From contig JBKHYG010000121.1 of assembly GCA_046565595.1 (NCBI GenBank), positions 330 to 64,329 of the forward strand: a stretch of 64,000 bases of DNA, written 5' to 3'. A model generated the notes under the pieces. That model ran no database searches. It saw only the letters and a list, made by a program, of their open reading frames with translations, and was not told the origin of the DNA. Shown here in pieces: positions 1 to 64,000 of the stretch (position 1 is the stretch's first letter; each line of letters opens with the position of its first letter). Made by a program: the position numbers and the translations under genes. Source of the stretch: Actinomycetota bacterium. GTDB taxonomy: Bacteria; Actinomycetota; AC-67.

Positions 1-862
1 CGAAGAAGCCGGGCAGCCGATCGTCGAGCATCCGGATGTTCCGGTGATCTCGTTCACCGGCTCGCTCGAGGTAGGTCGCAAGATCAACTCGATGGGCGCG
101 GGCATGATGAAGCGTGTTTCGCTGGAACTCGGCAGCAAGAACATGTTGATCGTGATGCCCGACGCGGACCTCGATCTGGCGGTGGAGGCCGGCGCATGGG
201 GTGCGTTCGCAACCAGCGGACAGCGCTGCACAGCCACGAGCCGCATCGCCGTTCACGGTGCTGTGATCGGCGAGTTCCGTGAGCGGTTCCTGCAGCGGGT
301 CAAGACGATGAAGGTAGGCGCCGGCTATGACCCGAGCGTCGAGTTGGCGCCGGTCATCAACGCCAAACAGAAGGAACGGATCCTCGACTACATAGAGATC
401 GGCCAGAAGGAAGGCGCGAAGATCCTGACCGGCGGGCATGCTTTGGACGAGGGCGAGTATTCCAAGGGCAACTTCATCGCCCCGACCGTCTTCGACGGCA
501 TGACCCCGGACATGCGCATCGCTCAGGAAGAGATCTTCGGGCCGGTCACCGGGTTCATCGAGATCAGCGGCATCGAGGAAGCCATCTCGATCGCGAACGG
601 CACCCAGTACGGGCTCAGTTGCGCGGTCTACACCCGCGACATAACCAACACCTTCAAGGCGATCGAACAACTCGAGTTCGGCATCGTCTACATCAATGCG
701 CCAACGATCGGCGCTGAGGTAGGACTGCCGTTCGGCGGCATGAAATCGACCGGCAACGGCCACCGCGAAGCAGGTCCGGTCGCCTTGGACGAGTTCACCG
801 AATGGAAGAGCGTCAGCATCGACTTCTCGGGCAAGGTGCAGAAAGCCCAAGGCATCGACTGA
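1..862 (+). CDS. aldehyde dehydrogenase family protein, 5'-truncated at the window edge
   Basis: Frame 1 is open from nt 1. The translation carries ALDH catalytic-domain motifs (FTGS.EVGRKI, ELGSKN, GQRCTATSR, EEIFGPV). Confidence 0.85.
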   Translation, partial: EEAGQPIVEHPDVPVISFTGSLEVGRKINSMGAGMMKRVSLELGSKNMLIVMPDADLDLAVEAGAWGAFATSGQRCTATSRIAVHGAVIGEFRERFLQRVKTMKVGAGYDPSVELAPVINAKQKERILDYIEIGQKEGAKILTGGHALDEGEYSKGNFIAPTVFDGMTPDMRIAQEEIFGPVTGFIEISGIEEAISIANGTQYGLSCAVYTRDITNTFKAIEQLEFGIVYINAPTIGAEVGLPFGGMKSTGNGHREAGPVALDEFTEWKSVSIDFSGKVQKAQGID

Positions 863-923
863 TCCTGGCTGCGGCGCCGAACTCGCCGAACGACCACATG
901 AACACGCCCGGATCCATCCACTC

Positions 924-2102
924 ATGAGTGAGCGCATAGCCGCCATCTGGGGCCCTGCTTACGCAGAGGCCGCGCGCATCTACGACTTCGGTCCGCAGCA
1001 TCCGCTGCGACCCGGCCGTGTGATCCTGGCAGCCGAACTTTCCCGCATCAACGGGTTGTTCGATCTGCCCGAGGTGTCGCTGGTGGAACCCCGCGTGGCG
1101 ACCCGCCGAGAACTCGAACTGGTTCACCAGCCCTCCTACATAGATGCGATCATCAGGATCGGTGAGGGCCGCTGGGAGCCGTCGGACACGAGGTCTTGGG
1201 GGGTCGGCCCTGGCGACAATCCGCCGTTCGAAGGGATGCACGATGCGAGCGCGCTGGTCGCCGGCAGTGCCGTGCTGGCCGCCGACTCTTGTTGGACCGA
1301 CGGCTTCGAACATGTCTGGTATCCGGCCGGCGGCCTGCATCATGCGATGCCGGCAAGGGCCAGCGGCTTCTGCATCTACGACGATCCGGCGATCGCGATC
1401 GCTCACCTCTTGGAACTAGGTGCCGAGAGGGTCGCTTACCTGGATGTCGATGTTCACCACGGAGACGGCGTCCAAGAGATCTTCTACAGCGACCCTCGGG
1501 TCCTGACCATCAGCCTCCACGAATCCGGGCGCTTCCTCTTCCCAGGCACCGGTTTCGTCGACGAGGTCGGCTCGGGTGATGCCGTTGGCACCAGCGTCAA
1601 TGTGCCCCTGCCGCCATACACCGGCGACGACGCCTATCTGGCCGCCTTCGACCAGGTCGTCCCGCCGCTGGTCGAGGCCTTCAAGCCGAGCGTGTTGTTC
1701 ACCCAACTCGGTTGTGACACCCATGTGACCGATCCGCTCGCTCACCTCCAGTTGACGACACATGCGTGGCGCAAGCTCGCGACGCGGATCCATCAGCTCG
1801 CGCATTCAGCGGCGCAGGGCCGCTGGATCGCCACCGGAGGAGGCGGCTATTCGGTCGCCGCGGTTCCGAGAGGCTGGGCGAACTACTTCGCCGAGATGTG
1901 CGGCGGTCGGGAACTCGCCGAAGAACTGTCTGAAGAGTGGCGCGAGATCGCCCGAGGATGGGGGCTCGAGAAGCCTCCCCGGATGCTGCATGACGAGGTC
2001 AACGAACCCGACCGATACATCCAGGAAGCCGCCGAAGAGGCGGAACGATCAGCCCGGAAGACGGCGGAACGCGTGTTCGGCTATCACGGTCTGAAGGCTT
2101 GA
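924..2102 (+). CDS. acuC: acetoin utilization protein AcuC / histone-deacetylase-family amidohydrolase
   Basis: 392 aa with an HDAC/AcuC-like arrangement (HQPSYID, DVDVHHGDG, GGGGY). ATG at 924. Confidence 0.75.
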   Translation: MSERIAAIWGPAYAEAARIYDFGPQHPLRPGRVILAAELSRINGLFDLPEVSLVEPRVATRRELELVHQPSYIDAIIRIGEGRWEPSDTRSWGVGPGDNPPFEGMHDASALVAGSAVLAADSCWTDGFEHVWYPAGGLHHAMPARASGFCIYDDPAIAIAHLLELGAERVAYLDVDVHHGDGVQEIFYSDPRVLTISLHESGRFLFPGTGFVDEVGSGDAVGTSVNVPLPPYTGDDAYLAAFDQVVPPLVEAFKPSVLFTQLGCDTHVTDPLAHLQLTTHAWRKLATRIHQLAHSAAQGRWIATGGGGYSVAAVPRGWANYFAEMCGGRELAEELSEEWREIARGWGLEKPPRMLHDEVNEPDRYIQEAAEEAERSARKTAERVFGYHGLKA

Positions 2103-2111
2103 AGGACCCGA

Positions 2112-2489
2112 TCAGTCGAGATCGCGATCACGGGGGAGGTTCGGCCGTTCCATGGTGATCATGAAGCCGCCGCTCTTCATGCGGCGACTCATGCCGATCG
2201 CGCGAGTGATGATCAGCGCGCCGATAGCGATCAGCGTGGTCGCTACGAGCGGGATACCTCGATCGTCGCCGTTCAGATCGTTCACGCCGAGCAGCACGAG
2301 CAGCAGCCCGTTGACCGACAGCAGGAAGCCCGCGCGACGGCCGACGCTTCGTCGTATCAGCGCTCCCGTGAGCAGGATCGCGCCCGCACCGATGCTCGCG
2401 ATGCCCGGATCCTCGTCGATGATCAGCATCAACCCGATCCACACGAACAGCGCGCCCCACATGAGCGGCCCGATCCGCCAAGCGTCCAT
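2112..2489 (-). CDS. hypothetical small integral membrane protein
   Basis: 125 aa with three hydrophobic helices. No family recognised. Confidence 0.4.
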   Translation of the reverse strand: MDAWRIGPLMWGALFVWIGLMLIIDEDPGIASIGAGAILLTGALIRRSVGRRAGFLLSVNGLLLVLLGVNDLNGDDRGIPLVATTLIAIGALIITRAIGMSRRMKSGGFMITMERPNLPRDRDLD

Positions 2490-3305
2490 GTGAGCATCAT
2501 ACGGAGCCGCCTAGACTCCCCGCGCATGCCTCTTCCGGATCGAGAACCGCTGCGCGCGCACCTGATCTCCAGCGGCATCAGTGGCGATACCGCCACGCCC
2601 CGCTCGAACGCCGTGAGGCATGCGGAGGCTCTAGCCGCAGACGACGCTGACAAGCATCTGGGCATCGGTCGGCGCGGGCGTGACGCCAAGGGTGTGTTGA
2701 GAGCCGTGGCTGAACTCTGCGGTTGCTCCGACGACCTGACGGACCGAGATGGTCCCGGTGTGATCGACCCGGACCAGACCCTCGCCGGACTCGAGGCGAT
2801 GGCCTTGCGGCTGAAGGTCGCAGGAACGAAGGGCGAGCGGGTGCTGTTCGCGACAGGACATCCCTCCGCGTTGACGCCCTGGTATGCGCGGATGGCCGCC
2901 GCGGTCGAAGGGCTCGGCGCGAGGATCATCGAGCCGCTAGAGGATGTGCGGCTCGACGCACCCGGGGGCAGCCGCCATTCCAGAGGTCCCAGGCTCATCC
3001 GTTACTTCGATCGGGTCGGTGTCCTCTGCGTCGGATGGGCGCTGGTTCACACCCACGAGTCGTGGCCCATGCAAGCGATGCTCGATGCCGAGACCCCTGA
3101 TCTGGTCGTCTCCGATCATGGATTCGCCGGGGCCGCCGCGGCACGGGGCATCCAGACGATCGCGGTGACCGATGTGAACGACCCCGCGATAGCGGTCGGA
3201 TGGCAGGATGGGATGTTCGAAGCGGTCGTCCCGCTGGACGACAACCTGTCTCCCAGGGTCTACCAACCCTTGGCAGACGCGGTCGTCGCGGCCCTCACCG
3301 CCTGA
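2490..3305 (+). CDS. hypothetical protein
   Basis: 271-aa ORF with coding-like composition. No family recognised by eye. Start uncertain; an alternative ATG lies at ~2526. Confidence 0.35.
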   Translation: MSIIRSRLDSPRMPLPDREPLRAHLISSGISGDTATPRSNAVRHAEALAADDADKHLGIGRRGRDAKGVLRAVAELCGCSDDLTDRDGPGVIDPDQTLAGLEAMALRLKVAGTKGERVLFATGHPSALTPWYARMAAAVEGLGARIIEPLEDVRLDAPGGSRHSRGPRLIRYFDRVGVLCVGWALVHTHESWPMQAMLDAETPDLVVSDHGFAGAAAARGIQTIAVTDVNDPAIAVGWQDGMFEAVVPLDDNLSPRVYQPLADAVVAALTA

Positions 3306-3397
3306 TCTGCGCGAAGGTCTGTTCGGGGAGGTTCTGCCGTTACCCAAGGTCGCCCAGGCAGGATGCGGGGGCGCCCAGGACGAACCCTGAGTGCCAA

Positions 3398-3406
3398 GGG
3401 GTATCC
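3398..3406 (+). promoter_or_regulatory. candidate -10 element GGGTATCCT upstream of the HTH gene
   Basis: The 9-mer GGGTATCCT contains a TANNNT hexamer ~38 nt upstream of the ATG at 3444. The same 9-mer recurs at 3674. Confidence 0.3.
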
Positions 3407-3443
3407 TCCAGCGTTGCGGAGGAAGCCCACTGGGACTGGAGCG

Positions 3444-3656
3444 ATGCAAGTGGCAGATCGAGACGAGCTGTTCATGACGCCTACGGAGGCGGCCGACAGG
3501 CTGCGCGTCTCCAAGATGACCGTCTACCGGCTCATCCACGGAGGCCACCTACCGGCGGTACAGATCGGCAAGGCCTTCCGGATCCGGTCTGCGGATCTCG
3601 ATACCTATCTAGAGTCCTGCACCGTCAGGGTCGATTCGGCCAACGGGGTCGTCTAG
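3444..3656 (+). CDS. excisionase/MerR-type helix-turn-helix DNA-binding protein
   Basis: The translation has the excisionase-family HTH signature (MTPTEAADRLRVSKMTVYRLIHGGHLPAVQIGKAFRIRSADLDTYL). An HTH gene next to bS22 is a conserved actinobacterial arrangement. Start chosen at the internal ATG at 3444; 3474 is an alternative. Confidence 0.7.
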   Translation: MQVADRDELFMTPTEAADRLRVSKMTVYRLIHGGHLPAVQIGKAFRIRSADLDTYLESCTVRVDSANGVV

Positions 3657-3673
3657 AAGCCACGGCCCCGCCC

Positions 3674-3682
3674 GGGTATCCT
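3674..3682 (+). promoter_or_regulatory. candidate -10 element GGGTATCCT upstream of bS22
   Basis: Second copy of GGGTATCCT, ~35 nt upstream of the ATG at 3717. Confidence 0.3.
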
Positions 3683-3716
3683 GTGGGTACCGGATGACCT
3701 CTACAGCAGGAGACCC

Positions 3717-3815
3717 ATGGGTTCGTTGATCAAGAAGCGGCGCAAGAAGATGCGCAAGCACAAGCACAAGAAGTTGCTGAAGAAGACCCGCTGGCAGCGC
3801 CGTCAGCAGAAGTAG
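3717..3815 (+). CDS. 30S ribosomal protein bS22 (32 aa, lysine/arginine-rich)
   Basis: Not in the ORF track because it is too short. ATG at 3717, TAG stop at 3813-3815. Translation MGSLIKKRRKKMRKHKHKKLLKKTRWQRRQQK. A strong AGGAGA Shine-Dalgarno sits 5 nt upstream. It matches the actinobacterial bS22 peptide family. Confidence 0.8.
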   Translation: MGSLIKKRRKKMRKHKHKKLLKKTRWQRRQQK

Positions 3816-3834
3816 TCCCTTCGGCCGACACGCA

Positions 3835-3865
3835 CGCGCCGCCTGGAAACGGGCGGCGTTTCGCG
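3835..3865 (+). terminator. putative intrinsic terminator after bS22
   Basis: GC hairpin CGCCGCC-(loop TGGAAACG)-GGCGGCG followed by TTTCGCG, 20 nt after the stop. Confidence 0.4.
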
Positions 3866-3884
3866 CACCTGGGGGTGTTCATCC

Positions 3885-4709
3885 TTGGCTCGCTCCTTCC
3901 GTTTCATCACCTTCCTGTCTGACTACGGGCTCCAAGATGAGTTCGTAGGTGTGTGTCGTGGCGTGATCAAGCGCTTCGCCCCACAGGTCGAGATCCTGGA
4001 CCTGGCCCATGGGATCCCGCCCCAAGATGTCGTCGCAGGGTCCACCGTCCTGGCGCAGTCGGTCCCCTATCTACCTCCGGCGGTGCACCTGGCGGTCGTG
4101 GACCCGGGCGTCGGCACGCAGAGGCGAGCCGTGGTGCTGGGCACCGGGGACGGTCCGGTCCTCGTTGGACCCGACAACGGCTTGCTCACCCCGGCAGGTG
4201 ATGCGCTCGGCGGCATCAGCCAGGCGTTCGCGATCACCAACCGAGACCTCTGGTTGGACAACCCGAGTCGCACCTTCCACGGACGAGACATCTTCGCTCC
4301 GGTGTGCGCGCGGCTCGCGCTCGGGATGTCGCCCGAGGAGGTGGGGGAGCGCATCGACCCGGAGCAACTCGTTCGCATCGAACCCAAGCGAGCCGTGGTG
4401 GACGACGACCACCTACATGCCAAGGTCGTGCAGATCGACCACTTCGGCAACATGCAGCTGAATGTCATCAGGGCAGAGTTGCACGCGATCGGCATCCTCG
4501 ACGGCGACCGGTGCGAGGTCCGGCTGAACGGCCGATCCTTCGATCCGGTCTACGGCAACGCCTTCAGCGAGGTTCGTCCCGGGGAACTCATCCTGCTCGA
4601 AGACTCCTATCGATGGATGACCCTGGCCGCCAACCAGGCGAACGCATCCGCGCTGCTGGAAGCCCGGCGCGGAGACAATGTCGTGCTCGCCCGATCCCAT
4701 CAGGGCTAG
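3885..4709 (+). CDS. S-adenosyl-L-methionine hydroxide adenosyltransferase family protein (DUF62, fluorinase/chlorinase superfamily)
   Basis: 274 aa. N-terminus ITFLSDYGLQDEFVGVCRGV and overall length match the SAM hydroxide adenosyltransferase fold family. Confidence 0.7.
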   Translation: MARSFRFITFLSDYGLQDEFVGVCRGVIKRFAPQVEILDLAHGIPPQDVVAGSTVLAQSVPYLPPAVHLAVVDPGVGTQRRAVVLGTGDGPVLVGPDNGLLTPAGDALGGISQAFAITNRDLWLDNPSRTFHGRDIFAPVCARLALGMSPEEVGERIDPEQLVRIEPKRAVVDDDHLHAKVVQIDHFGNMQLNVIRAELHAIGILDGDRCEVRLNGRSFDPVYGNAFSEVRPGELILLEDSYRWMTLAANQANASALLEARRGDNVVLARSHQG

Positions 4710-4750
4710 ACCGTCACGCTCATGCTGGCCGCACTATCCTCAGACGATAG

Positions 4751-5800
4751 ATGGCCAGACGACGCGTCCTGATCACCGGGGTCTCGAGATACCTGGGCGG
4801 AAAACTCGCTCAGAAGCTCGAGAGAGATGACGATGTCGAGGTGGTCGGCGTCGATCTCGAAGAGCCGGGCTTCGACCTGACCCGAACCGAGTTCATCCGG
4901 GCTGATATACGAAATCCGCTGATCGTCAAGGTCGTGCAAGCCACCGAGGTGGACACGGTCATCCATACCAGCGTCGTGGCCACCCCCGCCCGAGCCGGCG
5001 GTCGCGCGATGATGAAAGAGGTCAATGTCATCGGCGCCATGCAACTCTTCGGAGCTTGCCAGAAGGCAGAACATGTGCGGCGCTTCGTCCTCAAATCGAC
5101 GACGGCGGTCTACGGCGCGGACCCGAGCGAACCGAGCGTGTTCACCGAGGGGATGGTCCCGGTCGGCCATGCACGCACCGGGTACGCCAAGGACGCCTGG
5201 GAGGTCGAGAACTACGCTCGCAACTTCGGGCGTCGGCGTCCCGATGTTCAACTGACCGTTCTGCGCTTCGCGAACTTCATCGGACCCGAGATCGACACTC
5301 CGCTGACCCGATTCTTCAGGCTGCCGATCGTCCCCACAGCGCTCGGATACGACCCGCGCATCCAGTTCATACACGAGCATGATGCGGTCGAGATCCTCTA
5401 TCGAGCGGCGACGGGAGAGCGACCCGGGACCTTCAACGCTACAGGCGATGGCGTCTTGTACCTGTCTCAGGCCGTGAGGCTGGCCGGGAAGCTTGGGATC
5501 CCCATCGTTCATCCCTTGGCCACCATGGTGGGGACATTCGTGCGCCAGCTCGGTCTGGTCGATTTCTCCCCAGAGCAACTGGATTTCCTGCTCTTCGGTC
5601 GGGTGGCCGACAACAGGCGCCTCAAGGAGGCATTCGGATACACACCGAGGTATTCGACCGTAGAGGCCTTCAAGGACTTCGTCGCTCGAGCCCGGGTGGC
5701 TCGGATGTTCAGCGAGGAGCAGGCAGAGTCCTGGGAACGCAACCTGTTCGACATGTTCTCGCGGATCGCGTCTTCCGCAGGCTTGAAGGAGGCCCGATGA
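4751..5800 (+). CDS. NAD-dependent epimerase/dehydratase family protein (extended SDR)
   Basis: N-terminal Rossmann motif VLITGVSRYLGGKL, 349 aa. Translationally coupled to the next gene. Confidence 0.8.
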   Translation: MARRRVLITGVSRYLGGKLAQKLERDDDVEVVGVDLEEPGFDLTRTEFIRADIRNPLIVKVVQATEVDTVIHTSVVATPARAGGRAMMKEVNVIGAMQLFGACQKAEHVRRFVLKSTTAVYGADPSEPSVFTEGMVPVGHARTGYAKDAWEVENYARNFGRRRPDVQLTVLRFANFIGPEIDTPLTRFFRLPIVPTALGYDPRIQFIHEHDAVEILYRAATGERPGTFNATGDGVLYLSQAVRLAGKLGIPIVHPLATMVGTFVRQLGLVDFSPEQLDFLLFGRVADNRRLKEAFGYTPRYSTVEAFKDFVARARVARMFSEEQAESWERNLFDMFSRIASSAGLKEAR

Positions 5801-6792
5801 GTGCTGCGGTCGCTCGTGCCGGCGGCTCCCCGACCCGATGCGCGGGCGTGACGGCGGGCGGTACCCGATGCCGTAACCGTGCCAGCGTGGAAGGCTTCTG
5901 TCACCTTCACGCCATCCCGGTCGAACGCACCGTCGAAGCACGAGAACCGGTGCCGTCCACCCCTTTCGAGGAGCAGATCAAGGATCTGCTCGGATTCCTG
6001 CGTCGGCGGCTCACCGGTGACTACTCGGTTGACGACATGGGCCTCGACGCTGAACTGACCGAGCGATTCATCCTGCCGATGCTTCGGCTGCCTTACAGCA
6101 ACTGGTGGCGCGTCGAGCAGCGCGGCATCGAGAACCTTCCGGCGCAGGGTCCCGCCCTGCTGGTCTCCAACCATTCAGGCACTCTGCCCTGGGACGCGCT
6201 CATGTTGAAGGTCGGAGTGTTCGAGGCCTCGGAGCGCCATGTGCGGCTGCTCGCCGCGGATCTGGCGATGCGCTTGCCGTTCTCTGGAGAGATCGCACGC
6301 AAGACCGGGAATACCCTCGCCTGCCAGGAGGATTCCTATCGACTGCTTGATTCCGGAGAACTGGTCGGGGTCTTCCCAGAGGGATTCAAGGGTGTCGGCA
6401 AGAGGTTCCGCGAGCGCTACAAGTTGCAGCGGTTCGGGCGAGGCGGGTTCGTGGAGGTGGCCGTCAAGGCGAAGGTGCCGATCATCCCGGTCAGCATCGT
6501 CGGAGCCGAAGAGATCTATCCCATCGTCGGGGACATCAAGCCCCTCGCTCGGCTGTTCGGCTTCCCGTACTTCCCCGTGACGCCCTTCTTCCCGGCCCTG
6601 GGGCCGCTGGGCATGATCCCGCTGCCGAGCAAGTGGATGATCACCTATGGCGAACCGATCCCGACCGATCAGGTATCTGAGGCGGACGCAGCCGACCCGA
6701 TGTTCGTCTTCAACCTCACCGACGAGGTTTGCGAGACGATCCAGCAGATGCTCTACAAGACGCTCATGACGCGGCGCAGCGTCTTCGTCTGA
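5797..6792 (+). CDS. lysophospholipid (1-acyl-sn-glycerol-3-phosphate) acyltransferase family protein with a Cys/His-rich N-terminal extension
   Basis: ATGA overlap with the upstream stop. PlsC-like motifs present (NHSG...D, FPEG). The N-terminus carries C-x9-C-x9-C-H-x-H (RCAGVTAGGTRCRNRASVEGFCHLH). Confidence 0.75.
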   Translation: MSAAVARAGGSPTRCAGVTAGGTRCRNRASVEGFCHLHAIPVERTVEAREPVPSTPFEEQIKDLLGFLRRRLTGDYSVDDMGLDAELTERFILPMLRLPYSNWWRVEQRGIENLPAQGPALLVSNHSGTLPWDALMLKVGVFEASERHVRLLAADLAMRLPFSGEIARKTGNTLACQEDSYRLLDSGELVGVFPEGFKGVGKRFRERYKLQRFGRGGFVEVAVKAKVPIIPVSIVGAEEIYPIVGDIKPLARLFGFPYFPVTPFFPALGPLGMIPLPSKWMITYGEPIPTDQVSEADAADPMFVFNLTDEVCETIQQMLYKTLMTRRSVFV

Positions 6793-6798
6793 GGTCTG

Positions 6799-8304
6799 TC
6801 AGCGTCCGAGTGCGAAGCGACGAACCCCGACCGCTAGGCCAAGGAGCGCTAGCGCCCAGACGGCCTTGCTCTCGACACCCGTCTTCGGCACGCATGATCC
6901 GATGCAGACCGGCTTCACATTGGTCGCGGCGACCGCAGCCGTGGCGCTGGGCAGATCGACCGTGATCGACAACCCGCTCGGGGTGAAGTCGCTCTTGGTG
7001 AACTTGGGGATCACCGAGCCACCCGAGTTGATCGACATCAGCTTCTCGTAGTTCGGAAGGGCAGGCGCGATCCGCAGGCGCAGTGAGTTGGCGGTTGCCG
7101 TAGCGAGCGTTCCCGCCGGGCTGACCTTCTCTTCGTTGGCCAGCTTCTCGAGCGTGATACCAGCGGTCCCGTACGCGAGGTCGAGTGCGTTCTCGAGTTC
7201 GGTGACAGCCGCCCCGAGTCCGAGGTTCTCAAGCGTCTGACCGCCCGCGTCCTTCAGCGTCTTCGGGTCGAGCAGGCGTGCGAGATCCTCGCTTGAGACA
7301 TGGACACCAAGCAGGCCACCAACATCCAGGTTGACCACATCGGTCTTGGAATCGGCCTTGGCCGAAGCCTCACCCTTGACGCCATTGGCGAACGCGCTCG
7401 CCTTGACCTCGATCGAGTCGGCGGTCACCCAGCCGCCGAAGATCCCGAGGTCGACGATCTGCGTCAGCGAGGTCGCACGGAGACCATCGAGGGTCTTCGC
7501 GGGCTCGTCGGACAGGTTCGCGGCACCGGCCAGCACGCGACCCGAGATCAGGTCCGCGGTGCGGATGTCCGGCAGAGGCTTGATGTTGCCGACGGTGATG
7601 ACACGGTCGAGTTCGTCCTTGATCGGCTTCAAGGCGGTGATGCCATCGAGGGTGGACTTGACCGTGTCGATCGAGTTGTTGACCACCGGGAGGACGCTTC
7701 CGTTCACGGTGGTGCGAACGGTGTTCAGCGCGTTACCGACCGCTGCCAAGGCCGCTCCTTCGCCGATGAGCGACTCGAGCTTCAGGCCGATGTCAACGAT
7801 CCCGGTGGTACCTTGCGTGCGCAGGTTCCCGGTCGTGCGGCTGAGCGCGCCAGCGACATCTACCGAGCCCAGGGCCAAGGGAGCGGGGAGTTCGATCCGC
7901 GTCTTGGCAAGAGATGCCTCGTCTGCGCACGAGGTCGAGTCGCAGCGGGAGGACGACTTGGGCATGGAAGTGTCGCCCAACAGCGGAGCTGCCCACGAAG
8001 AGGCTGCGCCCGTCGCGTTGGTGCGAGTCACATCACCGTAGTTCGATGAGATGACCAGGGTCTGTGAAGTAGCCCCTAGGTCAAGGGCTGGCATCGCCGT
8101 GACCGGATACCCGGCGTCTAGGAGCGCCTGGCGAACCTGAGCCACCGAAGGGATCGTCACGACGACCTTCATGGCTTCTGAATACGCCTGCCCGTTGATG
8201 ACGGGAGGGATCGCGCTCTGCGCGGAGGGCATGGACATCGCGAAGAGACCCGTGACTGCGAAAGCCATCGTGGTCACTCGCTTGGTGAGCGAACGCTGCT
8301 TCAT
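6799..8304 (-). CDS. secreted Ala/Thr/Gly/Leu-rich protein with an N-terminal signal peptide and a sortase-like C-terminal sorting signal
   Basis: 501 aa. Signal peptide MKQRSLTKRVTTMAFAVTGLFAMSMPSAQSA. C-terminus has VPKTG, then a ~20-residue hydrophobic segment, then RRFALGR. Confidence 0.6.
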   Translation of the reverse strand: MKQRSLTKRVTTMAFAVTGLFAMSMPSAQSAIPPVINGQAYSEAMKVVVTIPSVAQVRQALLDAGYPVTAMPALDLGATSQTLVISSNYGDVTRTNATGAASSWAAPLLGDTSMPKSSSRCDSTSCADEASLAKTRIELPAPLALGSVDVAGALSRTTGNLRTQGTTGIVDIGLKLESLIGEGAALAAVGNALNTVRTTVNGSVLPVVNNSIDTVKSTLDGITALKPIKDELDRVITVGNIKPLPDIRTADLISGRVLAGAANLSDEPAKTLDGLRATSLTQIVDLGIFGGWVTADSIEVKASAFANGVKGEASAKADSKTDVVNLDVGGLLGVHVSSEDLARLLDPKTLKDAGGQTLENLGLGAAVTELENALDLAYGTAGITLEKLANEEKVSPAGTLATATANSLRLRIAPALPNYEKLMSINSGGSVIPKFTKSDFTPSGLSITVDLPSATAAVAATNVKPVCIGSCVPKTGVESKAVWALALLGLAVGVRRFALGR

Positions 8305-8523
8305 ATCTCTCCGAACTCCAGGTCCATCCCGAAGGGGTCACCTTCGAAAGGTGGTTGGTGCATACTTAGATTCGCCGCTGATGACCGCGACCCCTCCGTC
8401 GCAAATCGGGACAACAGCCCTCATGACTTCCCGGTTCTCCACGATGCCGCGGTGTGTGTGAGGCCGCTGACGGTCACAGTATGCCAAGGAATCGGGGCTT
8501 CGGGTAGTCCCATCTCGCCAGTA

Positions 8524-8551
8524 GAAACGAAAGACTCGGACCTTTCGTTTC
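8524..8551. repeat. perfect 10-bp inverted repeat (GAAACGAAAG-N8-CTTTCGTTTC) in a relatively AT-rich intergenic region
   Basis: Read directly from the sequence. It lies between the 3' end of the anti-sigma gene and the 5' region of the secreted-protein gene. Confidence 0.5.
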
Positions 8552-8671
8552 GCTCCCCAGCAGATCTTGCCAGGGAATCTCCAGGTCGTATGGGGTAGAT
8601 GGGGCTTCTCGGCCTGCCCGGTGCCCCCGAGGGAAGAGTTGTTCGACTCGTCAGAGCAGTTTATCGACTGG

Positions 8672-9820
8672 TCAGAGCGGCTGGGTGAATTCCTCGATCA
8701 GCCGCCGGAAGGGGTCTTCCAATTCGTCGTCGATGCGGCCAGGCAGGTTCGGGATCCGGTCGGGATCTGGGACCGGTTCGATCCGAGGCGGCTCGGGACG
8801 CGGGGCCGTGGTCGGGCGAGGCGCCGGCGGGGGGCTCGGCTCTGGCGGGGTTTTGGAGAAGCCTGGATCGATGCTCGGAGCCGGACACACGCCAGCGCAT
8901 CCAGGCGGGGGTCCACCGCCCAAGCCAGGTCGCGTCGGATCTTGCTCGGGGGAGCATCCGACGCAGCCGGTGGTGATCGTTGCGGTTCGCTCTGCGGCCC
9001 GCTCTATGGTCGCGATCGCTTGCAGCAACAGGGGCTTCGCGGCGGCCGGGACAGCTTCTTCAAGCCCGACCAGCCGGTCATGCTGAACCTCTAGGAACTC
9101 GGTCAAGGCGGGGAGCGCTTCTGCGGCGCCCGCGACTCCGTCTGCTTGCGCCGCCAAGATGAGGTCGGTCCCGCGCATGGTCTGGATCTCGAGGTCGTCC
9201 ACGGGTATCTGGAAGAGTGAGGCTCTCGTCTCGTTGCGCTCGGTCAGACCTTCGATCTCGTCCACTCGGGTGCCCGCGAAACTCAGCATGCGCAAGCCTT
9301 CAGGTAACCCCGACATGCCCCAGGTCTGTACGCGCTCACGGAACCGCTTCACGCCGTACAGCGGGTCACCCGGAAGGGCTGACCCGCTCGCAGCCACCGC
9401 GACCGCCGAAGTCGCCACCAACGATGAGGCGACGGCTGCCACCGCCATCATCCGGGCTGATTCGCGTGCCCTGACCAAGACGCTCTTGCGCGCTCTGGCG
9501 GCCGACAGGGACGCGACCGGCGTGCTGGCACCTGTAAGTTCGGCCCGTAGGCCTCGACGCAATCCCTGCGGCGCAGCCACCTGGATCCTCGGTCTGAGCG
9601 CGGTCGCGAACCCCGCCAGCGCCGCGGCGTCTCCGCTGACCGTCATGCCGTCTAGCGCACGGTCGAAGGCTTCGGCAGCAGATGTCTCAAGTGAGCGGGC
9701 CTCGGTCAGCAGACGCTGACGCAAGGAATCCGAGAAGCCTGCGCGAGGCGAGGTCGAACGCACCGTCTCGCCGAGCTCGGTCAGCGCGCCGTTGATCGTC
9801 CCGACCTGGTCCGGAGTCAT
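8672..9820 (-). CDS. putative membrane-spanning anti-sigma factor (non-ZAS) with a proline-rich C-terminal tail
   Basis: Overlaps the ECF sigma stop by 4 nt, so it is co-transcribed. One transmembrane segment (MMAVAAVASSLVATSAVAVAAS). C-terminal ~90 aa is Pro-rich low complexity. Confidence 0.5.
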   Translation of the reverse strand: MTPDQVGTINGALTELGETVRSTSPRAGFSDSLRQRLLTEARSLETSAAEAFDRALDGMTVSGDAAALAGFATALRPRIQVAAPQGLRRGLRAELTGASTPVASLSAARARKSVLVRARESARMMAVAAVASSLVATSAVAVAASGSALPGDPLYGVKRFRERVQTWGMSGLPEGLRMLSFAGTRVDEIEGLTERNETRASLFQIPVDDLEIQTMRGTDLILAAQADGVAGAAEALPALTEFLEVQHDRLVGLEEAVPAAAKPLLLQAIATIERAAERTATITTGCVGCSPEQDPTRPGLGGGPPPGCAGVCPAPSIDPGFSKTPPEPSPPPAPRPTTAPRPEPPRIEPVPDPDRIPNLPGRIDDELEDPFRRLIEEFTQPL

Positions 9821-10410
9821 GCATCCTCCGTAACGAGCCGGTAGAGGGCTTTGACCGCCCGGAACTGCATGGCCTTTATCGCGCCTTCGGTCTTCTCCAA
9901 CGCAGCCGCAGTCTCTGCCACTGACAGTTCCTGCATGAAGCGCAGATGGATGACCTCTTGCTGTTCCTCATTGAGTTTCGAGATCGCCCTGGCTAGCTCG
10001 GCGCGGGTCACGCTCCGGAGAGCCTCATGCTCTGGATCGACGATCTCGTCGCCACGATGCCCGGTTGGGTCGATCCCAGTGATCTCGAGGCGGACCTTGC
10101 CGGACTTGTAGTGGTCGTAGACCAGGTTGCGTGCGATCGTGATGAACCAAGCGCCGATGTCGCGGCCCTGCCAGTTGAAATCGCCGATCCGACGCAACGC
10201 TCGGATGAATGTCTCGCTGGTGAGGTCCTCAGCCAGGGCCTGGTCGGCATTGCACTTGAAGTAGATGAACCGATACACCTTGTCCAGGTATCGGTCATAG
10301 AGTTTGGCGAATGCTTCCGCGTCCCCGTCGCGCGCATCGTCGACGAGGATGATCACATCGTCCTCACCGGCTCGCATGGAGCCGGTGATGGCGACCGGTT
10401 CGACCGTCAT
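9817..10410 (-). CDS. ECF-type RNA polymerase sigma-70 factor
   Basis: 197 aa with sigma-70 region 2 and region 4 signatures (FAKLYDRYLDKVYRFIY, EQQEVIHLRFMQELSVAETAAALEKTEGAIKAMQFRAVKAL). Confidence 0.85.
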   Translation of the reverse strand: MTVEPVAITGSMRAGEDDVIILVDDARDGDAEAFAKLYDRYLDKVYRFIYFKCNADQALAEDLTSETFIRALRRIGDFNWQGRDIGAWFITIARNLVYDHYKSGKVRLEITGIDPTGHRGDEIVDPEHEALRSVTRAELARAISKLNEEQQEVIHLRFMQELSVAETAAALEKTEGAIKAMQFRAVKALYRLVTEDA

Positions 10411-10504
10411 CCCACCTCTAACATCGTCATTCGGACGCCTCGGGTTGAGCTTTCATCAACGCTGGGCCAATTGCGTCAACATCGCCGCGACCACCGCTGC
10501 TAGC

Positions 10505-10530
10505 AACGCGACCAACAACATCGCGGTTCC
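10505..10530 (-). promoter_or_regulatory. candidate autoregulated ECF promoter (GGAAC-N17-CGTT on the minus strand)
   Basis: The minus strand reads GGAACC (plus 10525-10530), a 17-nt spacer, then CGTT (plus 10505-10508). This sits ~95 bp upstream of the sigma start codon. Confidence 0.4.
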
Positions 10531-10598
10531 TTTTCGCATGTCGGACAAGGTTACGGGCGTGCCCGGTTGCCCGCAATGGCCAAATCGGGATCATTTCT

Positions 10599-12017
10599 AT
10601 GCTTTCGGGGATGCGAAGGGACATCCTCTGCGGCGACGGGGTGATGGAAGTGGTCGTTCCATCCGAATGCCGCATCTTGGGCGCGCCTGAGAGCCTGCCC
10701 GCTCTGGCGGACCCGCACGCCGCGGTTCGGGTTGCCCTCGACGATCCGATCGGTCACGACGGGTTGTCGTCAACCGTCGGTCCCGGGTCGAAGGTGACGA
10801 TCGCACTCGACGATCTGACGATCCCTGTCGTGCCCATGGAACCCGACTTCCGGCGCGTCGCTCTCGAGGTGGTCCTGGAAGAGCTCCACGGTCTAGGGGT
10901 CAAGCCTGAGGATGTGCGCATCGTGGTCGCCAACGCGCTGCATAGGCAGTGGACCCGCAGCGAGTTGGCGACCGCGCTCGGTCCGCTGCTATCCCTGTTG
11001 CCGCCCCAACGGCTGTTCAACCACGATGCATGCGATCCGGAGAGCCTGGTCTACCTCGGTGAGACCGAGCGCGGGTTCGAGGTTGAGGTGAATCGGCTGC
11101 TCGTCGAGAGCGACCAGTTCATCTACATCAACTGCACGCCGTCACCCATGAACGGGGGATGGAAGTCGCTCGTCGTCGGCATGTCCACCTTCCGATCGAT
11201 CCGCCACCACCACCGGCCGTTCCCGTTCGCGCGCGGCCACTCGATCATGGATCCGCACAAGAGCGCCTTCCATCGGCTGCTGGCCGAGATGGGAGAGGTG
11301 CTGATGAGCCATCTCGCTCCTCAGGGCCGCAAGCCGCTCTCGATCGAGTTCGTCCCGACCGGAACGGTCCCGGCCGGTATCGCGGGAGTGTTCGCCGGCT
11401 TCACCCCGGAGGTTCATGAACACACCCTCGAGCTGCTCGCGAGCCAGCAACGCGTCACCGTGGAAGGGCAGAGCGATATCGGGATCTGGGGACTGCCGAA
11501 CCGCGACCCCTACTCGGCGCACTCGCGTATCAACCCGATCCTCGTGGCCAATCTCGCTTGCTCGTACACCTTCGGTCTCTACTCCAACCAACCGCTGGTT
11601 CGAGAGGGCGGTGTCGCCATCTTCGCCAACCCGGTCGATGTCGAGTTCGAGCGGCATCACGCGTCGTACCCGGAACTGTGGGAGCTCTTGACTCGCACCA
11701 CCGACCCGGTCGAGTTGTGGGACGAGTACGCCGAGGATTTCGCCGCCCGACCCGAGTACATCTATGCCTACAGGAAACGCTTCTCGTTCCACGGTGCGCA
11801 TCCGCTGTTCCTGTGGGGCCAGACCCGATTCCCTCGCAAACACCTAGGACGGATCATCTTATGCGGTGGTAGCGACCCGGCGCCGGTCGAACGGATGGGC
11901 TTCACCCACGCGCCAGACATGGACCAAGCTCTGGCCATAGCTAGGAGCGACATCGGCGCCAACGCCAGCACGAGCCTGGTGGACCTACCACCGATATTCA
12001 TCCCCGAGGTGGTCTGA
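10599..12017 (+). CDS. LarA-like (lactate racemase / DUF2088 family) protein
   Basis: 472 aa. Its N-terminal domain resembles the LarA N-domain (DDLTIPVVP, ANALHR like GTHR). Assignment is from memory of the family, not a search. Confidence 0.45.
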   Translation: MLSGMRRDILCGDGVMEVVVPSECRILGAPESLPALADPHAAVRVALDDPIGHDGLSSTVGPGSKVTIALDDLTIPVVPMEPDFRRVALEVVLEELHGLGVKPEDVRIVVANALHRQWTRSELATALGPLLSLLPPQRLFNHDACDPESLVYLGETERGFEVEVNRLLVESDQFIYINCTPSPMNGGWKSLVVGMSTFRSIRHHHRPFPFARGHSIMDPHKSAFHRLLAEMGEVLMSHLAPQGRKPLSIEFVPTGTVPAGIAGVFAGFTPEVHEHTLELLASQQRVTVEGQSDIGIWGLPNRDPYSAHSRINPILVANLACSYTFGLYSNQPLVREGGVAIFANPVDVEFERHHASYPELWELLTRTTDPVELWDEYAEDFAARPEYIYAYRKRFSFHGAHPLFLWGQTRFPRKHLGRIILCGGSDPAPVERMGFTHAPDMDQALAIARSDIGANASTSLVDLPPIFIPEVV

Positions 12018-12044
12018 CCTCAGGCGCGCTTGATGGTCTGAACA

Positions 12045-12836
12045 TCAGTCCTTCATGGCGAGCTTCGCTCGCATGTGCTCTACCTGTTGGCTCAACACGC
12101 GCACCAGTTCCGCTGGGCGCGAGGCATGTTCACGAACATCCATCTCCAGCGCGATCGATCCGCCGAACCCGTTCTTCGCGATCTCCTCTAGTAGCGCGCC
12201 GATCGGCAGTACGCCCGTCTGTAGAGGAGAGTGCGAGTCGCGGCCGGTTCCCAGGTTGTTGGACAGGTGGATGTGTGCGATGCGGTCCTGCAGCGAGCGG
12301 AAAGCGTCGATCACATCGATGCCACTTACACCGAGGTGGCTCGTGTCCAGCGTCACATCTTCGAAGTCTGAGAGATCCTCTACCGTCGTTACCCGATGGA
12401 AGGTGAGGCCCCTTCCTCGGACCCAGACGGGGAACATGTTCTCCATGCTGATCTTGATCTCGTTGTCTGCACAGAAGGAAGGCAACTCGTCCTCGAGCCA
12501 GCGCGCGTAAGAGTTCTGCCACCGGTACGGAGGGTGTACCACGACCAGATCGGCTCCAGCGTCATGGGCCACCTCGGTGCTCCGCTTGATCTTCTCGATC
12601 GGATCTGACGAGAAGACCCCCCGGGTAAGGAGCAGGAACGGCGCATGGACGCTGCCTATCGACAGTCCCTCTCGGCCCGCGAGATCCTTCAGCGCCTTGC
12701 CATCCTGGGTGGTCTTGTCCCCGGTGACCATGACCTCTAGGCCGTCGAAGCCTGCTTTCGCGATCGATCCGACCGCATGCTCGAACGCCAACATGTAGAA
12801 GGGGCCGGTCGAGCACAGCAGGGCAGGTGATGGCAC
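12045..12836 (-). CDS. sugar phosphate isomerase/epimerase (xylose isomerase-like TIM barrel)
   Basis: TIM-barrel isomerase signatures (GFDGLEV, HAPF, ENMF, EIAKNGFGG). The track's long Pro/Arg-rich N-terminal extension was rejected. GTG at 12836 chosen; ATG at 12794 is an alternative. Confidence 0.65.
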   Translation of the reverse strand: MPSPALLCSTGPFYMLAFEHAVGSIAKAGFDGLEVMVTGDKTTQDGKALKDLAGREGLSIGSVHAPFLLLTRGVFSSDPIEKIKRSTEVAHDAGADLVVVHPPYRWQNSYARWLEDELPSFCADNEIKISMENMFPVWVRGRGLTFHRVTTVEDLSDFEDVTLDTSHLGVSGIDVIDAFRSLQDRIAHIHLSNNLGTGRDSHSPLQTGVLPIGALLEEIAKNGFGGSIALEMDVREHASRPAELVRVLSQQVEHMRAKLAMKD

Positions 12837-12888
12837 ACCCGGATGGTATCGGGTGTCACCGCGCGGCGTGGGTATGGATCCGGTTCGT

Positions 12889-13671
12889 TTACCTGAACGA
12901 TACGACCCGGAGCAACAGACCCACCGCGCGGGACGGAACCGATGTGTCTGAACCCTCTGGTTCCTCGGCCGCTGTCGGCTCAGCTCTGCTGGGTCGCTCT
13001 GCGGGCTTCCCGTCGGCCTTGTTCTCGCTTGACTCCTTAGGGGAGCTCGTCTCGGCGGGAGCCGGTTCACGCCGATGATCGGCGTCCGACTTCTTGCTGG
13101 TGTCACCCTTGGACCGCTGGGCTCCGCCAGCCGATGAGTCGGCCGGGTCGGATCCACCCCCATGGGAGCCGCTACGGCTGCTGCCGCTGCTGGGCGACGA
13201 TGACGAGGATGACGAGGATGACGAGGATGACGAGGATGACGAGCGGGCTCGCCTGACGAACACCTGGGTTACATAGGTCTCCCCAGACTCATCGACCACC
13301 ACGCCCACACCTATCTCGGTATATCCGCCGAGCATGTTCGCTCGGTGCTGCGGCGAAGCCATGAAGGCTTCGTGAAGCATGTATATGTCGCCGCCGACGC
13401 CTACATTCTCGCCGGCTGCCTCCCAGGATCCGGGGATCTCATCACCGAGGTTCTTGTTGTGATAGATCTCGCCGCGCTGCTGCATCCGCTTCGAATGCCT
13501 CTCGGCGATCTGCGACAGATCGTCTCGCAGGATCAGCGCTCTGTACCCGCGCTGGGCGCGTTCCTGGTTGATCATCTCCGCGACCTGGCTCTCTGGGGTC
13601 GCCGCTCGTGCGGCGTTCGGAACCCCGATGAGCCCGATCAGCAAGCATGTGAGTGTGACCGTCCTTCTCAT
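12889..13671 (-). CDS. secreted CAP-domain (SCP/PR-1, YkwD-like) protein with a poly-Ser/low-complexity C-terminal tail
   Basis: Signal peptide present. CAP motifs NQERAQRG, SPQHRANML, GENVGVGG. Followed by a 17-Ser run and a Ser/Glu/Lys-rich tail. Confidence 0.75.
   Translation of the reverse strand: MRRTVTLTCLLIGLIGVPNAARAATPESQVAEMINQERAQRGYRALILRDDLSQIAERHSKRMQQRGEIYHNKNLGDEIPGSWEAAGENVGVGGDIYMLHEAFMASPQHRANMLGGYTEIGVGVVVDESGETYVTQVFVRRARSSSSSSSSSSSSSSSSPSSGSSRSGSHGGGSDPADSSAGGAQRSKGDTSKKSDADHRREPAPAETSSPKESSENKADGKPAERPSRAEPTAAEEPEGSDTSVPSRAVGLLLRVVSFR
13196..13243. repeat. tandem repeat: five perfect copies of the 9-bp unit GATGACGAG, encoding the poly-Ser tract of the CAP protein on the minus strand
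   Basis: Read directly from the sequence: unit copies at 13199-13243, plus a partial copy upstream. Confidence 0.85.
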
Positions 13672-13714
13672 CTTCCCCTGCCCTGTCGCCCGTGCCGCGC
13701 AGGAGGTATCGGAT

Positions 13715-15409
13715 GTGGGTGGTGCGGTCTTGACTCGGAATTCCTATGCCTTCTCGGGCACAAGAGTCGGAATCGGGCGCGCCGTGTCGGAAGTTGTCCG
13801 GTTCTGGGAAGGAAGTCGTTTCGCGGCTCATCCTCCGCTTGACCTAGGCTCGGCTCGGCACACCGGGACAGGAGGGACGACCCTGAGCAAGGAACAGCAA
13901 GCCAGCAACGCCGCCGCGCCGCTCCGCAGCAGCGCCGCGGGTGATGGCTCGCATATCGCCTTGATCTATCAGGACCGCTCCATCTCGTACGCGGATCTGG
14001 ATAGCCGGGTCGATCGGGTCACAGCGGCGCTGACATCGGTCGGCGTCCGCAAGGGAGACCGTGTTGCGCTGATGATCCAGAACATCCCGGCGTTCGTCGA
14101 GACCTACTACGGGATCTTGCGCACCGGTGCCGTAGCGGTCCCAATGAACATCGGCTACACGCCAGACGAGGTTGCTCACATCCTGAGCGACAGCGAGGCT
14201 CGTGCCCTGATCGTCGCCGATCCCTTCGCGGGGGTCGTCGACGGGCTACGTGAGACCCTGCCGATGCTCGAGCATGTCGTGGTGGTAGGTGGCACGCGCA
14301 CGGGAACCATCTCTTACGACCAGTTCCTCAACATGGGGGACACCGCTACGGATGCCGATTGCGCCGAGGATGACCTCGCGTGTCTGGTGTACACCAGCGG
14401 GACCACCGGCAGGCCCAAGGGCGCGATGCTCTCGCATGGGAACCTGCTGTCCAACCTCGAACAGATGTCGCAGGTGCCTTTGCTTCAAGCACAGGAGAGC
14501 GATGTGGTGTTGCTCGTCCTGCCGCTGTTCCACATCTACGCGCTGAATGTGTGCCTCGGGCTGGCGATCCGGGAGGGCGCGACCGCTCTGCTGCTGGAGC
14601 GATTCGACGCGGTCGGTTCACTGGATCAGGTCGAGAAGCACGGAGTGACCGTGCTCTATGGCGCGCCGCCGATGTACTCGGCCTGGCTCAACACCCCGGG
14701 GACAGAAAGCAGGGACCTCTCCAAGGTCCGGCTGGCGGTTTCGGGAGCTGCCGCGCTGCCCGCGTCGGTGATGGAGGCATTCCGCGATCGACTCGGGATC
14801 ACGATCTGGGAGGGATACGGCCTCACCGAGACTTCGCCGGCGTTGACCAGCAACGCCATGGGTGATGAGGCGAAGCCCGGATCGATCGGCAGGGCGCTAC
14901 CCGGTGTAGAGATCAGGCTCGTTGACGAGGACGGCGAAGATGTCGTCGAGGGCGACCCTGGCGAGATCGTCACCAGGGGTCCGAACATCTTCCAAGGCTA
15001 TTGGCGACGCGATCAGGACACCAAGGAAGCCTTCAGATCCGGATGGTTCCACACCGGTGATGTCGCCTATCGCGACGAGGATGGGTACCTGTTCATCGTG
15101 GATCGCAAGAAGGATCTCATCATCGTGAGCGGGTTCAATGTGTATCCGCGCGAGGTCGAGGAGGTGCTCTTGCGACACCCCAAGGTGGCCGAGGTCGCTG
15201 TCGTCGGCGTGGCGCATCCATACTCTGGAGAGGCCGTCAAGGCCGTGATCGTCTTGACCGAAGGAGCCAGCGCGACGGAGGAAGAGTTCGACGATTTCAG
15301 TCGTCGCCACCTCGCGCGCTTCAAGTGTCCGTCCGTGATCGAGTTCGCTAGCGCGTTGCCTCATACCATGACGGGCAAGGTGTTGCGTAGGGCGTTGCGC
15401 GAAGACTGA
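13715..15409 (+). CDS. long-chain-fatty-acid--CoA ligase (AMP-binding enzyme)
   Basis: AMP-binding motifs present (YTSGTTGRPKG, GYGLTETS, DGYLFIVDRKKD). The start was moved to GTG 13715, which sits 8 nt after a strong AGGAGG. The track's start at 13568 would overlap the divergent CAP gene. Confidence 0.75.
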   Translation: MGGAVLTRNSYAFSGTRVGIGRAVSEVVRFWEGSRFAAHPPLDLGSARHTGTGGTTLSKEQQASNAAAPLRSSAAGDGSHIALIYQDRSISYADLDSRVDRVTAALTSVGVRKGDRVALMIQNIPAFVETYYGILRTGAVAVPMNIGYTPDEVAHILSDSEARALIVADPFAGVVDGLRETLPMLEHVVVVGGTRTGTISYDQFLNMGDTATDADCAEDDLACLVYTSGTTGRPKGAMLSHGNLLSNLEQMSQVPLLQAQESDVVLLVLPLFHIYALNVCLGLAIREGATALLLERFDAVGSLDQVEKHGVTVLYGAPPMYSAWLNTPGTESRDLSKVRLAVSGAAALPASVMEAFRDRLGITIWEGYGLTETSPALTSNAMGDEAKPGSIGRALPGVEIRLVDEDGEDVVEGDPGEIVTRGPNIFQGYWRRDQDTKEAFRSGWFHTGDVAYRDEDGYLFIVDRKKDLIIVSGFNVYPREVEEVLLRHPKVAEVAVVGVAHPYSGEAVKAVIVLTEGASATEEEFDDFSRRHLARFKCPSVIEFASALPHTMTGKVLRRALRED

Positions 15410-16116
15410 TGTTGATATTCCCTGCCGCCGCTACAGTCATCAGCGCCCTGTTCTCGTGGTCCTTGTTCCGGGCTTACGGCCGCACGAAGCGGCTCCAATC
15501 CTTCGCATGGGGCGTGTCCCTGGCGATGTACGCGGTCGCGAGCGCGATGCTGCTCCTAGCCGATGTCTACGGCTGGGGAGGCATCTCGTATCGGCTCTTC
15601 TGGTTGTTCGGGGCGCTGCTGAATGTTCCCTGGCTAGCCGCTGGAAGCTTCGCCCTCGCCTTCCCGAAACTGGCTCGCGTCGGGATCGCGGTCGTGGCCG
15701 TCGCGAGCGCTCTCATGATCGGTGCGACGCTCGCCGCTGATCCCGATACCGCCTTGCTCGCTCTGGAAGATGGGATCCCGCGCGGTAAGGAGATCTGGCC
15801 AGCGGGCTCCAACATGCTGTCGATGGTCCGCTGGGCATCGATCGGAGGATGGCTGATAGTCGTCGGTATAGCGCTGTGGACCTCTCGTAGTCGAGGGGGG
15901 ATGCGTCCGTCGAAGGACCGAAGGCTCGGCAACACGCTGATCGTTATCGGAGTCTCGATCGTCGCCGTCGGTGGATTCGCGCTGGGAAGGCTAGGAGGGA
16001 CCGCGGCTTTCTCCGCGACCCTGGCCATGGGGGTCGCCTTCATGTACGCGGGCTTCCGCGCTGCGAGCAGAGCACCTAGGTTCGAGGTGACCGATCCCGG
16101 TGAACAGTCGACCTGA
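15409..16116 (+). CDS. hypothetical polytopic membrane protein
   Basis: TGATG overlap with the ligase stop. About six hydrophobic helices. Confidence 0.5.
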   Translation: MLIFPAAATVISALFSWSLFRAYGRTKRLQSFAWGVSLAMYAVASAMLLLADVYGWGGISYRLFWLFGALLNVPWLAAGSFALAFPKLARVGIAVVAVASALMIGATLAADPDTALLALEDGIPRGKEIWPAGSNMLSMVRWASIGGWLIVVGIALWTSRSRGGMRPSKDRRLGNTLIVIGVSIVAVGGFALGRLGGTAAFSATLAMGVAFMYAGFRAASRAPRFEVTDPGEQST

Positions 16117-16333
16117 CCCTCCTCGCGTCGTCCTGTACTCGAAGGATGGCTGTCACCTGTGTGAGGATGCCGCCGAGATGTTGCGGGCACTCGGCATCGA
16201 GTTCCTAGTAGCGCACGATCCAGCGTTCGATGAGCGCATCCCGGTCATCAAGGTGGACGGACGGATCGTCACCGAGGGTCGGGTCAGCATGCGCCCGGTG
16301 CGCGCCGCATTGAAGCGCCAACCTAAAGGCTGA
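16100..16333 (+). CDS. glutaredoxin-like small redox protein (CxxC)
   Basis: 77 aa with VVLYSKDGCHLCEDA; thioredoxin-fold glutaredoxin family. Overlaps the upstream gene by 17 nt. Confidence 0.65.
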   Translation: MNSRPDPPRVVLYSKDGCHLCEDAAEMLRALGIEFLVAHDPAFDERIPVIKVDGRIVTEGRVSMRPVRAALKRQPKG

Positions 16334-16357
16334 GGGCCGGCCTGAAGGCCGACCCTC
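16332..16357. terminator. putative bidirectional terminator hairpin between convergent genes
   Basis: GAGGGCCGGCC-(TGAA)-GGCCGACCCTC, an 11-bp stem with one mismatch. Confidence 0.35.
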
Positions 16358-16381
16358 GAAGTCCTGTTGCTCATCCGGAGA

Positions 16382-16834
16382 TCAGTTGCCAGGTACCGTC
16401 GAGGTGACGATGATCTCGCCCTGTAGTCCGACGCCCGGAGAGGTGCCCAGGCAGTCGATCGGGCCGAGAGCGGCGTCCACATAGACCGCGAGGCTGAACG
16501 CGCCATCGGGTACCTCGATGTCGGCGGTCGAACCGCAGAAAGAGCCGTTCGCGAGGCTGTTTCCGTCCAGGCCGATGGCATCCGACAGGTCCCAGTAGCC
16601 GCCAACGGGTAACCCACTGACATCCTCGATCGTGATCTGCACGCTCGTCTCGTCGCCGATCAGATCGAAGCAAGCCCCGCCGAGGCCGCCAAGGTCAGGG
16701 TCGGATGCGTCGCACTGCAGCACGATCGCGTCCCCGGCTAGTTGTGTGTAGAGCTTGGTCTCTGTACGCGTGTCAGCCTGAGCGCTGCCCATGGCCATCA
16801 GTACGGCCATAGCGGCCAGCAGGATCCTTCGCAT
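16382..16834 (-). CDS. secreted hypothetical protein (signal peptide, three Cys)
   Basis: 150 aa. N-terminal signal peptide MRRILLAAMAVLMAMGSAQA. Confidence 0.5.
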   Translation of the reverse strand: MRRILLAAMAVLMAMGSAQADTRTETKLYTQLAGDAIVLQCDASDPDLGGLGGACFDLIGDETSVQITIEDVSGLPVGGYWDLSDAIGLDGNSLANGSFCGSTADIEVPDGAFSLAVYVDAALGPIDCLGTSPGVGLQGEIIVTSTVPGN

Positions 16835-16895
16835 CGTCCCTCCATGAGTATGGACCGGCGGGAGCCGGGGTGCCTAACGATTCGCCGCGGGGGCG

Positions 16896-17936
16896 TCACT
16901 TCCTCTGTAGCACGGGTACGACCTCATGCTGGAAGCGCTCGAGCGATCTCCTGGCGCGGTCCTTCGGCATGCCGACGGGAGCGAGGATCCCGCTGATGAA
17001 GGCTTCTCGTAGCGGAAGGTCTGCGAGCCCATCTACCAGCGGCCTCAGTTGTGTGGCGACCTCCTCGGGCGTGCCGATGACGGTGCCCGCTCTGACGGCA
17101 TCTTCCCACTGCGCTGCCTCTTCGTCGCATCCCTCTAGATCGCTGCGCCCCTGAGCCCACCGCAGGTAGGAGCCCCGCGTGTGGAGGACGCCTCGCCGGA
17201 TCGATGCCCAGGCGTCGTCGGCGTCATCACCGATCCCGATGGGCAGGAAACACCCGAACGAGAACGGAGCCGTCACGCCGTGGGCGCCGCGTATGGCGAG
17301 TACCTCCTTGACCTTCTCGAGCAGTTGTTCGGGTCCGCCTGCGGTGGAGGGTGGGAAGTAGCCGTCCGCCTCGAGAGCGGCCCGCTTGATCGCGGGTTCA
17401 CTCGCGCCGCCGAGGAAGATCGGGATCTGATGGCCAGGTACCGGCGTGATCCGGATGTCGTCATACCTCAGTTGGTCGCCATCGGTCGAGAACCGACCAC
17501 CCGACCAAGCGTCGCGCAACATCGAGACGAGTTCGCTCATGCGCTTACCGCGTGCTCGCTTCTCGACCCCGAACATGCGGTATTCCTCTTCGCTCCAGCC
17601 GAGTCCGAGTCCGAGTCGGAGCCTCCCTCCCGAGATGAGATCCACGACGGCGGCATCCTCTGCGATCCGGATCGGGTCATGCAGCGGAGCTAGTAGGACG
17701 CCGGTTCCTATCCCGATGTTCTGCGTGCGCGCGGCGACGGCCGCCAGGAAGGCAAGCGTCGACGGGATGTATCCATCCTCGCTCCCATGGTGCTCAGCTA
17801 GCCAGAATGAGTGGTATCCCAACTCATCGGCGTACTGGGCCAACTCGAGCGCGTCGGCATACAGCTCTCTGTACGAGCGGGTCTCCCAGGACGGCCGCTG
17901 CAGTGTCATCTGCCCGAAGGCGAAAGAGACGGTCAT
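16896..17936 (-). CDS. LLM-class (luciferase-like) flavin/F420-dependent oxidoreductase
   Basis: 346 aa with luciferase-like monooxygenase signatures (FWLAEHH, GGRLRLGLGLGW). Confidence 0.75.
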   Translation of the reverse strand: MTVSFAFGQMTLQRPSWETRSYRELYADALELAQYADELGYHSFWLAEHHGSEDGYIPSTLAFLAAVAARTQNIGIGTGVLLAPLHDPIRIAEDAAVVDLISGGRLRLGLGLGWSEEEYRMFGVEKRARGKRMSELVSMLRDAWSGGRFSTDGDQLRYDDIRITPVPGHQIPIFLGGASEPAIKRAALEADGYFPPSTAGGPEQLLEKVKEVLAIRGAHGVTAPFSFGCFLPIGIGDDADDAWASIRRGVLHTRGSYLRWAQGRSDLEGCDEEAAQWEDAVRAGTVIGTPEEVATQLRPLVDGLADLPLREAFISGILAPVGMPKDRARRSLERFQHEVVPVLQRK

Positions 17937-17960
17937 GACTGCGACGCTACCGTCGCACGG

Positions 17961-18887
17961 TCACTTCGCGTAGGAATGCAAGCCAGCGATCCAGAGGTTC
18001 ACCGCGAAGTAGGTGAACATCACCGCAGCGAACCCGACCGTGTTGATGACCGCAACGCGCGTGCCCTTCCATCCAGCCGTCGAACGGGCGTGTAGTTCCG
18101 CTGCGTAGATGACCCAGGTCACGAAGGCCCAGGTCTCTTTAGGGTCCCAACCCCAATACCGCCCCCACGCTTCGTGCGCCCAGACCGCACCGGCCAGGAC
18201 AGCGAAGGTCCAGATCGGGAAGGCGAATGCCACTGTGCGAGCCGACATGCGATCGAGAGCGAGCGACGATGGGAGGCGTGCCATCAGGCCGCTTCGCCTC
18301 GGTTCCGGGGGCAGGGCTGGGTCGATCTCGGTCTCCGGCTCGAATGTCGAAACATGGGCTGCTCCGACGGTGGATCCGATGGTCCGCCGCTCCCAGCGTC
18401 TCTTGGTGACCGTGAGCACGGTGAATAGGAAGGAGATGCCGAAGAGGGTCGAACCGATGATCGCAGCGATCACATGGAACTTCAGCCAGATCGAGTTCAG
18501 GGCGGGCACCAATTCGCGCGCCGGTACATAGACCATCCTCGCGAAGGCGAGAGAGAGGACCGCGGCGCCTAGGGCGAATCCGGCGAACTCGCGCAGTCCG
18601 AGGCGCCTATCGATCCAGAGTAGATAGACGAGCACCAACAGCAAGCCGAGCAACGATGAGTACTCGTACATATTGCCCCAAGGGACCCTGCCAGCAGCCA
18701 GGCCTCTTGCTGTGACGGATCCGAGATGGACCGCCGCTCCGAGCCAGGTGACCCCTACTGCGAGGGAACCCAGTCGGTCCTTCTTGAAGGCCAGGAACGC
18801 GAAGCTGGCGACCATCGCAACGCCGTAAGCAGCCAACGCCCACCAGAACAGCGAATCCGATAGCGCAGCCAGTCCGGTGTCGATCAC
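17961..18887 (-). CDS. ccsA: cytochrome c-type biogenesis protein CcsA/ResC (System II heme handling)
   Basis: C-terminal W-rich heme-handling motif WGWDPKETWAF. Start set to GTG 18887, which overlaps the resB stop as GTGA and follows a GGAGGG Shine-Dalgarno. The Arg-rich extension in the track was rejected. Confidence 0.8.
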   Translation of the reverse strand: MIDTGLAALSDSLFWWALAAYGVAMVASFAFLAFKKDRLGSLAVGVTWLGAAVHLGSVTARGLAAGRVPWGNMYEYSSLLGLLLVLVYLLWIDRRLGLREFAGFALGAAVLSLAFARMVYVPARELVPALNSIWLKFHVIAAIIGSTLFGISFLFTVLTVTKRRWERRTIGSTVGAAHVSTFEPETEIDPALPPEPRRSGLMARLPSSLALDRMSARTVAFAFPIWTFAVLAGAVWAHEAWGRYWGWDPKETWAFVTWVIYAAELHARSTAGWKGTRVAVINTVGFAAVMFTYFAVNLWIAGLHSYAK

Positions 18888-20353
18888 GGTACCTTCACCC
18901 CTCCTAGTGCTCGTTCGTGCCCGATCACTCGATCGATCTCCTCGACCAGCCCATCGAACTCTTCGCTGGCGGCCTGCTTGCGTTGGAAAGCGTGTCCTGC
19001 GATCTCGAGGACGGTCATGTAGCCGTCCGTCGTGGCTCGCAGCCATACACGGCGGCGGAAACCATACAGGCCTGGGATGAGCCCGACCAACATGGCGACC
19101 GCCCCTGCGAACAGCATCCAGGCGCCAGGGTTGTACCCGATCTGGAACACCGAGTATTGAACCATGTCGGAGAAGGTGATCGTGATGCCGTTGGTCAGCT
19201 CGTCGCTTCGTCCTATCCCCACGATCGAATCACCGACTCGGGTCAGTCCGGCAGGGTCGAGAGCGTAGACATTCTGCGGCTTGTCCAAACCCAGGTCACC
19301 GAGCAGCACCTGCGAGACGATGACAGGGTCGCGGGGCGCTCGGTTGCGGTCTCGCAACCCTCCCTCGGGCCCCTCGAACGGGTCGACGAAGAGTTGCATG
19401 GCGAGACCTAGTTGCTGCGGCTGTGTTCCCGGCACCTTGGCTACCCCGGTCCATGCGCCGTTGTTGGGCAGGAATACGGTGGGGCCGTCATACAGGACCC
19501 GACCCTCCTGTTCGACCTTGATCACCGGAGCCCAGCCCCAGGCGATCTGGTAGATCCTTCGGCCCTCGTACCGCAGGGGATAGTTGACGGTGATCTTCTC
19601 GTCTTCCACGATGACCTGGCCATCGGCGTCGCGCAGGGTGACGGTCGACTCGAAGTGCTTCGGGATCCCGGATGGGAACCACTCGACATCGAACTCCTCT
19701 AGACGGAGTTGGAACCCGGTATGGCGTGAGCCGAAGAAGCGTCCGGGAGAGATGGTGTCGTATTCGGTAGGCGTGTCGGTGAAGGTCGCTCCTTCGACCA
19801 CGAGGACCTGGCCGCTCGCTCCGAAGAGTCTCCCAAGGGCAACCCCGAGCAATATGACGAGGATGGAGGTGTGGAACAGCAGACTGCCCGACTCGCGCAG
19901 GTGCCCACGCTCAGCGGCTACGCCGTCGTCGATATCGACGACCTTGAATCGCCTTCGGAGCAGCACCGAGCGCGCGGACTCGAGGACCTCGCTGGGCGAG
20001 CGGGTCGTGCGCGCGCGCACATACCGTTCCTGACGCTCGAGGTCTCCGGTCGCGTGCGGATCACGACGCAGCCGTCGAAGTTGGACCCGGTATCGGCTCG
20101 TCAAGCAGCCGATCAAGGAGACCAACAGGAGCAGATAGATGGGAGTGAACCACCAAGAGCCGTAGACATCGAACAGATCGAAGAACTCCGCGACAGGCGT
20201 CCAACCCGGGTTCTTGCTCTGCCACTGGCTGACCGAACGCGCCGAGATGGCTCGCTGAGGGAACAGCGAACCCACTGCCGATCCGGCAGCCAAGAAGAAC
20301 AGCAGGATGATCGCCGTACGCATCCGCGTCAGCCCCTGCCAGGCGCGTCTCAT
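18884..20353 (-). CDS. ccsB: cytochrome c biogenesis protein ResB/CcsB
   Basis: 489 aa. N-terminal transmembrane segment, large periplasmic domain, C-terminal transmembrane segment; ResB-like. Confidence 0.8.
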   Translation of the reverse strand: MRRAWQGLTRMRTAIILLFFLAAGSAVGSLFPQRAISARSVSQWQSKNPGWTPVAEFFDLFDVYGSWWFTPIYLLLLVSLIGCLTSRYRVQLRRLRRDPHATGDLERQERYVRARTTRSPSEVLESARSVLLRRRFKVVDIDDGVAAERGHLRESGSLLFHTSILVILLGVALGRLFGASGQVLVVEGATFTDTPTEYDTISPGRFFGSRHTGFQLRLEEFDVEWFPSGIPKHFESTVTLRDADGQVIVEDEKITVNYPLRYEGRRIYQIAWGWAPVIKVEQEGRVLYDGPTVFLPNNGAWTGVAKVPGTQPQQLGLAMQLFVDPFEGPEGGLRDRNRAPRDPVIVSQVLLGDLGLDKPQNVYALDPAGLTRVGDSIVGIGRSDELTNGITITFSDMVQYSVFQIGYNPGAWMLFAGAVAMLVGLIPGLYGFRRRVWLRATTDGYMTVLEIAGHAFQRKQAASEEFDGLVEEIDRVIGHERALGGVKVP

Positions 20354-20404
20354 CCGGGTCTACAGGGTACGCGCCTTCGGAGGGCGGCGCATCAGGCCTC
20401 GCTC

Positions 20405-21154
20405 TTAGATGGCGGGCACGAAGTTGTTGGACCAGCGCAGGATCGGAGCCATCAACGAGGTCCAGAGATCGGTCACGAGCAGGATGCCGATCGCGACCAT
20501 GAAGGTGCCGCCTACGACCTGGATCTTGCGGAGGTTCCTCTTGAAGAACGAGCCACGGAGGATGCGTTCTGCTCCCAGGGACGCGAGCAGGAACCACAGA
20601 CCGAAACCGAGCGAGAAGAAGATCAGCAGAAGCGTGCCTCGGACGACCGAGCCCTCGTTCGCTGCCAGCGTCAGGATGACCCCGAGGCCCGGTCCCACGC
20701 AGGGTGTCCATCCAGCGCCGAAGGCCATCCCGAGAGGGAACGCACCGGCCATGCCGGGCTTTACGCTCTTCAAGAATGGACGCTTCTCGCGTTCCAGGAA
20801 CGGGAAGAGTCGTGGGAGGATGAAGGCCATCCCCATCACTATGACGATCACGCCGGCGATGCGGGTTATCGCCTTGAGATTGCGGGTCAGTACGGATCCC
20901 AAAGCGCTCGCCGAAGCGCCGAGCGCAGCGAAGATGACAGTGAACCCCAGGATGAACAGCAGGGTTGCGAAGATCAGGCGTTTACGGCCTTGGCCCGGTT
21001 GAGCCGCGAGTTCCTGGCCGCCAACGCCTCCCATGTACGAGAGGTATCCCGGCAACAACGGCAAGACGCAGGGCGAGAAGAACGAGACGGTGCCGACGAT
21101 GAAGGCGATCAGCGGCCCGATCGGTCCGAGCAGTGCATCCTCGACGCCGCTCAC
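20405..21154 (-). CDS. ccdA: cytochrome c-type biogenesis thiol-disulfide transporter CcdA
   Basis: Two conserved Cys in transmembrane segments (FSPCVLPLLP, GWTPCVGP). Confidence 0.8.
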   Translation of the reverse strand: MSGVEDALLGPIGPLIAFIVGTVSFFSPCVLPLLPGYLSYMGGVGGQELAAQPGQGRKRLIFATLLFILGFTVIFAALGASASALGSVLTRNLKAITRIAGVIVIVMGMAFILPRLFPFLEREKRPFLKSVKPGMAGAFPLGMAFGAGWTPCVGPGLGVILTLAANEGSVVRGTLLLIFFSLGFGLWFLLASLGAERILRGSFFKRNLRKIQVVGGTFMVAIGILLVTDLWTSLMAPILRWSNNFVPAI

Positions 21155-21750
21155 GCCTGGACCTCTCTGATCAGCCCGACCAGTTCGTCGGCAGAACGAA
21201 CCGCCCCCAGAACCTGTGCCGCGATCCTCCCCTCGGCGTCGATCACGAAGGTCGCCGGCATGACCCGAACCCCGTACGCGAACGCGATGTTGGAGTCGGG
21301 GTCGTAGATGCTCGGGTAGGACACTTCGAACTCCTCGAGGAACGCGATCGCGGCGGCCCGTTGATCGCGCCTGGTGTTGACGCCTACGAATACAACGCCC
21401 TCAGGCTCGAGACGCTTCCATGCTTCTTCCAGCCGGGGCTCTTCGAGCCTGCAGGGTCCGCACCAGGAGCCCCAGAAGTTGACGACCGCCACCTTGCCTT
21501 CGATCTGGGAGGCTGCGAAGTATCCGCTCTGAAGGGTCTCGCCTTCCAAGGCCGGAGCTTCTCGGCGATCAGATGGCGCGATCCGAGAGATGTTCGTGCC
21601 CTCGGCTACAGATATGCCAGCGATCTGGGTTCCAGAAGAGCAACTCGCCAAGGCGAGCAGCAGGAGCGCGGCGGGGCGCGGTCGGATCACACCTGGAAGG
21701 CTAACCAGGACCGGCAGTGGGCGCTCTCGGGTGGTTGGATGAGGGGTCAT
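21151..21750 (-). CDS. TlpA/ResA-family thiol:disulfide oxidoreductase lipoprotein
   Basis: Lipobox LASC and WGSWCGPC active site. Start is ATG at 21750; a GTG at ~21690 is an alternative. Confidence 0.7.
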   Translation of the reverse strand: MTPHPTTRERPLPVLVSLPGVIRPRPAALLLLALASCSSGTQIAGISVAEGTNISRIAPSDRREAPALEGETLQSGYFAASQIEGKVAVVNFWGSWCGPCRLEEPRLEEAWKRLEPEGVVFVGVNTRRDQRAAAIAFLEEFEVSYPSIYDPDSNIAFAYGVRVMPATFVIDAEGRIAAQVLGAVRSADELVGLIREVQA

Positions 21751-22288
21751 GCAGCGTTGGTTGGCGATGGTTCTGCTGGTCCTGGCGGCGTGCGCTACGG
21801 GAGGTCCGGTGGCGGACGAACTCGGGGACTGCTCCGCGCCCAAGCTCTTGAAGGAGGGCGATCGGCTGCCCGAGTGCCGCTTCGAGACGCTCGACGGATC
21901 GGAGGTCGTGGCTACTTCCGACCTGTTGGGCAAGCCGACCTTGCTGAACTTCTGGGCATCCTGGTGCCTGGCATGCCAGAAGGAGATGCCCGCACTTGAC
22001 CGGTACGCCTCGGAGACCCCGGAGGTGAGGGTGCTAGGGGTCGATGTCATCGGGCTTCAGGGCGAGTCACTCGAAGCCGGCCGCAGGTTCTTCGAGTCGA
22101 TGGGGGTTTCCTATGAGAGCCTTGCCGACCGTGACGGACGCTTCTACGGCCTCTTCGGAGCTACGGCCCGCCCCATCATGCCGTTCACGATCGTCGTAGA
22201 TGCCGAAGGGACGGTCGCCGCTCGACGATTCGGTGAGTTGACCTTCGAGGAGATCCGGACCTTGGTGGACGAAGCCCTAGCCGCCTGA
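21749..22288 (+). CDS. TlpA-family thiol:disulfide oxidoreductase lipoprotein (second, divergent paralog)
   Basis: Lipobox LAAC and WASWCLAC active site. Confidence 0.7.
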   Translation: MQRWLAMVLLVLAACATGGPVADELGDCSAPKLLKEGDRLPECRFETLDGSEVVATSDLLGKPTLLNFWASWCLACQKEMPALDRYASETPEVRVLGVDVIGLQGESLEAGRRFFESMGVSYESLADRDGRFYGLFGATARPIMPFTIVVDAEGTVAARRFGELTFEEIRTLVDEALAA

Positions 22289-22389
22289 GGCTTCACTTCT
22301 TCACGAAGGCCCGACCGCCATGTCGACGCGCCGTCGCCAAGCGAGATAGTCTCGCGCTCGAACCGCACCGATCCGGGGAGTTACTGACG

Positions 22390-22812
22390 GTGAACATCAC
22401 CTGGGACCCGCTCGACCCGATCCTGCTGCTGTTCGAGGGCGTTTACATCGTCATCGCCGTCGGACTGCTGCTCTGGTCGTCGAGGGTCAAGAGCGAATGG
22501 GTCCGCGCCACGCTGGCCGGACTGGGGATCTCGATCCTCGGCTTCCGTCTGCTGGCGATCATCCCCAGTTGGTGGCTCTACTTCGCCGAGGGTCGCATGG
22601 GGTGGGGCGGTCAAGGTTGCATCGAGATCACCCCGAACACCCCAGACGGCATCCAGTGTTACAAGCAGGTCGGCAAGGATCTCGTCGTCGTGATCCAGAA
22701 CGCAGTCGTCCTTGGAGGGTTCGTGGCCGCGTTCGTGTGGTGGCAGAAGAAGCACCCGAAGCAACTCGCCCCCGGTGAAGAGAAACTCGAGACCACGGGC
22801 GGATACAAGTGA
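22390..22812 (+). CDS. hypothetical membrane protein, first gene of the cytochrome b6c-like operon
   Basis: GTG start. Three to four transmembrane helices. Its stop overlaps the ferredoxin GTG start as GTGA. Confidence 0.5.
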   Translation: MNITWDPLDPILLLFEGVYIVIAVGLLLWSSRVKSEWVRATLAGLGISILGFRLLAIIPSWWLYFAEGRMGWGGQGCIEITPNTPDGIQCYKQVGKDLVVVIQNAVVLGGFVAAFVWWQKKHPKQLAPGEEKLETTGGYK

Positions 22813-23147
22813 GCGCCAAGAGCAACAAGCCGCAGTTCTACGATGACTACGACCTGCAGGTCGTCGATCCTGGATGGCTGCAGAAGCGCGTCAAGCCCAA
22901 GCGCCACATCGGTCTCGAAGCCGACCTGTGCATCCTGTGTCGCGCATGTGAAGATGTCTGTCCGTGGGATTGCATCTACATGCTCTCTGGCGACATCGTG
23001 GCGACCGCGGACCAGCCCGCGATCAAGGACGCCGCCGGCCAAGCTCATGCTGTGTTCGTGATCGATGACACCGAGTGCACGCGTTGCGGGATCTGCGTTG
23101 ACCGCTGCCCTTCTGACGCGTTGTTCTACATCCGGATGGCCCAGTAG
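22809..23147 (+). CDS. 2[4Fe-4S] dicluster ferredoxin-domain protein
   Basis: Two CxxCxxCxxxCP motifs (CILCRACEDVCP, CTRCGICVDRCP). Confidence 0.7.
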   Translation: MSAKSNKPQFYDDYDLQVVDPGWLQKRVKPKRHIGLEADLCILCRACEDVCPWDCIYMLSGDIVATADQPAIKDAAGQAHAVFVIDDTECTRCGICVDRCPSDALFYIRMAQ

Positions 23148-23177
23148 GGCTGCTGATAGAGGCAGGGGAACCGAACC

Positions 23178-23966
23178 GTGTCGACCAAGGAAGACAAGCC
23201 GCTCCTCCAGGAGCAGTTGACGCTTCTCAAGGAGAAGACGCAGGACTCACAGGTCTGGAAGTCGATCTTCCGGCCGGGGTCCTTCCTGCGCAAGGGCTAC
23301 CGCGACACCTCTCGCGATCGCGCTCTGGCGACCATGAACAATGTCCTGTACCACCTCCATCCGACCAAGGTGCGGAGGCACGGGCTCAAACTGACCTACA
23401 CCTTCTGCTTGGGTGGGCTCTCGTTCTTCCTGTTCGTGCTCCTGACCATCACGGGCATCTATCTGATGTTCTTCTACCGTCCCGCGGTGGATCTGATCAG
23501 TGCGCCGGTCTTCCAAGATATGAAGGACCTGTCGCAGGCCATCACCTTCGGCCAACTCGTTCGAAACATGCACCGTTGGGCTGCTCACCTCATGGTGTTC
23601 AGCGTGTTCCTGCACATGGCTCGGGTCTTCTATCACGGCGCGTACAAGCCCCCGCGCGAGTTCAACTGGGTGGTCGGCGTCAACCTGTTGCAGATCACCT
23701 TGCTGCTGAGTTTCACCGGCTATCTGCTGCCCTGGGACCAGTTGGCGATCTGGGCCGTGACCGTTGGTACGAACATGATGGGTTACACCCCGGTGTTCGG
23801 AAGGCAGGTGAAGTTCGTGCTCGTGGGCGGGCTAGAGGTAGGGCCCCCTACCTTGATCCGATGGTATGTGCTTCATGTGTTGGCGTTACCGTTCGTAGCC
23901 GTGTTGCTGATGGCCGTGCACTTCTGGCGCATCCGCAAGGACGGCGGGATCTCAGGTCCGCTCTAG
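23178..23966 (+). CDS. qcrB: cytochrome b6-type subunit (N-terminal four-helix half of a split cytochrome b)
   Basis: Heme-ligand His residues in helices B and D. Conserved GYLLPWDQ motif. Sized like b6 (262 aa). GTG start with an AGGGGA Shine-Dalgarno. Confidence 0.85.
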   Translation: MSTKEDKPLLQEQLTLLKEKTQDSQVWKSIFRPGSFLRKGYRDTSRDRALATMNNVLYHLHPTKVRRHGLKLTYTFCLGGLSFFLFVLLTITGIYLMFFYRPAVDLISAPVFQDMKDLSQAITFGQLVRNMHRWAAHLMVFSVFLHMARVFYHGAYKPPREFNWVVGVNLLQITLLLSFTGYLLPWDQLAIWAVTVGTNMMGYTPVFGRQVKFVLVGGLEVGPPTLIRWYVLHVLALPFVAVLLMAVHFWRIRKDGGISGPL

Positions 23967-23996
23967 GCCGATGTTGATGTATACGGGAGACTCGCT

Positions 23997-24839
23997 ATGA
24001 GCGATGAAGTCGGTCTCGATCAAGAGGTATTCGATAAGGCGATCGCCGATGGGAAGAGCGAACGCGTGGCTCGCGCGTTGGCGAAATCTGCGTGGGTTCG
24101 TAAGACGCGCGGTCCGGCCGACCCCGGCACCCCGAAGGCGGCAGCGGCCGAAGCTGGCACCCCTGAACCATCGAGCGCGGCACCCGCAGCCGGGGCGGGT
24201 GCAGCCCCTACCGCGACCGCGGTGGCTGCTCCTGCAGCCGGCTCGGTCGAGAGACTGACGCCCGAGCAGCGTGCCGCCCGCGTGGCCGCCGCGACAGGGC
24301 GCAAGGTCGACGAGAACGGCGGGGGCGGCCGCGGCTTGACCGGTGAGCAGACCCAGCGACTCCTCGCGGTGGTCCCGCCGGCCGGTATCCAGCGTGTCTC
24401 CAAGCGGCAGGACGACAAGGTCAACACCTGGCCGCATCTGATCCTCGCCGAGTTCGTCGCGATCCTGGTGATGACCGCCTTCGTCCTGGTCTTCTCGAGC
24501 TTCAAGGACGCACCCTTCCGGGAACTCGCGAACCCGAGCCTGACCCCGAACCCTTCCAAGGCTCCGTGGTACTTCCTGGGCCTGCAGGAGTTGCTGCGCT
24601 ACTTCCACCCGATGGTCGCCGGTGTGACGATCCCCGGTCTGGGCTTGTTCGCTCTTATGGCGGTTCCGTACGCGGACAAGAATCCGAGCATGCGGCCCGA
24701 CCGGCGCAAGTTGGCGATCATCTTGTTCACGATCTTCATGATGTTCTGGGCCGTCTTGACCATCGTCGGTGTCCTGTTCCGTGGCCCCGGCTACAACTTC
24801 ATCTGGCCGTGGAACGACGGCGTGTTCTTCGACCTCTAG
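23997..24839 (+). CDS. subunit IV-like (C-terminal half of split cytochrome b) with a ~140-aa Ala/Pro-rich N-terminal extension
   Basis: PEWY-region motif present as KAPWYFLGLQELL. Three C-terminal transmembrane helices. Confidence 0.8.
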   Translation: MSDEVGLDQEVFDKAIADGKSERVARALAKSAWVRKTRGPADPGTPKAAAAEAGTPEPSSAAPAAGAGAAPTATAVAAPAAGSVERLTPEQRAARVAAATGRKVDENGGGGRGLTGEQTQRLLAVVPPAGIQRVSKRQDDKVNTWPHLILAEFVAILVMTAFVLVFSSFKDAPFRELANPSLTPNPSKAPWYFLGLQELLRYFHPMVAGVTIPGLGLFALMAVPYADKNPSMRPDRRKLAIILFTIFMMFWAVLTIVGVLFRGPGYNFIWPWNDGVFFDL

Positions 24840-24849
24840 GAGTGGATGG

Positions 24850-25578
24850 ATGTTCGCGCTGACCAAAGTTCAATGGGCCGTCGCCGGGATCGCGATCCTG
24901 GTTGCGCTCGCTGGTCTAGCCCTGATGGCCGTGAACGCTCTGGCCATCCTCAGGCCACGCAAACCCGGTGAAGAGAAGACCCCCCGCAAGTTGCTGGGTC
25001 GTCCCCAGCAGCTGTCTCGTCGTGCGTTCTTCAGGCGCGTCCTAGGAGCGGGTTTCGCTCTCGCCATCACCGAAGGTTTGGCGCTGACCTCGCTGGCCTA
25101 CCTCTGGCCGAGCCAGTCAGGAGGCTTCGGCGGGAAGATCCGCCTGCCCGACAGCGCGACGACGATCAAGGAAACCATCGCACAGACCAAGCAGCCCTAT
25201 TACTTCGCACCGGGACGCGTCTATGTGGTCCGGTACGACGCCGCTGACGACGCCAACGGCATCTATACCGATGCCGGCCTGGTGTCCGACGGCCTGATGG
25301 CGCTGTACCAGCGATGCGTGCACCTCGGATGCCGCGTGCCCTTCTGCGAGACTTCCCAGTGGTTCGAGTGCCCTTGTCATGGATCGAAGTACAACAGGGC
25401 CGGAGAGTTCCGTGCCGGCCCTGCGCCCCGGGGATTGGACCGATTCCCGATCGAGGTCGCCGACGATGTCGTCACCGTCAACACCGGCGTGATCGTGACC
25501 GGCCCGCCACGAGGCACCAACACCACCGGCCAGGACCCCGAAGGCCCCTTCTGCGTCGGCGTTGGCGCAGCGGAGTGA
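24850..25578 (+). CDS. qcrA: Rieske [2Fe-2S] iron-sulfur subunit with Tat signal
   Basis: Tat motif SRRAFFRR. Rieske boxes CVHLGC and CPCHGS. Confidence 0.85.
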   Translation: MFALTKVQWAVAGIAILVALAGLALMAVNALAILRPRKPGEEKTPRKLLGRPQQLSRRAFFRRVLGAGFALAITEGLALTSLAYLWPSQSGGFGGKIRLPDSATTIKETIAQTKQPYYFAPGRVYVVRYDAADDANGIYTDAGLVSDGLMALYQRCVHLGCRVPFCETSQWFECPCHGSKYNRAGEFRAGPAPRGLDRFPIEVADDVVTVNTGVIVTGPPRGTNTTGQDPEGPFCVGVGAAE

Positions 25579-25588
25579 GGTAGACCTG

Positions 25589-26464
25589 ATGACGATCCTC
25601 GCACTCTCCTCCCGCACGACCATCGCTTTGACGGTGGCGATCGTGCTCCTGCTGATCGGCGGGCTGCTCTATGTGACGGCCCGCGGAGAGATAAAGGGCA
25701 AGCGTAAGGCTCGCATCCCTGCTGCGATGCGACCGGGTTCCTCCGATGCGGATCTCGAGAAGTCGGTCATCGAGCGGTACCTGTTGGTAGGGGCTTTGAC
25801 CGCGCTCGGTATCGCGATCTGGATGCCGCTGTACTGGCTGAAGGAGCCCTCACGGCTCGCCGGCAAGCAGCAGTTCTTCCTCGAACGCGAGGTCGCCGAA
25901 GGACAGGATCTGTACCTGAGTCTGTGTTCGACCTGCCATGGGCAGGAGGCTCAAGGCAGTCCCAGGACGGTCTTCATCGACGGCAAGCAGTTCCAGTACG
26001 CGGAGCCGCCACTCAAGTACGCCTACTCGCGCTACCGCCAGGCCGGGCGCAACGAGGAAGACATCACCCAGTTGCTTCACGACGCGATAGCACGCGGCCG
26101 CCCGGGTACCCCGATGCCTACCTGGAGCCTCGCCTACGGAGGCCCGTTGAACAGTGCTCAGGTCGAGAACATCATGCTCTGGCTGCAGAGCATCCAAGAA
26201 GACTTCCCGAAACCTGATGCGGGTGCCACTGGTGAGCAGTTGTTCGCTGCCAACTGTGCGATCTGCCACGGTAAGGAGGGTCAAGGCGCGATCGGCCCCA
26301 ACCTTCAGGTCGCCTTCGATCGACTCACGCGCGAGCAGGTCAGGACTGCCATACATGAGGGCCGCTTGAACACGAACAGGCCATCGATGCCTGCCTGGGC
26401 GGGGCTCGGAGACAGGGCTATCGAGAAGCTGATCGACTTCATAGCGAGCATCCAGAAGGGTTGA
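25589..26464 (+). CDS. qcrC: membrane-anchored diheme cytochrome c subunit
   Basis: N-terminal transmembrane helix and two CxxCH motifs (CSTCHG, CAICHG). Confidence 0.8.
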   Translation: MTILALSSRTTIALTVAIVLLLIGGLLYVTARGEIKGKRKARIPAAMRPGSSDADLEKSVIERYLLVGALTALGIAIWMPLYWLKEPSRLAGKQQFFLEREVAEGQDLYLSLCSTCHGQEAQGSPRTVFIDGKQFQYAEPPLKYAYSRYRQAGRNEEDITQLLHDAIARGRPGTPMPTWSLAYGGPLNSAQVENIMLWLQSIQEDFPKPDAGATGEQLFAANCAICHGKEGQGAIGPNLQVAFDRLTREQVRTAIHEGRLNTNRPSMPAWAGLGDRAIEKLIDFIASIQKG

Positions 26465-27264
26465 TGACGATGATCGCAGCGCTCACTCAGTTCTTCCCGC
26501 TCGCGTGCGACGGGTGTTTCAAGGGGTTCCCCGCATGGGTCGGCCTCTTCCTGCTGGTGGTGAGTCTCATCGGCAGCATCTGGGTTCTGCTCTGGTCGAA
26601 CCTTGGAGCACGGCTGGCTTATCTGGTCGTGATGGTCTCGTTGTCGGCGTTCATGATGATCTTGAGCTTGCTCTGGATGATCGGAGGACCGGGGACCACG
26701 ACCATGACGGGTCCGCGTGGACGAGAAGTGTCATGGGTGCCTTTCCTGCCGAACTCTGAATTCGCGAACGATTTCAGGGCAGAGATCGAGTCGTTCCCGA
26801 GCGGTGGGGGATGGGAACCGATCGGTACCGTGTTCCCGGGCAATGTTGACACCAACGGCGAATTCGAGGTCGTCCGTAACGATGTCGCCACCGCGCTGGC
26901 GGATCTCGCCGTCGTTCAAGGACTCGAAGCGACCGAACCGAGCGACTGGCTGTTCTACGACCAACAGAAGGGTCCTCTAACCCCGGACGAAAGGGATAAG
27001 GCGGCCGCGGCCACGGTCAAGTTCAATCAGGCCGCTTCGACCAAGCTGATCGCGGGGATCCAGATCCCGGCTACCGACAAGCATCGCGGCATGACCGTGT
27101 TCGTCTACAGGGACAAGGGTCTGGTGTTCCTGCCCTCGCTGCTGTTCCTGATCGTCAGCGTGCTCGGGTTCGTCCTTCATACCTGGCTGCTCGCACGGTA
27201 CGAGGAGGAAGAGCGCCAGCGCGAAGAGCAGATGGGAGAAGCACCCGAGCCAGCGATGGCTTAA
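26464..27264 (+). CDS. hypothetical membrane protein, last gene of the b6c-like operon
   Basis: TGATG coupling to the cytochrome c stop. Transmembrane helices at both ends with a soluble middle domain and an acidic C-terminus. Confidence 0.5.
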   Translation: MTMIAALTQFFPLACDGCFKGFPAWVGLFLLVVSLIGSIWVLLWSNLGARLAYLVVMVSLSAFMMILSLLWMIGGPGTTTMTGPRGREVSWVPFLPNSEFANDFRAEIESFPSGGGWEPIGTVFPGNVDTNGEFEVVRNDVATALADLAVVQGLEATEPSDWLFYDQQKGPLTPDERDKAAAATVKFNQAASTKLIAGIQIPATDKHRGMTVFVYRDKGLVFLPSLLFLIVSVLGFVLHTWLLARYEEEERQREEQMGEAPEPAMA

Positions 27265-27284
27265 CCGGGGCCAGGTACATCCGG

Positions 27285-27310
27285 GAGGCCTCGCCGTTCG
27301 GCGGGGCCTC
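27285..27310. terminator. GC-rich hairpin between convergent operons (candidate bidirectional terminator)
   Basis: GAGGCCTCGCC-(GTTC)-GGCGGGGCCTC, an 11-bp stem including one G-U pair. Confidence 0.4.
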
Positions 27311-27315
27311 TCTCG

Positions 27316-28794
27316 TCACGGGCGTATGCCGGCCTGGTCGAGCCAGGCGCGTGCGGCTGCCGCGAGGCTCGATGCGCTCGCGACCTCTGCTACGCCAACC
27401 ACGGGGAAGCCCTCGGACCTCGCCGCCTCGGCGGTTGGGGGCCCCAGGCAAACCGCTGGCAGGTGCGCTGGTTCCGAGCCGTGCGACCTCATCAGTTCCG
27501 CCGTCGAGCGTGCTGTCTCTGCGCTTGCCAGCAGAACGGCTCGGACCTGGCCGCGCTCGATCATCTGCAAGAGCTGGTCAGAGAGGGCTTCAACTCGCGC
27601 GGTTGTGTACGCATGGCGGTGTTCGACCGTCCAGCCTTTGGCTTCCAGCGCGATCGCTAAGCCCGGGTCCGTCATGTTCCCTCCGACGATGGCGACGGTT
27701 CCCTTTCCTCGAGGGAAGCCCGCGGCGAGATCCGCTACGGAGTAGGCCTCGGGCACGAGATCGGGTCTCCCGATGAGCGGACGCAGAGGTTCGCCGGTCG
27801 CAGGTCCGATGCAGGCGAATCCGATCCCCGCGAGTTCCCTACCTCCCCTGCCTTGCGAACGCATGGCAGAGGCGAAAGCCTCGGAGCCGTTGCGGCTGGT
27901 GAACACGAACCAGGCGATCCCCTCGGCCCGAGCTATGGATCCGTCGTTGGTGGGTGCGATCTTTATCGTCGGCTCGATGTGCGCTGCGATGTGACGATCG
28001 GCCAACTCCTTGACGAGCCTCGAGACCTGGCGGATCGGTCGCGTCACCCAGACGATCGGGCGTGGATCCCTTGGTTCCGCGAACCGGACGGTTGCGCCGA
28101 CGACGATCGTTACCGGAGCTTCCAGGTGGCTCGTTGCTCCTGGAAGTTCTGCGAGCGTCGTCACTACCGTCTGCTCGAGAGGAGTCGTTGCCGCCTGGAT
28201 GGCTGCCGCCGGTTCGTCCGGCTCTCGTCCTGCGTCGATCAACCCCCGGCTGACATCACGGACCGATGCAAGTCCCATGAGCACGACGACGGTGTCGGCT
28301 GCAGACGCCGCGGACCAGTCGCGCCGCGGGCCGTCGGCTTCGGTGGCGGTCAGCACGCAGAAGGACGACGCGGCACCCCGGTGGGTCACCGGTATCCCTG
28401 CCGAAGCGGGAGCCGCCAGGGCGGAACTGATACCGGGAACCACGACGCACTCCGTTCCCTCTTGGATGAGCCGCGAAACCTCTTCGCCGCCGCGCCCGAA
28501 GACGAAAGGGTCGCCTCCCTTCAGTCGCACGACGCGGCGTCCCCTCCGCGCCTGATCGACCAGCGCCTGGGTGATGTCATCCTGCTGGGGTCCAGAGCCA
28601 GGAGCCTTGCCGACCTCGACCACCTCAGACGTCGGTGCGATCAGGGCTCTGATCTCAGCTCCCACGAGCCGATCGATGTAGACGATCTCGGCTCTGCGGA
28701 TCTCCTCCAATGCTCGCAGCGTCAACAGATCGGCGGCTCCGGGGCCGGCGCCGACGATGGCGACGCGACCGCGCGCACCGCCGCCTGAGGTCAT
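27316..28794 (-). CDS. bifunctional uroporphyrinogen-III C-methyltransferase / uroporphyrinogen-III synthase (CobA-HemD fusion)
   Basis: N-terminal CobA domain (VAIVGAGPGAADLLTLRA, GGDPFVFGRGGEE) plus a C-terminal HemD-like domain. Start set to the ATG overlapping the hemC stop as ATGA. The track's Arg-rich extension was rejected. Confidence 0.8.
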   Translation of the reverse strand: MTSGGGARGRVAIVGAGPGAADLLTLRALEEIRRAEIVYIDRLVGAEIRALIAPTSEVVEVGKAPGSGPQQDDITQALVDQARRGRRVVRLKGGDPFVFGRGGEEVSRLIQEGTECVVVPGISSALAAPASAGIPVTHRGAASSFCVLTATEADGPRRDWSAASAADTVVVLMGLASVRDVSRGLIDAGREPDEPAAAIQAATTPLEQTVVTTLAELPGATSHLEAPVTIVVGATVRFAEPRDPRPIVWVTRPIRQVSRLVKELADRHIAAHIEPTIKIAPTNDGSIARAEGIAWFVFTSRNGSEAFASAMRSQGRGGRELAGIGFACIGPATGEPLRPLIGRPDLVPEAYSVADLAAGFPRGKGTVAIVGGNMTDPGLAIALEAKGWTVEHRHAYTTARVEALSDQLLQMIERGQVRAVLLASAETARSTAELMRSHGSEPAHLPAVCLGPPTAEAARSEGFPVVGVAEVASASSLAAAARAWLDQAGIRP

Positions 28795-29690
28795 GACCTG
28801 AGCAGAGCGTCCGCGCCGCGCGCACGCAGGCGCTCGGCAAGTTCGATGCCAGCTTTCTCTGCGTCGGTGTGTTCGACCTGATCGGTGAGCACCGTCGTGC
28901 CGTCTTCGGAGGCGACCAATCCTCGTAGACGAACGGTGTCGTCTCGGATCTCGGCGAGCGCGGCGATGGGAAGGTGACAGTCCCCTCCCAGTGCAGCTAC
29001 CAGTGATCGCTCTGCATCCACGGCTCGACGGCTCGCCTCGTCCTCGATCTTGCCCAAGGCCGCCCGCATGTTCCGGTCCGTAGCGCGACATTCGACCGCC
29101 AGCGCTCCTTGGCCTGGCGCGGGCAGCATCGTGGTGATGGGCAGGATCTCTGCTGACGCCATCGAGCGCCGAAGTCTCTTCAGGCCGGCCACCGCCAGGA
29201 CGACCGCATCGACCTCTGCGTCGGTCATCTTCTTGATGCGCGTATCCACATTGCCTCGGATGGGGACCGGACGCAGACCCTTTGGCAATGCTCGCAACTG
29301 TGCGCTGCGACGCAGGCTCGATGTCCCCACCGTGGATCCGGTGGCCAGACCTCCCAGTCCCTTACCTGTCCGGGTGAGGATGCAATCCCTCGGGTCCTCT
29401 CGCTTAGGCACGCCGCCTAGGACGATGCCCCGAGGTGAGTCGACCGGGAGATCCTTCACCGAGTGAACTACCAGGTCCACCTTGTTCGAGGTCAATGCCT
29501 CCTGAAGTTCCGCAACCCAGGCTTCCTTGTTGGCGGCAGGGTCGTCACCTCGATCGCCGGCGGTGGACATCGGCACCAACTCGAAGCTCCGATGGGTGAT
29601 CACCTGTGAGACCTGTTGGCGAACCAACTCGGCCTGGGCGAGCGCCAGGGGAGAGGTCCTGGTGCCTATGCGTAGGACGCTTCGCGGCAT
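28791..29690 (-). CDS. hemC: hydroxymethylbilane synthase (porphobilinogen deaminase)
   Basis: HemC signatures IGTRTSPLALAQ and the C-terminal cofactor Cys region (GGDCHLPIA). Confidence 0.9.
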   Translation of the reverse strand: MPRSVLRIGTRTSPLALAQAELVRQQVSQVITHRSFELVPMSTAGDRGDDPAANKEAWVAELQEALTSNKVDLVVHSVKDLPVDSPRGIVLGGVPKREDPRDCILTRTGKGLGGLATGSTVGTSSLRRSAQLRALPKGLRPVPIRGNVDTRIKKMTDAEVDAVVLAVAGLKRLRRSMASAEILPITTMLPAPGQGALAVECRATDRNMRAALGKIEDEASRRAVDAERSLVAALGGDCHLPIAALAEIRDDTVRLRGLVASEDGTTVLTDQVEHTDAEKAGIELAERLRARGADALLRS

Positions 29691-29742
29691 GAGGCGAGTC
29701 TACGGTCGCTGCGGCGTGCGTGATGCCGTGTGTGAGCGGGTG

Positions 29743-30390
29743 TCAAGCGTGCTCTTCGAGCGCCTGCTTGCGCTGCTCGTGGAAGGACAGGATCTGCAAC
29801 TCCATCGAGAGGTCCACCTTGCGGACCGTGACATCTTCGGGTGTCTGCAGCGTCGTCGGCGCGAAGGACAGGATGCTCTTGACGCCCGCCGAGACGAGCC
29901 GGTCGCACGCATCCTGCGCAGATTCGGCGGGCGTTGCGATGATGCCGATCACGACCTCGCGTTCCTTGACGGTGCGCTCTAGGTCGTCGAGATCGTCCAC
30001 GACGACACTGCCGACACGGGTTCCGATGGTCTCGCTAGAAACATCGAACGCTGCTACCAGGCGGAAGCCTCGTTCATCGAATCCCGGATACGAGGCCAGG
30101 GCTCGGCCCAGGTTGCCCACGCCGACGATCGCGCAGCGCCATTGCTCGGTCAGGCCGAGCACCCGCTCGATGTGGTGGATCAGGTAGGGGATGTCATATC
30201 CGACCCCGCGGGTCCCGTACTGGCCGAGGTAGGAGAGGTCCTTCCGCACCTTGGCCGCGTTGACGCTGGTCGCCTCGGCAAGTTCCTGGCTGGAGGTGGT
30301 GTGCGCGCCGCCCTGGAGCATCTCGGTGAGAGCCTCCAGGTAAGCCGGGAGGCGGGAGACGGTTGCCTCGGGGATGGGACGGTCCCGCAT
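29743..30390 (-). CDS. rex: redox-sensing transcriptional repressor Rex
   Basis: Winged-helix N-terminus plus Rossmann fold (IVGVGNLGRAL); 215 aa. Confidence 0.9.
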   Translation of the reverse strand: MRDRPIPEATVSRLPAYLEALTEMLQGGAHTTSSQELAEATSVNAAKVRKDLSYLGQYGTRGVGYDIPYLIHHIERVLGLTEQWRCAIVGVGNLGRALASYPGFDERGFRLVAAFDVSSETIGTRVGSVVVDDLDDLERTVKEREVVIGIIATPAESAQDACDRLVSAGVKSILSFAPTTLQTPEDVTVRKVDLSMELQILSFHEQRKQALEEHA

Positions 30391-30408
30391 GAGGTTCAGG
30401 ATACGACC

Positions 30409-30426
30409 TCGTGAACGCGTTCACAA
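30409..30426. promoter_or_regulatory. Rex operator (ROP) site 1: TCGTGAACGCGTTCACAA
   Basis: 17 of 18 positions match the actinobacterial Rex consensus TTGTGAA-N4-TTCACAA. It lies 19 bp upstream of the rex start codon. Confidence 0.6.
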
Positions 30427-30535
30427 ACCCTCGACCGGGGGAGAGCTGTCGCCCTCGGCGGGCCGAGATATGGAACCTCGGGCGAAGCGGGACGCAGATG
30501 AGGTGACCAGATCGGTAGAGAGGACTAGGCTGCGC

Positions 30536-30553
30536 TAGTGAAGCCGTTCACAA
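30536..30553. promoter_or_regulatory. Rex operator (ROP) site 2: TAGTGAAGCCGTTCACAA
   Basis: One mismatch to consensus. It lies 29 bp upstream of the geranylgeranyl reductase ATG that heads the nuo gene string. Confidence 0.55.
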
Positions 30554-30581
30554 GCGTTAGCGGTGCGAAAGCGATAGGGGG

Positions 30582-31898
30582 ATGGTGGTCCGAGAGGTCG
30601 ATGTGATCATCGCCGGGGGAGGACCCGGCGGGTCCACCGCTGCCTACCATCTGGCCGTCCGCGGCAAGCGCGTACTGGTGATCGAGAAGAGCGCCTTTCC
30701 TCGCGAGAAGGTCTGCGGTGACGGACTCACTCCCAGGGCGGTCAAGGCGCTCCACCACCTCGGCCTGGACACCACCGGCCCCGAATGGGCTCGTTCCGAG
30801 GGGCTCAGGATCATCGGGGCTGGGCATACCCTCGAGCTCCCCTGGCCAGAGTTGAACGGATGGCCGGGCTATGCCTTGGTGCGCGCGCGCCTCGATCTAG
30901 ATGAGCTATTGCTGCGCCACGCCGAGAAGGCGGGTGCGACGGTCTGGACCGAGACCGAGGTCGTGGATCCCATCCTTGACCCTGACGGCGTCGTGATCGG
31001 GGTGCGGTGCCGCTCGGTGCAGTCGCCAGACGACGATCAGCCCAGCCTGTTCGACGGCCACGCTAAACGGGGTCGGGTCCGCGGCGAGATCCTCGAGGTT
31101 CGAGCTCCGGTCGTGATCGCCGCGGATGGCGTGGCGAACAGGTTCGGACAGGCCCTCGGGATCAGACGGATCGAGAAGCGCCCCATGGGCGTCGCGGTAC
31201 GAACCTACTTCCGCTCTCCTCGGGCCAGCGATAACTACCTCGAGAGCTACCTGGAACTGTGGCGCGGCGACGATCTGCTGCCAGGCTACGGGTGGATCTT
31301 CCCGACCCCAGACGGGACCGTGAACATCGGGCTGGGATTGTTGAACTCCTCCGCGCACTTCCAGCAGGTCGACTATCGAGGGCTGCTGACCGACTGGGTG
31401 GCGAACCTGCCGCCAGATTGGGAACTGGACCGGGACAACCAGGTCGGCCAGATCAGGGGAGCCGGCCTGCCGATGGGCTTCAACCGGACCGCTCTGGCCA
31501 AGCCCGGGCTCATGCTCATCGGAGACGCGGCGGGAGCGGTGAACCCCTTCAACGGCGAGGGGATCGCCTACGCGATGGAGACCGGCGAGTTGGCCGCCGG
31601 TGCCGCTATCGAGGCCTTGGCTTCGGGCTCTCCTCACGCCTTGCGGGTCTACCCCGATCGACTGAAGGAGACCTACGAGGGCTACTTCATCTTGGGGCGT
31701 GCGTTCGTCAGGTTGATCGGCGAGCCGAAGGTCATGCGCTTCCTGACCCAACATGGTTTGAAGCGCCGAGATCTGATGCGCTTCGCCTTCAAGGTCTTGG
31801 CGAACCTGGCGGAACCTCGTCGTGGTGACTCTCACGACCGGTTGTTCAACGCGATGGTCAAGGTCGCGCCCACCATCAACAAGGTGGTGGGGATCTGA
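30582..31898 (+). CDS. FAD-dependent geranylgeranyl reductase family oxidoreductase (MenJ-like)
   Basis: FAD-binding GxGxxG (VIIAGGGPGGSTAAYHLA). Length and motifs fit the geranylgeranyl reductase family. Confidence 0.75.
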   Translation: MVVREVDVIIAGGGPGGSTAAYHLAVRGKRVLVIEKSAFPREKVCGDGLTPRAVKALHHLGLDTTGPEWARSEGLRIIGAGHTLELPWPELNGWPGYALVRARLDLDELLLRHAEKAGATVWTETEVVDPILDPDGVVIGVRCRSVQSPDDDQPSLFDGHAKRGRVRGEILEVRAPVVIAADGVANRFGQALGIRRIEKRPMGVAVRTYFRSPRASDNYLESYLELWRGDDLLPGYGWIFPTPDGTVNIGLGLLNSSAHFQQVDYRGLLTDWVANLPPDWELDRDNQVGQIRGAGLPMGFNRTALAKPGLMLIGDAAGAVNPFNGEGIAYAMETGELAAGAAIEALASGSPHALRVYPDRLKETYEGYFILGRAFVRLIGEPKVMRFLTQHGLKRRDLMRFAFKVLANLAEPRRGDSHDRLFNAMVKVAPTINKVVGI

Positions 31899-31992
31899 TG
31901 CATCTCGAGTGTGCGCTCGTGAAGCCCCGGGGTGTTTGCGAACCCCAGCAAGCGGTCCATAGCCTGCGGTCGTCCCGGGGGAGGACCACTTC

Positions 31993-32442
31993 TTGACGCT
32001 CGTTGATTACCTGCCCATCTTGATCCTGCTCGCGATCGCAACCGCGTTCGCGGGTCTGTCGATCCTGGTCGCCTCCAAGACCGGCCCAAGGGCTCCATCC
32101 CCCGAGAAACTCGCGCCTTACGAGTGTGGCATCGAACCTGAGCGGGAGCTGGTCGAACGGTTCCCCGTGAAGTTCTACGGGATCGCGATGCTGTTCATCA
32201 TCTTCGACATCGAGATCATCTTGTTGCTGCCCTACGCGGTCATGACACGCGAGCTCGGCATCTTCGGGCTGATGGAGATGGGTGTGTTCCTGCTGCTGCT
32301 GCTCGGGGCTTACCTGTACATCCGCCGGGCGGGCGGCTTGGAATGGGAAGAAGAAGAGACCACCCTGCGGCGGCGTGTCTCGGCGCAGCTCATCCAGCGG
32401 TACAGGACACAGTCGGACAGCGGTGAGAGGCTGGGCGCCTGA
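31993..32442 (+). CDS. nuoA: NADH-quinone oxidoreductase subunit A (with a ~30-aa C-terminal extension)
   Basis: TTG start after a GGGGGAGG Shine-Dalgarno. Three transmembrane helices and the PYECG motif. Confidence 0.8.
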
Positions 32443-32921
32443 TGGGCTGGGAGCAGAACCTCCCCAACGGGATCCTCCTTACGAGCGTAGAGAAGTTCGT
32501 CCAGTGGTCTCGCGCGAATTCCCTCTGGCCGGCGACCTTCGGTCTGGCCTGCTGCGCCATCGAGATGATGGCTACCGGCGCAGCGACCCATGATCTCGCT
32601 CGGTTCGGGATGGAGGTCTTCCGGGCATCGCCGCGCCAAGCCGACCTGATGATCGTCGCCGGCCGCGTCAGCCAGAAGATGGCGCCGGTCCTCCGTCAGA
32701 TCTACGACCAGATGCCCGAGCCCAAGTGGGTCATCAGCATGGGCGTGTGTGCCACCAGCGGAGGCATGTTCAACAACTATGCGATAGTCCAAGGCGTCGA
32801 CCAGATCGTCCCCGTGGACATGTATGTGCCCGGGTGTCCCCCACGGCCCGAGATGCTGATGGACGGCATCTTGAAGTTGCACGAGCAGATCAAGGCGACC
32901 CCGCTGAAGGCGGACCGATGA
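32442..32921 (+). CDS. nuoB: NADH-quinone oxidoreductase subunit B
   Basis: Cluster N2 ligands present ([20 protein letters not shown]). Confidence 0.9.
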
Positions 32922-33478
32922 CGAGCGAAGAGTTGCTAGCGCTTTGCGCACGAGCCTCGTCCGAGGTCGGAGGCTCGCTTGAACCTGTGGATGAGCGAGG
33001 CGTGACGAGCCTGGAAGTGGCCGCGGATCGTTTGGTCGAAGTCGTCACCTGGTTCAGGGACAACGGACCCTTCGAACTTCTAGCCGACCTATCGGTGATC
33101 GACTGGCTCGGGATCAATCCTGACGAGAAGCGCTTTTGCGTGGGGTACATGCTCGCATCGCCACAGCATCCCGCACGGTTGCAACTGCGCGTCTACCTCG
33201 GGTCGCAACAGCCTAAGGTCGCTTCCTTGACCGGTCTGTGGCCGGGTGCGGATGCGCTGGAACGCGAGGCGTACGACTTCTTCGGGATCGGGTTCGAGGG
33301 CCATCCGAACCTGCGTCGCATGTTCATGCCCGACGATTGGGAGGGTCACCCTCAGCGCAAGGACTATCCCCTCGGCGGGATCGATGTTCGTTACGAGCAT
33401 GGGCAGGCTGTCACCCCACCCGATGACCGTGCGAAGCGTTCGACGACCACCTCTGGCTATCCGGGCAGGACCGCATGA
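32918..33478 (+). CDS. nuoC: NADH-quinone oxidoreductase subunit C
   Basis: ATGA coupling. NuoC 30-kDa subunit motifs. The upstream extension in the track was rejected. Confidence 0.85.
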
Positions 33479-34743
33479 GCGAGGTCTTCACCACCGGACA
33501 GGATTGGAGCGCCGCGGTCTCCGAGATCAGCGACGAGACGCTGGTCATCAACATGGGGCCGCAGCATCCGTCCACCCACGGGGTGCTCCGGTTGGTTCTC
33601 ACCCTCGACGGTGAGACGGTGATCGACGCCGACAGCGTCATCGGGTACCTACATACCGGCATCGAGAAGAACGCCGAGGTTCGTACCTGGGTCCAGGGCG
33701 TCACCTTCGTGACTCGTATGGATTACCTGTCGCCGTTCTTCAACGAGGTGGGTTACTGCCTTGCCGTCGAACAGCTGCTGGGGATCGAAGCTCCGCCACG
33801 CGCGCAGGCCATCCGCGTCCTGCTGATGGAGTTGAACAGGATCAGCAGCCACCTGGTCTGGCTGGCGACGACAGGCATGGAGCTCGGAGCGTTGTCGATG
33901 ATGCTCTACGGCTTCCGCGAGCGCGAACAACTCCTGGACATCTTCGAGCACATAACCGGCCTACGGATGAACCACGCTTTCATCAGGCCGGGCGGTCTCG
34001 TGACCGATCTTCCTGAAGGGTCGGTCGAGAAGATCGAGGAGTTCCTGGCCTCGTTCCCCGACCGTCTCGCAGAGTACGAAGGGTTGCTGACCCAGAACCC
34101 GACCTGGATCGACCGCAACCGCGGGATCGGGATCCTCGACGCTCCTACCGCTCTCGGACTCGGCGTGACCGGTCCGCTTCTACGCGCAGCAGGCGTCGAC
34201 TGGGATCTCCGCAAGCAACGCCCATACTGCGGTTATGAGAACTACGAGTTCGATGTCCCGACCGACACCGACGCCGACTGCATGGCCCGGTACCGGGTGC
34301 GTCTGGAAGAGATGCGCCAATCGATGAGGATCGTGCGGCAGGTCCTCGATTCCCTGCCCGCCGGACGGATCATGATCGAGGACCCGAAGATCGCTTGGCC
34401 AGCGCAACTGTCGCTGGGCCCGGACGGGCTCGGGAACGCTCAGGAGTACATCCGCCGGATCATGGGCGAATCGATGGAAGCGCTGATCCAGCATTTCAAG
34501 CTGGTTACCGAAGGCTTCAGCATCCCGGTCGGCGAGACGACCGTCGCGGTCGAGTCGCCCCGCGGTGAGACCTCGTTCCGTGTGGCGAGCGGAGGCAAGA
34601 ACAGGCCTTGGCGCGTCCATGTACGCGACGCCTCCTTCGTGAACCTCCAAGCGATGCCGCACATGGTCCGCGGGTTGCTGGTGGCAGATGTGATCTCGGC
34701 CGTCGCGTCGATCGACCCGGTGATGGGAGGTGTGGATCGATGA
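33475..34743 (+). CDS. nuoD: NADH-quinone oxidoreductase subunit D
   Basis: 49-kDa subunit. N-terminus [14 protein letters not shown] and C-terminus DPVMGGVDR. Confidence 0.9.
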
Positions 34744-35369
34744 GCGGTGGTGGCAAGGCGGATACATCGCTGATGGGGGTACCCCTGATCAGACCGGCCG
34801 TTGCGCCTCTCTCGGATCGGTTCCGTTCCGACGCCGACGAGGTGATCGCTAGATACCCCAAGGGCCAGGAACGCAGCGCGCTACTTCCGCTGCTCTACCT
34901 GGTCCAGGGTGAGCACGGCTTCGTCTCGAGCCAAGGCATCAGCGCCATCTCGGAGATGCTTGGCCTGACCCGAGCCGAAGTGGCGGGCGTGGCCAGCTTC
35001 TACACGATGTTCAAACGGTCGCCGCAAGGAAGATGGTTGATCAGCGTGTGTACCCAACCCGCGTGCGCGTTCGCTGGCGGGACCGAACTCATCCGGAGGT
35101 TGGAGGAGACGCTGGGCGTCGAGCGTGGAGGCACGAGCCCTGACGGCACGATCTCCATCGAAGAGGTCGAGTGTCTATGCGCCTGTGACGGCGCACCGGT
35201 GTTCAGCGTCAACTATGAGAACTACGAACGCATGGCCGTCGAGGACGCCGTGTCGATGGTCGAGTCCTTGAGATCTGGCGGCGAGCCTCCTGCGGGTGCG
35301 CGCGGTGAGATCCCGGCGGACTTCAAGACCGTGTCGCGCCGCATGAGCGGAGTGGAGGCGCCGCGATGA
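34740..35369 (+). CDS. nuoE: NADH-quinone oxidoreductase subunit E
   Basis: Thioredoxin-like [2Fe-2S] Cys ligands ([14 protein letters not shown]). ATGA coupled. Confidence 0.85.
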
Positions 35370-36649
35370 GCGCGACGCTTCAAGAGACCAAGATCCTGTC
35401 CGCCAGATGGGACCGGCCCGACGGCAACACGCTGGCCGGATACCTCGCGACCGGAGGGTACGAGGCGCTGCGCACGGCCCTCGAGATGCAGCCCGACCAG
35501 ATCATCGAGACCGTCAAAGAGTCGAACCTGCGGGGCCGCGGAGGCGCAGGATTCCCGGCTGGACTGAAGTGGTCCTTCATCCCCAAGGACCGTAGACCGT
35601 CCTACATAGTCTGTAATTTCGACGAAGGCGAGCCTGGAACTTTCAAGGACCGCGAACTGGTCGAGCGTGACCCGCACCAGATGATCGAAGGCATGGCCAT
35701 CGCATCCCTGGCGATCGGCGCACACGAGATGTACATCTTCTGCCGAGGTGAGTTCGCCTACGCCGCCCGTGTCCTCGAGCGCGCGATCGCCGAGGCGATG
35801 CAGGAGGGATATCTGGGGAAGGGGATCCTGGGAAGCGACTACGACCTGGATTGCATCCTCGTGCGCGGTGCAGGCGCATACATCTGTGGCGAGGAGACCG
35901 CGTTGCTCGAGGCGATAGAAGGCCGTCGAGGTCAACCTCGTCTCCGCCCACCGTTCCCGGCCACCCACGGACTGTTCAACCTGCCGACCGTCGTCAACAA
36001 TGTCGAGACCTTCGCATGCGTCCCCCACATCATCTCTCGGGGAGCGGAGTGGTTCCGTTCGCTGGGTACCGAGAAGGCGTCGGGAACCAAGATCTTCAGC
36101 ATCTCTGGCGATGTGGAGAAGCCGGGTAACTACGAGGTGCCCTTCGGCACATCGGCTCGAGACCTGATCGAGGGCTTCGCCGGCGGCGTTAAGGGCGGGA
36201 AGGGATTGAAGGCCTTCACCCCCGGTGGCGCATCCTCGACACCCTTCTTCGGCCCCGAGGAACTGGATGTCGGCATGGATTGGGAGTCCGTCCAAGAGGC
36301 GGGGTCCCTCCTTGGTACCGGCGCGATCATCGTCTTCTCCGAGGACAGGTGCATGGTACGAGCGGCCCATCGTTACACGCGTTTCTACGCGCACGAGTCA
36401 TGCGGCAAGTGCACGCCATGCCGCGAAGGGACCTACTGGCTCGAGCAGACGCTCCGTCGGTTCGAGGCAGGCGGAGGACGGGAGGATGACCTCCCGATCT
36501 TGCTGGATGTCGCCAACAGCATCCCGGGGCGTTCGTTCTGTGCGCTCGGTGACTTCTCTGCCGCACCGGTCACTTCGACCGTGAGGCGCTGGGAGGCCGA
36601 TTTCCGCAAACACATTGGCAGCGGGGGAGGCTGCCCGATCGAACCATGA
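35366..36649 (+). CDS. nuoF: NADH-quinone oxidoreductase subunit F
   Basis: FMN/NADH motifs (GRGGAGFP). 4Fe-4S ligands CGKCTPCREG. Confidence 0.9.
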   Translation: MSATLQETKILSARWDRPDGNTLAGYLATGGYEALRTALEMQPDQIIETVKESNLRGRGGAGFPAGLKWSFIPKDRRPSYIVCNFDEGEPGTFKDRELVERDPHQMIEGMAIASLAIGAHEMYIFCRGEFAYAARVLERAIAEAMQEGYLGKGILGSDYDLDCILVRGAGAYICGEETALLEAIEGRRGQPRLRPPFPATHGLFNLPTVVNNVETFACVPHIISRGAEWFRSLGTEKASGTKIFSISGDVEKPGNYEVPFGTSARDLIEGFAGGVKGGKGLKAFTPGGASSTPFFGPEELDVGMDWESVQEAGSLLGTGAIIVFSEDRCMVRAAHRYTRFYAHESCGKCTPCREGTYWLEQTLRRFEAGGGREDDLPILLDVANSIPGRSFCALGDFSAAPVTSTVRRWEADFRKHIGSGGGCPIEP

Positions 36650-38979
36650 GCAACGGCACGGTGACGCTCACCATCGACGATCGCGAGATCACGGTTCCTG
36701 CCGGAACCCTGGTGATCCGCGCCGCCGAGCAACTCGGGATCTACATCCCGCGCTTCTGCGACCATCCGCTACTGGATCCAGCGGGAGCGTGTCGCCAGTG
36801 CATCGTGGATGTCGAAGGGCAGCGCAAACCCCTGACCAGTTGCACCACCGTGTGCACCGAAGGCATGGTCGTGCGCACCCAGCTCTCTAGCGACGCGGCG
36901 GCCGAGGCGCAGCGCAGCGTCCTCGAACTGTTGCTCATCAACCACCCCTTGGACTGCCCGATGTGCGACAAGGGCGGTGAGTGCCCGCTGCAGGATCAGG
37001 CCCTCGAGTATGGCCCCGGCGGCTCGCGCTACATCGACACCAAACGGCGTTTCACCAAGCCCGTAGCCATAAGCCCGCTGATCAAGTTGGATCGAGAGCG
37101 GTGCGTCCTGTGCGCGCGCTGCACACGCTTCAGCGATCAGATCGCCGACGATCCGTTCATCGAGTTGTTCGAACGAGGCGCCCTGGAGCAGGTAGCGATC
37201 TACGAGGATGAGCCCTATCGCAGCGAATACTCGGGCAATGTGGTCCAGATCTGTCCGGTCGGAGCGCTGACCTCGAGCGAGTTCCGCTTCCAGGCTCGAC
37301 CCTTCGACATGACCACGACGGTCTCGACCTGCAACCGTTGTGCGTCTGGCTGTCAGACCCTCGTGCAAGAGCGCCGCGGCCAACTCGTACGGGTACTCAG
37401 CTCGACCGATCCGACCGGGCAGGATGAGTGGATCTGCGACAAGGGCAGGTTCGGGTATCTGTACGCACAGACCCCCGAACGCGTGACCGAACCGCTGGTC
37501 CGCAAAGGTGACGGCTTCGTGGCCGTCTCGTGGGCCGAGGCCATCTCCACGGTGGCAGCGGCGATCCGCGAGACCCGCGATTCGAGGCTCGGAAGTGCCG
37601 TTCTGGGAGGATCGATCTCGACCGATGAGGACGCGTATGCGCTCTCCAGGTTCGCTCGCGTCGTGCTGGCGACCAACGACATAGATCACCGTCTGGGCGG
37701 GTCGACCCCTGAGGACTACGCGGCGCTGGGACAGATCGCCAGCGGCGTCGAGACCGCGGGCTTCGCCGACATCGATGCAGCCGACACCATCGTCATCGCT
37801 GGAGCGGACCTCCGAGAGGTGTCGCCCATCGTTGCTCTACGGATCCGCAAGCGTCTCCACGCGGGCGGCGTCAGGGTCATCGAGGTAGCGCCGCGAGCAT
37901 CTCGGCTGATCGAGAACGGCGCTAGCTGGGTTCCCGTCAAGACGGGAGCAGAGGCCGCAGCACTCCGGAGCCTCGAGTCCGACGGTCGCACCATCCTGCT
38001 GGTCGGTGACGCTCTGATCGGAGACGGCTCCTTCGCGCACGCCTGGAACCTGGCCCTGGATCGGGGTTGGAAGTTCGGGTGGGTGCCGCGTAGAGCGAAT
38101 GCCCGAGGCGCTGTGGCCGCGGGCTGCTTGCCGACCGCTCTGCCGGGAGGTCGCTCGATCACCGAACCCGAGGATCGAGCAGCCGTGCAGAAGGTCTGGA
38201 ACAGCGTTCCGCCCGATCAGCCTGGCAGGGAAGGCGCCGCGATCCTGCGCGAAGCCGCCGAGCTCGGTTTCCTCCTGATCGTCGGCGCAGACCCGGTTGC
38301 TGACGCGGCGGGATCGCTGAAGGCAGCCTCGGGGATCGACGCTGCCGGCTTCGTGGTGTCGATCGACATGTTCCTGACCGAGACCGCGAGGCGCGCAGAT
38401 GTTGTGCTGCCTGCGGCGGCCGTCTACGAGCGGGCGGGTTCGATCACCTCGTGGGAGGGACGGCGCTCGCGGGTGAGAGCCGCGATCGACCCTCCTGGCC
38501 TTGCCCAAGAGGACCGCGAGATACTCGCTCAGATCGCAACCGAGCTCGGACACAGCGGGTTCCCTCGAACGGCACAAGCCGTGCAGGACGAGATGGCGCG
38601 GCTATCGCCCGACGGTGGCGCACCACGACCCGTTCCGACCGAAGCACTCGATCAGACGCCAGCAGAGATGGTGTTGTGCACCTACCCGCTGCTGATCGAT
38701 TCGGGCGCGATGATGCACGGATCCGACGCGCTGGCTGCAACGGCTCATCCGGCCGCCATCGAGATCTCACCCGATGACGCAGCGCGCCTGAACCTGACCG
38801 ACGGGCAACTGGTTCGCGTAACGAGCTCTCACGGGTCGCTGAAGGGTCCGATCAGGGTCGAGGGTCGTGTCGCTAACGGAGTCGTCTTCATCCCGGCGCA
38901 ACATTCCTCCCTCGAGGGCGTGGATCTCCAGGCCGCGAGTGGCGTGACGACCGTCCGGATCGAGAAGGAGGGGCCATGA
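36646..38979 (+). CDS. nuoG: NADH-quinone oxidoreductase subunit G
   Basis: 777 aa. N-terminal 2Fe-2S and 4Fe-4S Cys clusters, followed by a molybdopterin-like domain. Confidence 0.9.
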   Translation: MSNGTVTLTIDDREITVPAGTLVIRAAEQLGIYIPRFCDHPLLDPAGACRQCIVDVEGQRKPLTSCTTVCTEGMVVRTQLSSDAAAEAQRSVLELLLINHPLDCPMCDKGGECPLQDQALEYGPGGSRYIDTKRRFTKPVAISPLIKLDRERCVLCARCTRFSDQIADDPFIELFERGALEQVAIYEDEPYRSEYSGNVVQICPVGALTSSEFRFQARPFDMTTTVSTCNRCASGCQTLVQERRGQLVRVLSSTDPTGQDEWICDKGRFGYLYAQTPERVTEPLVRKGDGFVAVSWAEAISTVAAAIRETRDSRLGSAVLGGSISTDEDAYALSRFARVVLATNDIDHRLGGSTPEDYAALGQIASGVETAGFADIDAADTIVIAGADLREVSPIVALRIRKRLHAGGVRVIEVAPRASRLIENGASWVPVKTGAEAAALRSLESDGRTILLVGDALIGDGSFAHAWNLALDRGWKFGWVPRRANARGAVAAGCLPTALPGGRSITEPEDRAAVQKVWNSVPPDQPGREGAAILREAAELGFLLIVGADPVADAAGSLKAASGIDAAGFVVSIDMFLTETARRADVVLPAAAVYERAGSITSWEGRRSRVRAAIDPPGLAQEDREILAQIATELGHSGFPRTAQAVQDEMARLSPDGGAPRPVPTEALDQTPAEMVLCTYPLLIDSGAMMHGSDALAATAHPAAIEISPDDAARLNLTDGQLVRVTSSHGSLKGPIRVEGRVANGVVFIPAQHSSLEGVDLQAASGVTTVRIEKEGP

Positions 38980-40142
38980 ACGAGGGCCTGCTCATCTCGA
39001 CCATCAAAGCCGTGATCGTCTTCGGAGCCCTGATGGGATCCGTACCTCTGGCCGTATGGGCTGAGCGCCGGGTCGTCGCCTTCATGCAGCAGCGGCTCGG
39101 ACCTAACCGCGTAGGGCCTTTCGGCATCCTTCAAGGCCTCGCCGATGGCGTGAAGCTCTTCTTCAAGGAGGACATCCGGCCGACCAATGTGGACAGAGGC
39201 ACCTACATCGCGGCGCCCATGATGTCGGTGATCCCGGCCTTCCTGTCAGCAGCGGTGATCCCCTTCGGTCCAGACATCACGATCGGCGGCCGTGTCGTCT
39301 CGATGCAACTGGCCGAACTGAATGTGGGCGTGTTGTTCTTCCTGGCGATGGGAAGCATGATGGTCTACGGCGTAACGCTGGCCGGTTGGTCGTCTGGCTC
39401 GGTCTATCCGCTGCTCGGTGGCGTCCGCAGCGCCGCACAGATGATCTCCTACGAGATGGCGCTTGGCCTCTCGGTGGTCGCTGTGGTGATGCAGTCGGGA
39501 ACCTTGTCGACCTCGGGGATCGTGGACGCCCAAGCGGGCTCCTTCCTGGGAGTCCTTCCTGCGTGGAACATCTTCACCCAGCTGCCGGCTTTCCTGATCT
39601 TCTGCGTGGCGGGTCTGGCTGAGACGAACCGAGCTCCCTTCGATCTGGCAGAAGCCGAGAGTGAGCTCGTCGGCGGCTTCCATACCGAGTACTCGAGCAT
39701 CAAGTTCGCGATGTTCATGCTGGCCGAGTACCTACATGTCATCACCACGAGCGCGATCGCGGTGACCTTGTTCCTCGGCGGCTGGCGCGGACCCACGCTG
39801 CCCTTCCTGACACCGCTGTGGCCGCTCGTCTGGTTCGGGCTGAAGCTCGGCTTCATGGTGTTCCTGTTCATGTGGGTGCGCGCAAGCCTTCCACGGGTCC
39901 GCTACGACATCCTCATGCGGTACGGATGGAAGACCCTGCTGCCCGCATCGCTGGGCTGGGTTGCCATCACCGCGGTCCTGCTGGTCCTGAGTTCGGAACT
40001 CGATCGGCCAACGCTCGCCTCCGTCCTCGGCTTGATCGCGGCACTGGTGATCCTGGGGCGTGCCGCGCTTGTGACCTGGCGTCGGTTCGGCACGCTAGGA
40101 CCCCTAGCCCTGATGAGGAAGGTGCGTCATGGCGTTCAGTGA
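38976..40142 (+). CDS. nuoH: NADH-quinone oxidoreductase subunit H
   Basis: NuoH/ND1 signature ([23 protein letters not shown]). Confidence 0.9.
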
Positions 40143-40695
40143 CATCGCAAGAGGGATGTCGATCGTCGCACGGCACCTCTTCAAGAAGCCGGTGACCAAG
40201 AGCTATCCCGAAGACCCCAAGGACCCGTCCCCGCGTTACCACGGTCGTCATGTCCTGAACAGGTATGAGGATGGCCTCGAGCGCTGCATCGGGTGCGAAC
40301 TGTGCGCTTGGGCATGTCCGGCCGACGCCATATTCGTGGAGAGCGCCGAGAACTCTCCGGAGGAGCGGTACTCGCCAGGCGAACGGTACGCGATCGACTA
40401 CCAGATCTCTTACGCGCGGTGCATCTTCTGTGGCCTGTGCATCGAAGCCTGCCCGACGCGCGCACTCACCATGTCGACCGAGTACGAACTGGCCGGACCG
40501 AGCCGCGAGGCTCTCGTCTACACAAAGGGCATGTTGCTGGCCGCACCCAACGAGGGAGCGGCGCCGACACCTCACACCGACGCCGAGGTCCAGGCGAGAG
40601 GCATCGACTACTACGGCGGACCGCAGGCGACCGACCCCCTGGCGTCTTCTGAGCGCGCAGAGCATCTACCTCCGCCGGAACCGGGGGCGCCCTGA
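40129..40695 (+). CDS. nuoI: NADH-quinone oxidoreductase subunit I
   Basis: Two CxxCxxCxxxCP motifs. Confidence 0.9.
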
Positions 40696-41231
40696 TGGAA
40701 CAGTGGGTCTTCTGGCCGATGGCCGTGTTCGCTCTGGCGAGCGCGATGATCGTCATCGTCACTCCCAACGCGGTGCATGCTGCCCTGGCCCTGGTTGCGA
40801 ACCTGTTCTCGATCGCGGTGCTGTACCTGCTGTTGGACGCACACTTCCTGGCTGCGGCTCAGGTGGTGGTCTACGCGGGAGCGATCGTCGTCCTCTTCCT
40901 CTTCGTGATCATGTTGCTCGGCGTGGATCGGCGAGAGGACCTTGCCGAGAAGGTCCCGGGTCAGCGCGCGATCGGCTTGGCATCCGTGCTGGGGATCGGC
41001 GCGATAACCGTCCTGGTCGTCCGTGCGGTCTACGCGACCACGACCTTCGGTGACCTATCTGCTGCGAACGAGAGTGGGAACATCGAGGCGCTCGGTCGGC
41101 TGCTCTTCAGCAGTTACCTCTGGCCCTTCGAGGTCGTATCGGTCCTGTTGGTAGTCGCAGCGATCGCTGCCATGGTCCTTGGGCGCAAGCGTCCAACCAG
41201 GGAACTCACTCATCAGGATCGTGACGCATGA
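40695..41231 (+). CDS. nuoJ: NADH-quinone oxidoreductase subunit J
   Basis: Five transmembrane helices, ND6-like. TGATG coupled. Confidence 0.8.
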
Positions 41232-41530
41232 TCCAGCCCGCACAGTTCTTGGCATTGGCCGCCATGCTCTTCGCGGTCGGTTCGGCTGGCGTGATCCTGC
41301 GTCGGAACCCGCTGGTGATGTTCATGGGGATCGAGCTGATGCTGAACGCGGTCAACCTGACCCTGGTCACCTTCGCCAAGGTGCATGGGACGCTCGACGG
41401 TCAGGTGCTCGCCTTCTTCGTCATCGTCGTCGCTGCTGCCGAGGTGGTTGTCGGACTCGCGATCATCGTGCAGATGTTCCGACGGGTCCGAGGCGCCGAT
41501 GTGGATGATCGGAGTTCGCTCAGATGGTGA
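41228..41530 (+). CDS. nuoK: NADH-quinone oxidoreductase subunit K
   Basis: 100 aa, three transmembrane helices, ND4L-like. Confidence 0.85.
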
Positions 41531-43437
41531 TAGCCCACCAGAGCACACCCGCGATCATCGAGAACGCGTGGATCGTCGTCGCCTTCCCCCTCCTAGGTGC
41601 AGCCTTGTTGTTCGCCTTCGGGCGGAGGATCGGCCGCGGTTCCGGACCTATCGCGACGATCATGATGATCGGATCGGCGGTGGGCTCGCTGATGATCTTC
41701 GGCGAGTTGCTGAAGCGACCGAGCGAACAGAGATCCTTCGTCGAGCCTCTATGGCAGTGGTTCAGCGCGGGCGATGCGAGCGTCAGCATCTCGACCCGTA
41801 TCGATCCTCTGACGGTCATGATGCTGCTGGTAGTGACCTGCGTGGGGGCGCTGATCCACCTCTACTCGGTCGGCTACATGAGGGGCGACGCGCGCGAACC
41901 GCGCTTCTTCGCCTACCTCAATCTCTTCGCGGCCTCGATGCTTGTACTGGTGCTGGCTGACAACTTCCTGGTGCTGTTCCTCGGCTGGGAGCTGGTCGGC
42001 ATGTGCTCGTACCTGTTGATCGGATTCTGGTTCGAGGATCGAGGCAACGCCGCTGCGGCCAAGAAGGCGTTCATCACGAACCGTGTGGGAGACGCGGCCT
42101 TCCTGATCGCGCTCTTCCTGATGCTGTCGACCTTCGGTTCCTTCTCGTTCGAGGTGATCGGGCAGGCTTCCGGCGCGGTCCTGTCCGCGGGCACCGCGCT
42201 GGCGATCGCGCTGCTGCTGTTCGTGGGGGCAGCCGCCAAGAGCGCCCAGATCCCGCTGTATGTGTGGCTGCCGGACGCCATGGCCGGGCCCACGCCGGTG
42301 TCGGCTCTCATCCATGCCGCCACCATGGTCACTGCCGGCATCTATCTGGTGGTGCGTGCGGCCCCCATCTTCGAGGTATCTCCGCTGGCCTCCGATGTGG
42401 TCGCATGGGTCGGTGTCGCGACGATGCTCCTGGCTGGGTTGATGGCGATCGTCCAGGACGACATCAAGAAGATCCTCGCCTACTCGACCGTCAGCCAGCT
42501 CGGCTACATGTTCATCGGGGTCGGAGTTGGAGCCAGCGCCGCTGGTCTCTTCCATCTCGTCACACACGCCTTCTTCAAGGCGTTGCTGTTCCTGGGCGCG
42601 GGGAGCGTCATGCATGCCCTCTCCGGGCGCACCGACATCACCACGATGGGTGGCTTGTTCCGCAAGATCCCGTGGACCTCGGTCACCTTCATCGCTGGTT
42701 GGCTAGCGATCATCGGCTTCCCCTTGACTGCGGGCTTCTTCTCCAAGGACCAGATCCTCGAGGGCGCCTATGTCGCCGACCAGCAGGCCATCTGGATCCT
42801 CGGTCTGGTTGGAGCAGTCATCACCGGGTTCTACATGACCCGCCTGGTTGTGCTGACCTTCTTCGGCAAGCCACGAGATCCGGATCTACATCCTCACGAG
42901 TCGCCTCCCTCCATGGTCTTCCCGCTGGTGTTGCTGGCGGTCGCGAGCCTCGTCGGCGGTTGGCTGATCAACGCGCATCCCGAGGATGGTCGTCTCGTCG
43001 GCTGGCTCGCTCCAGTCCTTGGCCAGCACGAGGCCGCCCACGGGGCACTCTCTGCGACGACGCTGTCGATCATCGCCTCTGGCGCCGGCCTCATAGGAGC
43101 CCTGGTAGCCATCGTCGCGTACGGCTTCCGCCGCTTCGACTGGCAGGCCCGCCGCGAGAGGCCGGGGATCCTCTGGCGGGTTGCCCGCGACAGGTTCTAT
43201 GTCGACCACGCGTACGAGTTCATCTTCACCGGCCTCGGGAAGGTTGGCGCTACCGCGCTTGCCTATGTCGTCGATGCGCGATGGATCGACGGAGCGGTCG
43301 GGTCGGTCGGAGCTGTGTCCACCAGGGTCGCGCAGCTCGCTCGGCGCCTACAGAACGGCCTGGTACGGACCTACGCGCTCGGGATCCTGGCGGGGACGGT
43401 CCTGATGCTCGCGTACATGGTGGGGAGGAACTGGTAG
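41524..43437 (+). CDS. nuoL: NADH-quinone oxidoreductase subunit L
   Basis: 637 aa, antiporter-like ND5 family. Confidence 0.9.
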
Positions 43438-44931
43438 ATGGGCTGGCTGTCGGTGACCCTCTGGGCGCCTGTCGTGGGGGCTCTAGTCATCGGGTTCCTT
43501 CCGCGTCGGTACGGTGCCGCTGCCAAGGGGCTCGCCCTGGCCGCTTCCTTGACAGCCTTCATCTCGTCGCTGGTCGTGCTCGGGCTGTTCGAGACCGGAG
43601 TGGCCGGCTATCAACTGGCCGAGAAGGCCGAGTGGATCCGGTCCTTGGGCGCTTCCTATGGACTCGCCGTCGACGGGATCAGTCTCTGGCTGGTCATCCT
43701 CACCGCGTTCCTGACACCGATCTGCATCCTTGCCTCTTGGGACAACATCAACGAGCCCAAGCGCTTCTTCGCGTTGCTGCTCGTCCTCGAGACCGCAGTC
43801 ATCGGCGTGTTCATGGCTACGGACCTGCTGCTGTTCTACCTGTTCTGGGAAGCGATGCTGATCCCGATGTACTTCCTGATCGGGATGTGGGGTCACGAGC
43901 GGCGGATCTACGCGGCGATCAAGTTCTTCCTCTACACGCTGCTGGGAGGTCTGGTCATGCTCGCGGGGGTCGTCGTGTTGGCCTTCAGCGCGAAGGGCCA
44001 GCTTGGTGGCATCACCTTCGATCTCGAGCAACTCCAGACCGCGACGATAGGACTTGGCACGCAGCGGTGGTTGTTCGCTGCCTTCATGCTCGCCTTCGCG
44101 ATCAAGATCCCGATCTTCCCCTTCCATACCTGGCTTCCCGATGCGCACACCGAAGCGCCGACGGCAGGGTCGGTCATGCTGGCCGGAGTGCTGCTGAAGT
44201 TGGGTGCCTACGGGATGCTGCGTTACGGGCTGGGGCTGTTCCCGGAAGTGGCGATCGAGGCGGGTCCGATACTTGCGGTCCTTGCGATCATCGGTATCGT
44301 CTATGGCGCTCTGGTCGCAACGATGCAGACCGACCTGAAGCGTCTGGTCGCATATTCGAGCGTCAGCCACCTGGGTTTCGTGGTCCTGGGGATCGCCGCT
44401 CTGACCACCACCAGTCTGCAAGGCGCGACCCTGCAGATGATCAATCATGGACTGTCGACCGGAGCCTTGTTCCTGGTGGTCGGGATGGTCTACGAGCGAC
44501 GCCACACCAGACAGATCGAGGAACTCGGCGGCCTCGCGTCGGCTGCGCCGTTGATGGGAGGAGCGATGCTGTTGGCGAGCCTCGCCAGCCTTGGCCTGCC
44601 CGGCTTGAACGGCTTCGTGGGCGAGTTCCTGATCCTCGCCGGCAGCTTCGGGGTGAACAAGCTCTACGCGATCGTCGGTGTCAGCGGCGTGATCCTCGCG
44701 GCTCTCTACCTGTTGTGGGCCTACCAGCGGAGCTTCCAAGGACCTATCGAGCGACCGGAGAACCGCATCGTCGACCTCACCGGCCGAGAGCGTCTGGTGT
44801 TGGCACCGGTATTGGCTCTGCTGATCGTCTTCGGCCTCTTCCCGCGTCCGATCCTCGAGCGCAGCGAACCAACCGTGCGTTCGCTGCTCGAGCGGGTTGA
44901 ACAGATCCGCGCTGCGCAGGAGGCCCGCTGA
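43438..44931 (+). CDS. nuoM: NADH-quinone oxidoreductase subunit M
   Basis: 497 aa, ND4 family. Confidence 0.9.
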   Translation: MGWLSVTLWAPVVGALVIGFLPRRYGAAAKGLALAASLTAFISSLVVLGLFETGVAGYQLAEKAEWIRSLGASYGLAVDGISLWLVILTAFLTPICILASWDNINEPKRFFALLLVLETAVIGVFMATDLLLFYLFWEAMLIPMYFLIGMWGHERRIYAAIKFFLYTLLGGLVMLAGVVVLAFSAKGQLGGITFDLEQLQTATIGLGTQRWLFAAFMLAFAIKIPIFPFHTWLPDAHTEAPTAGSVMLAGVLLKLGAYGMLRYGLGLFPEVAIEAGPILAVLAIIGIVYGALVATMQTDLKRLVAYSSVSHLGFVVLGIAALTTTSLQGATLQMINHGLSTGALFLVVGMVYERRHTRQIEELGGLASAAPLMGGAMLLASLASLGLPGLNGFVGEFLILAGSFGVNKLYAIVGVSGVILAALYLLWAYQRSFQGPIERPENRIVDLTGRERLVLAPVLALLIVFGLFPRPILERSEPTVRSLLERVEQIRAAQEAR

Positions 44932-46385
44932 TGCCGGTAGAGCAGGCTCCCGAGATCATCTGGCACGCGCTCTCGCCGATGCTGATCCTGCTGGCTGGCG
45001 GCATGCTGCTGCTCCTCGTTGGAGTGTTCGCTCCCGCCCTTCCCCGTCGCTTCCTGGCGATCGGATCGTTCCTGACCGTCGTGCTGTCGGGCATCTTCCT
45101 CGCCGCTCAGCTCCCTTCCCAACCTCGCATCACCATGAACGACATGGTCATCATCGATGGTGTGGGCCTCTTCGCTTCGATGGTGATCCTCGCAGCTGCG
45201 GCGTTCGTGATCCCGGTGACCCATTCGTATCTCCGCGAACATGGATGGAACCGGGTCGAGTATCAGCCGCTGCTGTTGTTCGCGACCCTCGGGATGGTCA
45301 TGCTCGCCACGGCGAACGATCTCATCATGGTCTTCATCGCCATCGAGGTCTTGTCGCTCGCGCTGTACACGATGGTGGGCATCGCCAAGAGAGAACGCAC
45401 GGCTCAGGAAGCGAGCCTGAAGTACTTCCTCCTCGGTGCCTTCTCCAGCGCGATCCTGCTCTACGGAGTGGCCTTGTTGTTCGGCGGTACCGGATCCACT
45501 CGGATCCCCGCCATCGCCGACACGATCGCTGCGGGCGGAGCTGACGGCAGACTGGTCTTCGCCGGGCTCGCCTTGCTCATCACCGGTTTCGCCTTCAAGA
45601 TCGGCGCGGTGCCGTTCCACGCTTGGACACCAGATGTGTATCAGGGCGCTCCCACCGCTGTGACGGCATTCATGGCTGCGGGGACCAAGGCCGCCGCCTT
45701 CGCAGCGTTGCTCCGCACGCTGCTGGTGTCCTTCGGAGCGATCGCGTGGGATTGGCGTCCGGTGCTCTGGGCCATCGCCATCGCAAGCATGGTCCTCGGA
45801 TCCGTGGTCGCGATCGTCCAGACCGACATCAAACGGATGCTCGGATATTCGAGCGTCGCACATGCGGGTTTCATCCTCATCGGCGTGGTCGCGGCCGATC
45901 GTGACGGGCTCGCCTCCTCTCTGTTCTATCTGGCCGTCTACGCCCTGATGACCATCGGAGCGTTCGTGTCGGTGATGGCCAGTGGTAGGGGAGACGATGA
46001 GCGAAGCGACCTGGCATCCTGGGCTGGGCTCGGGCACGCCGAGCCGCTGTTCGCGGGCGTCATGACCTTCTTCCTGTTGTCGCTCGCAGGGATCCCGCCT
46101 ACGGGAGGTTTCGCCGCCAAGTTCCTGGTGTTCGCCGCCGCCGAAGGCCAGGGTGAAACAGGACTGGTGATCGTGGGTGTCTTGAGCAGCGTCGTAGCGG
46201 CGTTCTTCTATCTCCGCGTGATAGTCCTCATGTGGCTGCAGGACCCGCTGGACATGCAGCGATCCGCGCTCGATCGGGTCAGTGCCTGGACGCTCGGCGC
46301 AGCAGCAGGTCTCGTCGCGATCATCGGCATCTACCCACAGGCGTTGATCGACCTCGCCCGCAACGCCGCGACGCTGGCAGGCTGA
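44931..46385 (+). CDS. nuoN: NADH-quinone oxidoreductase subunit N
   Basis: 484 aa, ND2 family. Confidence 0.9.
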   Translation: MPVEQAPEIIWHALSPMLILLAGGMLLLLVGVFAPALPRRFLAIGSFLTVVLSGIFLAAQLPSQPRITMNDMVIIDGVGLFASMVILAAAAFVIPVTHSYLREHGWNRVEYQPLLLFATLGMVMLATANDLIMVFIAIEVLSLALYTMVGIAKRERTAQEASLKYFLLGAFSSAILLYGVALLFGGTGSTRIPAIADTIAAGGADGRLVFAGLALLITGFAFKIGAVPFHAWTPDVYQGAPTAVTAFMAAGTKAAAFAALLRTLLVSFGAIAWDWRPVLWAIAIASMVLGSVVAIVQTDIKRMLGYSSVAHAGFILIGVVAADRDGLASSLFYLAVYALMTIGAFVSVMASGRGDDERSDLASWAGLGHAEPLFAGVMTFFLLSLAGIPPTGGFAAKFLVFAAAEGQGETGLVIVGVLSSVVAAFFYLRVIVLMWLQDPLDMQRSALDRVSAWTLGAAAGLVAIIGIYPQALIDLARNAATLAG

Positions 46386-47365
46386 TGGGCCTGAAACTGC
46401 CCGCGCTCCCTCGGCTAGAGGCTGAGCTGCGAGAAGATCTTGAGGCGGTCGAGTCGCTCCTCAGGTCCTCCGTCGCCTCGGATCTGCCACTGCTGGACGA
46501 AGCTTCGCGCTTCTTGATCGAGGCCGGAGGGAAGCGCTTCCGCCCTCTCCTGGTGCTCCTGTCGGGACGCTTCGGGAAACAGGACGCGCCCGAGAGCCTG
46601 CGTGCGTGCGCGGCGGCGATCGAACTGACGCATCTCGCGACGCTGTATCACGACGATGTGATGGATGAGACCATGACCCGTCGCGGGGTCGACACGGCCC
46701 ATCGCAGGTACGGCAACGCGACCGCGATCTTGGTCGGCGACTTCCTGTTCGCGCGAGCCTCGAAACTGTCCGCACCGCTCGGGGTATATGTATCAGAGAG
46801 ATTGGCTTCGACGATCGGGGACCTGGTAACCGGTCAGGTCATGGAGACCGAACTCTCCTCCGGTGGAGACCAGCGTGTGCCTACCGTAGAGGAACACCTC
46901 GAGGTGCTGCGGTTGAAGACTGCCGTGCTGATCGAAACCTCATGCCACCTCGGGGCCTATCTAAGTGGAGCAGACCACGGGACAGTCCAGGCGCTGACGA
47001 GGTTCGGCGCACAGATCGGCCTTGCCTTCCAGTTATCCGACGATCTGCTCGACCTCGTTGGGGACGAGAGCGAGACAGGCAAGCGGCCGGGAACGGACCT
47101 GCGTGAAGGGGTCCTGACCCTGGCGCCGCTGCTGACCTTGTCCAGCGACTCCGAGTCAGCGAAGCGTCTGCGGTCGGCCCTTCAGGAGGCGGATCTGGAT
47201 ACGGCGATCGAACTGTTGCGGCAGGACGGCAGCATCGATCTTGCGCGGGAAAAGGTACGCGCCCATCGAGACATGGCGCTTCAGGCCTTGGAGCAACTTC
47301 CTAGGTCCGACGCGGCTGACGCGCTCAGATGGATGGCCGAGACACTCGACGATCGGACGCTGTGA
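46385..47365 (+). CDS. polyprenyl diphosphate synthase (trans-isoprenyl diphosphate synthase family)
   Basis: DDxxD motifs (LYHDDVMDE, FQLSDDLLD). Start overlaps the nuoN stop as TGATG. Confidence 0.8.
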   Translation: MGLKLPALPRLEAELREDLEAVESLLRSSVASDLPLLDEASRFLIEAGGKRFRPLLVLLSGRFGKQDAPESLRACAAAIELTHLATLYHDDVMDETMTRRGVDTAHRRYGNATAILVGDFLFARASKLSAPLGVYVSERLASTIGDLVTGQVMETELSSGGDQRVPTVEEHLEVLRLKTAVLIETSCHLGAYLSGADHGTVQALTRFGAQIGLAFQLSDDLLDLVGDESETGKRPGTDLREGVLTLAPLLTLSSDSESAKRLRSALQEADLDTAIELLRQDGSIDLAREKVRAHRDMALQALEQLPRSDAADALRWMAETLDDRTL

Positions 47366-48513
47366 TGCGGGTCGCGATCATCGTTCACTCCTACTACCTG
47401 CGAGACACCCGTCCTCGCCGTCACGCCGCCATCCTCTCTCGCGCCGGACACCAGGTCGAGGTCATCTGCGCGCGCGATGTCGACGAATCTGCCTCCGAGG
47501 AGATCGGGGGAGTGAAGATCCGCCGGCTACCTGCTAGACGCAAGCGCGGATCCAAGCTCCGATACATCTTCGAGTATCTCTCCTTCACGCTCATGGCTTC
47601 GCTGGCGCTGCTACGGAGAAGAGGCCGCTACGACGCGATCATCGTGCTCGGCATCCCGAACTTCCTGGTGGCTTCCACGCTCGTCCTGCGACCCCGCAAG
47701 CAGCAGCGTCCGAGGATCCTGCTCGACATGCGTGATCCATTGCCCGAGTTCTTCCAGGCCAAGTATCAGATGCCGGCTGGGTCCCTGGCGCATCGGCTCT
47801 TGCTCGCCGAGGAGCGTTTCTCTTGTCGCCTTGCCGACCAGATCCTGACGGTGGTCGGTTCGATGGCTCGGCTGTATGCGCGCAGTGTCGATCCATCCAA
47901 GATCAAGGTCGCGATGAACGCGCCCGACACGAGGCTCTTCAAGGTGACCGATGTCAGACGGGACCCCTCTGATCGGACCATGCTCTACACCGGCACGGTG
48001 GCAGAACGCTATGGCGTGGATCTGGCGGTTCATGCGGTCGCGCTCCTCAAGGCAGAGATCCCTGGTCTGCGCCTGCGGATCGTCGGGGATGGCGATCTCA
48101 TCGAGGACTGTCGCGCGAAGGCAACATCCCTGGGGGTATCCGACAGGGTCGAGTTCCTCGCCCCGGTGCCGCTGGATCAGGTGCCTGGGCTCATCGCGTC
48201 GGCTTGGATCGGGGTGCAGCCCAACCGTAGCGATGCGCTGATGGATCACAGCCTGTCGACCAAGATCCTCGAGTGGGCGAGCCTCAGGCTGCCCGTCGTG
48301 GCTGGTCGAACCGATGCACTCGAGGCGGTGTTCGGATCGGACTCGATCTGGCTGCACGAACCCGGCGATCTAGAGGACCTGTGCCGCTGTATCCGCGAGG
48401 TCCAGGCCGGCCAAGACACCGCTCGTCGCCTAGAGCTGGCGCAGCAGCGGGCCGAGGCGGTCGACTTCGAGTCACAGGCCAAGGTCCTCCTGGCGGCGGT
48501 CGAGGGGGCGTGA
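47365..48513 (+). CDS. glycosyltransferase family 4 (GT-B fold)
   Basis: GT4-like C-terminal domain. TGATG coupled to the polyprenyl synthase. Confidence 0.7.
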   Translation: MRVAIIVHSYYLRDTRPRRHAAILSRAGHQVEVICARDVDESASEEIGGVKIRRLPARRKRGSKLRYIFEYLSFTLMASLALLRRRGRYDAIIVLGIPNFLVASTLVLRPRKQQRPRILLDMRDPLPEFFQAKYQMPAGSLAHRLLLAEERFSCRLADQILTVVGSMARLYARSVDPSKIKVAMNAPDTRLFKVTDVRRDPSDRTMLYTGTVAERYGVDLAVHAVALLKAEIPGLRLRIVGDGDLIEDCRAKATSLGVSDRVEFLAPVPLDQVPGLIASAWIGVQPNRSDALMDHSLSTKILEWASLRLPVVAGRTDALEAVFGSDSIWLHEPGDLEDLCRCIREVQAGQDTARRLELAQQRAEAVDFESQAKVLLAAVEGA

Positions 48514-48580
48514 TGCTGCAGAAGAGCGTCATCGTCGTTGCTATCCTCGCCGCGGAGGCCGCCCAACGCAGGCGGGACCG

Positions 48581-49408
48581 ATGAGCACCAAGACCGACAG
48601 CGTCGTCATAGAGAACGACTCGAGACTCGCGTCCTATGGGGCCTACATCAACGAGATGTGGGAGCGCAAGGGGCTCGTCCGGGTGCTCGCCAGTCGCGAG
48701 TTGAAGTCGTCCTACGACATGAATGTCGTCGGCTTCATGTGGTGGCTGCTCGAGCCCCTCACCCTGACCGGGGTCTACTTCATCCTCTTCAGTGTGATCT
48801 TCAACAACCGCCGTGAGAACTATCTACTCGTTCTGCTCACGGCTCTGCTGCCCTTCAAGTGGTTCAACCAGACGATCGTCCAGTCCATGGGTACGGTCCG
48901 GTCGCACGCGAGCCTGATAACCGATGTGTACTTCCCGCGGGCTCTACTACCGATGACCGAGACCGTCATCGGGCTCGCGCATTTCTCGGTGGGTCTGTTG
49001 GTCGTTCCGGTGCTCATGATCATCATGGGTGTCCCGGCGACCTGGAACCTGCTCGCGCTGCCCGGGATCATGTTGGTTCAGTTGATCTTCGGCCTCGGCC
49101 TCGCCTATCCGATGTCGGTCCTCGGCTTGAACTACCGCAACCTGCCGAACCTCATGGGCAACATCCTGAGGCTGTGGTTCTATCTCTCTCCAGCGATCTG
49201 GAGCATCGAGAGGGTGCCCGAGAGGTACCACTGGCTGGTCAGTCTCAATCCCTTGAGCGGGCTCTTCCAGGGATATCACTCGGCGATCCTGGGTGATCCA
49301 TGGCGGGTCTGGGATCTGATGTGGACCCTCACGCTGGGCACCGTGCTGCTGATCGGCGGCACCTATTACTTCACGCGCCGAGAAGCGCAGTTCGGGAAGA
49401 TGTTGTGA
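48581..49408 (+). CDS. ABC-2 type polysaccharide/teichoic acid export permease (Wzm/TagG-like)
   Basis: 275 aa with six transmembrane helices in an ABC-2 exporter layout. Confidence 0.8.
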   Translation: MSTKTDSVVIENDSRLASYGAYINEMWERKGLVRVLASRELKSSYDMNVVGFMWWLLEPLTLTGVYFILFSVIFNNRRENYLLVLLTALLPFKWFNQTIVQSMGTVRSHASLITDVYFPRALLPMTETVIGLAHFSVGLLVVPVLMIIMGVPATWNLLALPGIMLVQLIFGLGLAYPMSVLGLNYRNLPNLMGNILRLWFYLSPAIWSIERVPERYHWLVSLNPLSGLFQGYHSAILGDPWRVWDLMWTLTLGTVLLIGGTYYFTRREAQFGKML

Positions 49409-50298
49409 GCAACGAGTTTGCGATCCAAGCGCGCGATGTCGGCGTCCGGTTCTTCATCCGCCATCACACCCCGACGGTCCACTCGGGCCTGGTGCGGTTC
49501 ATGAAGGGGAAGGTCAAGCCTGACGAGTTCTGGGCGTTGCGACACATCGACTTCGACATCCCGAGGGGGAGCGTCTTCGGATTCATCGGGGCGAACGGAT
49601 CTGGCAAGTCGACCATGCTGCGTACCATCGCGCGCATCTACCATCCCGACGAAGGATCCCTGAAGGTCCGTGGCAAGATCTCGAACCTGATCTCGCTGGG
49701 GGCAGGTTTCCAGAAGACGCTGTCTGGCATGGAGAACATCACCTTCAACGGCATGTTGCTCGGACTGTCGCGCCAAGAGATCGAGCGCAAGAAGGAAGCG
49801 ATCATAGAGTTCGCGGACATCGGGAAGTTCATCCACGCCCCCGTCCGAACCTATTCGAGCGGTATGCGAGCACGGCTGGGTTTCGCTATCGCGGTCCATG
49901 TCGATCCCGAGATCCTGGTCGTGGACGAGGTGTTGGTCGTCGGCGACGCGCAGTTCCGTCAGAAGTGTTCGGACAAGATCCGCGAGTTGTTCACCAACGG
50001 TGCGACGGTCGTCATGGTCCAGCACAACATGGATGTCATCGTCGACATGTGCCAGCAGGTCATGTGGCTGGACAAGGGCAAGGCCCGGATGCTCGGAGAC
50101 CCGGAGACCGTCGCCAACGAGTACCTCGCAAGCAAGGGCCTACCACCTCTCGAGCCAAAGGCCGCTGACGCCGCTGATCCAAAGGCCGCCGGCGGCGCTG
50201 GCCCTAGGGACGCGGGTGGCGCGGGCCCTAAGGACGCGGGTGGCGACGGTAACGCAACCGAGGGCGACGGCCCCAGGGTTCAGGCCAAGCGTTCGTAG
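49405..50298 (+). CDS. ABC transporter ATP-binding protein (Wzt/TagH-like) with a low-complexity C-terminal tail
   Basis: Walker A GANGSGKST, signature SSGMRARL, Walker B ILVVDE. GTG start overlaps the permease stop as GTGA. Confidence 0.8.
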   Translation: MSNEFAIQARDVGVRFFIRHHTPTVHSGLVRFMKGKVKPDEFWALRHIDFDIPRGSVFGFIGANGSGKSTMLRTIARIYHPDEGSLKVRGKISNLISLGAGFQKTLSGMENITFNGMLLGLSRQEIERKKEAIIEFADIGKFIHAPVRTYSSGMRARLGFAIAVHVDPEILVVDEVLVVGDAQFRQKCSDKIRELFTNGATVVMVQHNMDVIVDMCQQVMWLDKGKARMLGDPETVANEYLASKGLPPLEPKAADAADPKAAGGAGPRDAGGAGPKDAGGDGNATEGDGPRVQAKRS

Positions 50299-51494
50299 AC
50301 ACCCAGGAGTTCCTTCGCCTGGCCGTCCCAGGTGAAGTTGCCAGCCAGCTTCGAACTTCGCTCTTTCAGTGGCCCCAGGTCGGCACCGATCAATCGCGCC
50401 AGAGCCTGCTTCATGTCGCTCGCGTCGCCAGGCCTGAACACCTCACCCAGCTTCTCTCCGCGGACGATCCTCGCGATATCAGGCAGGTCCGATGCGCAGA
50501 TCGCGAGGCCGGCATGCATGTACTCGAAGAGCTTGTTCGGTGCGGCGAGCTCGTTGTTCAAACCCACCGGTTCGTAGCTGACGATCCCGATGTCCGCAGC
50601 CGCCGCGGCGTTCACTACCCCGTCGGGTTCCACCGAGCCTGCGAAGACCACACGGTCGCCGGCAGGTTGAGCGAGTTGACGGAGCTGGTCCTCGATCGGG
50701 CCCCAACCCAGCATCACCAGCCTGGCTCCGGTCAGATCAGCCATCGCCGATACGAGGGCCTCGAGTCCACGGTTCGGAGTGAAGCCTCCCGCATAGATGA
50801 GCAGCCGTTCGTCGCCTCGGCGAAGCTCGACGATCCGGGGATCGGGCTGGATCTGCGCGGGCGGATCGGGACAGTTCATGACCACCGTCGGCTCTGGGAT
50901 ACCGTAACGCTCGACGAGTATCTGTCCCCTGGCGGCTGTTGGCACGATCGTCGCCTGGGCGTGCGAGATGTACCTGGCTTCCACCGCTCGCCAAGCGCGC
51001 CGTTCGAGTTTCGTCAGGCCGGTGAGATCGGGATACAACTCATGAGCGTCGTACACCAGGTGCGCTCGCGAATGATTCGCGACGGCAGCGCCAGCGGCCA
51101 GGGTGTTCAGGTCGTGGGCATGCACCAGTTCCGGCATCGGCAATCGGCTGGCCGCGCGGACGAACGCCCTATCCAGCCAGAGATCCCTCGCCAGGATGCC
51201 GGTAGCGATCAGTCCGCGAGGCGGTCTGATCCCTATCCGGCTGTGGCCATCGGCTTCGCCCGCGCTCGAGGCAGATGCCCTTCCAGCCGTGCCCGTGATG
51301 GTGGGTCCCGCCCAACGACCCGTCCGGACTCCTCTCACCACTCGGATCCGATCTACCAGATCGTCCTTCGGAAGGTCTCCCGCTTGCAGGCAGAGGATCG
51401 TCACTTCATGGCCGGCTTGTATAGCGCTCCTTGCCTCCCGCAAGACGCGAGCGTCCCGGGTGAAGGGGTTGCGAAGCAGCATCAGGACGCGCAC
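50280..51494 (-). CDS. glycosyltransferase family 4
   Basis: 404 aa. GT-B fold with an EX7E-like C-terminal region. Confidence 0.7.
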   Translation of the reverse strand: MRVLMLLRNPFTRDARVLREARSAIQAGHEVTILCLQAGDLPKDDLVDRIRVVRGVRTGRWAGPTITGTAGRASASSAGEADGHSRIGIRPPRGLIATGILARDLWLDRAFVRAASRLPMPELVHAHDLNTLAAGAAVANHSRAHLVYDAHELYPDLTGLTKLERRAWRAVEARYISHAQATIVPTAARGQILVERYGIPEPTVVMNCPDPPAQIQPDPRIVELRRGDERLLIYAGGFTPNRGLEALVSAMADLTGARLVMLGWGPIEDQLRQLAQPAGDRVVFAGSVEPDGVVNAAAAADIGIVSYEPVGLNNELAAPNKLFEYMHAGLAICASDLPDIARIVRGEKLGEVFRPGDASDMKQALARLIGADLGPLKERSSKLAGNFTWDGQAKELLGVYERLA

Positions 51495-51532
51495 TCCTTC
51501 AGCCTACGCAGACCGGAGGCCCGCGAAGCCCG

Positions 51533-54500
51533 GTGATAGCCTCGCTGCATCTCATGACGGACGCCAACCCCGCCGACCTTGACGCCATCGGCGTCCTACG
51601 ACGCACCCGCGACACGCTAACTCTTCGAGCCGAGATCGAAGAGGCCCGTGCGCGCGCCGCCAACGAGCGGCTCCAGATGTTCGGCAAGAGCATCTGGGGA
51701 TTGCTGGGGATCATCTTGTCGGCTGGATGGAAGCGTCCCTGGAAGCTGCCGAAACTCTTCTATCTGCTAGCCCGTACGCGCTTCGCTGGCCCGAAGCGCC
51801 GCCGCGCCTTCTCCGAGGCACGGCGTTGCTTCGAGGATCGACGATACGAGGATGCGCTCGCGAGGTGTGACGAGATCCTTCGAGACAACCCCGCGGACCT
51901 TCCGGTGTTGCGCTTCAAGCGAGAGATCCTCGGCAAGATGGGTGACCTCTCAGGCATGCTCGCCACCGTTCGGCAGGCGCGCGCACTGGGCGAACTCGAG
52001 AGCCTGCGTCGGTCAGAACGCGTGCTCGAGAGCCGCCTGAAGGAACTCGATCCCACCTGGCTGCCGCCGATCCCGGGTCGTCCCGAGCGGTACGAGGCCG
52101 TTCCCGGCCGGGTCTTGCATCTGCTGAAGAACTCGATGCCCCAACACACCTCGGGGTACACCGCTCGTAGCCGTTACACGATGCTCGCCCAACGCGGCGC
52201 TGGGCTCGATCCGGTCGTGGTCACATCCTTGGGCCAGCCGAGGCTCGACGGGCTGACCGACTTCCCGCTCGTCGAGGCGGTCGATGGGATCGAACACCAC
52301 CGACTCGACCTCGGGGACCTGCCCTACCTGGGTCTGCCCCCTCACGAATATCTCGAGCTGTTCGCTTGGACCGCGGCCGAGAAGGTCCGGGCGTTGAAGC
52401 CGGCCGTCATCCACGCCCGCTCTGGCTTCCGCGGCTACGAGATACCGCTGGTCGGCTTGGCACTGTCGAGGCACTTCGGGATCCCTCTGGTCTACGAGGC
52501 TTCGATGTTCCTCGAGGGAACCTGGACCGACGATGTCGAGTGGATGGAGCGGGGCGAGCTCTATCGCTTACGCACCGAACAAGAGAACCGGTGCATGCGT
52601 GAGGCCGACCATGTCGTGACGATCGCCGAAAGCATGAAGCAAGAGATCGTGGGTCGCGGGATCCCCAGTGACCATGTCACGGTCATCCCGAACGGTGTCG
52701 ATCCAGAGAGGTTCCAACCCCGTCCCAAGGACCCTGAACTCCTGCGATCACTCGGCCTAGAGGATCGAGTGGTGCTCGGCTACATCTCTAACATCGGTTA
52801 CCGGGAAGGCCTCGACATCATGGTGCGAGGCCTGGCTGAACTGATCTCTCGCGGAGAGGATGTCGGCGGCCTGATCGTCGGAGACGGTCCGCAGTTACCC
52901 GCCCTGCGTGAACTCGCCGAGGAGTTAGGTATCACCGATCGTGTGGCGATCACGGGACCGGTCTCGCATGAGGTTGTCGCGGACTACTACGCGGCGATCG
53001 ACCTGTTCGTGATCCCTCGCCGCGATGAGCGCGCCGCGAGGCTCGTGACGCCGTTGAAGCCGTACGAGGCGATGGCTCTCGGCAAGCCGCTACTGGTTGC
53101 AGGTTTGCCGGCGCTCCTGGAGGTTGCGGAGCCGCCCCTCCGCGGAGCCGCGTTCACTCCGGAAGATCCGATCTCGATGGCGGACGCCGCCACGCCACTG
53201 ATCCGCGATCATGCCGAACGCGAACGCCTGGGGGAAGAGGCTAGACGCTGGGTCCTGTCCGAGAGGACCTGGGACAGGGTCGGTCCGATGTATAGGGATG
53301 TCTATGCGCGAGCATCCGAGGTGGCCGCTAGCCGGAGTACGCCGGTTGGCGATCCGGCGCCGGCGGCACTAGGAGAGGCGGAAGCCTTACGCGTCGAGAT
53401 CGAGCAACTCGGGACCCGGATCGCCAAGGCCCGTTCCAGGGCTGCGGCCACAGAAGAGAAGTATTGGAACGATCCGATGCGCAAGGTTCGAAAGGGGGTC
53501 CGCGAGGTCTTGAAGGCGTCCGGTCCGATCGGAAAACTGAAGCAGTTGGTGCGCGTGGCGAGACGGTGGAGAGCAGCCCGGCTGGAAACGCCTGACCGTT
53601 TCCCGCCGCAGAGGATCGTCGCGCGCAAGACGCAAGCCCTGCCGAGCCTCGCCTCGGAGGGAAGCGAAGGGTCTCTGCTCGAACTCGCCAGGACCGCTCT
53701 TGCCACGCTACCCAAGGGAGGCGACCGGCCTCCGGGCATCCTCTTGTACGCGCCACTGGTCCGCAACAACCCGTTCCAGGCTCTGCTGTACAGCGCATGT
53801 TGGGAGTCCGGGATCGCGCCGCTGCCGCTGACCGATCTGGATGTCGCTGACGAGGCCAAGGCGCTGCCTGGTCTCGGCGTCGAGACCTGGTTCCACATCC
53901 ACTGGACCGGTCAGGTGCTGCAAGGTGCGACATCCAAGTCGGACGCGGCCGAGAGACTGAAGGCCTTCACCGAACGGCTGGAGGGGCTCGTGCACGCGGG
54001 TGTGCGGATCGCTTACACGGTCCACAATGCCTTGCCTCACGAACACGAGTTCCCAGCTCTGGAAGCAGGCGTGGTCAAGGCGATCTTGGATCGCGCCAGC
54101 CTCGTTCACTGCCTGACCGAGGATGCCCCCGATCTGGTGAAGCCGACCATCGATCTGCCCTCAGACAAGATCGAGGTCATCCCTCATCCCTCGTACATCG
54201 GCGTCTACCCCGAGCATCTCTCCAAACTGCAGGCTCGTTTCGAACTCGGGCTCACAGACGATGATCTGGTCGTAGCCACGCTCGGAGGCATCCGGGCCTA
54301 TAAGGGCATCGGCCCGCTCCTGGAAGCCTTCGAACAAGCTGCCGAGCAAGAGCCACGCCTCCGTCTGATCGTCGCAGGCAAACCGATCGCTTTCCCAGAG
54401 GCCAAGGCGCTGCGCGGACGCTGCGAAGGCGATGATCGGATCATCTCCTTCTTCGGACGGGTCCCCGAGGATCAACTGCAGCGCTACGCGAAGGCCGCAG

Positions 54501-54793
54501 ACGCCATCGTGCTAGCCCACGATGCCGTGTTGAACTCTGGCGTACTGCCGCTGTCGCTGACCTTCGGCCGCCCTGTGATCGCTGCCAAGCGCGGGGCGCT
54601 TGAGCGGCTGGTGACCTCTGACATCGGGATCACCTACGACCCCGACGAGCCGGGTGGCCTGAAGCGCGCCCTCTTACAGGTTAAGGATCTGCGAGATCCG
54701 AACTACGAGGCGGCAGCTAGGAAGCGGGCGGAAGAGATCGCGCCCGACCGGATCGCTGCCTCGTTCGCGGAAGCCTTGCGCCGCCGCTACTGA
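51533..54793 (+). CDS. large multidomain glycosyltransferase: N-terminal amphipathic/TPR-like region, GT4 domain, coiled-coil spacer, second GT-B domain
   Basis: 1086 aa. First GT4 domain at ~aa 190-600. Predicted coiled coil at ~aa 600-680. Second GT-B domain at ~aa 700-1086. The true start may lie downstream of 51533, because only 38 bp separate it from the divergent gene. Confidence 0.6.
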   Translation: MIASLHLMTDANPADLDAIGVLRRTRDTLTLRAEIEEARARAANERLQMFGKSIWGLLGIILSAGWKRPWKLPKLFYLLARTRFAGPKRRRAFSEARRCFEDRRYEDALARCDEILRDNPADLPVLRFKREILGKMGDLSGMLATVRQARALGELESLRRSERVLESRLKELDPTWLPPIPGRPERYEAVPGRVLHLLKNSMPQHTSGYTARSRYTMLAQRGAGLDPVVVTSLGQPRLDGLTDFPLVEAVDGIEHHRLDLGDLPYLGLPPHEYLELFAWTAAEKVRALKPAVIHARSGFRGYEIPLVGLALSRHFGIPLVYEASMFLEGTWTDDVEWMERGELYRLRTEQENRCMREADHVVTIAESMKQEIVGRGIPSDHVTVIPNGVDPERFQPRPKDPELLRSLGLEDRVVLGYISNIGYREGLDIMVRGLAELISRGEDVGGLIVGDGPQLPALRELAEELGITDRVAITGPVSHEVVADYYAAIDLFVIPRRDERAARLVTPLKPYEAMALGKPLLVAGLPALLEVAEPPLRGAAFTPEDPISMADAATPLIRDHAERERLGEEARRWVLSERTWDRVGPMYRDVYARASEVAASRSTPVGDPAPAALGEAEALRVEIEQLGTRIAKARSRAAATEEKYWNDPMRKVRKGVREVLKASGPIGKLKQLVRVARRWRAARLETPDRFPPQRIVARKTQALPSLASEGSEGSLLELARTALATLPKGGDRPPGILLYAPLVRNNPFQALLYSACWESGIAPLPLTDLDVADEAKALPGLGVETWFHIHWTGQVLQGATSKSDAAERLKAFTERLEGLVHAGVRIAYTVHNALPHEHEFPALEAGVVKAILDRASLVHCLTEDAPDLVKPTIDLPSDKIEVIPHPSYIGVYPEHLSKLQARFELGLTDDDLVVATLGGIRAYKGIGPLLEAFEQAAEQEPRLRLIVAGKPIAFPEAKALRGRCEGDDRIISFFGRVPEDQLQRYAKAADAIVLAHDAVLNSGVLPLSLTFGRPVIAAKRGALERLVTSDIGITYDPDEPGGLKRALLQVKDLRDPNYEAAARKRAEEIAPDRIAASFAEALRRRY

Positions 54794-55905
54794 GCGGCAA
54801 GCGTCGTTGAGACGACCTCGGCGATCCGCTCACCGGCCCGGCCATCCCACAGCGGAGGCCGCTTGGGATCAGGTGATCGACCCGCGCGGATCGCATCTGC
54901 GCCTTCCTTGCGGATCGTCTCTGGGTCGGGGCCGATCAGACGGTTGGTCCCCATGGAGCAGGTGATCGGCCTCTCGGTGTTCCAACGCAGCGTCAGACAA
55001 GGCACGCCCAGGACCGTGGTCTCCTCTTGTATGCCTCCCGAGTCGGTGAGTACCACCCTCGCATCGGCCATCAACTTGAGGAAATCCAGATAGCCGACGG
55101 GTTCTATGACGCTGACCCGTCCGCTGACCACATGACCAGAGCGCAGATCGACCAGATGGTCCAAACCGAAGGACGCCATCATCTTCACCGTGCGCGGATG
55201 AGCCGGGAACAGGATGGGCACTTCGCGAGCAAGATCAGCAAGGGCTTCGAGGATGCCCTTCAGCGTCTCTGGATCATCGACATTGGACGGGCGATGCAGG
55301 GTCACGAGCCCGTAGGCGTGGGGATCAGCCCCCAGGTTGCTGACGATGTTCGAGGAGTTGGCACGATCCAGATGCCTGAGCAGCGAATCGATCATCGGGT
55401 TGCCTACGAAGTGCACCCGCTCCTTTGCGACACCCTCGGCGACGAGGTTGTCCAAGGCTTCCGGGGAGGTCGTGAACAGCAGATCCGAGATCTGGTCGGT
55501 GAGTACCCGGTTGATCTCTTCTGGCATCTCTCGGTCGAAGGAGCGTAAGCCTGCCTCGACATGTGCGATCGGCAGCCGCTCCTTGGCGCACACCAACGCG
55601 GCTGCGATCGTCGAGTTCACATCACCTACGACGATGGTCAGGTCGGGGCGATGCTCGAGTAGCACCGGCTCTATGGTCTCCATGATCCGGGCGGTCTGAT
55701 ACGCATGGCTCCCGCTGCCGACCTCTAGATGGTGATCTGGCTCGGGCAGATCCAGATCGTCGAAGAAGGCTTGAGACATCTTGTGGTCGTAATGCTGGCC
55801 CGTGTGAACCAGGATGTTGGAGGCGCCACGCTCCTTCAGGGCTCGAAGGACCGGAGCGACCTTCATGAAGTTCGGGCGTGCTCCGGCGACATGTAGAACC
55901 TTCAC
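54787..55905 (-). CDS. wecB: UDP-N-acetylglucosamine 2-epimerase (non-hydrolysing)
   Basis: N-terminus MKVLHVAGARPNFMK..HTGQHYD and overall WecB/MnaA architecture. Confidence 0.85.
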   Translation of the reverse strand: MKVLHVAGARPNFMKVAPVLRALKERGASNILVHTGQHYDHKMSQAFFDDLDLPEPDHHLEVGSGSHAYQTARIMETIEPVLLEHRPDLTIVVGDVNSTIAAALVCAKERLPIAHVEAGLRSFDREMPEEINRVLTDQISDLLFTTSPEALDNLVAEGVAKERVHFVGNPMIDSLLRHLDRANSSNIVSNLGADPHAYGLVTLHRPSNVDDPETLKGILEALADLAREVPILFPAHPRTVKMMASFGLDHLVDLRSGHVVSGRVSVIEPVGYLDFLKLMADARVVLTDSGGIQEETTVLGVPCLTLRWNTERPITCSMGTNRLIGPDPETIRKEGADAIRAGRSPDPKRPPLWDGRAGERIAEVVSTTLAAQ

Positions 55906-56001
55906 GATGCTTCGAGTACCTCCGATGGGCCTGCCTCGCCCTGCGCTAGTGTTCGAGCGAGTCTACGAGCCGCACGGTGCGGCCCGTCCCGGAGGCTGTA
56001 G

Positions 56002-57306
56002 GTGACCGTCGAAGCGCTCCTTTCCCGTCTAGAGAACTCCCAGAGCAAGGCTGCGGTGCTGGGCCTGGGCTATGTCGGCTTGCCTCTGGTGATCAGCCTC
56101 GCCCGCACCGGCGTGCCGGTGATCGGTTTCGATGTGAAGCCCGATGTCGCGAGCCGCCTGGGCAGAGGTGTCAGTCACATCGACGATGTCTCCGATGCCG
56201 ACCTCGCCGAGGTCTCCGCGCTGACCCGGTTCACCGCCGACATCCAAGACATCGAGGTTGCCGATGTCATCTTCATCTGCGTTCCGACCCCGCTCGCCGT
56301 CGGGAAGCAGCCGGATGTGTCCTACATAGAGCGCGCCGCCCACCTGATCGCGACGGTCATGAGGCCAGGCCAACTCGTGATCCTCGAGTCGACGACATAT
56401 CCCGGCACGACCGACGACGCCGTGCTACCGATCCTCGAAGGATCGGGCCTGAAACTCGATAAGGATTTCCTGCTCGCCTATTCGCCCGAGCGCGTGGATC
56501 CAGGCAACAGCTCGTTCCACACGATGAACATCCCGCGCGTCGTCGGTGGCGTGACACCCCTATCGACCCGGGCTGCAGAGCTCATCTACTCGAGGATCGT
56601 GCCGAAGATCTTCACCGTCAGCAGCGCGCGCACCGCCGAGATGGCCAAACTGCTCGAGAACACCTTCCGGTGGGTCAACATAGCTCTCGTCAACGAGTTG
56701 ACCTTCGTCGCGCGAGCGATCGGCGTCGACATCTACGAGGTCATCGACGCGGCGGCGACCAAGCCGTTCGGCTTCATGCCCTTCTATCCCGGCCCCGGTG
56801 TGGGCGGACACTGCATCCCACTCGACCCGTTCTACCTGCAGTGGGTGGCCAAGGTCACCGGCGAGGGGACGCGCTTCGTCGAACTTGCCGAGTCGGTCAA
56901 CTCCTCGATGCCGCGCGTGGTGGTCGACCGTGTGACGGAAGCTCTGAACGACAGGAGCAGATCGGTACGCGGCTCGAACATCCTGGTTCTGGGGGTCGCC
57001 TACAAGCCGGATGTGAGCGATCAGCGCGAGTCGCCTGCGGCCGCCTGCATCTTGAGGCTCCAGAAGCTCGGCGCGCGCGTCACATACTCAGATCCGCACG
57101 CACCCACCTACCGAGAGCACGGTGTCGATCTGGCCTCCGTCGAACTGAGCGAAGAGGCCATCCGGGGGGCGGACTGCGTCCTGGTGCTCACCGATCACTC
57201 GGCTTTCGACTACGACATGGTCCTGGCGACTGCAGACCTGATCGTCGATACCCGGAACGCCTTCGGTCGTCGTGGTCTACGCGACGACAAGATATCCACC
57301 CTGTAA
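56002..57306 (+). CDS. wecC: UDP-N-acetyl-D-mannosamine dehydrogenase / nucleotide-sugar dehydrogenase
   Basis: GTG start after a GGAGG Shine-Dalgarno. NAD-binding GLGYVGLPL and catalytic-Cys region GGHCIPLDP. Confidence 0.8.
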   Translation: MTVEALLSRLENSQSKAAVLGLGYVGLPLVISLARTGVPVIGFDVKPDVASRLGRGVSHIDDVSDADLAEVSALTRFTADIQDIEVADVIFICVPTPLAVGKQPDVSYIERAAHLIATVMRPGQLVILESTTYPGTTDDAVLPILEGSGLKLDKDFLLAYSPERVDPGNSSFHTMNIPRVVGGVTPLSTRAAELIYSRIVPKIFTVSSARTAEMAKLLENTFRWVNIALVNELTFVARAIGVDIYEVIDAAATKPFGFMPFYPGPGVGGHCIPLDPFYLQWVAKVTGEGTRFVELAESVNSSMPRVVVDRVTEALNDRSRSVRGSNILVLGVAYKPDVSDQRESPAAACILRLQKLGARVTYSDPHAPTYREHGVDLASVELSEEAIRGADCVLVLTDHSAFDYDMVLATADLIVDTRNAFGRRGLRDDKISTL

Positions 57307-57430
57307 CCGCACTATTTCGCCCCGCTTTGGGCTGATTCGTAGTGGTTGCGTATCCGGTGTGGTCCCTGTGAACTACCGGAGGTCCTTGACCTGCTTCCGC
57401 ATGTCCTTAAGCATCAGTCTCCCTCCCCGT

Positions 57431-60325
57431 ATGCGACGCGCCGCTGCATGTGTCGTGGCGGCGGCGTTAACGCTCACGCTGCCGGCCGTGGCTGCGCGCG
57501 CACAGACCCCGCTCCCGCCTGACGCCGTCCTCACGATCCCCGGTCATGGTTGGGGCCACGGCCGGGGGATGGGCCAGTGGGGAGCCAAGGGCATGGCCGA
57601 CCAGGGTAAGAACTACCGAGAGATCCTGTCCTACTACTACTCCTCGGTCGAGTTCGGAGACAGAGGCGATGAGTGGTTGCGGGTGCTGGTGGAAGCGTCT
57701 CCCGATGTCGTCATCACGAGCGAGTCGAGCTTCAAGATCAGTTACTCAGACGGCGAGGTCTTAGCGACATCTGGCGATGCGAAGCCCTTCTGGCGTGTCA
57801 TCTACACCGGGGGCGCGCATCGCGCTCAGCGATCCGAAGCCTGGAACGGCCCCTGGGAGACCGTCGCCACCGATACCCGGTACATGATCTTCGCGCCGCA
57901 GGGCTCATTGCTCGAGGTCGTCTTCGGCAACGGAACCGTGCGGCGCTATCGGGGGAACATCATCGCCCGCTACGCGAGTGTCGATGGTATGCGCACGATA
58001 AACAGCCTCCGGATGGAGGACTATCTGCGCGGCGTCGTGCCTCGCGAATCTCCCTCGGGTTGGCCGGCAGAACAGTTGAAGTCTCAAGCGGTCGCTGCAC
58101 GCACCTATGCGTACCGCAAGCGCGACGACTCGAGATCGCGCGGCAACACCTTCGACATCTGTGCGACTACCGCGTGTCAGGTCTACGGAGGCGCAGGCCA
58201 ACGCTCCCGCCCCGGCGGGGCCATCAGCAGCCTCGAGGCATCCTCAACCGACGGGGCGCTCTCGGCGACGAAGGGGACCGTCCTGAACTACGCCGGAAAG
58301 GCCATCCTGGCGGAGTATTCGAGCAGCACGGGTGGCTACACAGCCCCTGGCTCGGTCCCATATCAGAAGGCGGTCCCTGACCCGACCGATGCCGTGAGCC
58401 CACACCATGAGTGGACCGCGAAGGTATCGGTCCGCGAGATCGAGTCCACCTGGCCCGCCATCGGTCGCCTGGTCCGCATCGAGGTGACCGAACGCAACGG
58501 CTTCGGCGAGTGGGGTGGCCGCGTGAAGCGTCTGAGGATCGTCGGGTCGTCGAAGACGATCGAGATCTCTGGGGACGCCTTCCGAGGAGCCTTCGCCTGG
58601 CCTTCCAAGTCCGACGGCCTCCGTTCGAGTTGGTTCACGATCGGCTACTGGGCTTCCGAACGGGTCCTCACCCCCGGCTCGACGACCATCCCGAGAGGCC
58701 AATCGAAACAACTGACCTACCGGTTCCGCAACCTCGGCACCGAGCCGTGGCCGGTCGGCGGGACGGTCGGCTTCTCCACCGATGCCGGAAGCAGCCTGCA
58801 AGCCGCCTCCTGGCCGTCACCGACCCGCCCCGCCTGGATCTCTCGCAATGTGACCCGCCCCGCCGCATCGAGCATCGCCGAGGGGGAGGTAGCCGAACTG
58901 ATCGTCGCGCTCGACACATCGTCTGCCCCGGTGGGCAGCGTGACCCTGCCCCTACGGCTAGAGGTCGAGGGCGGCACGCGGCTGGATGCGATCAACCTGA
59001 AGGTAGATGTCGTGCCGTCCTGGTTCGAGTTGGCTCCCAACATCCTGTCGAACGGTTCCTTCGAGAAGGGACTCTGGGCTTGGAGCGCTGACCGTGCTTC
59101 GCTCGTCGATGGCCGTGACCTGACCCGAGGCGTGTCAATGCAGCCCGGAGGCTCGATCACCCAGACCGTGAACCTGGCTGGCGGTTCCGGGCGTCGTTTC
59201 ATGTGGGGAGCCTGGACGAGCGCGGACCAGGGCGCAGACCTCGAGGTCAAGGTGCTTGTGACCTTCGCGGACGGACGCAGCTACATCAAGCGTCTCGCCG
59301 TACCGGGTGGTCCTCACGACTGGACATACACCGAGCAGGGGTTCCGGACCGCTGCGGACCGGCAGGTATCGAACATCCGTTTCGAGGCCAGGTCCGTCGG
59401 GGGATCTGCCCGCCTGGACGCTGTCAGACTGATCGAGGATCCGGTCGCCAACTCGAGCTTCGAGCAGGACGAGCTGACCGCCTGGTCGATCCCTTTGGCT
59501 CCTGCGGACGCGCCGTTCGCGCGCACCGCGACTTGGACCGCCTCCGACGGAGATCAGGCCCTGATCATCCCCGGTCGGGTCGAACCGATCCTCGTCGAAC
59601 AGCGGTTCGCTCTGGACGCTCCGGCATGGGAACGCTACTCGTGGCGCTTCAGCCATCGGTCCTACCAGTCCACGGCGGGCCAGGGATCGTGGCTGGCTTC
59701 GCTGACACTCGTGCATCCCGACGGCACCGAGACCGTCTCGGAGATCCCGATAGACACAGCGCAACATCCTTGGGAGAGCGCGCGGGCCGAGCTGGTGGCT
59801 CGAAAACCGGTCACCGAAGGGATCCTCCGATTCCGGGCCGAGGGCCAGACGGGCTCTCTCTATATGGATCAGATCCGAGTCTTCCGCTCGAGGGTCAGCG
59901 ACGCCAGTTTCGAGGCAGGTGACCTGTCGGCGTGGAACACCGGCGGTCTCCAACCAGACGACCAGGTCGCCACTTGGGCCGCTCGGGACGGCGACCTGGG
60001 CCTGCGCCTGACCGGGCCGGCCAGATCCTTCGTCACCCAGAACCTCGTCCTGCGGGGCACCCCCAGCCGGACCTTCCGTCTGGCAGCCTGGAACAATTCC
60101 AGCAGGGCCAGATCGGGCCGCGTGGATGTGGCGGTGACCTTCTTCCACACCGACGGCACCCGTTCAGCGCAGGTGTTGGACTTCACAGGGCCAGATCACG
60201 CCTGGACCTACCGCGAGATCCGCATCAGCTCGGCCAAGCGCTTCGACGGCGTCCGGGTGGCTGTGATGCTGGACGGCCCATCTGGCTGGACGAGTTTCGA
60301 CTCGATACGGCTGATCGACGCCTAG
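57431..60325 (+). CDS. secreted SpoIID/LytB-domain protein with three tandem CBM4_9-like modules
   Basis: Signal peptide MRRAAACVVAAALTLTLPAVAARA. SpoIID hallmark GHGWGHGRGMGQWGA. Three ~140-aa repeats begin NGSFEKGLWAW, NSSFEQDELTAW and DASFEAGDLSAW. Start chosen at ATG 57431; an in-frame ATG at 57401 is an alternative. Confidence 0.7.
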   Translation: MRRAAACVVAAALTLTLPAVAARAQTPLPPDAVLTIPGHGWGHGRGMGQWGAKGMADQGKNYREILSYYYSSVEFGDRGDEWLRVLVEASPDVVITSESSFKISYSDGEVLATSGDAKPFWRVIYTGGAHRAQRSEAWNGPWETVATDTRYMIFAPQGSLLEVVFGNGTVRRYRGNIIARYASVDGMRTINSLRMEDYLRGVVPRESPSGWPAEQLKSQAVAARTYAYRKRDDSRSRGNTFDICATTACQVYGGAGQRSRPGGAISSLEASSTDGALSATKGTVLNYAGKAILAEYSSSTGGYTAPGSVPYQKAVPDPTDAVSPHHEWTAKVSVREIESTWPAIGRLVRIEVTERNGFGEWGGRVKRLRIVGSSKTIEISGDAFRGAFAWPSKSDGLRSSWFTIGYWASERVLTPGSTTIPRGQSKQLTYRFRNLGTEPWPVGGTVGFSTDAGSSLQAASWPSPTRPAWISRNVTRPAASSIAEGEVAELIVALDTSSAPVGSVTLPLRLEVEGGTRLDAINLKVDVVPSWFELAPNILSNGSFEKGLWAWSADRASLVDGRDLTRGVSMQPGGSITQTVNLAGGSGRRFMWGAWTSADQGADLEVKVLVTFADGRSYIKRLAVPGGPHDWTYTEQGFRTAADRQVSNIRFEARSVGGSARLDAVRLIEDPVANSSFEQDELTAWSIPLAPADAPFARTATWTASDGDQALIIPGRVEPILVEQRFALDAPAWERYSWRFSHRSYQSTAGQGSWLASLTLVHPDGTETVSEIPIDTAQHPWESARAELVARKPVTEGILRFRAEGQTGSLYMDQIRVFRSRVSDASFEAGDLSAWNTGGLQPDDQVATWAARDGDLGLRLTGPARSFVTQNLVLRGTPSRTFRLAAWNNSSRARSGRVDVAVTFFHTDGTRSAQVLDFTGPDHAWTYREIRISSAKRFDGVRVAVMLDGPSGWTSFDSIRLIDA

Positions 60326-60337
60326 GTAGGCCGCGCC

Positions 60338-60353
60338 GCGCGCACGAGCGCGC
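60338..60353. terminator. GC hairpin GCGCGC-ACGA-GCGCGC downstream of the SpoIID gene
   Basis: Perfect 6-bp GC stem, 13 nt after the stop. No clear U-tract follows. Confidence 0.3.
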
Positions 60354-60478
60354 ATGCCTGATGCGCCGCTTTGAAGAGCGCCCGGAATGCTGGGTTATGA
60401 TGCCGCGCGCCGTGGGGAGATCCGCGGTCCGCGCCGGTGCGCGCGGCGACGCAAGGCGACCGGGGGGCGCCAACGGCA

Positions 60479-60850
60479 GTGACCGACTACTTCTGGCAGT
60501 ACGGAACCCTTGGGGCTCTCGCGGTCCTCGCGGTCGGGTTCGTCGCGGTCGGATTCACGGTCAACCGCATCATGAGGCCCAAGAAGCCTCGCCCCGAGAA
60601 GCTCACGACCTACGAGTGTGGCGTGGATCCCGTCGGTGACGGTTGGTCTCAGACGCAGATCCGTTACTACGTCTTCGCCTTCCTGTTCGTGATCTTCGAT
60701 GTTGAAAGCGTCTTCCTGTTCCCGTTCGCGACCATCTTCGAGACCTTCCCGAACCCCGGTCTCGTGTTGGTCGAGATGATCATCTTCATCCTCATCCTGG
60801 CGGTCGGCCTGCTGTATGCATGGCGCCGCCGCGTCCTCGAGTGGCTCTGA
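60479..60850 (+). CDS. nuoA: NADH-quinone oxidoreductase subunit A, second paralog
   Basis: Start uncertain. GTG 60479 aligns with the N-terminus of the first NuoA (VTDYFWQYG against TLVDYLPIL); GTG 60437 is an alternative. ECG motif and three transmembrane helices present. Confidence 0.7.
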
Positions 60851-60851
60851 C

Positions 60852-61397
60852 ATGGGTCTGATCGACAAGGTCGATTTCCCGCAACCGGCGAAGTTCATCT
60901 TCAACTGGGGCCGGCGGTATTCCCTTTGGGTCATGAACTTCGGCCTGGCTTGCTGTGCGATCGAACTGATCGCGGCTTCCACCAGTCGTCATGACTTCAT
61001 CCGCCTGGGCGTCATCCCCGTGGCGCATGGTCCCCGCCAGGCGGACCTGCTGGTCGTGGCTGGCACGCTGACCGACAAGATGGCTCCTGCCCTGAAGCGC
61101 GTCTATGAGCAGATCCCCGAGCCCAAGTATGTGATCAGTTTCGGCTCCTGCTCCAACTGCGGGGGTCCCTTCTGGGACTCGTATTCGGTCACCAAGGGGG
61201 TCGACCAGATCGTTCCCGTGGATGTCTATGTACCGGGTTGCCCTCCGCGTCCCGAGGCCCTGCTCGAAGGCATCCTGCTGCTGCAAGACCGCATCAAGGA
61301 CGAGTCCTTGAAGGAACGCTTCGAGCGGCGCGCCGCGACCGAACCGATCGTGGTCGGTGGCGGCTCCATCAACGACACGAGCATCGACGACGGATGA
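60852..61397 (+). CDS. nuoB: NADH-quinone oxidoreductase subunit B, second paralog
   Basis: N2 ligand motifs [20 protein letters not shown]. Confidence 0.85.
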
Positions 61398-61879
61398 ACG
61401 CTTCCGAACTAGCCACCTACATCACCGGCCAGACCGACGCGGTCTCCCGGCACGAGGAATCGTGCGGGCAACTGTCGATCTGGGTAGACCCCTCGCGCTG
61501 GGTCGACGTCGCGACGCTCCTGCGGGACGACCCGCGATTGCACTTCGACTTCGTGACCTTCCTGACCGCTGTGGATCTTGAGACCGACGGCTTCGAGATC
61601 GTGGCGAACCTCTACTCTGTGCGTCGCATCCACCGTGTGCTGCTGAAGACGATCGTCGGTCGCGAGGCACCGCGCTTGCCGACCCTTTCTCAGGTCTGGA
61701 AGGGCATGAACTGGTGTGAGCGTGAGACATGGGAGCAGTTCGGGATCCAGTTCGACGGACACCCGAACCTCGTGAAACTGCTGCTTCCGGTCGAGTTCGA
61801 CGGCTATCCGCTCCGTAAGGACTTCCTGCTCATGACCCGCGAGGCCAAGGAATGGCCGGGGGAGAAGGAGCCGGCATGA
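61394..61879 (+). CDS. nuoC: NADH-quinone oxidoreductase subunit C, second paralog
   Basis: ATGA coupled. 161 aa, 30-kDa subunit family. Confidence 0.8.
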
Positions 61880-63057
61880 GCATGGACACCTCTGAACTCG
61901 GCATGCTCCCTGGCGGTCCAGGCGAAGGCGTGCAGGTGATCATCGCCGGCGATGACGACTTCGCGACACAAGAGATGACGCTGTCCATCGGGCCGCAGCA
62001 CCCTGCGACCCACGGGGTCCTGCGTGTCGTGCTGACCCTCGACGGAGAGGTCATCAAGGAAGCCGTGCCCGTCATCGGCTACATGCACCGCGGGTTCGAC
62101 AAACTTGCCGAGGTCCGCGACTACCGCCAGATCATCGCGCTCAGCAATCGCCACGACTGGCTCTCGGCGTTCGGGAACGAGGTCGGCGTCGCGCTGGCGG
62201 TCGAACGCCTGATGGACCTCGAGGTTCCCGATCGGGCGCAGTGGATCAGGATGCTGTTCTGCGAGTGGAACCGGATCCTGAATCACCTGATGTTCATCGG
62301 CTCCTTCGGGCTCGAGCTCGGAGCGATGACGCCGATCTTCCTGGCTTTCCGTGAACGCGAACAGATCCAGGCACTCCTCGAGATGGCAACCGGCGCGCGG
62401 ATGCACTACACCTACTGCCGCGTCGGCGGGCTGAAGGAAGATCTTCCTCGCGGGTTCCTCAAGCGGTCCGAGCAGATGGTCAAGACGATCCGTAGCCGCC
62501 TGGTCGATTACGAAGGTCTGCTGCTCGGGAACGAGATATTCAAGAAGCGCACCGTAGGTATCGGCGCCCTGGCGCCCGAGATCGCCAAGGCCTACGGCGT
62601 GACGGGTCCGATCCTTCAGGCCACCGGCGTCGCAGAGGACTCACGCAAGACCGACCCATATCTCAAGTACGACCAGATCGACTTCGAGGTTCCGGTCGGA
62701 GACAACGGCGACTCGTTCGATCGGTTCTTCGTGCTGTACCGCCGCGTCCAGGAATCGCTGAAGATCATCGAGCAGATCCACGACAAGATCCCTGCCGGCC
62801 CGATCATGCCGGGCAAGATGCCGAAGAACCTCAAGCCGCCGGAAGGTTGGGTCTATCAGCGCACCGAGAACTCGCTCGGCGAGACCGGCTACTACCTGGT
62901 CAGCCGCGGCGAGAAGGAGCCATGGCGCTTCAAGATGCGCACACCCAGCTTCCACAATGTTTCGATGATCCCCGAACTACTCGAGGGCATCCTGTTGCCC
63001 GACCTGATCAGTGTGTTGGGTAGCGTCTTCTATGTCGTGGGGGATGTCGACAGGTGA
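61876..63057 (+). CDS. nuoD: NADH-quinone oxidoreductase subunit D, second paralog
   Basis: ATGA coupled. 49-kDa subunit motif LSIGPQHPATHGVLRVVL. Confidence 0.85.
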   Translation: MSMDTSELGMLPGGPGEGVQVIIAGDDDFATQEMTLSIGPQHPATHGVLRVVLTLDGEVIKEAVPVIGYMHRGFDKLAEVRDYRQIIALSNRHDWLSAFGNEVGVALAVERLMDLEVPDRAQWIRMLFCEWNRILNHLMFIGSFGLELGAMTPIFLAFREREQIQALLEMATGARMHYTYCRVGGLKEDLPRGFLKRSEQMVKTIRSRLVDYEGLLLGNEIFKKRTVGIGALAPEIAKAYGVTGPILQATGVAEDSRKTDPYLKYDQIDFEVPVGDNGDSFDRFFVLYRRVQESLKIIEQIHDKIPAGPIMPGKMPKNLKPPEGWVYQRTENSLGETGYYLVSRGEKEPWRFKMRTPSFHNVSMIPELLEGILLPDLISVLGSVFYVVGDVDR

Positions 63058-64000
63058 TCTTCGAGCACTTCTTCGACAACGCTTGGGTCGTGCTCGGCCT
63101 CAAGTTGGGCGCGGTCTTCGGCTTCTTCCTGACCGCGCCGTTGATCATCGGTTACGCCGAGCACAAGGTCCTGGCGCACATGCAGTCACGGCTTGGTCCG
63201 ATGGAGGCGGGCAAGTTCCACGGTTGGGCACAGCTGATAGCCGATGGCGTGAAGTTCGTCCAGAAGGAAGACATCATCCCGGCGGCCGCTGACCGCAAGG
63301 TCTTCGCCTTCGCGCCGGCGGTCGCGCTCCTTCCGGTGATGCTGACCTTCCTGGTGCTGCCCTTCGGCCCCGGTCCCGCAGGCAACGAAGCCGCGGGGTA
63401 CTGGGGCGAGAACCTGGATCTGTCCCTGTTCTTCGTGCTAGCCATCAGCGCGGTCGGAGTCATCGGGATGCTCATGGCCGGATGGTCCAGCGCCAACAAG
63501 TATTCGCTGATCGGCGCCCTGCGTGGAGCTGCGCAGCTGATCGCATACGAGCTTCCTCTGGTCCTGGCAGCTGCCGCGGTCGCGATGATGGCCGGAAGCG
63601 TGTCTCTGGTCGAGATCGCCGCCGCGCAAGAGAACACCCTTTGGTTCGTGGTTCCCCAGTTCGCCGGTTTCGCCATCTTCGTGATGGCATCGCTCGCCGA
63701 ACTCTCCCGCCCTCCCTTCGATATGCCGATCGCCGATTCCGAGATCATCTTCGGTCACATGACCGAGTACACCGGCCTGCGGTTCGCGTTGTTCCTGCTC
63801 GCCGAGTACGCAGGCATCGTCGCGCTCTCGGCGGTTGCGGTCGTGCTGTACCTGGGCGGCTGGAACGGCATCTTCGGTCTTCCCATCCCCGCTCCGCTAT
63901 GGACGCTGGCCAAGATCGGCGCGCTTAGCTTCTTCGTCATCTGGTTGCGGGCGACCATGCCGCGTCTCCGCGAGGACCAGTTGCAGAAGCTCGCATGGAA
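63054..64000 (+). CDS. nuoH: NADH-quinone oxidoreductase subunit H, second paralog (3'-truncated at the window edge)
   Basis: Absent from the ORF track because no stop is reached. GTG 63054 overlaps the nuoD2 stop as GTGA. The translation is unambiguously NuoH-like (GYAEHKVLAHMQSRLGPMEAGKFHGWAQLIADGVKF). Confidence 0.85.
   Translation, partial: MIFEHFFDNAWVVLGLKLGAVFGFFLTAPLIIGYAEHKVLAHMQSRLGPMEAGKFHGWAQLIADGVKFVQKEDIIPAAADRKVFAFAPAVALLPVMLTFLVLPFGPGPAGNEAAGYWGENLDLSLFFVLAISAVGVIGMLMAGWSSANKYSLIGALRGAAQLIAYELPLVLAAAAVAMMAGSVSLVEIAAAQENTLWFVVPQFAGFAIFVMASLAELSRPPFDMPIADSEIIFGHMTEYTGLRFALFLLAEYAGIVALSAVAVVLYLGGWNGIFGLPIPAPLWTLAKIGALSFFVIWLRATMPRLREDQLQKLAW

Follow-up and report, generated by a model that had tools for sequence, protein, structure and literature searches.

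A conserved gene module of uncultured Actinomycetota encoding a BldN-type sigma factor, a membrane anti-sigma factor and a secreted surface protein with a putative sortase-type signal

The window analyzed here, a stretch of 64,000 nucleotides from an Actinomycetota bacterium, carries on its minus strand three consecutive open reading frames (ORFs) for a sigma factor (9817-10410; 197 aa), an anti-sigma factor (8672-9820; 382 aa) and a secreted protein (6799-8304; 501 aa), the gene of which is called the surface gene below. The stop codon of the sigma gene and the start codon of the anti-sigma gene share a 4-nt overlap (ATGA), and the anti-sigma gene is separated from the surface gene by a 367-bp spacer (8305-8671) with a GC content of 58.9%, compared to 63.8% for the entire window. 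The coordinates, the three ORFs, the overlap and the AT-richer spacer of the original prediction were all reproduced on recheck. The sigma gene is preceded by a conserved micro-ORF (10456-10539, minus strand) for the 27-aa peptide MRKGTAMLLVALLAAVVAAMLTQLAQR, which contains a single hydrophobic helix.

In all 12 loci with visible upstream sequence, the surface gene was located directly 3′ of the sigma/anti-sigma pair. The order sigma, anti-sigma, surface gene was kept in the window and in the loci L002, L004, L005, L006 (partial), L021, L023, L024, and L026, found via the surface protein, and an identical order was present in L027 and L029, both of which were recovered via the sigma factor alone. 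The three-gene set was found in 11 of the 27 metagenome loci having enough downstream sequence. As the order recurs in all related loci recovered via the surface protein and in several recovered via the sigma factor, the arrangement is not due to chance. In some lineages possessing the same sigma/anti-sigma pair, a HAD-like gene replaces the surface gene in the third position. Rex-like and hem genes were present 5 to 19 kb from the sigma locus in the window and in related loci.

The sigma factor (9817..10410) showed the two-domain layout of ECF sigma factors, with Pfam matches to Sigma70_r2, r4, and r4_2 and no region 3. Its top NCBIfam match was the BldN family TIGR02952 with 175.3 bits, which is below the equivalog cutoff of 206.45 bits. 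Among PDB chains, BldN of Streptomyces venezuelae (6dxo_A) was matched with an E value of 3e-48, the runner-up being SigL with 1e-14. Identity to BldN was 67% in sigma2, 51% in sigma4, and ~60% over the crystallised core. Judged by these similarities, the protein is a BldN-type (ECF121-like) sigma factor, far nearer to BldN than to any other solved sigma factor. The locus had been read as a possible envelope-stress unit; TIGR02952 and 6dxo_A point to a BldN-type sigma factor and not to a generic envelope-stress sigma factor. BldN possesses an N-terminal pro-sequence that is removed by proteolysis (PMC7826278). The window protein has no long pro-sequence, with only ~21 residues before region 2; N-termini are longer in some relatives (L023, L027).

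The proposed pairing of an ECF sigma factor with a cognate single-pass membrane anti-sigma factor was borne out. The two genes adjoin and overlap, and the best hydrophobic window of the protein encoded at 8672..9820 (minus strand) places one transmembrane (TM) helix at residues ~124-142, leaving ~123 residues on the cytoplasmic and ~240 residues on the extracytoplasmic side. In the predicted ectodomain, a DUF5667-like domain is followed by GCxxC, a linker rich in Pro and, at the C terminus, an acidic tail that is conserved (IPNLPGRxDDxLE). The Pfam match of the window protein to DUF5667 was below the cutoff (20.8 bits), and the domain was flagged on the orthologues of five further loci, without qualification in L024 and L027 and as a weak or faint match in L005, L021, and L023. 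Neither RsbN nor any other PDB chain was matched at E ≤ 10 by the single sequence or a five-sequence profile. RsbN comprises 117 aa, a TM helix and 272 aa (PMC6101532), and its orthologues diverge very fast (PMC4255298). The predicted anti-sigma factor is thus RsbN-like in its topology, without detectable sequence similarity to RsbN.

Nine of the 10 loci of the first set have the micro-ORF in this position, the peptide being kept while the DNA differs. An HMM of the peptide gave matches in 11 of 79 metagenome loci, including the nine with the most window-like sigma factor (L030 to L038), L107 and, weakly, L108. Upstream of the micro-ORF/sigma operon lies a putative sigma-70-like promoter, TTGCGG-N17-TAACCT (10548..10576, minus strand), which was conserved in an alignment with L002, L004, and L005; analogous TTTxCC-N17/18-TAnnnT elements were recognized by eye in L021, L023, L027, and L029. 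Because the ATG of the micro-ORF is only 8 nt past the -10 region, the operon may be transcribed without a leader or with a very short one.

A BldN-type site with 0 or 1 mismatch was located upstream of the anti-sigma gene in five of five loci without sigma/anti-sigma overlap, and no such site precedes the sigma gene in any of 10 loci. From the anti-sigma promoters we derived a motif that is identical to the BldN site in the literature, CGTAAC-N16-CGTTGA (PMC2375139). In Streptomyces, rsbN is likewise preceded by a BldN-dependent promoter (PMC4255298). A perfect CGTnAC-N16/17-CGTT lies upstream of the surface gene in 15 of 22 loci, where chance would yield 0.017 per 350 nt (binomial, 4e-22, a significance that is overstated as the loci are not phylogenetically independent). 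The conserved motif is this one and not the predicted GGAAC-N17-CGTT. L005 and L006 have no BldN-type site upstream of the surface gene. The window carries a near-match (8524..8552, minus strand) composed of CGAAAC (8552-8547), N17 and CGTTTC (8529-8524), which aligns with a perfect CGTAAC-N16-CGTTT in the closest relatives, L002 and L004, and is mismatched in an otherwise invariant -35 position. Alone, this copy is not significant, one-mismatch sites occurring by chance in ~7 to 7.5% of 350-nt stretches. BldN-type promoter specificity is indicated in silico at the family level, with a copy bearing one mismatch in the window. The originally proposed coupling of the sigma factor to the surface gene gains support from the 15 loci and is weakened by the window copy; in the window genome, with its imperfect promoter, dependence of the surface gene on the sigma factor is putative.

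Three further elements were recognized in the spacer. A perfect 10-bp inverted repeat (8524-8533/8542-8551) overlaps the BldN-type near-match; the hairpin (8524-8551) is not a canonical terminator because a T-tract is missing. An extended -10-like element, TGGCATACT (TGn plus CATACT; 8478..8486, minus strand), was noted by its conservation in the family: G[GT]CATA[CA]T occurs 150 to 272 nt before the start codon of the surface gene in 9 of 11 loci of the first set, across deep divergence. A simple sigma-70 scan does not call the element because it has no -35 region. The third element, the block GTTGTCCCGATTTGCGACGGAGGGGTCGCGG (8385..8415, minus strand), lies ~80 to 110 nt before the start codon. 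Near-identical copies were seen in L002 and L004, part of the block in L005 and echoes of it in L027 and L029; the block showed neither a conserved RNA fold nor an Rfam match.

The 367-bp gap, the TGnCATACT element and the hairpin that covers the putative promoter leave room for expression without the sigma factor, or for termination. The surface gene of the window might accordingly escape the neighboring sigma factor altogether, with the housekeeping sigma factor using the extended -10 element, the BldN-type site having decayed and the hairpin terminating the sigma operon. The -35 mismatch, the lack of a site in L005 and L006, the conservation of TGnCATACT in most loci and the perfect repeat covering the BldN-type site are in line with such a scenario. 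We nevertheless regard it as rather doubtful, since L002 and L004 keep the perfect site at the aligned position, the genes follow one another in the same way across the whole clade and the hairpin has no T-tract. Moreover, dual promoters are common for BldN targets, e.g., bldM p1/p2 (PMC4125116), and the conserved extended -10 element may drive the surface gene in the window genome in addition to the BldN-type promoter.

The 501-aa protein is rich in Ala (13.6%), Leu (11.8%), Thr (9.2%), Val (9.0%), and Gly (9.0%), in agreement with the predicted Ala/Thr/Gly/Leu-rich secreted protein. A putative Sec signal peptide (aa 1-31, MKQRSLTKRVTTMAFAVTGLFAMSMPSAQSA; 8212..8304, minus strand) with a basic n-region, a hydrophobic core and the sequence PSAQSA was recognized by eye, and comparable N-termini were present in all homologues. 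As these align from residue 1, the start codon is sound, and a start elsewhere, which had been named as a possible flaw, is not indicated. Five relatives were obtained by a word search and 43 representatives by a profile search of 1.84 billion proteins; all cluster members looked up originate from uncultured Actinomycetota. The protein has no Pfam match. Its AF2 model (pLDDT 80, pTM 0.75; residues 1-29 of low confidence) consists mainly of long antiparallel beta strands and helical hairpins and has no structural neighbor in PDB or BFVD. By sequence comparison, the protein is a member of an undescribed family. It contains two Cys pairs (121/126 and 467/471), the second of which, immediately before the VPKTG motif described below, is kept in close relatives of the window protein and missing from most of the family.

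The strict linkage of the three or four genes over deep divergence and the conserved features on both extracytoplasmic partners, namely the C-terminal tail and Cys motifs of the anti-sigma factor and the Cys pairs of the surface protein, would also suit a feedback loop in which the DUF5667 domain or acidic tail senses the surface protein or its anchoring state and thereby its supply, with the micro-protein acting as a membrane co-factor. We consider this putative interaction unlikely, as the pair also occurs with the HAD-like third gene and so can work without the surface protein.

The C terminus of the surface protein (6799..6891, minus strand) consists of VPKTG (aa 472-476; 6891-6877), VESK, a hydrophobic helix, AVWALALLGLAVGV, and RRFALGR, followed by the stop codon. 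Motif, helix and basic tail, together with the N-terminal signal peptide assigned by inspection, correspond to the tripartite layout of sortase substrates. The family consensus is x[PA][RKTV]TG[VIL], a helix and [RK][RK][FY]A[L]x[RK], the basic tail typically being RRFALSK. Conservation of the motif in orthologues, on which the original prediction had hinged, was evident from the TG of the 33 core members, all of which have the G and 32 the T, with S in the remaining one; in a 32-sequence alignment G476 was one of four invariant columns and T475 was at least 90% conserved. Position 2 of the pentapeptide was P or A in 25 of the 33, and position 1 was V, F, P, N, H, I, or Y and in no case L, so that the strict L-P/A-x-T-G is absent from the window protein. 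Canonical motifs, namely LPRTG, LPKTG, LPHTG, LPFTG, LAHTG, LAYTG, and LARTG, are found in distant homologues encoded at the corresponding position of their loci. No NCBIfam model for LPXTG-type or other sorting domains scored above its cutoff on the tail, which gave weak sub-threshold matches to MYXO-CTERM, NPXTG, doubled-motif LPXTG, and PFE-CTERM. The proposed LPXTG-type signal thus stands in its layout, its TG and its distant relatives and falls short in the missing Leu and the silent models. Taken together, the conservation of the tail and the canonical motifs of distant members support a predicted sortase-type signal. As had been stated before, no sortase gene is present in the window, in which no ORF with TLxTC and no sortase Pfam match among ~48 scanned proteins were found; ~200 kb of related loci (each ≤~22 kb, with ≤10 kb of flank per side) likewise contained none.

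If the C terminus were a membrane anchor only, the surface protein would be a type I membrane protein that lost its dependence on sortase after diverging from LPxTG ancestors. The lack of Leu at position 1 in all core members, the unusually conserved RRFALSK, the silent sorting-signal HMMs and the lack of a sortase near any locus read would fit. This alternative is nonetheless improbable, as the TG, with the Gly among four invariant residues, is strictly kept among proteins only 21 to 35% identical overall, which a mere anchor would not need, and position 2 retains the P or A typical of LPxTG/LAxTG. In addition, genes of housekeeping sortases usually lie apart from those of their substrates. 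That the variant tail is a new signal for a non-sortase enzyme encoded elsewhere, such as a rhomboid-, CPBP- or exosortase-like protease, to which the blindness of the LPXTG models, the nature of the weak matches and the Cys pair before the motif in close relatives could be ascribed, is highly improbable, since same-locus homologues carry textbook LPxTG/LAxTG, the Cys pair is missing from most of the family and none of the loci examined has a linked candidate protease.

The reading we favor, with a probability of roughly 65%, is that micro-ORF, BldN-type sigma factor, anti-sigma factor and surface protein form a conserved cell-surface module of four genes in uncultured Actinomycetota. It builds on what was directly observed: how the genes are ordered, which families they fall into, that the signal is conserved and that relatives carry the promoter motif. 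The micro-ORF/sigma/anti-sigma operon would be transcribed from the housekeeping-type promoter, and the cytoplasmic N-terminus of the anti-sigma factor (~120 residues) would hold the sigma factor at the membrane, by analogy to RsbN-BldN, until an extracytoplasmic cue presumably releases it. The freed sigma factor would then read CGTnAC-N16/17-CGTT promoters, the conserved adjoining target being the gene of the ~500-aa secreted protein. Sec would export this protein, which would be retained by the helix and basic tail at its C terminus. A sortase encoded elsewhere in the genome would most likely cleave x[PA]xTG between Thr and Gly, after which the protein would be linked to the wall.

Families termed "choice-of-anchor" are surface proteins seen with different C-terminal anchors. 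In the window protein and the distant member P0041, the central beta-rich region gave a weak match to choice-of-anchor P (NF040603), with 22.9 bits for the window protein (residues 270-334 only) and 20.1 bits for P0041, both below the cutoff of 27 bits and covering ~60 to 90 of 500 residues. Membership in this family was rejected for sub-cutoff scores and partial coverage.

With class E sortase substrates (such as the long chaplins ChpA-C and Actinoplanes CwpA, CwpB, and SspA) the surface protein shares the tripartite signal after a Sec-exported domain; in sequence, it showed no resemblance to chaplins or Cwp proteins. LPXTG/LAXTG substrates are resembled in the P or A at position 2 and in distant family members with true LPxTG/LAxTG, whereas position 1 is never L, RRFALSK is far more conserved than usual and the LPXTG HMMs are silent. 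As for the surface gene, the Actinoplanes substrate genes are unlinked to the sortase gene (PMC13251363). Actinoplanes AMIS_11010 and AMIS_36440, secreted proteins with a C-terminal helix and a basic tail and no recognisable LPXTG, were proposed as sortase F substrates (PMC13251363); likened by description, they are a precedent for divergent actinobacterial signals, but their genes adjoin their sortase genes, unlike the surface gene, which has no linked sortase.

The closest parallel is Streptomyces, where a BldN-type sigma factor drives surface-coat proteins during development, its targets being the chaplin, rodlin and bldM genes. A review found convincing BldN orthologues only in morphologically complex actinomycetes (PMC4255298), whereas the host here belongs to an uncultured Actinomycetota lineage. 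Further differences are the sub-cutoff TIGR02952 score and the short N-terminus of the sigma factor, the anti-sigma factor without detectable similarity to RsbN, the micro-ORF before the sigma gene, and a neighboring target that is a 500-aa folded protein and not a small chaplin or rodlin. Shared with BldN/RsbN are the ~60% identity of the sigma factor over the crystallised core, the adjoining single-pass anti-sigma factor of matching topology, the promoter words CGTAAC-N16-CGTT, the placement of the sigma factor's own promoter on the anti-sigma and not the sigma gene, and cell-surface proteins as targets. The nearby Rex-like gene may be a further resemblance to S. coelicolor, where Rex, BldN, and RsbN are numbered SCO3320, SCO3323, and SCO3324 in the literature. 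By analogy, the locus resembles the Streptomyces surface-coat switch.

The three minus-strand genes of the module lie exactly where the original prediction had placed them: the ECF sigma gene at 9817-10410 (197 aa), the anti-sigma gene at 8672-9820 (382 aa) and the gene for the surface protein at 6799-8304 (501 aa). The overlap claimed for the first two is likewise real, the anti-sigma start and the sigma stop sharing ATGA. The sigma protein contains ECF regions 2 and 4 (Pfam). Its top NCBIfam model was TIGR02952, the BldN family, at 175 bits and thus below the 206-bit equivalog cutoff. When it was compared with all solved structures, BldN of Streptomyces venezuelae (6dxo_A) was matched at 3e-48 and the next sigma, SigL, at 1e-14; identity to BldN was 67% in sigma2 and 51% in sigma4. 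BldN itself belongs to group ECF121 (PMC7826278).

The anti-sigma protein gave a weak DUF5667 match (Pfam) and has a single strongly hydrophobic segment at residues 124-142, a layout equal to that published for Streptomyces RsbN, which has 117 aa in the cytoplasm, one TM helix and 272 aa outside (PMC6101532). The DUF5667 flag was also found on the anti-sigma orthologues of five other loci, in two of the five with no mark of weakness. RsbN was not matched in the PDB by either the single anti-sigma sequence or the family profile, which is not decisive because RsbN orthologues diverge unusually fast (PMC4255298). At the end of the ectodomain (residues ~283-382) we noted a GCxxC motif, a Pro-rich linker and a conserved acidic tail, PDPDRIPNLPGRIDDELEDPFRRLIEEF, which distant orthologues keep as LPG-x-DD. 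By analogy with RsbN and BldN, the anti-sigma protein would sequester the sigma factor and release it.

The order sigma, DUF5667 anti-sigma, surface protein was present in every related locus reached via the protein (L002 and L004, the closest relatives, L005, L006 in part, L021, L023, L024 and L026), and the surface proteins of the last four show 22-33% identity to that of the window. Two loci picked on sigma similarity alone, L027 and L029, contain the same trio, with the tails PTTG and PRTG. A metagenome scan with the sigma alignment yielded 80 loci, and 11 of the 27 having at least 1.5 kb after the anti-sigma gene encode the surface family there. About a dozen loci of a different sigma clade instead carry a gene for a ~290-aa HAD-like membrane protein after the anti-sigma gene (L060, L068, L076, L080, L082, L086, L090, L093, L094 and L104 among them); the trio is therefore lineage-specific and not universal for this sigma type. 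The HAD-like protein has the motif AAFFDVDNTMMQGAS and ends in a C-terminal helix with an Arg-rich tail. A scan of genome contigs with the sigma alignment, run with over-specific patterns, returned distant sigmas of other phyla and nothing else. We found no paper joining BldN-type sigmas to an adjacent LPXTG protein and none mentioning DUF5667.

The surface protein is annotated as hypothetical and belongs to no Pfam family; its match to choice-of-anchor P (NF040603, NCBIfam) was sub-threshold with 22.9 bits at a cutoff of 27. Its start is sound: upstream of it the frame stays open for just 11 more codons, and the alignment with homologues begins at residue 1. It is high in Ala, Leu, Thr, Val and Gly, which bears out the Ala/Thr/Gly/Leu-rich composition described for it, and its N-terminus, judged by eye, resembles a Sec-type signal, in line with the proposed, still putative, secretion. 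A word-based search of 5.8 billion clusters gave five relatives, all uncultured; a profile search of 1.84 billion representatives gave 43 proteins (23 at E<1e-30), and 20 clusters that were looked up had 1-3 members each. A second protein search with the 32-sequence family profile gave nothing beyond the same 5 proteins. AlphaFold2, run on the 32-sequence alignment, produced a confident model (pLDDT 80, pTM 0.75) of helical hairpins and long antiparallel strands, for which Foldseek found no credible neighbour in the PDB or BFVD. The best matches, outer-membrane barrels and phage maturation proteins at TM 0.1-0.17, were dismissed as spurious. The family is undescribed, and its structure, predicted with confidence, matches no solved fold. 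By analogy with the chaplins and the Actinoplanes Cwp proteins, its ectodomain may alter cell-surface properties.

The TG-helix-basic tail of this family is under selection. In the window the C-terminal end consists, as proposed, of VPKTG, VESK, a 14-residue hydrophobic stretch and RRFALGR. With TG as anchor, the tails of 33 core members follow x-[P 14/A 11]-[R 17/T/K/V]-T-G-[V 26/L/I], after which come 3-6 residues, ~14-18 hydrophobic residues and [RK][RK][FY]A[L]x[RK]. As to whether the motif is conserved in orthologues, the TG is kept: its Gly is one of just four invariant columns in the 32-sequence alignment, and the Thr is at least 90% conserved. Leu at position 1 of the pentapeptide occurred in none of the 33 core members. 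The most distant profile-search members end in LPRTG, LPKTG or LAHTG followed by a helix and RRR, and members reached independently via the sigma carry LAYTG, LPHTG, LARTG, LPFTG or LPRTG. With LPxTG or LAxTG at this place in homologues, the VPKTG of the window stands at a genuine sortase pentapeptide position with the cleavage dipeptide kept. The protein is most likely cleaved by a sortase. The main rival holds that the tail now serves as a membrane anchor and has no other role. Core tails lacking the canonical Leu would suit such an anchor, as would the result that no curated sorting-domain model reached its cutoff on the window tail; the retention of TG points to cleavage. The window encodes no sortase, as had been stated: TLxTC occurs in no window ORF, and Pfam identified no sortase among ~48 window proteins.

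A BldN-type promoter precedes the surface gene in most relatives. Five loci without the sigma/anti-sigma overlap have CGT[CG][AT]C-N16/17-CGTTG in the short gap before the anti-sigma gene, and the same pair of blocks recurs before the surface gene in L021, L023, L027 and L029 as well as in the held-out loci L026 and L024. The sole experimentally defined BldN site of S. coelicolor, CGTAAC-N16-CGTTGA (PMC2375139), is the same motif, which we had derived before making the comparison. Counted as CGTnAC-N16/17-CGTT, a perfect site preceded the surface gene in 7 of 11 loci of the first set, reached via the protein or the sigma, and in 8 of 11 loci newly taken from the metagenomes. With 0.017 expected by chance per 350 nt, the nominal binomial probability is 4e-22, for loci that are not independent. 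Upstream of the sigma gene it was found in 0 of 10 loci, which mirrors the situation in Streptomyces, where rsbN is served by its own BldN-dependent promoter (PMC4255298). The GGAAC-N17-CGTT motif of the original prediction was absent, and GTTGTCC...GGAGG was dropped as an ECF promoter, having no consistent -10 downstream.

The 367-bp spacer between the anti-sigma and surface genes (8305-8671) is AT-richer, as had been noted (58.9% GC versus 63.8% for the window), and scans of it for sigma-70 promoters and intrinsic terminators gave no matches. It contains a BldN-type site with one mismatch on the minus strand, CGAAAC (8552-8547)-N17-CGTTTC (8529-8524). Taken alone this site is weak, because 23 sites with at most one mismatch occur in the window and ~7.5% of 350-nt stretches have one. 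L002 and L004 have a perfect CGTAAC-N16-CGTTT aligned to it. Overlying the window site is a perfect 10-bp inverted repeat (8524-8533 / 8542-8551), with the arms GAAACGAAAG and CTTTCGTTTC and an 8-nt loop. The repeat overlaps the putative -35 and -10, is completed by the -35 change of the window and is followed by no T-tract; it is peculiar to the window, with just ~5 complementary bases in L002 and L004.

Another spacer element, TGnCATACT at 8486-8478 on the minus strand, is conserved in 9 of 11 loci. As G[GT]CATACT it lies 150-272 nt before the surface gene at homologous positions in L002, L004-L006, L021, L023, L027 and L029, and in deeply diverged loci it is better conserved than the ECF-type promoter. 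In L021, L023, L027 and L029 it abuts the BldN-type -35. It looks like an extended -10, and may serve as that or as an operator. The main rival to sigma dependence in this genome draws on this element: the BldN-type promoter would have decayed here, and the surface gene would be expressed from the extended -10 element alone. The mismatched -35 of the window fits such decay, whereas the aligned perfect sites of the nearest relatives argue for a promoter of the BldN type, and we favour dependence of the surface gene on the sigma factor in this genome as well. A further conserved block, GTTGTCCCGATTTGCGACGGAGGGGTCGCGG (8385-8415, minus strand), is situated upstream of the surface gene or within its 5' UTR; its reading as a riboswitch or leader RNA was rejected for lack of covariation and a z-score of +1.4. 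Rfam searches, run on the locus with permissive E-values and on the entire window with gathering thresholds, gave nothing relevant, and a tRNA scan found none.

On the minus strand, 45 nt upstream of the sigma gene, lies a 27-aa single-helix micro-ORF, MRKGTAMLLVALLAAVVAAMLTQLAQR (10456-10539), preceded by a sigma-70-like TTGCGG-N17-TAACCT. Its protein sequence is conserved in 9 of 10 first-set loci, and it was present in 11 of 79 metagenome loci, namely L030-L038 (the nine sigmas closest to that of the window), L107 and, weakly, L108. It may encode a small membrane protein that is part of the module and has escaped annotation, and it is a concrete candidate for a component of this kind overlooked in ECF signalling.

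The wider gene block is core chromosome, running from a CAP-domain protein and a TIM-barrel isomerase through the module to oppositely oriented genes for an acyltransferase, an epimerase, a SAM hydrolase and an HTH_17 protein. The CAP-domain protein, a neighbour of the module in all loci, is in the window a secreted protein (12889-13671, minus strand) with a run of ~25 nearly all-serine residues and a low-complexity acidic/basic tail. The HTH_17 protein (3363-3656, plus strand), a small excisionase/MerR-like DNA-binding protein and member of the conserved block, probably shares its fold class with BldC, a developmental regulator of Streptomyces. Divergent from the sigma operon is a LarA-like nickel-pincer hydroxyacid isomerase/racemase homologue (10599-12017, plus strand; LarAH14/15/16 model, below cutoff), found at the same place in L001, L005 and L023 and absent from L002 and L004. 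Elsewhere on the plus strand, the 64-kb window contains two separate NADH dehydrogenase (nuo) sets (31993-46385 and 60437-64000), with subunit 3 and the 49-kDa subunit each present twice. A probable wall glycopolymer locus (47329-57306), with clustered genes for GT4 glycosyltransferases, a UDP-GlcNAc 2-epimerase and a UDP-sugar dehydrogenase, adjoins the gene for a 1017-aa protein with a SpoIID domain and a carbohydrate-binding module (57272-60325, plus strand).

The BldN/RsbN switch, a textbook case in development, has been regarded as bound to morphologically complex actinomycetes. The module is best read as a switch of this type, with a wall-anchored surface protein from a new family as its conserved target next door. 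Across many uncultured Actinomycetota, a sigma closely related to BldN and sharing its promoter words is tied to one conserved, putatively wall-anchored protein, which suggests an origin for the Streptomyces system and offers a simple one-sigma, one-target model for study. A bolder and rather unlikely proposal is that the trio is the ancestral BldN system, that the tail of this clade is a distinct sorting signal and that the micro-protein is a third component of the switch. If so, the original sigma target was a wall-anchored protein and not the chaplins, long before filamentous development; the x[PA]xTG / RRFALSK tail would be recognised by a sortase dedicated to it, altered in specificity and possibly of class F; and the 27-aa membrane micro-protein would be a hitherto unseen part of the sigma/anti-sigma switch. 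The specificities of class E and F sortases in Actinobacteria are still poorly defined, and a family with both canonical LPxTG/LAxTG and systematically altered tails provides a natural experiment on them.

Already known are the pairing of ECF sigma/anti-sigma genes with adjacent targets, the control of surface proteins by BldN and the anchoring of proteins by sortases. New are the surface-protein family and its systematic divergence from the LPxTG that sister clades retain, the occurrence in uncultured Actinomycetota of a sigma close to BldN that shares its promoter words, and the conserved micro-ORF. Among known systems, Actinoplanes offers a precedent for divergent actinobacterial signals in secreted proteins that are encoded beside class F sortase genes and have a helix and basic tail with no recognisable pentapeptide (PMC13251363). 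The sortase E substrates CwpA and CwpB of Actinoplanes are set apart from the surface family by their length and described architecture (PMC13251363). In S. coelicolor, Rex (SCO3320) is encoded near BldN (SCO3323) and RsbN (SCO3324) (PMC4255298 for the bldN region); a Rex-like gene and hem genes lie near the module, a hint of possible positional orthology with the S. coelicolor bldN region.

Follow-up and report, generated by a model that had tools for sequence, protein, structure and literature searches.

Rieske/cytochrome b complexes differ in how cytochrome b is built and in what is attached to it. The APWY clade was defined by Kao & Hunte 2014, who also listed a split cytochrome b in Ilumatobacter (Acidimicrobiia), and in the same work the Firmicute/heliobacterial b6c complexes are described with a PDWY Qo motif and a low-potential Rieske protein (PMC4122944). 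Anammox bacteria provide a second point of reference, in particular the Kuenenia clusters Kuste4569-4574 and Kustd1480-1485 (Kartal et al.; de Almeida et al. 2016; Hauser et al. 2025, PMC12954380). In AlphaFold3 models of anammox complexes with like architecture, the FeS chain lies on the n-side of cytochrome b and an extra heme has a His of the cytochrome b N-extension as its ligand; the Rieske potentials of these complexes were measured above +300 mV (PMC12954380). Finally, the extHIJKLMNOPQS cluster of Geobacter encodes multiheme cytochromes, a porin and a rhodanese (PMC5877670).

Layout and conservation of the operon

In the window, the whole stretch of 64,000 nucleotides analysed from an Actinomycetota bacterium, the ORF list contains seven tightly packed + strand genes at 22390-27264 (GC3 0.77-0.84). 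The gene types proposed by the first-pass annotation are borne out by the ORFs, by Pfam/NCBIfam domains and by PGAP coordinates, with Cytochrome_B, Cytochrom_B_C, Rieske, cytochrome c and Fer4 domains all matched:

22390..22812, + strand: g1, orphan membrane protein, 140 aa (ORF; at NCBI a hypothetical protein of equal length)
22809..23147, + strand: g2, NuoI-like 2[4Fe-4S] protein, 112 aa (two Fer4 domains)
23178..23966, + strand: g3, cytochrome b6, 262 aa (Cytochrome_B, 137.6 bits)
23997..24839, + strand: g4, subunit IV, 280 aa (Cytochrom_B_C, E 8.7e-10)
24850..25578, + strand: g5, Rieske protein, 242 aa (Rieske domain)
25589..26464, + strand: g6, diheme class-I cytochrome c, 291 aa (two class-I cytochrome c domains)
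26464..27264, + strand: g7, orphan membrane protein, 266 aa (ORF, PGAP call)
27285..27310, no strand: GC-rich hairpin with an 11-bp stem, between convergent g7 and hemD-cobA

The corrected start of g5 is the ATG at 24850 (242 aa; the ORF-maximal GTG at 24769 was dropped), that of g6 is the ATG at 25589 (291 aa), and g7 starts at the ATG at 26464. NCBI PGAP places the genes at the same coordinates in the source MAG (MFP5225761-66, locus tags ACLGH3_09475-09505). Translational coupling, which had been proposed for the entire set, holds for g1/g2, where stop and start overlap in GTGA, and for g6/g7, which overlap in TGATG, but not for the remaining junctions, which have gaps of 10-30 nt, each with its own GGAG-like ribosome-binding site (RBS). 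The hairpin 3' of g7 (-30.7 kcal/mol and z = -3.0 versus shuffles for the whole 59-nt stretch) probably marks the end of the operon. The operon's context in the window comprises genes for heme synthesis, cytochrome c maturation and complex I; a complete nuo operon lies elsewhere in the window, with the true nuoI at 40129-40695.

The block was found in Acidimicrobiia, Nitriliruptoria and unclassified Actinomycetota (80 species-level genomes), and the operon is conserved in two major non-mycobacterial classes of Actinomycetota. Wherever the contig is long enough among these 80 species-level loci, the seven genes are all present in the same order. Scored by iterative HMM searches on the ORFs of these loci, g2 is present in 79/80, g1 in 78/80 and g7 in 69/80, each missing case being a contig that ends before the gene, and g1 lies immediately 5' of the ferredoxin in 78 of the 80 loci (jackhmmer). 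The ferredoxin and the flanking membrane genes are thus conserved with the b6, subunit IV and Rieske genes, in keeping with the extra subunits that this synteny suggests. The flanks vary, with the order GGR, block, nuoA in Acidimicrobiia and ResB-CcdA, block, Rex in another group; because the boundaries are kept while the flanks change, the block behaves as one unit. Sequence identity of g2 across loci (38-66%) exceeds that of the cytochrome c (25-37%), g7 and g1.

High-GC DNA yields many spurious ORFs, and several database 'fusion' proteins of this family are frameshift garbage, so it might be asked whether an assembly error or a frameshift created the split in cytochrome b and chance produced the small ORFs. 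We give this next to no credence. The split lies where b6 and subunit IV are canonically divided, and it is present in all loci; the GC3 values and the agreement with PGAP likewise speak against it; and the split, the RBSs and the seven ORFs recur in 80 independent genomes, so that conservation refutes an artefact. Nor is the b6 half a frameshift product, since its C-terminus (...RKDGGISGPL) exactly matches the end of cyanobacterial b6 and g4 has its own RBS and ATG.

The Rieske/cytochrome b core

The b6 protein g3 has four helices, four heme-ligand His and, in the heme ci/cn motif FCLGG, a cysteine (Cys77) that is present in 80/80 sequences by column frequencies; it shares 42% identity with cyanobacterial b6. 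Its basic, cytoplasmic N-terminal extension of 50 residues is invariant at W27, SIFRPGS, R38, G40, Y41, D43, R46, R48, H59-L-H61-P, R67 and H68. The cytochromes b of loci L081 and L084 are 55-56% identical to g3 and have the motifs VW(K/R)SIFR, LHLH(P/A) and APWY in common with it. In g4, a variable, Ala/Pro-rich cytoplasmic N-extension of ~140 aa precedes a core of three TM helices that carries the Qo motif APWY (KAPWYF in 72/72 aligned sequences), and its PDB matches are PetD and the C-half of cytochrome b.

The Rieske protein g5 consists of a TM helix, a K/R-rich loop, a second TM helix and a periplasmic domain with the cluster boxes CVHLGC and CPCHGSKY. Its loop carries the Tat motif SRRAFF, and the twin arginine recurs in 69/69 aligned relatives, in agreement with the suggested Tat export. 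Ser179 (71/71) and Tyr181 (70/71) form a pair associated with high-potential Rieske proteins, from which we predict that g5 is of the high-potential type; the anammox Rieske proteins 9rk4 and 9rk3 are among its best PDB matches. The cytochrome c (g6) is anchored by an N-terminal TM hairpin, and its CxxCH motifs begin at residues 113 and 223. Judged by its motifs, the core is a Rieske/cytochrome b of the 'APWY' group: its Qo motif is APWY, its heme-ci cysteine lies in CxGG, and its Rieske protein is of the predicted high-potential type. The split itself, which the first-pass annotation considered unexpected in this lineage, is no surprise given the Ilumatobacter precedent (PMC4122944).

NCBI automatically names many homologues after ExtP, and g3 indeed scores 293.9 bits on NF040969 (ExtP; cutoff 290), as if the operon were an ExtP/ExtQ-type selenite/tellurite reduction module feeding extracellular or metalloid acceptors. 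This is highly improbable: g4 stays below the ExtQ cutoff (52.7, cutoff 150), a survey of the window found no ExtH rhodanese, ExtI porin, 5-/10-/12-heme ExtKL, ExtN or ExtM, and a ferredoxin is missing from the Geobacter cluster. The context, made up of genes for complex I, heme synthesis and cytochrome c maturation, contradicts such a module as well, and the automatic 'ExtP selenite/tellurite' name goes too far.

The ferredoxin and the orphan membrane proteins

The ferredoxin g2 (Fer4 E 7.7e-14; NuoI model 42 bits, cutoff 113) has two CxxCxxCxxxCP motifs separated by an insert of ~35 residues, and a conserved N-terminal segment, Y..Y....VD..WL, that is particular to its own family. All eight cysteines are invariant (8/8), and conservation is strong at non-cluster surfaces too. 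No flavin or NAD(P) domain was found in g2; it has no signal peptide and is therefore presumably cytoplasmic. It belongs to a small family, with 86 clusters at E<=1e-10 among 1.84e9 representatives. Among the same representatives, its nearest relatives outside the family are the C-terminal dicluster domains of Fer4_20 + Pyr_redox_2 + Fer4 proteins, the match to that of P0417 reaching 40% identity over 81 aa (E 6e-17), as compared with 29% identity to the window's own NuoI. In three of the six such NAD(P) oxidoreductases with a readable neighbourhood (L081, L082, L084), the gene lies directly upstream of Rieske and cytochrome b genes. Sequence comparison thus indicates that g2 is homologous to the FeS domain of NAD(P) oxidoreductase subunits in anammox-type Rieske/cytochrome b clusters, a link absent from the first-pass annotation and the new point of this analysis. 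However, the same architecture also occurs away from Rieske/cytochrome b genes (L083, L086, L087), and homology of g2 is therefore by itself no proof of n-side docking. The single-chain AF2 model of g2 has a pLDDT of 50. Charges are complementary, g2 being net acidic and the b6 N-extension carrying 15 K/R in 80 residues.

As for the membrane proteins, g1 is predicted to have three TM helices, oriented N-out/C-in according to the positive-inside rule, with C77 and C90 in a periplasmic loop, and g7 has two TM helices, a probably periplasmic alpha/beta domain of ~146 aa, a third TM helix and an acidic tail. Neither matched a Pfam or NCBIfam model, and no recognisable fold or family was found for either. 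Both evolve fast, with few invariant positions, as might be expected if g1, g2 and/or g7 were co-transcribed biogenesis or stability factors rather than stable subunits or carriers, serving n-side heme ci attachment, Tat/Sec insertion of the 2-TM Rieske protein and cytochrome c, or supercomplex assembly, with the ferredoxin's reducing power used in maturation only. Organisms with heme ci that lack chloroplast-type CCB factors need some attachment route, which favours this explanation, and in the window, as in one group of loci, cytochrome c maturation genes adjoin the operon. Nevertheless, we consider such a role improbable, because the strong conservation of g2 extends to non-cluster surfaces, g2 is homologous to a domain of a subunit-type protein in related clusters, the three genes are interleaved with structural genes, translational coupling suggests stoichiometric production, and g1 and g7 lack any Pfam match, CCB1 included.

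We favour, with a probability of about 0.55, a complex III that runs a normal Q cycle with a side branch and in which a separate FeS protein on the n-side is wired to hemes bH/ci. It would be the menaquinol:cytochrome c oxidoreductase of Acidimicrobiia, Nitriliruptoria and related Actinomycetota. Quinol would be oxidized at a Qo site built from b6, subunit IV and the Tat-inserted Rieske protein; one electron would pass from the Rieske cluster through the membrane-anchored diheme cytochrome c to a terminal oxidase, and the other through hemes bL and bH across the membrane to the n-side, where a heme ci covalently bound by Cys77 would sit at the quinone-reduction site. We infer that g1, g2 and g7 associate physically with the core: g2 may lie at the cytoplasmic surface, where the invariant basic b6 N-extension would hold it and g1 would perhaps anchor it, and g7 may be a p-side accessory subunit beside the cytochrome c. 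A contact between its clusters and the hemes would make g2 a two-cluster wire between bH/ci and the cytoplasm. As for direction, we favour a side branch in which a very low-potential electron from bifurcation at Qo, based on menaquinol and a high-potential-type Rieske protein, would reach a ferredoxin-level acceptor. The complex is presumably the sole complex III of these organisms, and in aerobes this would bar the obligatory export of every second electron; the branch would therefore be minor or regulated.

The same architecture could also conduct electrons inward, from soluble low-potential donors (ferredoxin reduced by 2-oxoacid:ferredoxin oxidoreductases, or FNR) through the ferredoxin subunit and heme ci to menaquinone at Qi, a hard-wired form of the long-postulated b6f cyclic route from ferredoxin to heme cn. 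Such flow would be thermodynamically downhill, a NuoI-type g2 could serve as a wire in either direction, and ferredoxin has been discussed as the donor to heme cn in b6f (PMC5600118). The invariance of the heme ci cysteine (80/80) also fits, since it implies that the Qi-side heme is kept alongside the ferredoxin. Yet inward flow leaves the high-potential-type Rieske protein and the APWY Qo site without obvious reason, the operon has no donor gene linked to it, complex I is present in these organisms (the window includes a full nuo operon), and the authors of PMC12954380 judged it wasteful for the related anammox complexes. We thus hold it to be unlikely. The operon offers a natural system in which to ask whether chloroplast-like (b6-type) complexes trade electrons with the cytoplasm at all.

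Comparison with known systems

The core has its presumed role, phylum, diheme cytochrome c and multi-TM Tat-dependent Rieske protein in common with actinobacterial QcrCAB (Mycobacterium, Corynebacterium, Streptomyces). There, however, QcrB is unsplit (about 540 aa), lacks heme ci and has the Qo motif PDWY, and the QcrC anchor is C-terminal. None of the three NCBIfam actinobacterial models comes near its cutoff here (114/500, 32/275 and, for QcrC_actin on g6, 47.6/200 bits), and the core is, as the first-pass annotation suspected, distinct from QcrCAB.

Firmicute and heliobacterial b6c complexes (Bacillus QcrABC, Heliobacterium PetABCD) are likewise menaquinol-oxidizing and Gram-positive, with split b6/IV and heme ci, but have neither a ferredoxin gene nor equivalents of g1/g7; the Bacillus cytochrome c is fused to subunit IV, and g3 reaches only 197 bits on the PRK03735 b6 model (cutoff 325). 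Cytochrome b6f (PetB/PetD/PetC/PetA with PetG, L, M, N) resembles the complex in its split boundary, in b6, in the CxGG heme cn cysteine, in PetC, to which g5 is most similar, and in having small extra membrane subunits, to which g1 and g7 are nevertheless unrelated. It differs in having PEWY instead of APWY, cytochrome f, and no bound ferredoxin subunit, its contact with ferredoxin/FNR being transient and debated, whereas long b6 and subunit IV N-extensions and a 2-TM Rieske protein are found here.

Geobacter ExtOPQ also has a split b6-like cytochrome b (about 205 aa) with a subunit IV-like protein, and ExtP is the closest curated model for b6, but its multiheme cytochromes, porin and rhodanese have no counterpart here, nor our ferredoxin there, and the ExtQ cutoff is missed. 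With NuoI/TYKY of complex I, g2 shares two CxxCxxCxxxCP motifs, the long insert between them, a pre-cluster strand and the presumed role of a small FeS wire on a membrane complex, in spite of its sub-cutoff NuoI score and family-specific N-terminal segment.

Relative to the anammox-type clusters, the FeS module here is free-standing (112 aa, without Fer4_20, FAD or NAD(P) domains), the cytochrome c is diheme class-I instead of hexa-/octaheme or HAO, the gene order is fdx-b6-IV-Rieske-c instead of oxidoreductase-Rieske-b, two orphan membrane proteins are added, and the hosts are mostly aerobic heterotrophic Actinomycetota. What the operon has in common with them and with the uncultured relatives L081, L082 and L084 is an APWY-group b6-like cytochrome b, the high-potential Rieske signature of Ser (and Tyr/Phe), a conserved cytochrome b N-extension with invariant His, and an n-side 2[4Fe-4S] module, homologous to g2 at 40% identity, whose gene lies directly upstream of the core genes.

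Layout and conservation of the operon

Seven consecutive plus-strand ORFs with GC3 values of 0.77-0.84 occupy 22390-27264, and because their coordinates are exactly the NCBI gene calls of the source MAG (MFP5225761-66, locus tags ACLGH3_09475-09505), the operon proposed in the first-pass annotation is borne out.

Genes of the operon and of its respiratory surroundings
18884-20353, minus, ResB, cytochrome c maturation System II
20405-21154, minus, CcdA, cytochrome c maturation System II
within 18884-22288, minus, TlpA-like thioredoxin, divergently upstream of the operon
21749-22288, plus, second TlpA-like thioredoxin, lipoprotein-like signal
22390-22812, plus, g1, membrane protein, 140 aa, GTG start, 3 TM helices
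22809-23147, plus, g2, ferredoxin, 112 aa, start overlapping the g1 stop as GTGA
23178-23966, plus, g3, cytochrome b6, 262 aa
23997-24839, plus, g4, subunit IV, 280 aa
24850-25578, plus, g5, Rieske protein, 242 aa, ATG start rather than the ORF-maximal GTG at 24769
25589-26464, plus, g6, cytochrome c, 291 aa, ATG start rather than TTG at 25562
26464-27264, plus, g7, membrane protein, 266 aa, TGATG overlap with g6
31993-46385, plus, complete nuoA-N operon with its own nuoI at 40129-40695

Translational coupling, which the earlier annotation had extended to all seven genes, holds at two of the six junctions (g1/g2 and g6/g7) and fails at the others, which are gaps of 10-30 nt with a GGAG-like ribosome-binding site before each gene. 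A sigma-70 promoter scan of the operon returned 0 promoters, and a terminator scan found terminator-like sites at the background rate. A strong hairpin (-30.7 kcal/mol, z = -3.0) lies between g7 and the convergent hemD-cobA gene. The Rex operator search, in which 0.5 matches were expected by chance at ≤3 mismatches, gave no site upstream of g1. Two Rex-operator-like palindromes, TCGTGAACGCGTTCACAA and TAGTGAAGCCGTTCACAA, each with one mismatch to TTGTGAA-N4-TTCACAA, were found at 30409-30426 and 30536-30553, both in the intergenic region between rex (29743-30390, minus) and the geranylgeranyl-reductase/nuo genes (plus).

In a scan of one genome per species, at least 599 genomes carried a close relative of g3, and the best 80 of these, which we analysed, all belong to Actinomycetota. 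They include Acidimicrobiia (Ilumatobacteraceae, Microthrixaceae, Ferrithrix and the isolate Salinilacustrithrix flava), Nitriliruptoria (Egibacteraceae) and unclassified MAGs. The ferredoxin, b6, subunit IV, Rieske and cytochrome c genes were colinear in tblastn searches of the 80 loci wherever the contig allowed, while iterative HMM searches on ORFs placed g1 right before the ferredoxin gene in 78 loci and g7 right behind the cytochrome c gene in 69, all misses falling on truncated contigs. The ferredoxin and both membrane genes, whose loss from related genomes would have spoken against a complex with extra subunits, are therefore kept with the core. Conservation declines from b6 (68-78% identity, with one near-identical locus at 94%) through the core of subunit IV to the ferredoxin (38-66%) and the Rieske protein, which are about equal, and then to the cytochrome c, g7 and g1 (24-47%). 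The flanks vary between groups, from a minus-strand geranylgeranyl reductase and a plus-strand nuoA on either side of the block in Acidimicrobiia to ResB-CcdA and Rex (both minus) in another group, and the window's own flanks differ again; thus, the seven genes behave as one inherited unit. The operon is real and strongly conserved.

The neighbourhood in the window is a respiratory island, with ResB, CcdA and the two thioredoxins upstream, and hemD-cobA, hemC, rex, a MenJ-like geranylgeranyl reductase and the nuoA-N operon downstream. Since the plus-strand thioredoxin recurs in a single other locus (L002), it falls outside the conserved block. In the Acidimicrobiia loci L004, L016 and L026-L080, a same-strand nuoA directly follows the seven genes, and a MenJ-like geranylgeranyl reductase often precedes them; the complex III and complex I genes may form one super-operon in this class. 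A further nuoA-like gene (60437-60850) and, one ORF later, a 49-kDa/NuoD-like gene (61852-63057) lie at the window's end; the two may belong to a second complex I-like enzyme.

The b6-type core and the orphan membrane proteins

The HMM searches matched Fer4, Cytochrome_B, Cytochrom_B_C and cytochrome c domains in g2, g3, g4 and g6, in agreement with the first reading of these genes. The product of g3 is a four-helix cytochrome b (Pfam Cytochrome_B, E 5.6e-40, 137.6 bits) whose alignment to cyanobacterial b6 runs over the full length at 42% identity and takes in the shared terminus ...RKDGGISGPL, so that it is not a fragment left by a frameshift. In the alignment to PetB, H132/H146 and H233/H248 fall on the heme bL/bH ligand positions; the upstream pair is invariant in a six-sequence alignment, and all four positions are conserved across 80 relatives. 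FCLGG of g3 lies opposite YCLGG, the motif of the heme cn/ci-binding cysteine, and this cysteine, Cys77, is invariant (80/80); through it, g3 has what a covalent heme ci/cn would require in sequence. The N-terminal cytoplasmic extension of b6 is almost invariant in the actinobacterial family, including His59, His61 and His68, and is strongly basic, while g2 is acidic.

The product of g4, which has its own ribosome-binding site and ATG, is a subunit IV (Cytochrom_B_C, E 8.7e-10; PetD matches) with the Qo motif APWY in 72/72 relatives and an Ala/Pro-rich N-terminal extension of ~140 residues. This extension (residues 1-140, window 23997-24420) is cytoplasmic, of low complexity and variable in sequence, with conserved islands such as RLL...QRV right before the first helix, and the extensions of relatives are similarly long. 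The product of g5 is a Rieske protein whose best-scoring models are PetC-type; it carries CVHLGC (70/70 relatives) and CPCHGSKY (CPCHGS in 71/71), and a SRRAFF Tat motif between two hydrophobic segments, its twin arginine being conserved in 69/69. Ser179 and Tyr181 are conserved in 71/71 and 70/71 relatives, respectively.

The cytochrome c encoded by g6 has two class-I domains with two CxxCH motifs behind an N-terminal TM hairpin, and its second heme motif was found in just 51/70 relatives. It is the most variable part of the core: across the 80 loci (L001-L080), two CxxCH motifs were counted in 49 relatives, one in 19 and none in 1, and lengths range from ~220 to ~500 aa, the longest occurring in some Acidimicrobiia. 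With heme count and length varying in this way, the complex evidently has different high-potential exits in different lineages. The Rieske protein (24850-25100) and the cytochrome c (25589-25830) share a layout of TM helix, K/R-rich loop, TM helix and periplasmic domain, which implies a translocated N-terminus in both and, for the Rieske protein, combined Sec/YidC and Tat insertion. The Rieske protein has two helices, against three known from other actinobacterial Rieske proteins; relatives of both proteins have longer N-termini. As far as sequence can tell, the core is that of a b6-type Rieske/cytochrome b complex and is complete: what hemes bL, bH and ci require is there, along with a Tat-type Rieske protein and a cytochrome c anchored in the membrane. 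Three further proteins are inherited together with it.

Less probably, g1, g2 and g7 might serve biogenesis or structure alone. Neither g1 nor g7 matches any Pfam or NCBIfam family. In the ferredoxin family, all eight cysteines are invariant. The structure predicted for g7 is confident (pLDDT 85.6) and had no PDB match; the protein is laid out as two TM helices, a 146-residue domain and a third TM helix. Its N-terminal tail carries a CxxC (ACDGCF, residues 15-18, window 26506-26517; PLACDGCF in the consensus of close relatives) that is not conserved across the wider family, and a cysteine pair of g1, C77...C90 (window 22618-22659), in a presumed periplasmic loop, is likewise not conserved.

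The ferredoxin and the direction of electron flow

The ferredoxin g2 contains two Fer4 motifs (Pfam E 7.7e-14) and belongs to a small family, with 588 word-index matches, all of 103-162 aa and with generic names, and 86 clusters at E≤1e-10 among 1.84 billion representatives. Among curated models, NuoI fits g2 best, at a score far under the cutoff (TIGR01971 / PRK05888, 42.4/113); the genuine NuoI of the window, encoded at 40129-40695, is 29% identical to g2. An AF2 model of g2 from a 44-sequence alignment was unusable (mean pLDDT 50.4).

We examined ten single-stretch matches from proteins longer than, or unlike, the ~110-140-aa g2 family. Five of the ten are C-terminal dicluster domains behind Pyr_redox_2 (P0417, P0425, P0404, P0356 and P0366), and full-length P0417 and P0425 additionally have an N-terminal Fer4_20 domain; P0396 and P0405 resemble pieces of genes of this kind, and P0327 is a member of the g2 family itself, with a frameshift. 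The 81-residue alignment of g2 with P0417 (40% identity, E 6e-17) extends over both clusters and the intervening insert. The genes of P0417, P0404 and P0366 directly precede Rieske and cytochrome b genes (loci L081, L082 and L084), while the g2-like dicluster genes of L083, L086 and L087 do not. At L081 and L084, the cytochrome b shows 55-56% identity to g3, carries APWY and has the N-terminal motifs VW(K/R)SIFR and LHLH(P/A) in common with it. This dicluster homology, together with the gene context and the shared N-terminal motifs of cytochrome b, links the operon to the anammox-type complexes, that is, Rieske/cytochrome b clusters with an NAD(P) oxidoreductase subunit, and identifies g2 as a free-standing version of their membrane-proximal FeS module.

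Locus L081 (2-6842, uncultured) has two tandem NAD(P) oxidoreductase genes, both ending in a g2-like dicluster domain. Behind them come genes for a Rieske protein, for a fused cytochrome b of 529 aa, which has extra C-terminal helices and lacks the heme ci cysteine (WGLGG in place of CxGG), and for a cytochrome c of 760 aa that contains several cytochrome c-type Pfam domains. It would be tempting to read some database proteins as natural fusions of g2 with its neighbours, since genuine fusions would have been Rosetta-stone evidence. However, the g1-ferredoxin candidates (P0339, P0341, P0347 and P0354) decay to Arg/Ala-rich out-of-frame text, and the ferredoxin-b6 candidates (P0314 and P0349) are frameshifted assemblies with the same decay; all were rejected.

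Homology and topology suggest that g2 would sit at the cytoplasmic face against the N-terminal extension of b6, where its two clusters would connect the bH/ci region with the cytoplasm. Anchoring of g2 may be aided by g1, a membrane protein with a cytoplasmic C-terminus and a gene translationally coupled to that of g2; g7, with an alpha/beta domain that is probably periplasmic, would accompany the cytochrome c. In AlphaFold3 models of the anammox complexes, the NAD(P) reductase has its FeS chain at the n-side of cytochrome b, and an extra heme b is predicted that is ligated by a histidine of the cytochrome b N-extension from each monomer (PMC12954380); the potentials measured for two anammox Rieske proteins exceeded +300 mV (Hauser et al. 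2025, PMC12954380).

Electrons could run through g2 in either direction. The main rival to our reading is an inward route from ferredoxin through heme ci to menaquinone, as long discussed for b6f; if the ferredoxin is bound beside heme ci, the operon would offer a natural test of whether ferredoxin electrons enter b6-type complexes through their extra n-side heme, a question that is 20 years old. Menaquinone is the quinone of Actinobacteria. Combined with the Ser/Tyr pair of a high-potential Rieske protein under the symmetric-potential rule, as applied in PMC12954380, it predicts very low-potential b hemes, which would be low enough to reduce [4Fe-4S] clusters. For this reason, the likelier mode of working, in our view, is an ordinary Q cycle from which a side branch leads outward to an acceptor at ferredoxin level.

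In its full form, the outward reading makes the complex a respiratory, quinol-based electron-bifurcating machine in ordinary aerobes, through which respiration would generate or, running backwards, consume ferredoxin-level reductant; we give this roughly one chance in four. Menaquinol and the high-potential Rieske cluster at Qo would send a very low-potential electron into bL, from which it would pass to bH/ci, possibly to an inter-monomer heme on the invariant His59, and finally to the bound 2[4Fe-4S] ferredoxin.

Significance and relation to known complexes

With a ferredoxin bound beside heme ci, these bacteria would provide an aerobic, cultivable counterpart of the anammox Rieske/cytochrome b complexes, whose proposed NAD(P)H-generating bifurcation has so far been supported by Rieske potentials, complexome co-migration and AlphaFold3 models only. 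Under the bifurcating reading, the enzyme would be a minimal, culturable and genetically simple model of these proposed NAD(P)H-producing complexes and likewise of the ferredoxin-heme cn route of cytochrome b6f, in a system testable in cultured aerobes. A ferredoxin in that position would also call for revised models of respiratory efficiency and reductant supply across much of the phylum. Acidimicrobiia and related bacteria abound in the oceans, in soils and in activated sludge. Their 'complex III' has been scored as ordinary in MAG studies (PMC12008989).

Our full-text literature searches turned up no account of this actinobacterial operon with its ferredoxin and its pair of membrane genes. 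The operon maps that Dibrova et al. 2013 and ten Brink et al. 2013 are said to give for many Rieske/cytochrome b clusters may depict the ferredoxin. A free-standing ferredoxin and two orphan membrane proteins thus appear to be undescribed as fixed parts of a complex III operon, here in two actinobacterial classes, as does the homology of this ferredoxin to the anammox-type module.

The canonical actinobacterial QcrCAB is not matched, as the first-pass annotation had held: the models of QcrB (NF050120, 114.2/500), QcrA (NF050121, 32.1/275) and QcrC (NF050122, 47.6/200) all score far under their cutoffs, and the actinobacterial QcrB is unsplit, whereas the cytochrome b here is split. That annotation had also taken the split to be unexpected for the lineage, a view that does not survive the report of a split cytochrome b in deep-branching Actinobacteria including Ilumatobacter (Kao & Hunte 2014, PMC4122944); the split is therefore not new here. 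The same study places Ilumatobacter in either the APWY clade or the PEWY-cytochrome c clade, which of the two being unstated (PMC4122944).

The best curated model for g3 is Geobacter ExtP, and the identity of g3 itself is 55-56% to the NAD(P)-oxidoreductase-linked cytochromes b versus 42% to PetB. We rejected an ExtP/ExtQ selenite/tellurite identity on gene context and the ExtQ score (52.7/150), although the ExtP cutoff is marginally reached (293.9/290). The Geobacter extH-S cluster contains multiheme cytochromes, a porin and a rhodanese and has no ferredoxin (PMC5877670), and none of these ext partner genes lies in the 64-kb window. Many actinobacterial homologues of g3 (P0028, P0032, P0043 and others) carry the NCBI name 'selenite/tellurite reduction operon b-type cytochrome ExtP', a naming that we flag as a systematic mis-annotation of actinobacterial b6.

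The anammox type has a cytoplasmic subunit with FAD/NAD(P)-binding domains and an FeS chain, whereas g2 has just two Fer4 motifs, and no Pyr_redox or Fer4_20 gene lies in or beside the operon; the terminal dicluster module alone is common to both. The cytochrome c partners differ as well, being hexa- or octaheme proteins in the anammox type, whereas g6 has two CxxCH. Three marks of a b6-type (b6f/b6c) complex are present in the operon: a split four-helix cytochrome b with four histidines, a PxWY subunit IV, and a Rieske protein with CxHxGC, CxCH and a twin arginine. In addition, g3 and g4 carry the motifs of the APWY clade or subfamily G (APWY, split b and CxGG). Subfamily G was reportedly defined by Dibrova et al. 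and is the counterpart of the APWY clade. The latter groups delta-proteobacterial, planctomycete, Nitrospirae and Chloroflexi sequences (Kao & Hunte 2014, PMC4122944). We conclude that the operon, with a core and a split that were already known, is probably a further variant among the b6-type Rieske/cytochrome b complexes of the APWY kind that have FeS partners on the n-side.

Follow-up and report, generated by a model that had tools for sequence, protein, structure and literature searches.

In the canonical cytochrome bc1 and b6f complexes, quinone is the sole communication with the cytoplasm, and the direct feeding of electrons from ferredoxin into haem cn has been debated since the b6f structures appeared. 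The QcrCAB bc1 complex of the Mycobacterium/Corynebacterium supercomplex comes from the same phylum as the locus described here, and we know of no ferredoxin gene in QcrCAB operons. Its QcrB, an unsplit cytochrome b, belongs to a different clade with a PDWY motif and no CxGG (Kao & Hunte, PMC4122944). For cyclic electron flow, a long-standing proposal has ferredoxin passing electrons to haem cn (PMC5600118), and a cytoplasmic FeS/NAD(P) oxidoreductase subunit has already been described for complexes of anammox bacteria and planctomycetes (PMC5600118, PMC12954380). The anammox complexes are the only others with a cytoplasmic FeS module; their hosts are difficult to cultivate, and the mechanism has so far been modelled only. 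The original prediction held that bc and b6f complexes do not normally contain a 4Fe-4S ferredoxin, which is true of the canonical complexes and fails for those of anammox bacteria and planctomycetes. The literature that we searched contains no description of actinobacterial bc operons with a small ferredoxin gene, while the diagrams of Dibrova et al. 2013 and ten Brink et al. 2013, which lay outside this search, may show the gene.

Such a gene is present in the window, by which we mean the whole 64,000-nucleotide stretch of Actinomycetota DNA that was analyzed. It lies within the following set of genes:

21749-22288, forward strand: TlpA/ResA-like thiol-disulfide oxidoreductase (Pfam AhpC-TSA, 6.5e-18; Redoxin), possibly the first gene of the operon
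22390-22812, forward strand: memA, a 140-residue membrane protein of about three helices, with a stop codon overlapping the ferredoxin start
22809-23147, forward strand: 2x[4Fe-4S] ferredoxin of 112 residues, cytoplasmic, with a GTG start
23178-23966, forward strand: cytochrome b6-type subunit of four helices (Pfam Cytochrome_B, 5.6e-40)
23997-24839, forward strand: subunit IV (Pfam Cytochrom_B_C, 8.7e-10)
24769-25578, forward strand: Rieske [2Fe-2S] protein (Pfam Rieske, 8.1e-10); this start is probably too early, the ATG at 24850 being a likely one
25562-26464, forward strand: membrane-anchored dihaem cytochrome c (Pfam Cytochrome_CBB3 and Cytochrom_C, in two stretches)
26461-27264, forward strand: memB, the conserved last gene of the operon, for a membrane protein that has a periplasmic domain

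Many relatives likewise have a TlpA/ResA-like homologue just 5' of the membrane-protein gene, and memB follows the cytochrome c gene in relatives too. No match to memA was found in Pfam, NCBIfam, or the PDB, and memB had no Pfam match above threshold and no PDB match. The Rieske protein has a Tat motif (RRAFFRR) and the cluster boxes CVHLGC and CPCHGSKY, while the dihaem cytochrome c weakly matches the NCBIfam model bc1_QcrC_actin. A scan of 21500-27600 for promoters and terminators returned nothing above the shuffled expectation.

The ferredoxin gene itself is largely as originally predicted. Its translation contains two C-x2-C-x2-C-x3-C-P motifs (C41/C44/C47/C51-P52 and C90/C93/C96/C100-P101), and all eight cysteines and both prolines are invariant among 98 members of the ferredoxin family. 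The expected overlap with the upstream membrane-protein gene is also there as GTGA at 22809-22812, with g22809 opening the GTG start and the tga at 22810-22812 ending the membrane-protein ORF, and there is no second in-frame start codon 5' of the first cluster motif. The ferredoxin stop is separated by 30 nt from the cytochrome b6 start, which confirms that the two genes are directly adjacent. Read from the translation, the protein has no signal peptide, Tat motif, or transmembrane helix and is therefore considered to be cytoplasmic. A profile search had been suggested for telling NuoI-like from bacterial ferredoxins, and it points to the latter: Fer4 (E=7.7e-14, 51.3 bits against a cut-off of 21.1), Fer4_7 (40.8 bits, cut-off 27), Fer4_10, and Fer4_21 are all exceeded, from which a bacterial-type 2x[4Fe-4S] fold is predicted. 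NuoI/TYKY identity (TIGR01971) was rejected, with 42.4 bits against a cut-off of 113.05; the true NuoI of the window is encoded at 40129-40695 between nuoH and nuoJ and is 29% identical to the ferredoxin. Residues Y14, V19, D20, W23, and L24 form an N-terminal signature that is specific to the ferredoxin family. Similar solved structures were limited to generic polyferredoxins and NuoI, and AlphaFold2 gave poor models with both 32 sequences (pLDDT 48.9) and 98 sequences (pLDDT 55.0). The gene is annotated only as "4Fe-4S binding protein".

Placement of the ferredoxin gene proved to be highly conserved. Among the 84 loci collected early, 80 have the ferredoxin gene followed by cytochrome b6, and the contigs of the other four end within about 150 nt. 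The same order recurs in Acidimicrobiales and three more divergent subfamilies (five further divergent loci) as well as in 38 metagenome loci, where the ferredoxin gene directly precedes cytochrome b6. Every family member with enough flanking DNA has it flanked by a small membrane-protein gene on one side and cytochrome b6 on the other, and the arrangement is found in several actinobacterial classes. Since every locus with sufficient contig keeps the ferredoxin gene directly before cytochrome b6, we can conclude that the linkage is no chance placement. A comparison across genomes had been proposed for co-occurrence with split cytochrome b genes, and the order is kept in all informative loci; the homologues are clearly not free-standing ferredoxins lacking any conserved linkage to bc operons. 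The predicted GTGA coupling fared less well, as the adjacency of a memA-type gene and the ferredoxin gene is conserved, whereas the 4-nt overlap is confined to the closest relatives and most others have 3-100 nt between the two genes. Coupling as a conserved trait was thus rejected. A memA-equivalent ORF of 2-3 helices lies 5' of the ferredoxin gene in at least 57 of 88 loci, a count that is a lower bound because in roughly one quarter of the high-GC loci the upstream-ORF script chose long ORFs that are spurious. The memA proteins are poorly conserved overall (median 32% identity), with the exceptions of W37, P59, and a C-terminal tail, GE.K(P/R)E..GGY(K/R).

Median identities to the window proteins in 58 complete loci were 76.7% for cytochrome b6, 63.6% for the ferredoxin, 54.4% for subunit IV, 46.0% for the Rieske protein, and 33.5% for cytochrome c, which makes the ferredoxin the second-best conserved protein of the operon, above the Rieske protein. 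Its dN/dS against seven relatives ranged from 0.08 to 0.22. Such values mark a genuine gene that is subject to purifying selection.

The relatives of the ferredoxin outside its own family were found among much larger enzymes. In a search of 1.84 billion representative proteins, only 10 clusters matched at or below 1e-30, and the nearest relatives were dicluster domains located at the C-terminus of GltD-like NAD(P) oxidoreductases. The nearest single-domain matches outside the family were all of the 'RCLxC..NIFID..CILC' type, which corresponds to the C-terminal domains of proteins with Fer4_20 and Pyr_redox_2. Consistent with this, BLASTP gave 40% identity and 62 bits for the oxidoreductase P0225, compared with 29% and 41 bits for the window's own NuoI; P0225, P0241, and P0242 all combine Fer4_20, Pyr_redox_2, and Fer4 domains. 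An hhalign comparison of the ferredoxin with the oxidoreductase dicluster domain returned 99.75% probability (E=2.7e-27, 38% identity over 82 columns, equal spacer length), a score that is weak by itself because high scores are to be expected whenever two families of dicluster ferredoxins are compared by profile, and the argument rests on the database-wide ranking together with gene context. In that context, GltD-like oxidoreductase genes were located within Rieske/cytochrome b operons in 3 of 3 look-ups and in 10 further metagenome loci; five tested members of the group have this setting, which matches the architecture described for anammox bacteria. At L095 and L096, the oxidoreductase gene overlaps the start of cytochrome b6 and so occupies the ferredoxin's slot. 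Only Fer4-type Pfam matches were obtained for the 112-residue ferredoxin, with neither Fer4_20 nor a FAD/NAD(P)-binding domain. Judged by its sequence, the ferredoxin is a homologue of one domain of the Kuste4570/Kustd1483-type oxidoreductase rather than a member of that family, because it shares the C-terminal dicluster and the operon setting but not the Fer4_20 and FAD/NAD(P) domains. One weak match, P0215 (E=1e-13), was set aside: it is a gene fragment of the GltD-like type, its surroundings are unrelated, and the boundary of the family lies at this point.

Matches to Cytochrome_B, Cytochrom_B_C, and Rieske on three consecutive genes identify a split cytochrome b with a Rieske protein. Like the b6f complexes of cyanobacteria and chloroplasts and the b6c complexes of Firmicutes and heliobacteria, it has a four-helix b6, a subunit IV, and the CxGG cysteine, and its cytochrome b6 is closest among solved structures to cytochrome b6f (cyanobacterial b6, E=2.4e-41). 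In contrast, the canonical complexes encode no FeS protein besides the Rieske protein, have PEWY or PDWY as the Qo motif, and lack the N-terminal extensions seen here, which comprise roughly 40 residues on cytochrome b6 (nearly invariant over residues 27-80 in 79 sequences) and roughly 140 cytoplasmic residues, partly Ala/Pro-rich, on subunit IV. The Qo motif of the window is APWY at residues 188-191 of subunit IV (...NPSKAPWYFLGLQELL..., ORF 23997-24839), and it is conserved across 65 sequences. In cytochrome b6, helix 1 contains TFC77LGG, and the CxGG motif predicts a haem cn at this cysteine, which is present in 78 of 79 and in 38 of 38 ferredoxin-linked cytochrome b6 sequences, while being absent from several oxidoreductase-linked or unlinked ones. 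The form of the motif here is [YFL]CLGG, and WCMGG is the form typical of the APWY clade (PMC4122944). In the Rieske box CPCHGS.Y, Ser and Tyr are kept in at least 95% of 60 sequences; this pair raises the potential (PMC12954380). Based upon these motifs, the complex falls into the APWY clade of Kao & Hunte 2014 and is probably a subfamily G Rieske/cytochrome b complex sensu Dibrova et al. Two further features of the cytochrome b6 N-terminal region were compared between ferredoxin-linked and other sequences. A six-residue insert, PGSxxR/K, occurs in 38/38 ferredoxin-linked sequences versus 0/24 others. The HxHP motif (H59/H61), which by position matches a His that the anammox models propose as a ligand of an additional haem, is invariant in both ferredoxin-linked and oxidoreductase-linked proteins, but 9/9 related cytochrome b6 genes having no FeS gene within 2.7-4 kb had it as well. 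It was therefore dropped as a docking or haem signature and is regarded as a clade feature.

The closest described parallels are the Kuenenia stuttgartiensis complexes Kuste4569-4574 and Kustd1480-1485 (subfamily G, Dibrova et al.), which we compared via their descriptions and P0225-type proteins. Both systems have split cytochrome b6 and subunit IV, a high-potential Rieske signature, and a cytoplasmic FeS protein encoded within the operon in the slot before cytochrome b6, and the ferredoxin resembles the C-terminal dicluster domain of the oxidoreductase class (40% identity). In the alignment, its basic patch K26-R27-x-K29-x-K31-R32 falls opposite the RCLxC Arg (R511 in P0225), and Arg511 of Kuste4570 has been modelled next to haem (PMC12954380). 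The systems differ in that the ferredoxin lacks the GltD-like Fer4_20, the FAD/NAD(P) domain, and the catalytic site, and has two clusters rather than four; the window also adds memA and a family-specific N-terminal extension of the ferredoxin, and its c-type subunit is dihaem instead of hexa- or octahaem. More remote resemblances exist to NuoI/TYKY of complex I and to PsaC/PscB of type I reaction centres, which share size, two clusters, a long inter-motif spacer, and the proposed role of terminal wire on the cytoplasmic face. However, similarity is weak (E about 1e-7 for NuoI and about 1e-3 for PscB), the ferredoxin is no member of those families, and the partner complex differs. The Rieske protein and dihaem cytochrome c weakly match QcrA and QcrC of QcrCAB, but the window scores for QcrA/B/C are far below their cut-offs.

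From this combination of features, we consider it on balance probable that the ferredoxin is a cytoplasmic two-[4Fe-4S] wire subunit of an APWY-clade b6c-type menaquinol:cytochrome c oxidoreductase, and by analogy the complex may best be read as a minimal variant of the anammox-type module. Gene order and homology would have the ferredoxin dock onto the cytochrome b6 dimer from the negative (cytoplasmic) side, where the upstream membrane protein memA may assist, and its two clusters would act as a short wire that links the n-side haems (bn/cn) with a soluble partner in the cytoplasm. This role would be comparable to that of PsaC in photosystem I and is likened to the one assigned to the C-terminal domain of Kuste4570/Kustd1483 in the anammox models, an analogy whose source mechanism is itself modelled only. 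Electrons could pass in either direction. In outward flow, quinol oxidation at Qo would push the second electron onto the low-potential clusters, the pull being provided by a Rieske protein with a high-potential Ser/Tyr signature in a menaquinone phylum. In inward flow, reduced ferredoxin would feed the FeS clusters, haem cn, and then menaquinone, a route resembling that proposed for cyclic electron flow in b6f. We lean only slightly to the outward direction. A more specific version is possible, though we hold it doubtful: the main respiratory complex III of Acidimicrobiia, Nitriliruptoria, and related Actinomycetota would be a natural, stable ferredoxin-cytochrome b6 complex in which the bound dicluster subunit exchanges electrons with haem bn/cn, perhaps by way of one more, interfacial haem such as that modelled for anammox, and would either make low-potential reductant from menaquinol by Qo bifurcation or act as a ferredoxin:menaquinone reductase. 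If true, this would be an operon-encoded counterpart of the debated ferredoxin-haem cn route of b6f cyclic flow.

The original prediction had offered both alternative electron input or output and an assembly role. We favour the former, because the ferredoxin is homologous to the wire domain of oxidoreductases in other Rieske/cytochrome b operons. If it were instead an assembly or maturation factor, perhaps together with memA, it would be absent from the mature enzyme and might supply the redox chemistry by which haem cn is covalently attached or cofactors are inserted. Cytochrome c maturation genes do adjoin the operon (ResB/CcsB/CcdA in the window, Ccm genes in relatives), the haem cn cysteine accompanies the ferredoxin almost without exception while several other cytochrome b6 proteins are missing it, and we know of no established route of haem cn attachment outside phototrophs. 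Nevertheless, we judge this role unlikely. Conservation above that of three core subunits, as seen for the ferredoxin, would be unusual in a chaperone; the ferredoxin is most closely related to electron-wire domains that are fused with an NAD(P)/FAD enzyme; and some CxGG-bearing cytochrome b6 genes have no ferredoxin gene nearby. To our knowledge, there is also no FeS protein among the haem cn maturation proteins CCB1-4.

The adjacency of memA and the ferredoxin gene, their translational coupling in the window, and the conserved cytoplasmic tail of memA would suit a separate membrane-tethered module that serves other cytoplasmic enzymes and is cotranscribed with complex III for co-regulation only. 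This appears quite improbable given that the ferredoxin-b6 order is kept across subfamilies only 34-45% identical while the flanking genes vary, that the homologous domain in other phyla is fused to a protein also encoded directly before cytochrome b6, and that the cytochrome b6 insert co-occurs with the ferredoxin. As for an ordinary soluble ferredoxin or NuoI paralogue located here by accident, the generic Fer4 matches and the rank of NuoI as best NCBIfam model are what such a protein would yield, but the sub-threshold NuoI score, the separate NuoI within the nuo operon, the cytochrome b6 linkage in all informative loci, and the N-terminal family signature together make this explanation very hard to credit.

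A cytoplasmic wire subunit, as preferred here, suggests that this actinobacterial complex III is connected electronically with the cytoplasm in a way not described before. The ferredoxin family would represent a minimal version of the anammox-type module, with two clusters and no flavin. Its carriers, presumably aerobic Actinomycetota, are abundant lineages with cultured members, such as Salsipaludibacter albus AS10, Nitriliruptor alkaliphilus, Euzebya, and Ilumatobacter coccineus, and in relatives the operon neighbours caa3 oxidase or nuo genes; it appears to encode a housekeeping complex III beside oxidase and complex I genes. This should make n-side FeS docking, the direction of flow, and the relation to the larger oxidoreductase-bearing complexes approachable by biochemistry and cryo-EM.

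It should be noted that the cytochrome b6 barely passes the NCBIfam model ExtP (NF040969, 293.9 bits against a cut-off of 290), a name linked to selenite/tellurite reduction. There is no ext gene cluster here, the only other Ext-family match among the eight operon proteins being that of subunit IV to ExtQ at 52.7 bits, well below its cut-off of 150. The name is therefore misleading for this cytochrome b6, to which it could be wrongly applied on the strength of a score just over the cut-off.

The ORF at 22809-23147 (+) encodes a 112-residue ferredoxin carrying both C-x2-C-x2-C-x3-C-P motifs in complete form, just as was originally predicted, and matches Pfam Fer4 with E=7.7e-14, while several dicluster models also scored above their cut-offs. 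The predicted overlap of its GTG start with the preceding stop codon is likewise real in the window, where the G lies at 22809 and the TGA at 22810-22812 ends the upstream ORF; across the family, however, this GTGA arrangement is restricted to the nearest relatives. The upstream ORF (hereafter memA) does encode a membrane protein, with 140 residues and approximately three hydrophobic helices, and had no match in Pfam, NCBIfam or PDB. Cytochrome b6 is indeed the next gene, starting 30 nt 3' of the ferredoxin. The relevant features of the region are as follows.

17961-22050 (-): cytochrome c maturation System II (ResB, CcsB, CcdA, thioredoxin-like), divergent from the operon
22390-22812: memA
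22809-23147 (+): ferredoxin
23178-23966 (+): four-helix cytochrome b6 (Pfam Cytochrome_B, 5.6e-40)
after cytochrome b6: subunit IV (Pfam Cytochrom_B_C)
after subunit IV: Rieske protein
after the Rieske protein: dihaem cytochrome c
26461-27264 (+): memB, a 267-residue membrane protein of no family, last gene of the operon
downstream of the operon: hemC, hemD-cobA and rex
32726-46385: complete nuo (complex I) operon, ~5 kb downstream, with its own NuoI at 40129-40695

The cytochrome b6 motif TFC77LGG contains the CxGG cysteine, which binds haem cn in b6f-type complexes, and the Qo motif of subunit IV is APWY. This combination places the operon in the APWY clade of Kao & Hunte (PMC4122944), an uncharacterised group to which those authors already assigned Rubrobacteridae and Ilumatobacter and which is probably equivalent to subfamily G of Dibrova et al. 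(PMC5600118). The nearest solved structure in the PDB copy searched was cyanobacterial b6 (E=2.4e-41). The window's cytochrome b6 also just passed the NCBIfam equivalog ExtP ('selenite/tellurite reduction operon b-type cytochrome'), with 293.9 bits where 290 are required. The only other trace of ext genes nearby was a match of subunit IV to ExtQ that stayed below threshold, and the ExtP name is likely misleading for this cytochrome b6 and its many relatives. Subunit IV carries an N-terminal extension of ~140 residues (23997-24420), resembling nothing in canonical subunit IV, in which a moderately conserved first 35 residues are followed by an Ala/Pro-rich low-complexity stretch and the conserved segments LTPEQRAARVAAA and RLLAVVPPAGIQRV. 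The Rieske ORF (24769-25578) has a hydrophobic helix on either side of a Tat motif (RRAFFRR), resembling the dual Sec/Tat topology reportedly found in actinobacterial Rieske proteins; the GTG listed as its start (24769) lies 71 nt inside subunit IV and was probably set too far upstream, the ATG at 24850 being likelier. Two thioredoxin-like ORFs on opposite strands, 21151-22050 (-) and 21749-22288 (+), overlap by 300 nt as listed and both resemble lipoproteins of the ResA/TlpA type; the minus-strand ORF is probably over-extended, with a lipoprotein-like start (MTPHP...LLLLALASC) near 21717. MemB begins with two helices, continues with ~150 residues that form a periplasmic domain and finishes with a further helix; it had no match in Pfam, NCBIfam or PDB and is shared by nearly all relatives, with identities of only 23-51%.

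Searching 5.8 billion proteins recovered 588 ferredoxin homologues of 103-162 residues, annotated merely as "4Fe-4S binding protein" or the like, and screening a single genome from each species yielded 328 loci. The best 80 of these 328 loci were all from Actinomycetota, although one carries an Acidobacteria label; judged by MAG labels, they comprise Nitriliruptorales, Euzebyales, Egibacterales and MAGs labelled Frankiaceae or Mycobacteriales, with Salsipaludibacter albus AS10 as the one cultured carrier. The ferredoxin was located directly before cytochrome b6 in 80 of 84 loci, and in the remaining four the contig ends within ~150 nt of the ferredoxin gene, so the linkage to the bc operon seen in the original prediction is a conserved one. 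The family is small (10 clusters at ≤1e-30 and 161 at ≤1e-10 when 1.84 billion representatives were searched with a profile), and the gene order was unchanged in each divergent subfamily looked up: in Acidimicrobiales (>2100 proteins), where nuoA-D directly follow the operon, in P0123-type loci, beside Ccm System I genes, in P0160-type loci, beside a caa3 oxidase operon, and in P0391-type loci. The first match without the family signature was P0215 (E=1e-13), whose genomic location is unrelated. In the 58 loci where every core gene is present, the proteins had a median identity to those of the window of 76.7% for cytochrome b6, 63.6% for the ferredoxin, 54.4% for subunit IV, 46.0% for the Rieske protein, 33.5% for cytochrome c and ~31-32% for the two membrane proteins. 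The ferredoxin has a dN/dS of 0.08-0.22, and beyond its cluster ligands the family conserves an N-terminal extension (Y14, V19, D20, W23, L24, V28, K29) and a CPW motif. In the Acidimicrobiales loci L085/L086 (12047-14417), the nuo operon begins directly after memB, setting complexes I and III back to back. The operon adjoins System II genes (ResB/CcsB/CcdA) in the window and in the related locus L002, and System I (CcmABCEFH) in two divergent subfamilies (L088, 30-6530; L090, 1656-6528); the maturation system is thus swapped with the neighbourhood retained. In L003/L009 (JACQXY010000003.1, a MAG labelled 'Acidobacteria bacterium'), the ferredoxin (75%) and cytochrome b6 (83%) nest among Actinomycetota sequences, which may reflect a wrong bin label or operon transfer.

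We also approached the linkage from the opposite side by querying metagenome contigs with cytochrome b6, which gave 80 loci, 62 of them with ≥450 nt upstream. The family ferredoxin was directly upstream in 38 of the 62; in 37 of these, cytochrome b6 was 66-81% identical to that of the window, the exception being L169 (58%). A large oxidoreductase of the GltD-like type described below accompanied cytochrome b6 in 10 loci: in eight, its gene, for a protein of 600-700 residues, reaches or overlaps the start of cytochrome b6, and in two it lies one gene further upstream. The other 14 had neither, including nine with 2.7-4 kb of upstream sequence. From this distribution, we can conclude that the FeS module is clade-specific rather than universal, and the ferredoxin-type loci define a distinct cytochrome b6 clade. 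All 38 ferredoxin-linked cytochrome b6 sequences keep the haem cn cysteine. All 38 also have six extra residues (PGSxxR/K) inserted in the N-terminal region on the cytoplasmic side (residues 27-41; 23256-23300), compared with none of the 24 oxidoreductase-linked or unlinked sequences, making the insert a candidate site of contact with the ferredoxin or memA.

The best single-domain matches outside the family in the representative search were P0214, P0215, P0220, P0225, P0227, P0229, P0232, P0235, P0241, P0242, P0247, P0251 and P0259. Every one whose sequence was inspected has RCLxC..NI[FIMV][IL]D...C[IV]LC before the first cluster, except P0259, which begins inside this segment, and those that are full-length or extensive fragments prove to be GltD-like NAD(P) oxidoreductases, in which Fer4_20 and Pyr_redox_2 are joined by a dicluster domain at the C-terminus. 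Profile-profile comparison of the ferredoxin with this dicluster domain gave 99.75% probability (E=2.7e-27, 38% identity over 82 columns with equal spacer lengths), and pairwise identity to P0225 was 40%. Genes of this type are located in Rieske/cytochrome b operons: that of P0225 lies upstream of genes for a Rieske protein, a multihaem c and, between them, a long cytochrome b, that of P0242 lies upstream of a Rieske gene, and that of P0516, found in a Chloroflexi MAG, shares 4 nt with the start of cytochrome b6 plus subunit IV. The named sources of P0225 relatives (Planctomycetes, Omnitrophica, Nitrospinota, Chloroflexi, Acidobacteriota) agree with the published distribution of subfamily G. 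At one such locus (L093, 2-2444), two tandem oxidoreductases of this type precede a Rieske protein, a long fused cytochrome b (TWGLGG) missing the haem cn cysteine, and a 760-residue multihaem cytochrome c.

Cytoplasmic FeS oxidoreductase subunits of subfamily G complexes are already known (PMC5600118, PMC12954380). Two Kuenenia complexes contain Kuste4570 and Kustd1483 as their cytoplasmic NAD(P) reductase subunits, and the modelled path from cytochrome b to FAD has four [4Fe-4S]/[3Fe-4S] clusters (PMC12954380); compared by published description, the P0225-type proteins fit them, with two Fer4_20 clusters, FAD/NAD(P) and two C-terminal clusters. Arg511 of Kuste4570 is located at the interfacial haem propionates in the model (PMC12954380), and the conserved basic patch of the ferredoxin (K26-R27-x-K29-x-K31-R32) aligns with the RCLxC Arg, which is R511 in P0225. 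The HxHP motif of cytochrome b6 (H59/H61) may match the His ligating the predicted interfacial haem in the Kuenenia models, and in the Chloroflexi homologue its first His falls at position 43, as is stated for Kuste4571. We dropped HxHP as evidence of docking, as the motif is invariant everywhere, including cytochrome b6 genes unlinked to FeS proteins. The searchable full texts contained no description of a stand-alone form with two clusters that has a membrane partner of its own and is conserved across Acidimicrobiia, Nitriliruptoria and related classes.

The ferredoxin sequence lacks a signal peptide, a Tat motif and any hydrophobic segment and should therefore be cytoplasmic. Because this strongly conserved dicluster protein is always encoded before cytochrome b6 and is homologous to the domain that terminates the FeS chain of oxidoreductase subunits in sister complexes, we regard it, with reasonable though far from full confidence, as probably an electron-carrying subunit of the complex. 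It would bind the cytochrome b6 dimer on its n-side, connecting haems bn/cn with a soluble partner, a placement that fits the basic patch, the clade-specific cytochrome b6 insert and the invariant cytoplasmic GGY(K/R) tail of memA. Two structure predictions of the ferredoxin yielded no usable model. An assembly factor seems unlikely: cytochrome c maturation genes adjoin the operon and the ferredoxin co-occurs with the haem cn cysteine, but such a role fits poorly with both its conservation level and its homology. We give slightly less credence to an independent membrane-tethered ferredoxin, while chance placement or a NuoI paralogue is contradicted by the data and highly improbable. Identity as NuoI was itself rejected (TIGR01971, 42 bits vs a cut-off of 113; 29% identity to the window's own NuoI).

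For a subunit carrying electrons to or from cytochrome b6, we lean slightly toward outward over inward flow. On the outward side, Actinomycetota use menaquinone, as is well established in chemotaxonomy, and a MenJ-like gene of the geranylgeranyl-reductase family (30582-31898) fits this. The Ser/Tyr pair of the Rieske motif CPCHGS.Y, which increases Rieske potential (PMC12954380), is retained in at least 95% of sequences and thus argues for outward flow, as does the pairing of a high-potential Rieske centre with a low-potential quinone, which would imply that the b haems have very low potentials, an argument also made for Kuenenia. Inward flow, from reduced ferredoxin to menaquinone, would be downhill with ordinary haem potentials and is favoured by the retention of haem cn and by the complex looking like a housekeeping complex III.

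Finally, memA is poorly conserved save for its C-terminal cytoplasmic tail, GE.K(P/R)E..GGY(K/R) (22750-22812). A large NAD(P) oxidoreductase at another locus (L101, ~3880-3921) terminates in a similar ...AEAGGYRK, and Acidimicrobiales ferredoxins such as P0128 end in HGYGYGMRF; judging from these sequences, the Gly-Tyr-basic tail may be a common contact peptide.
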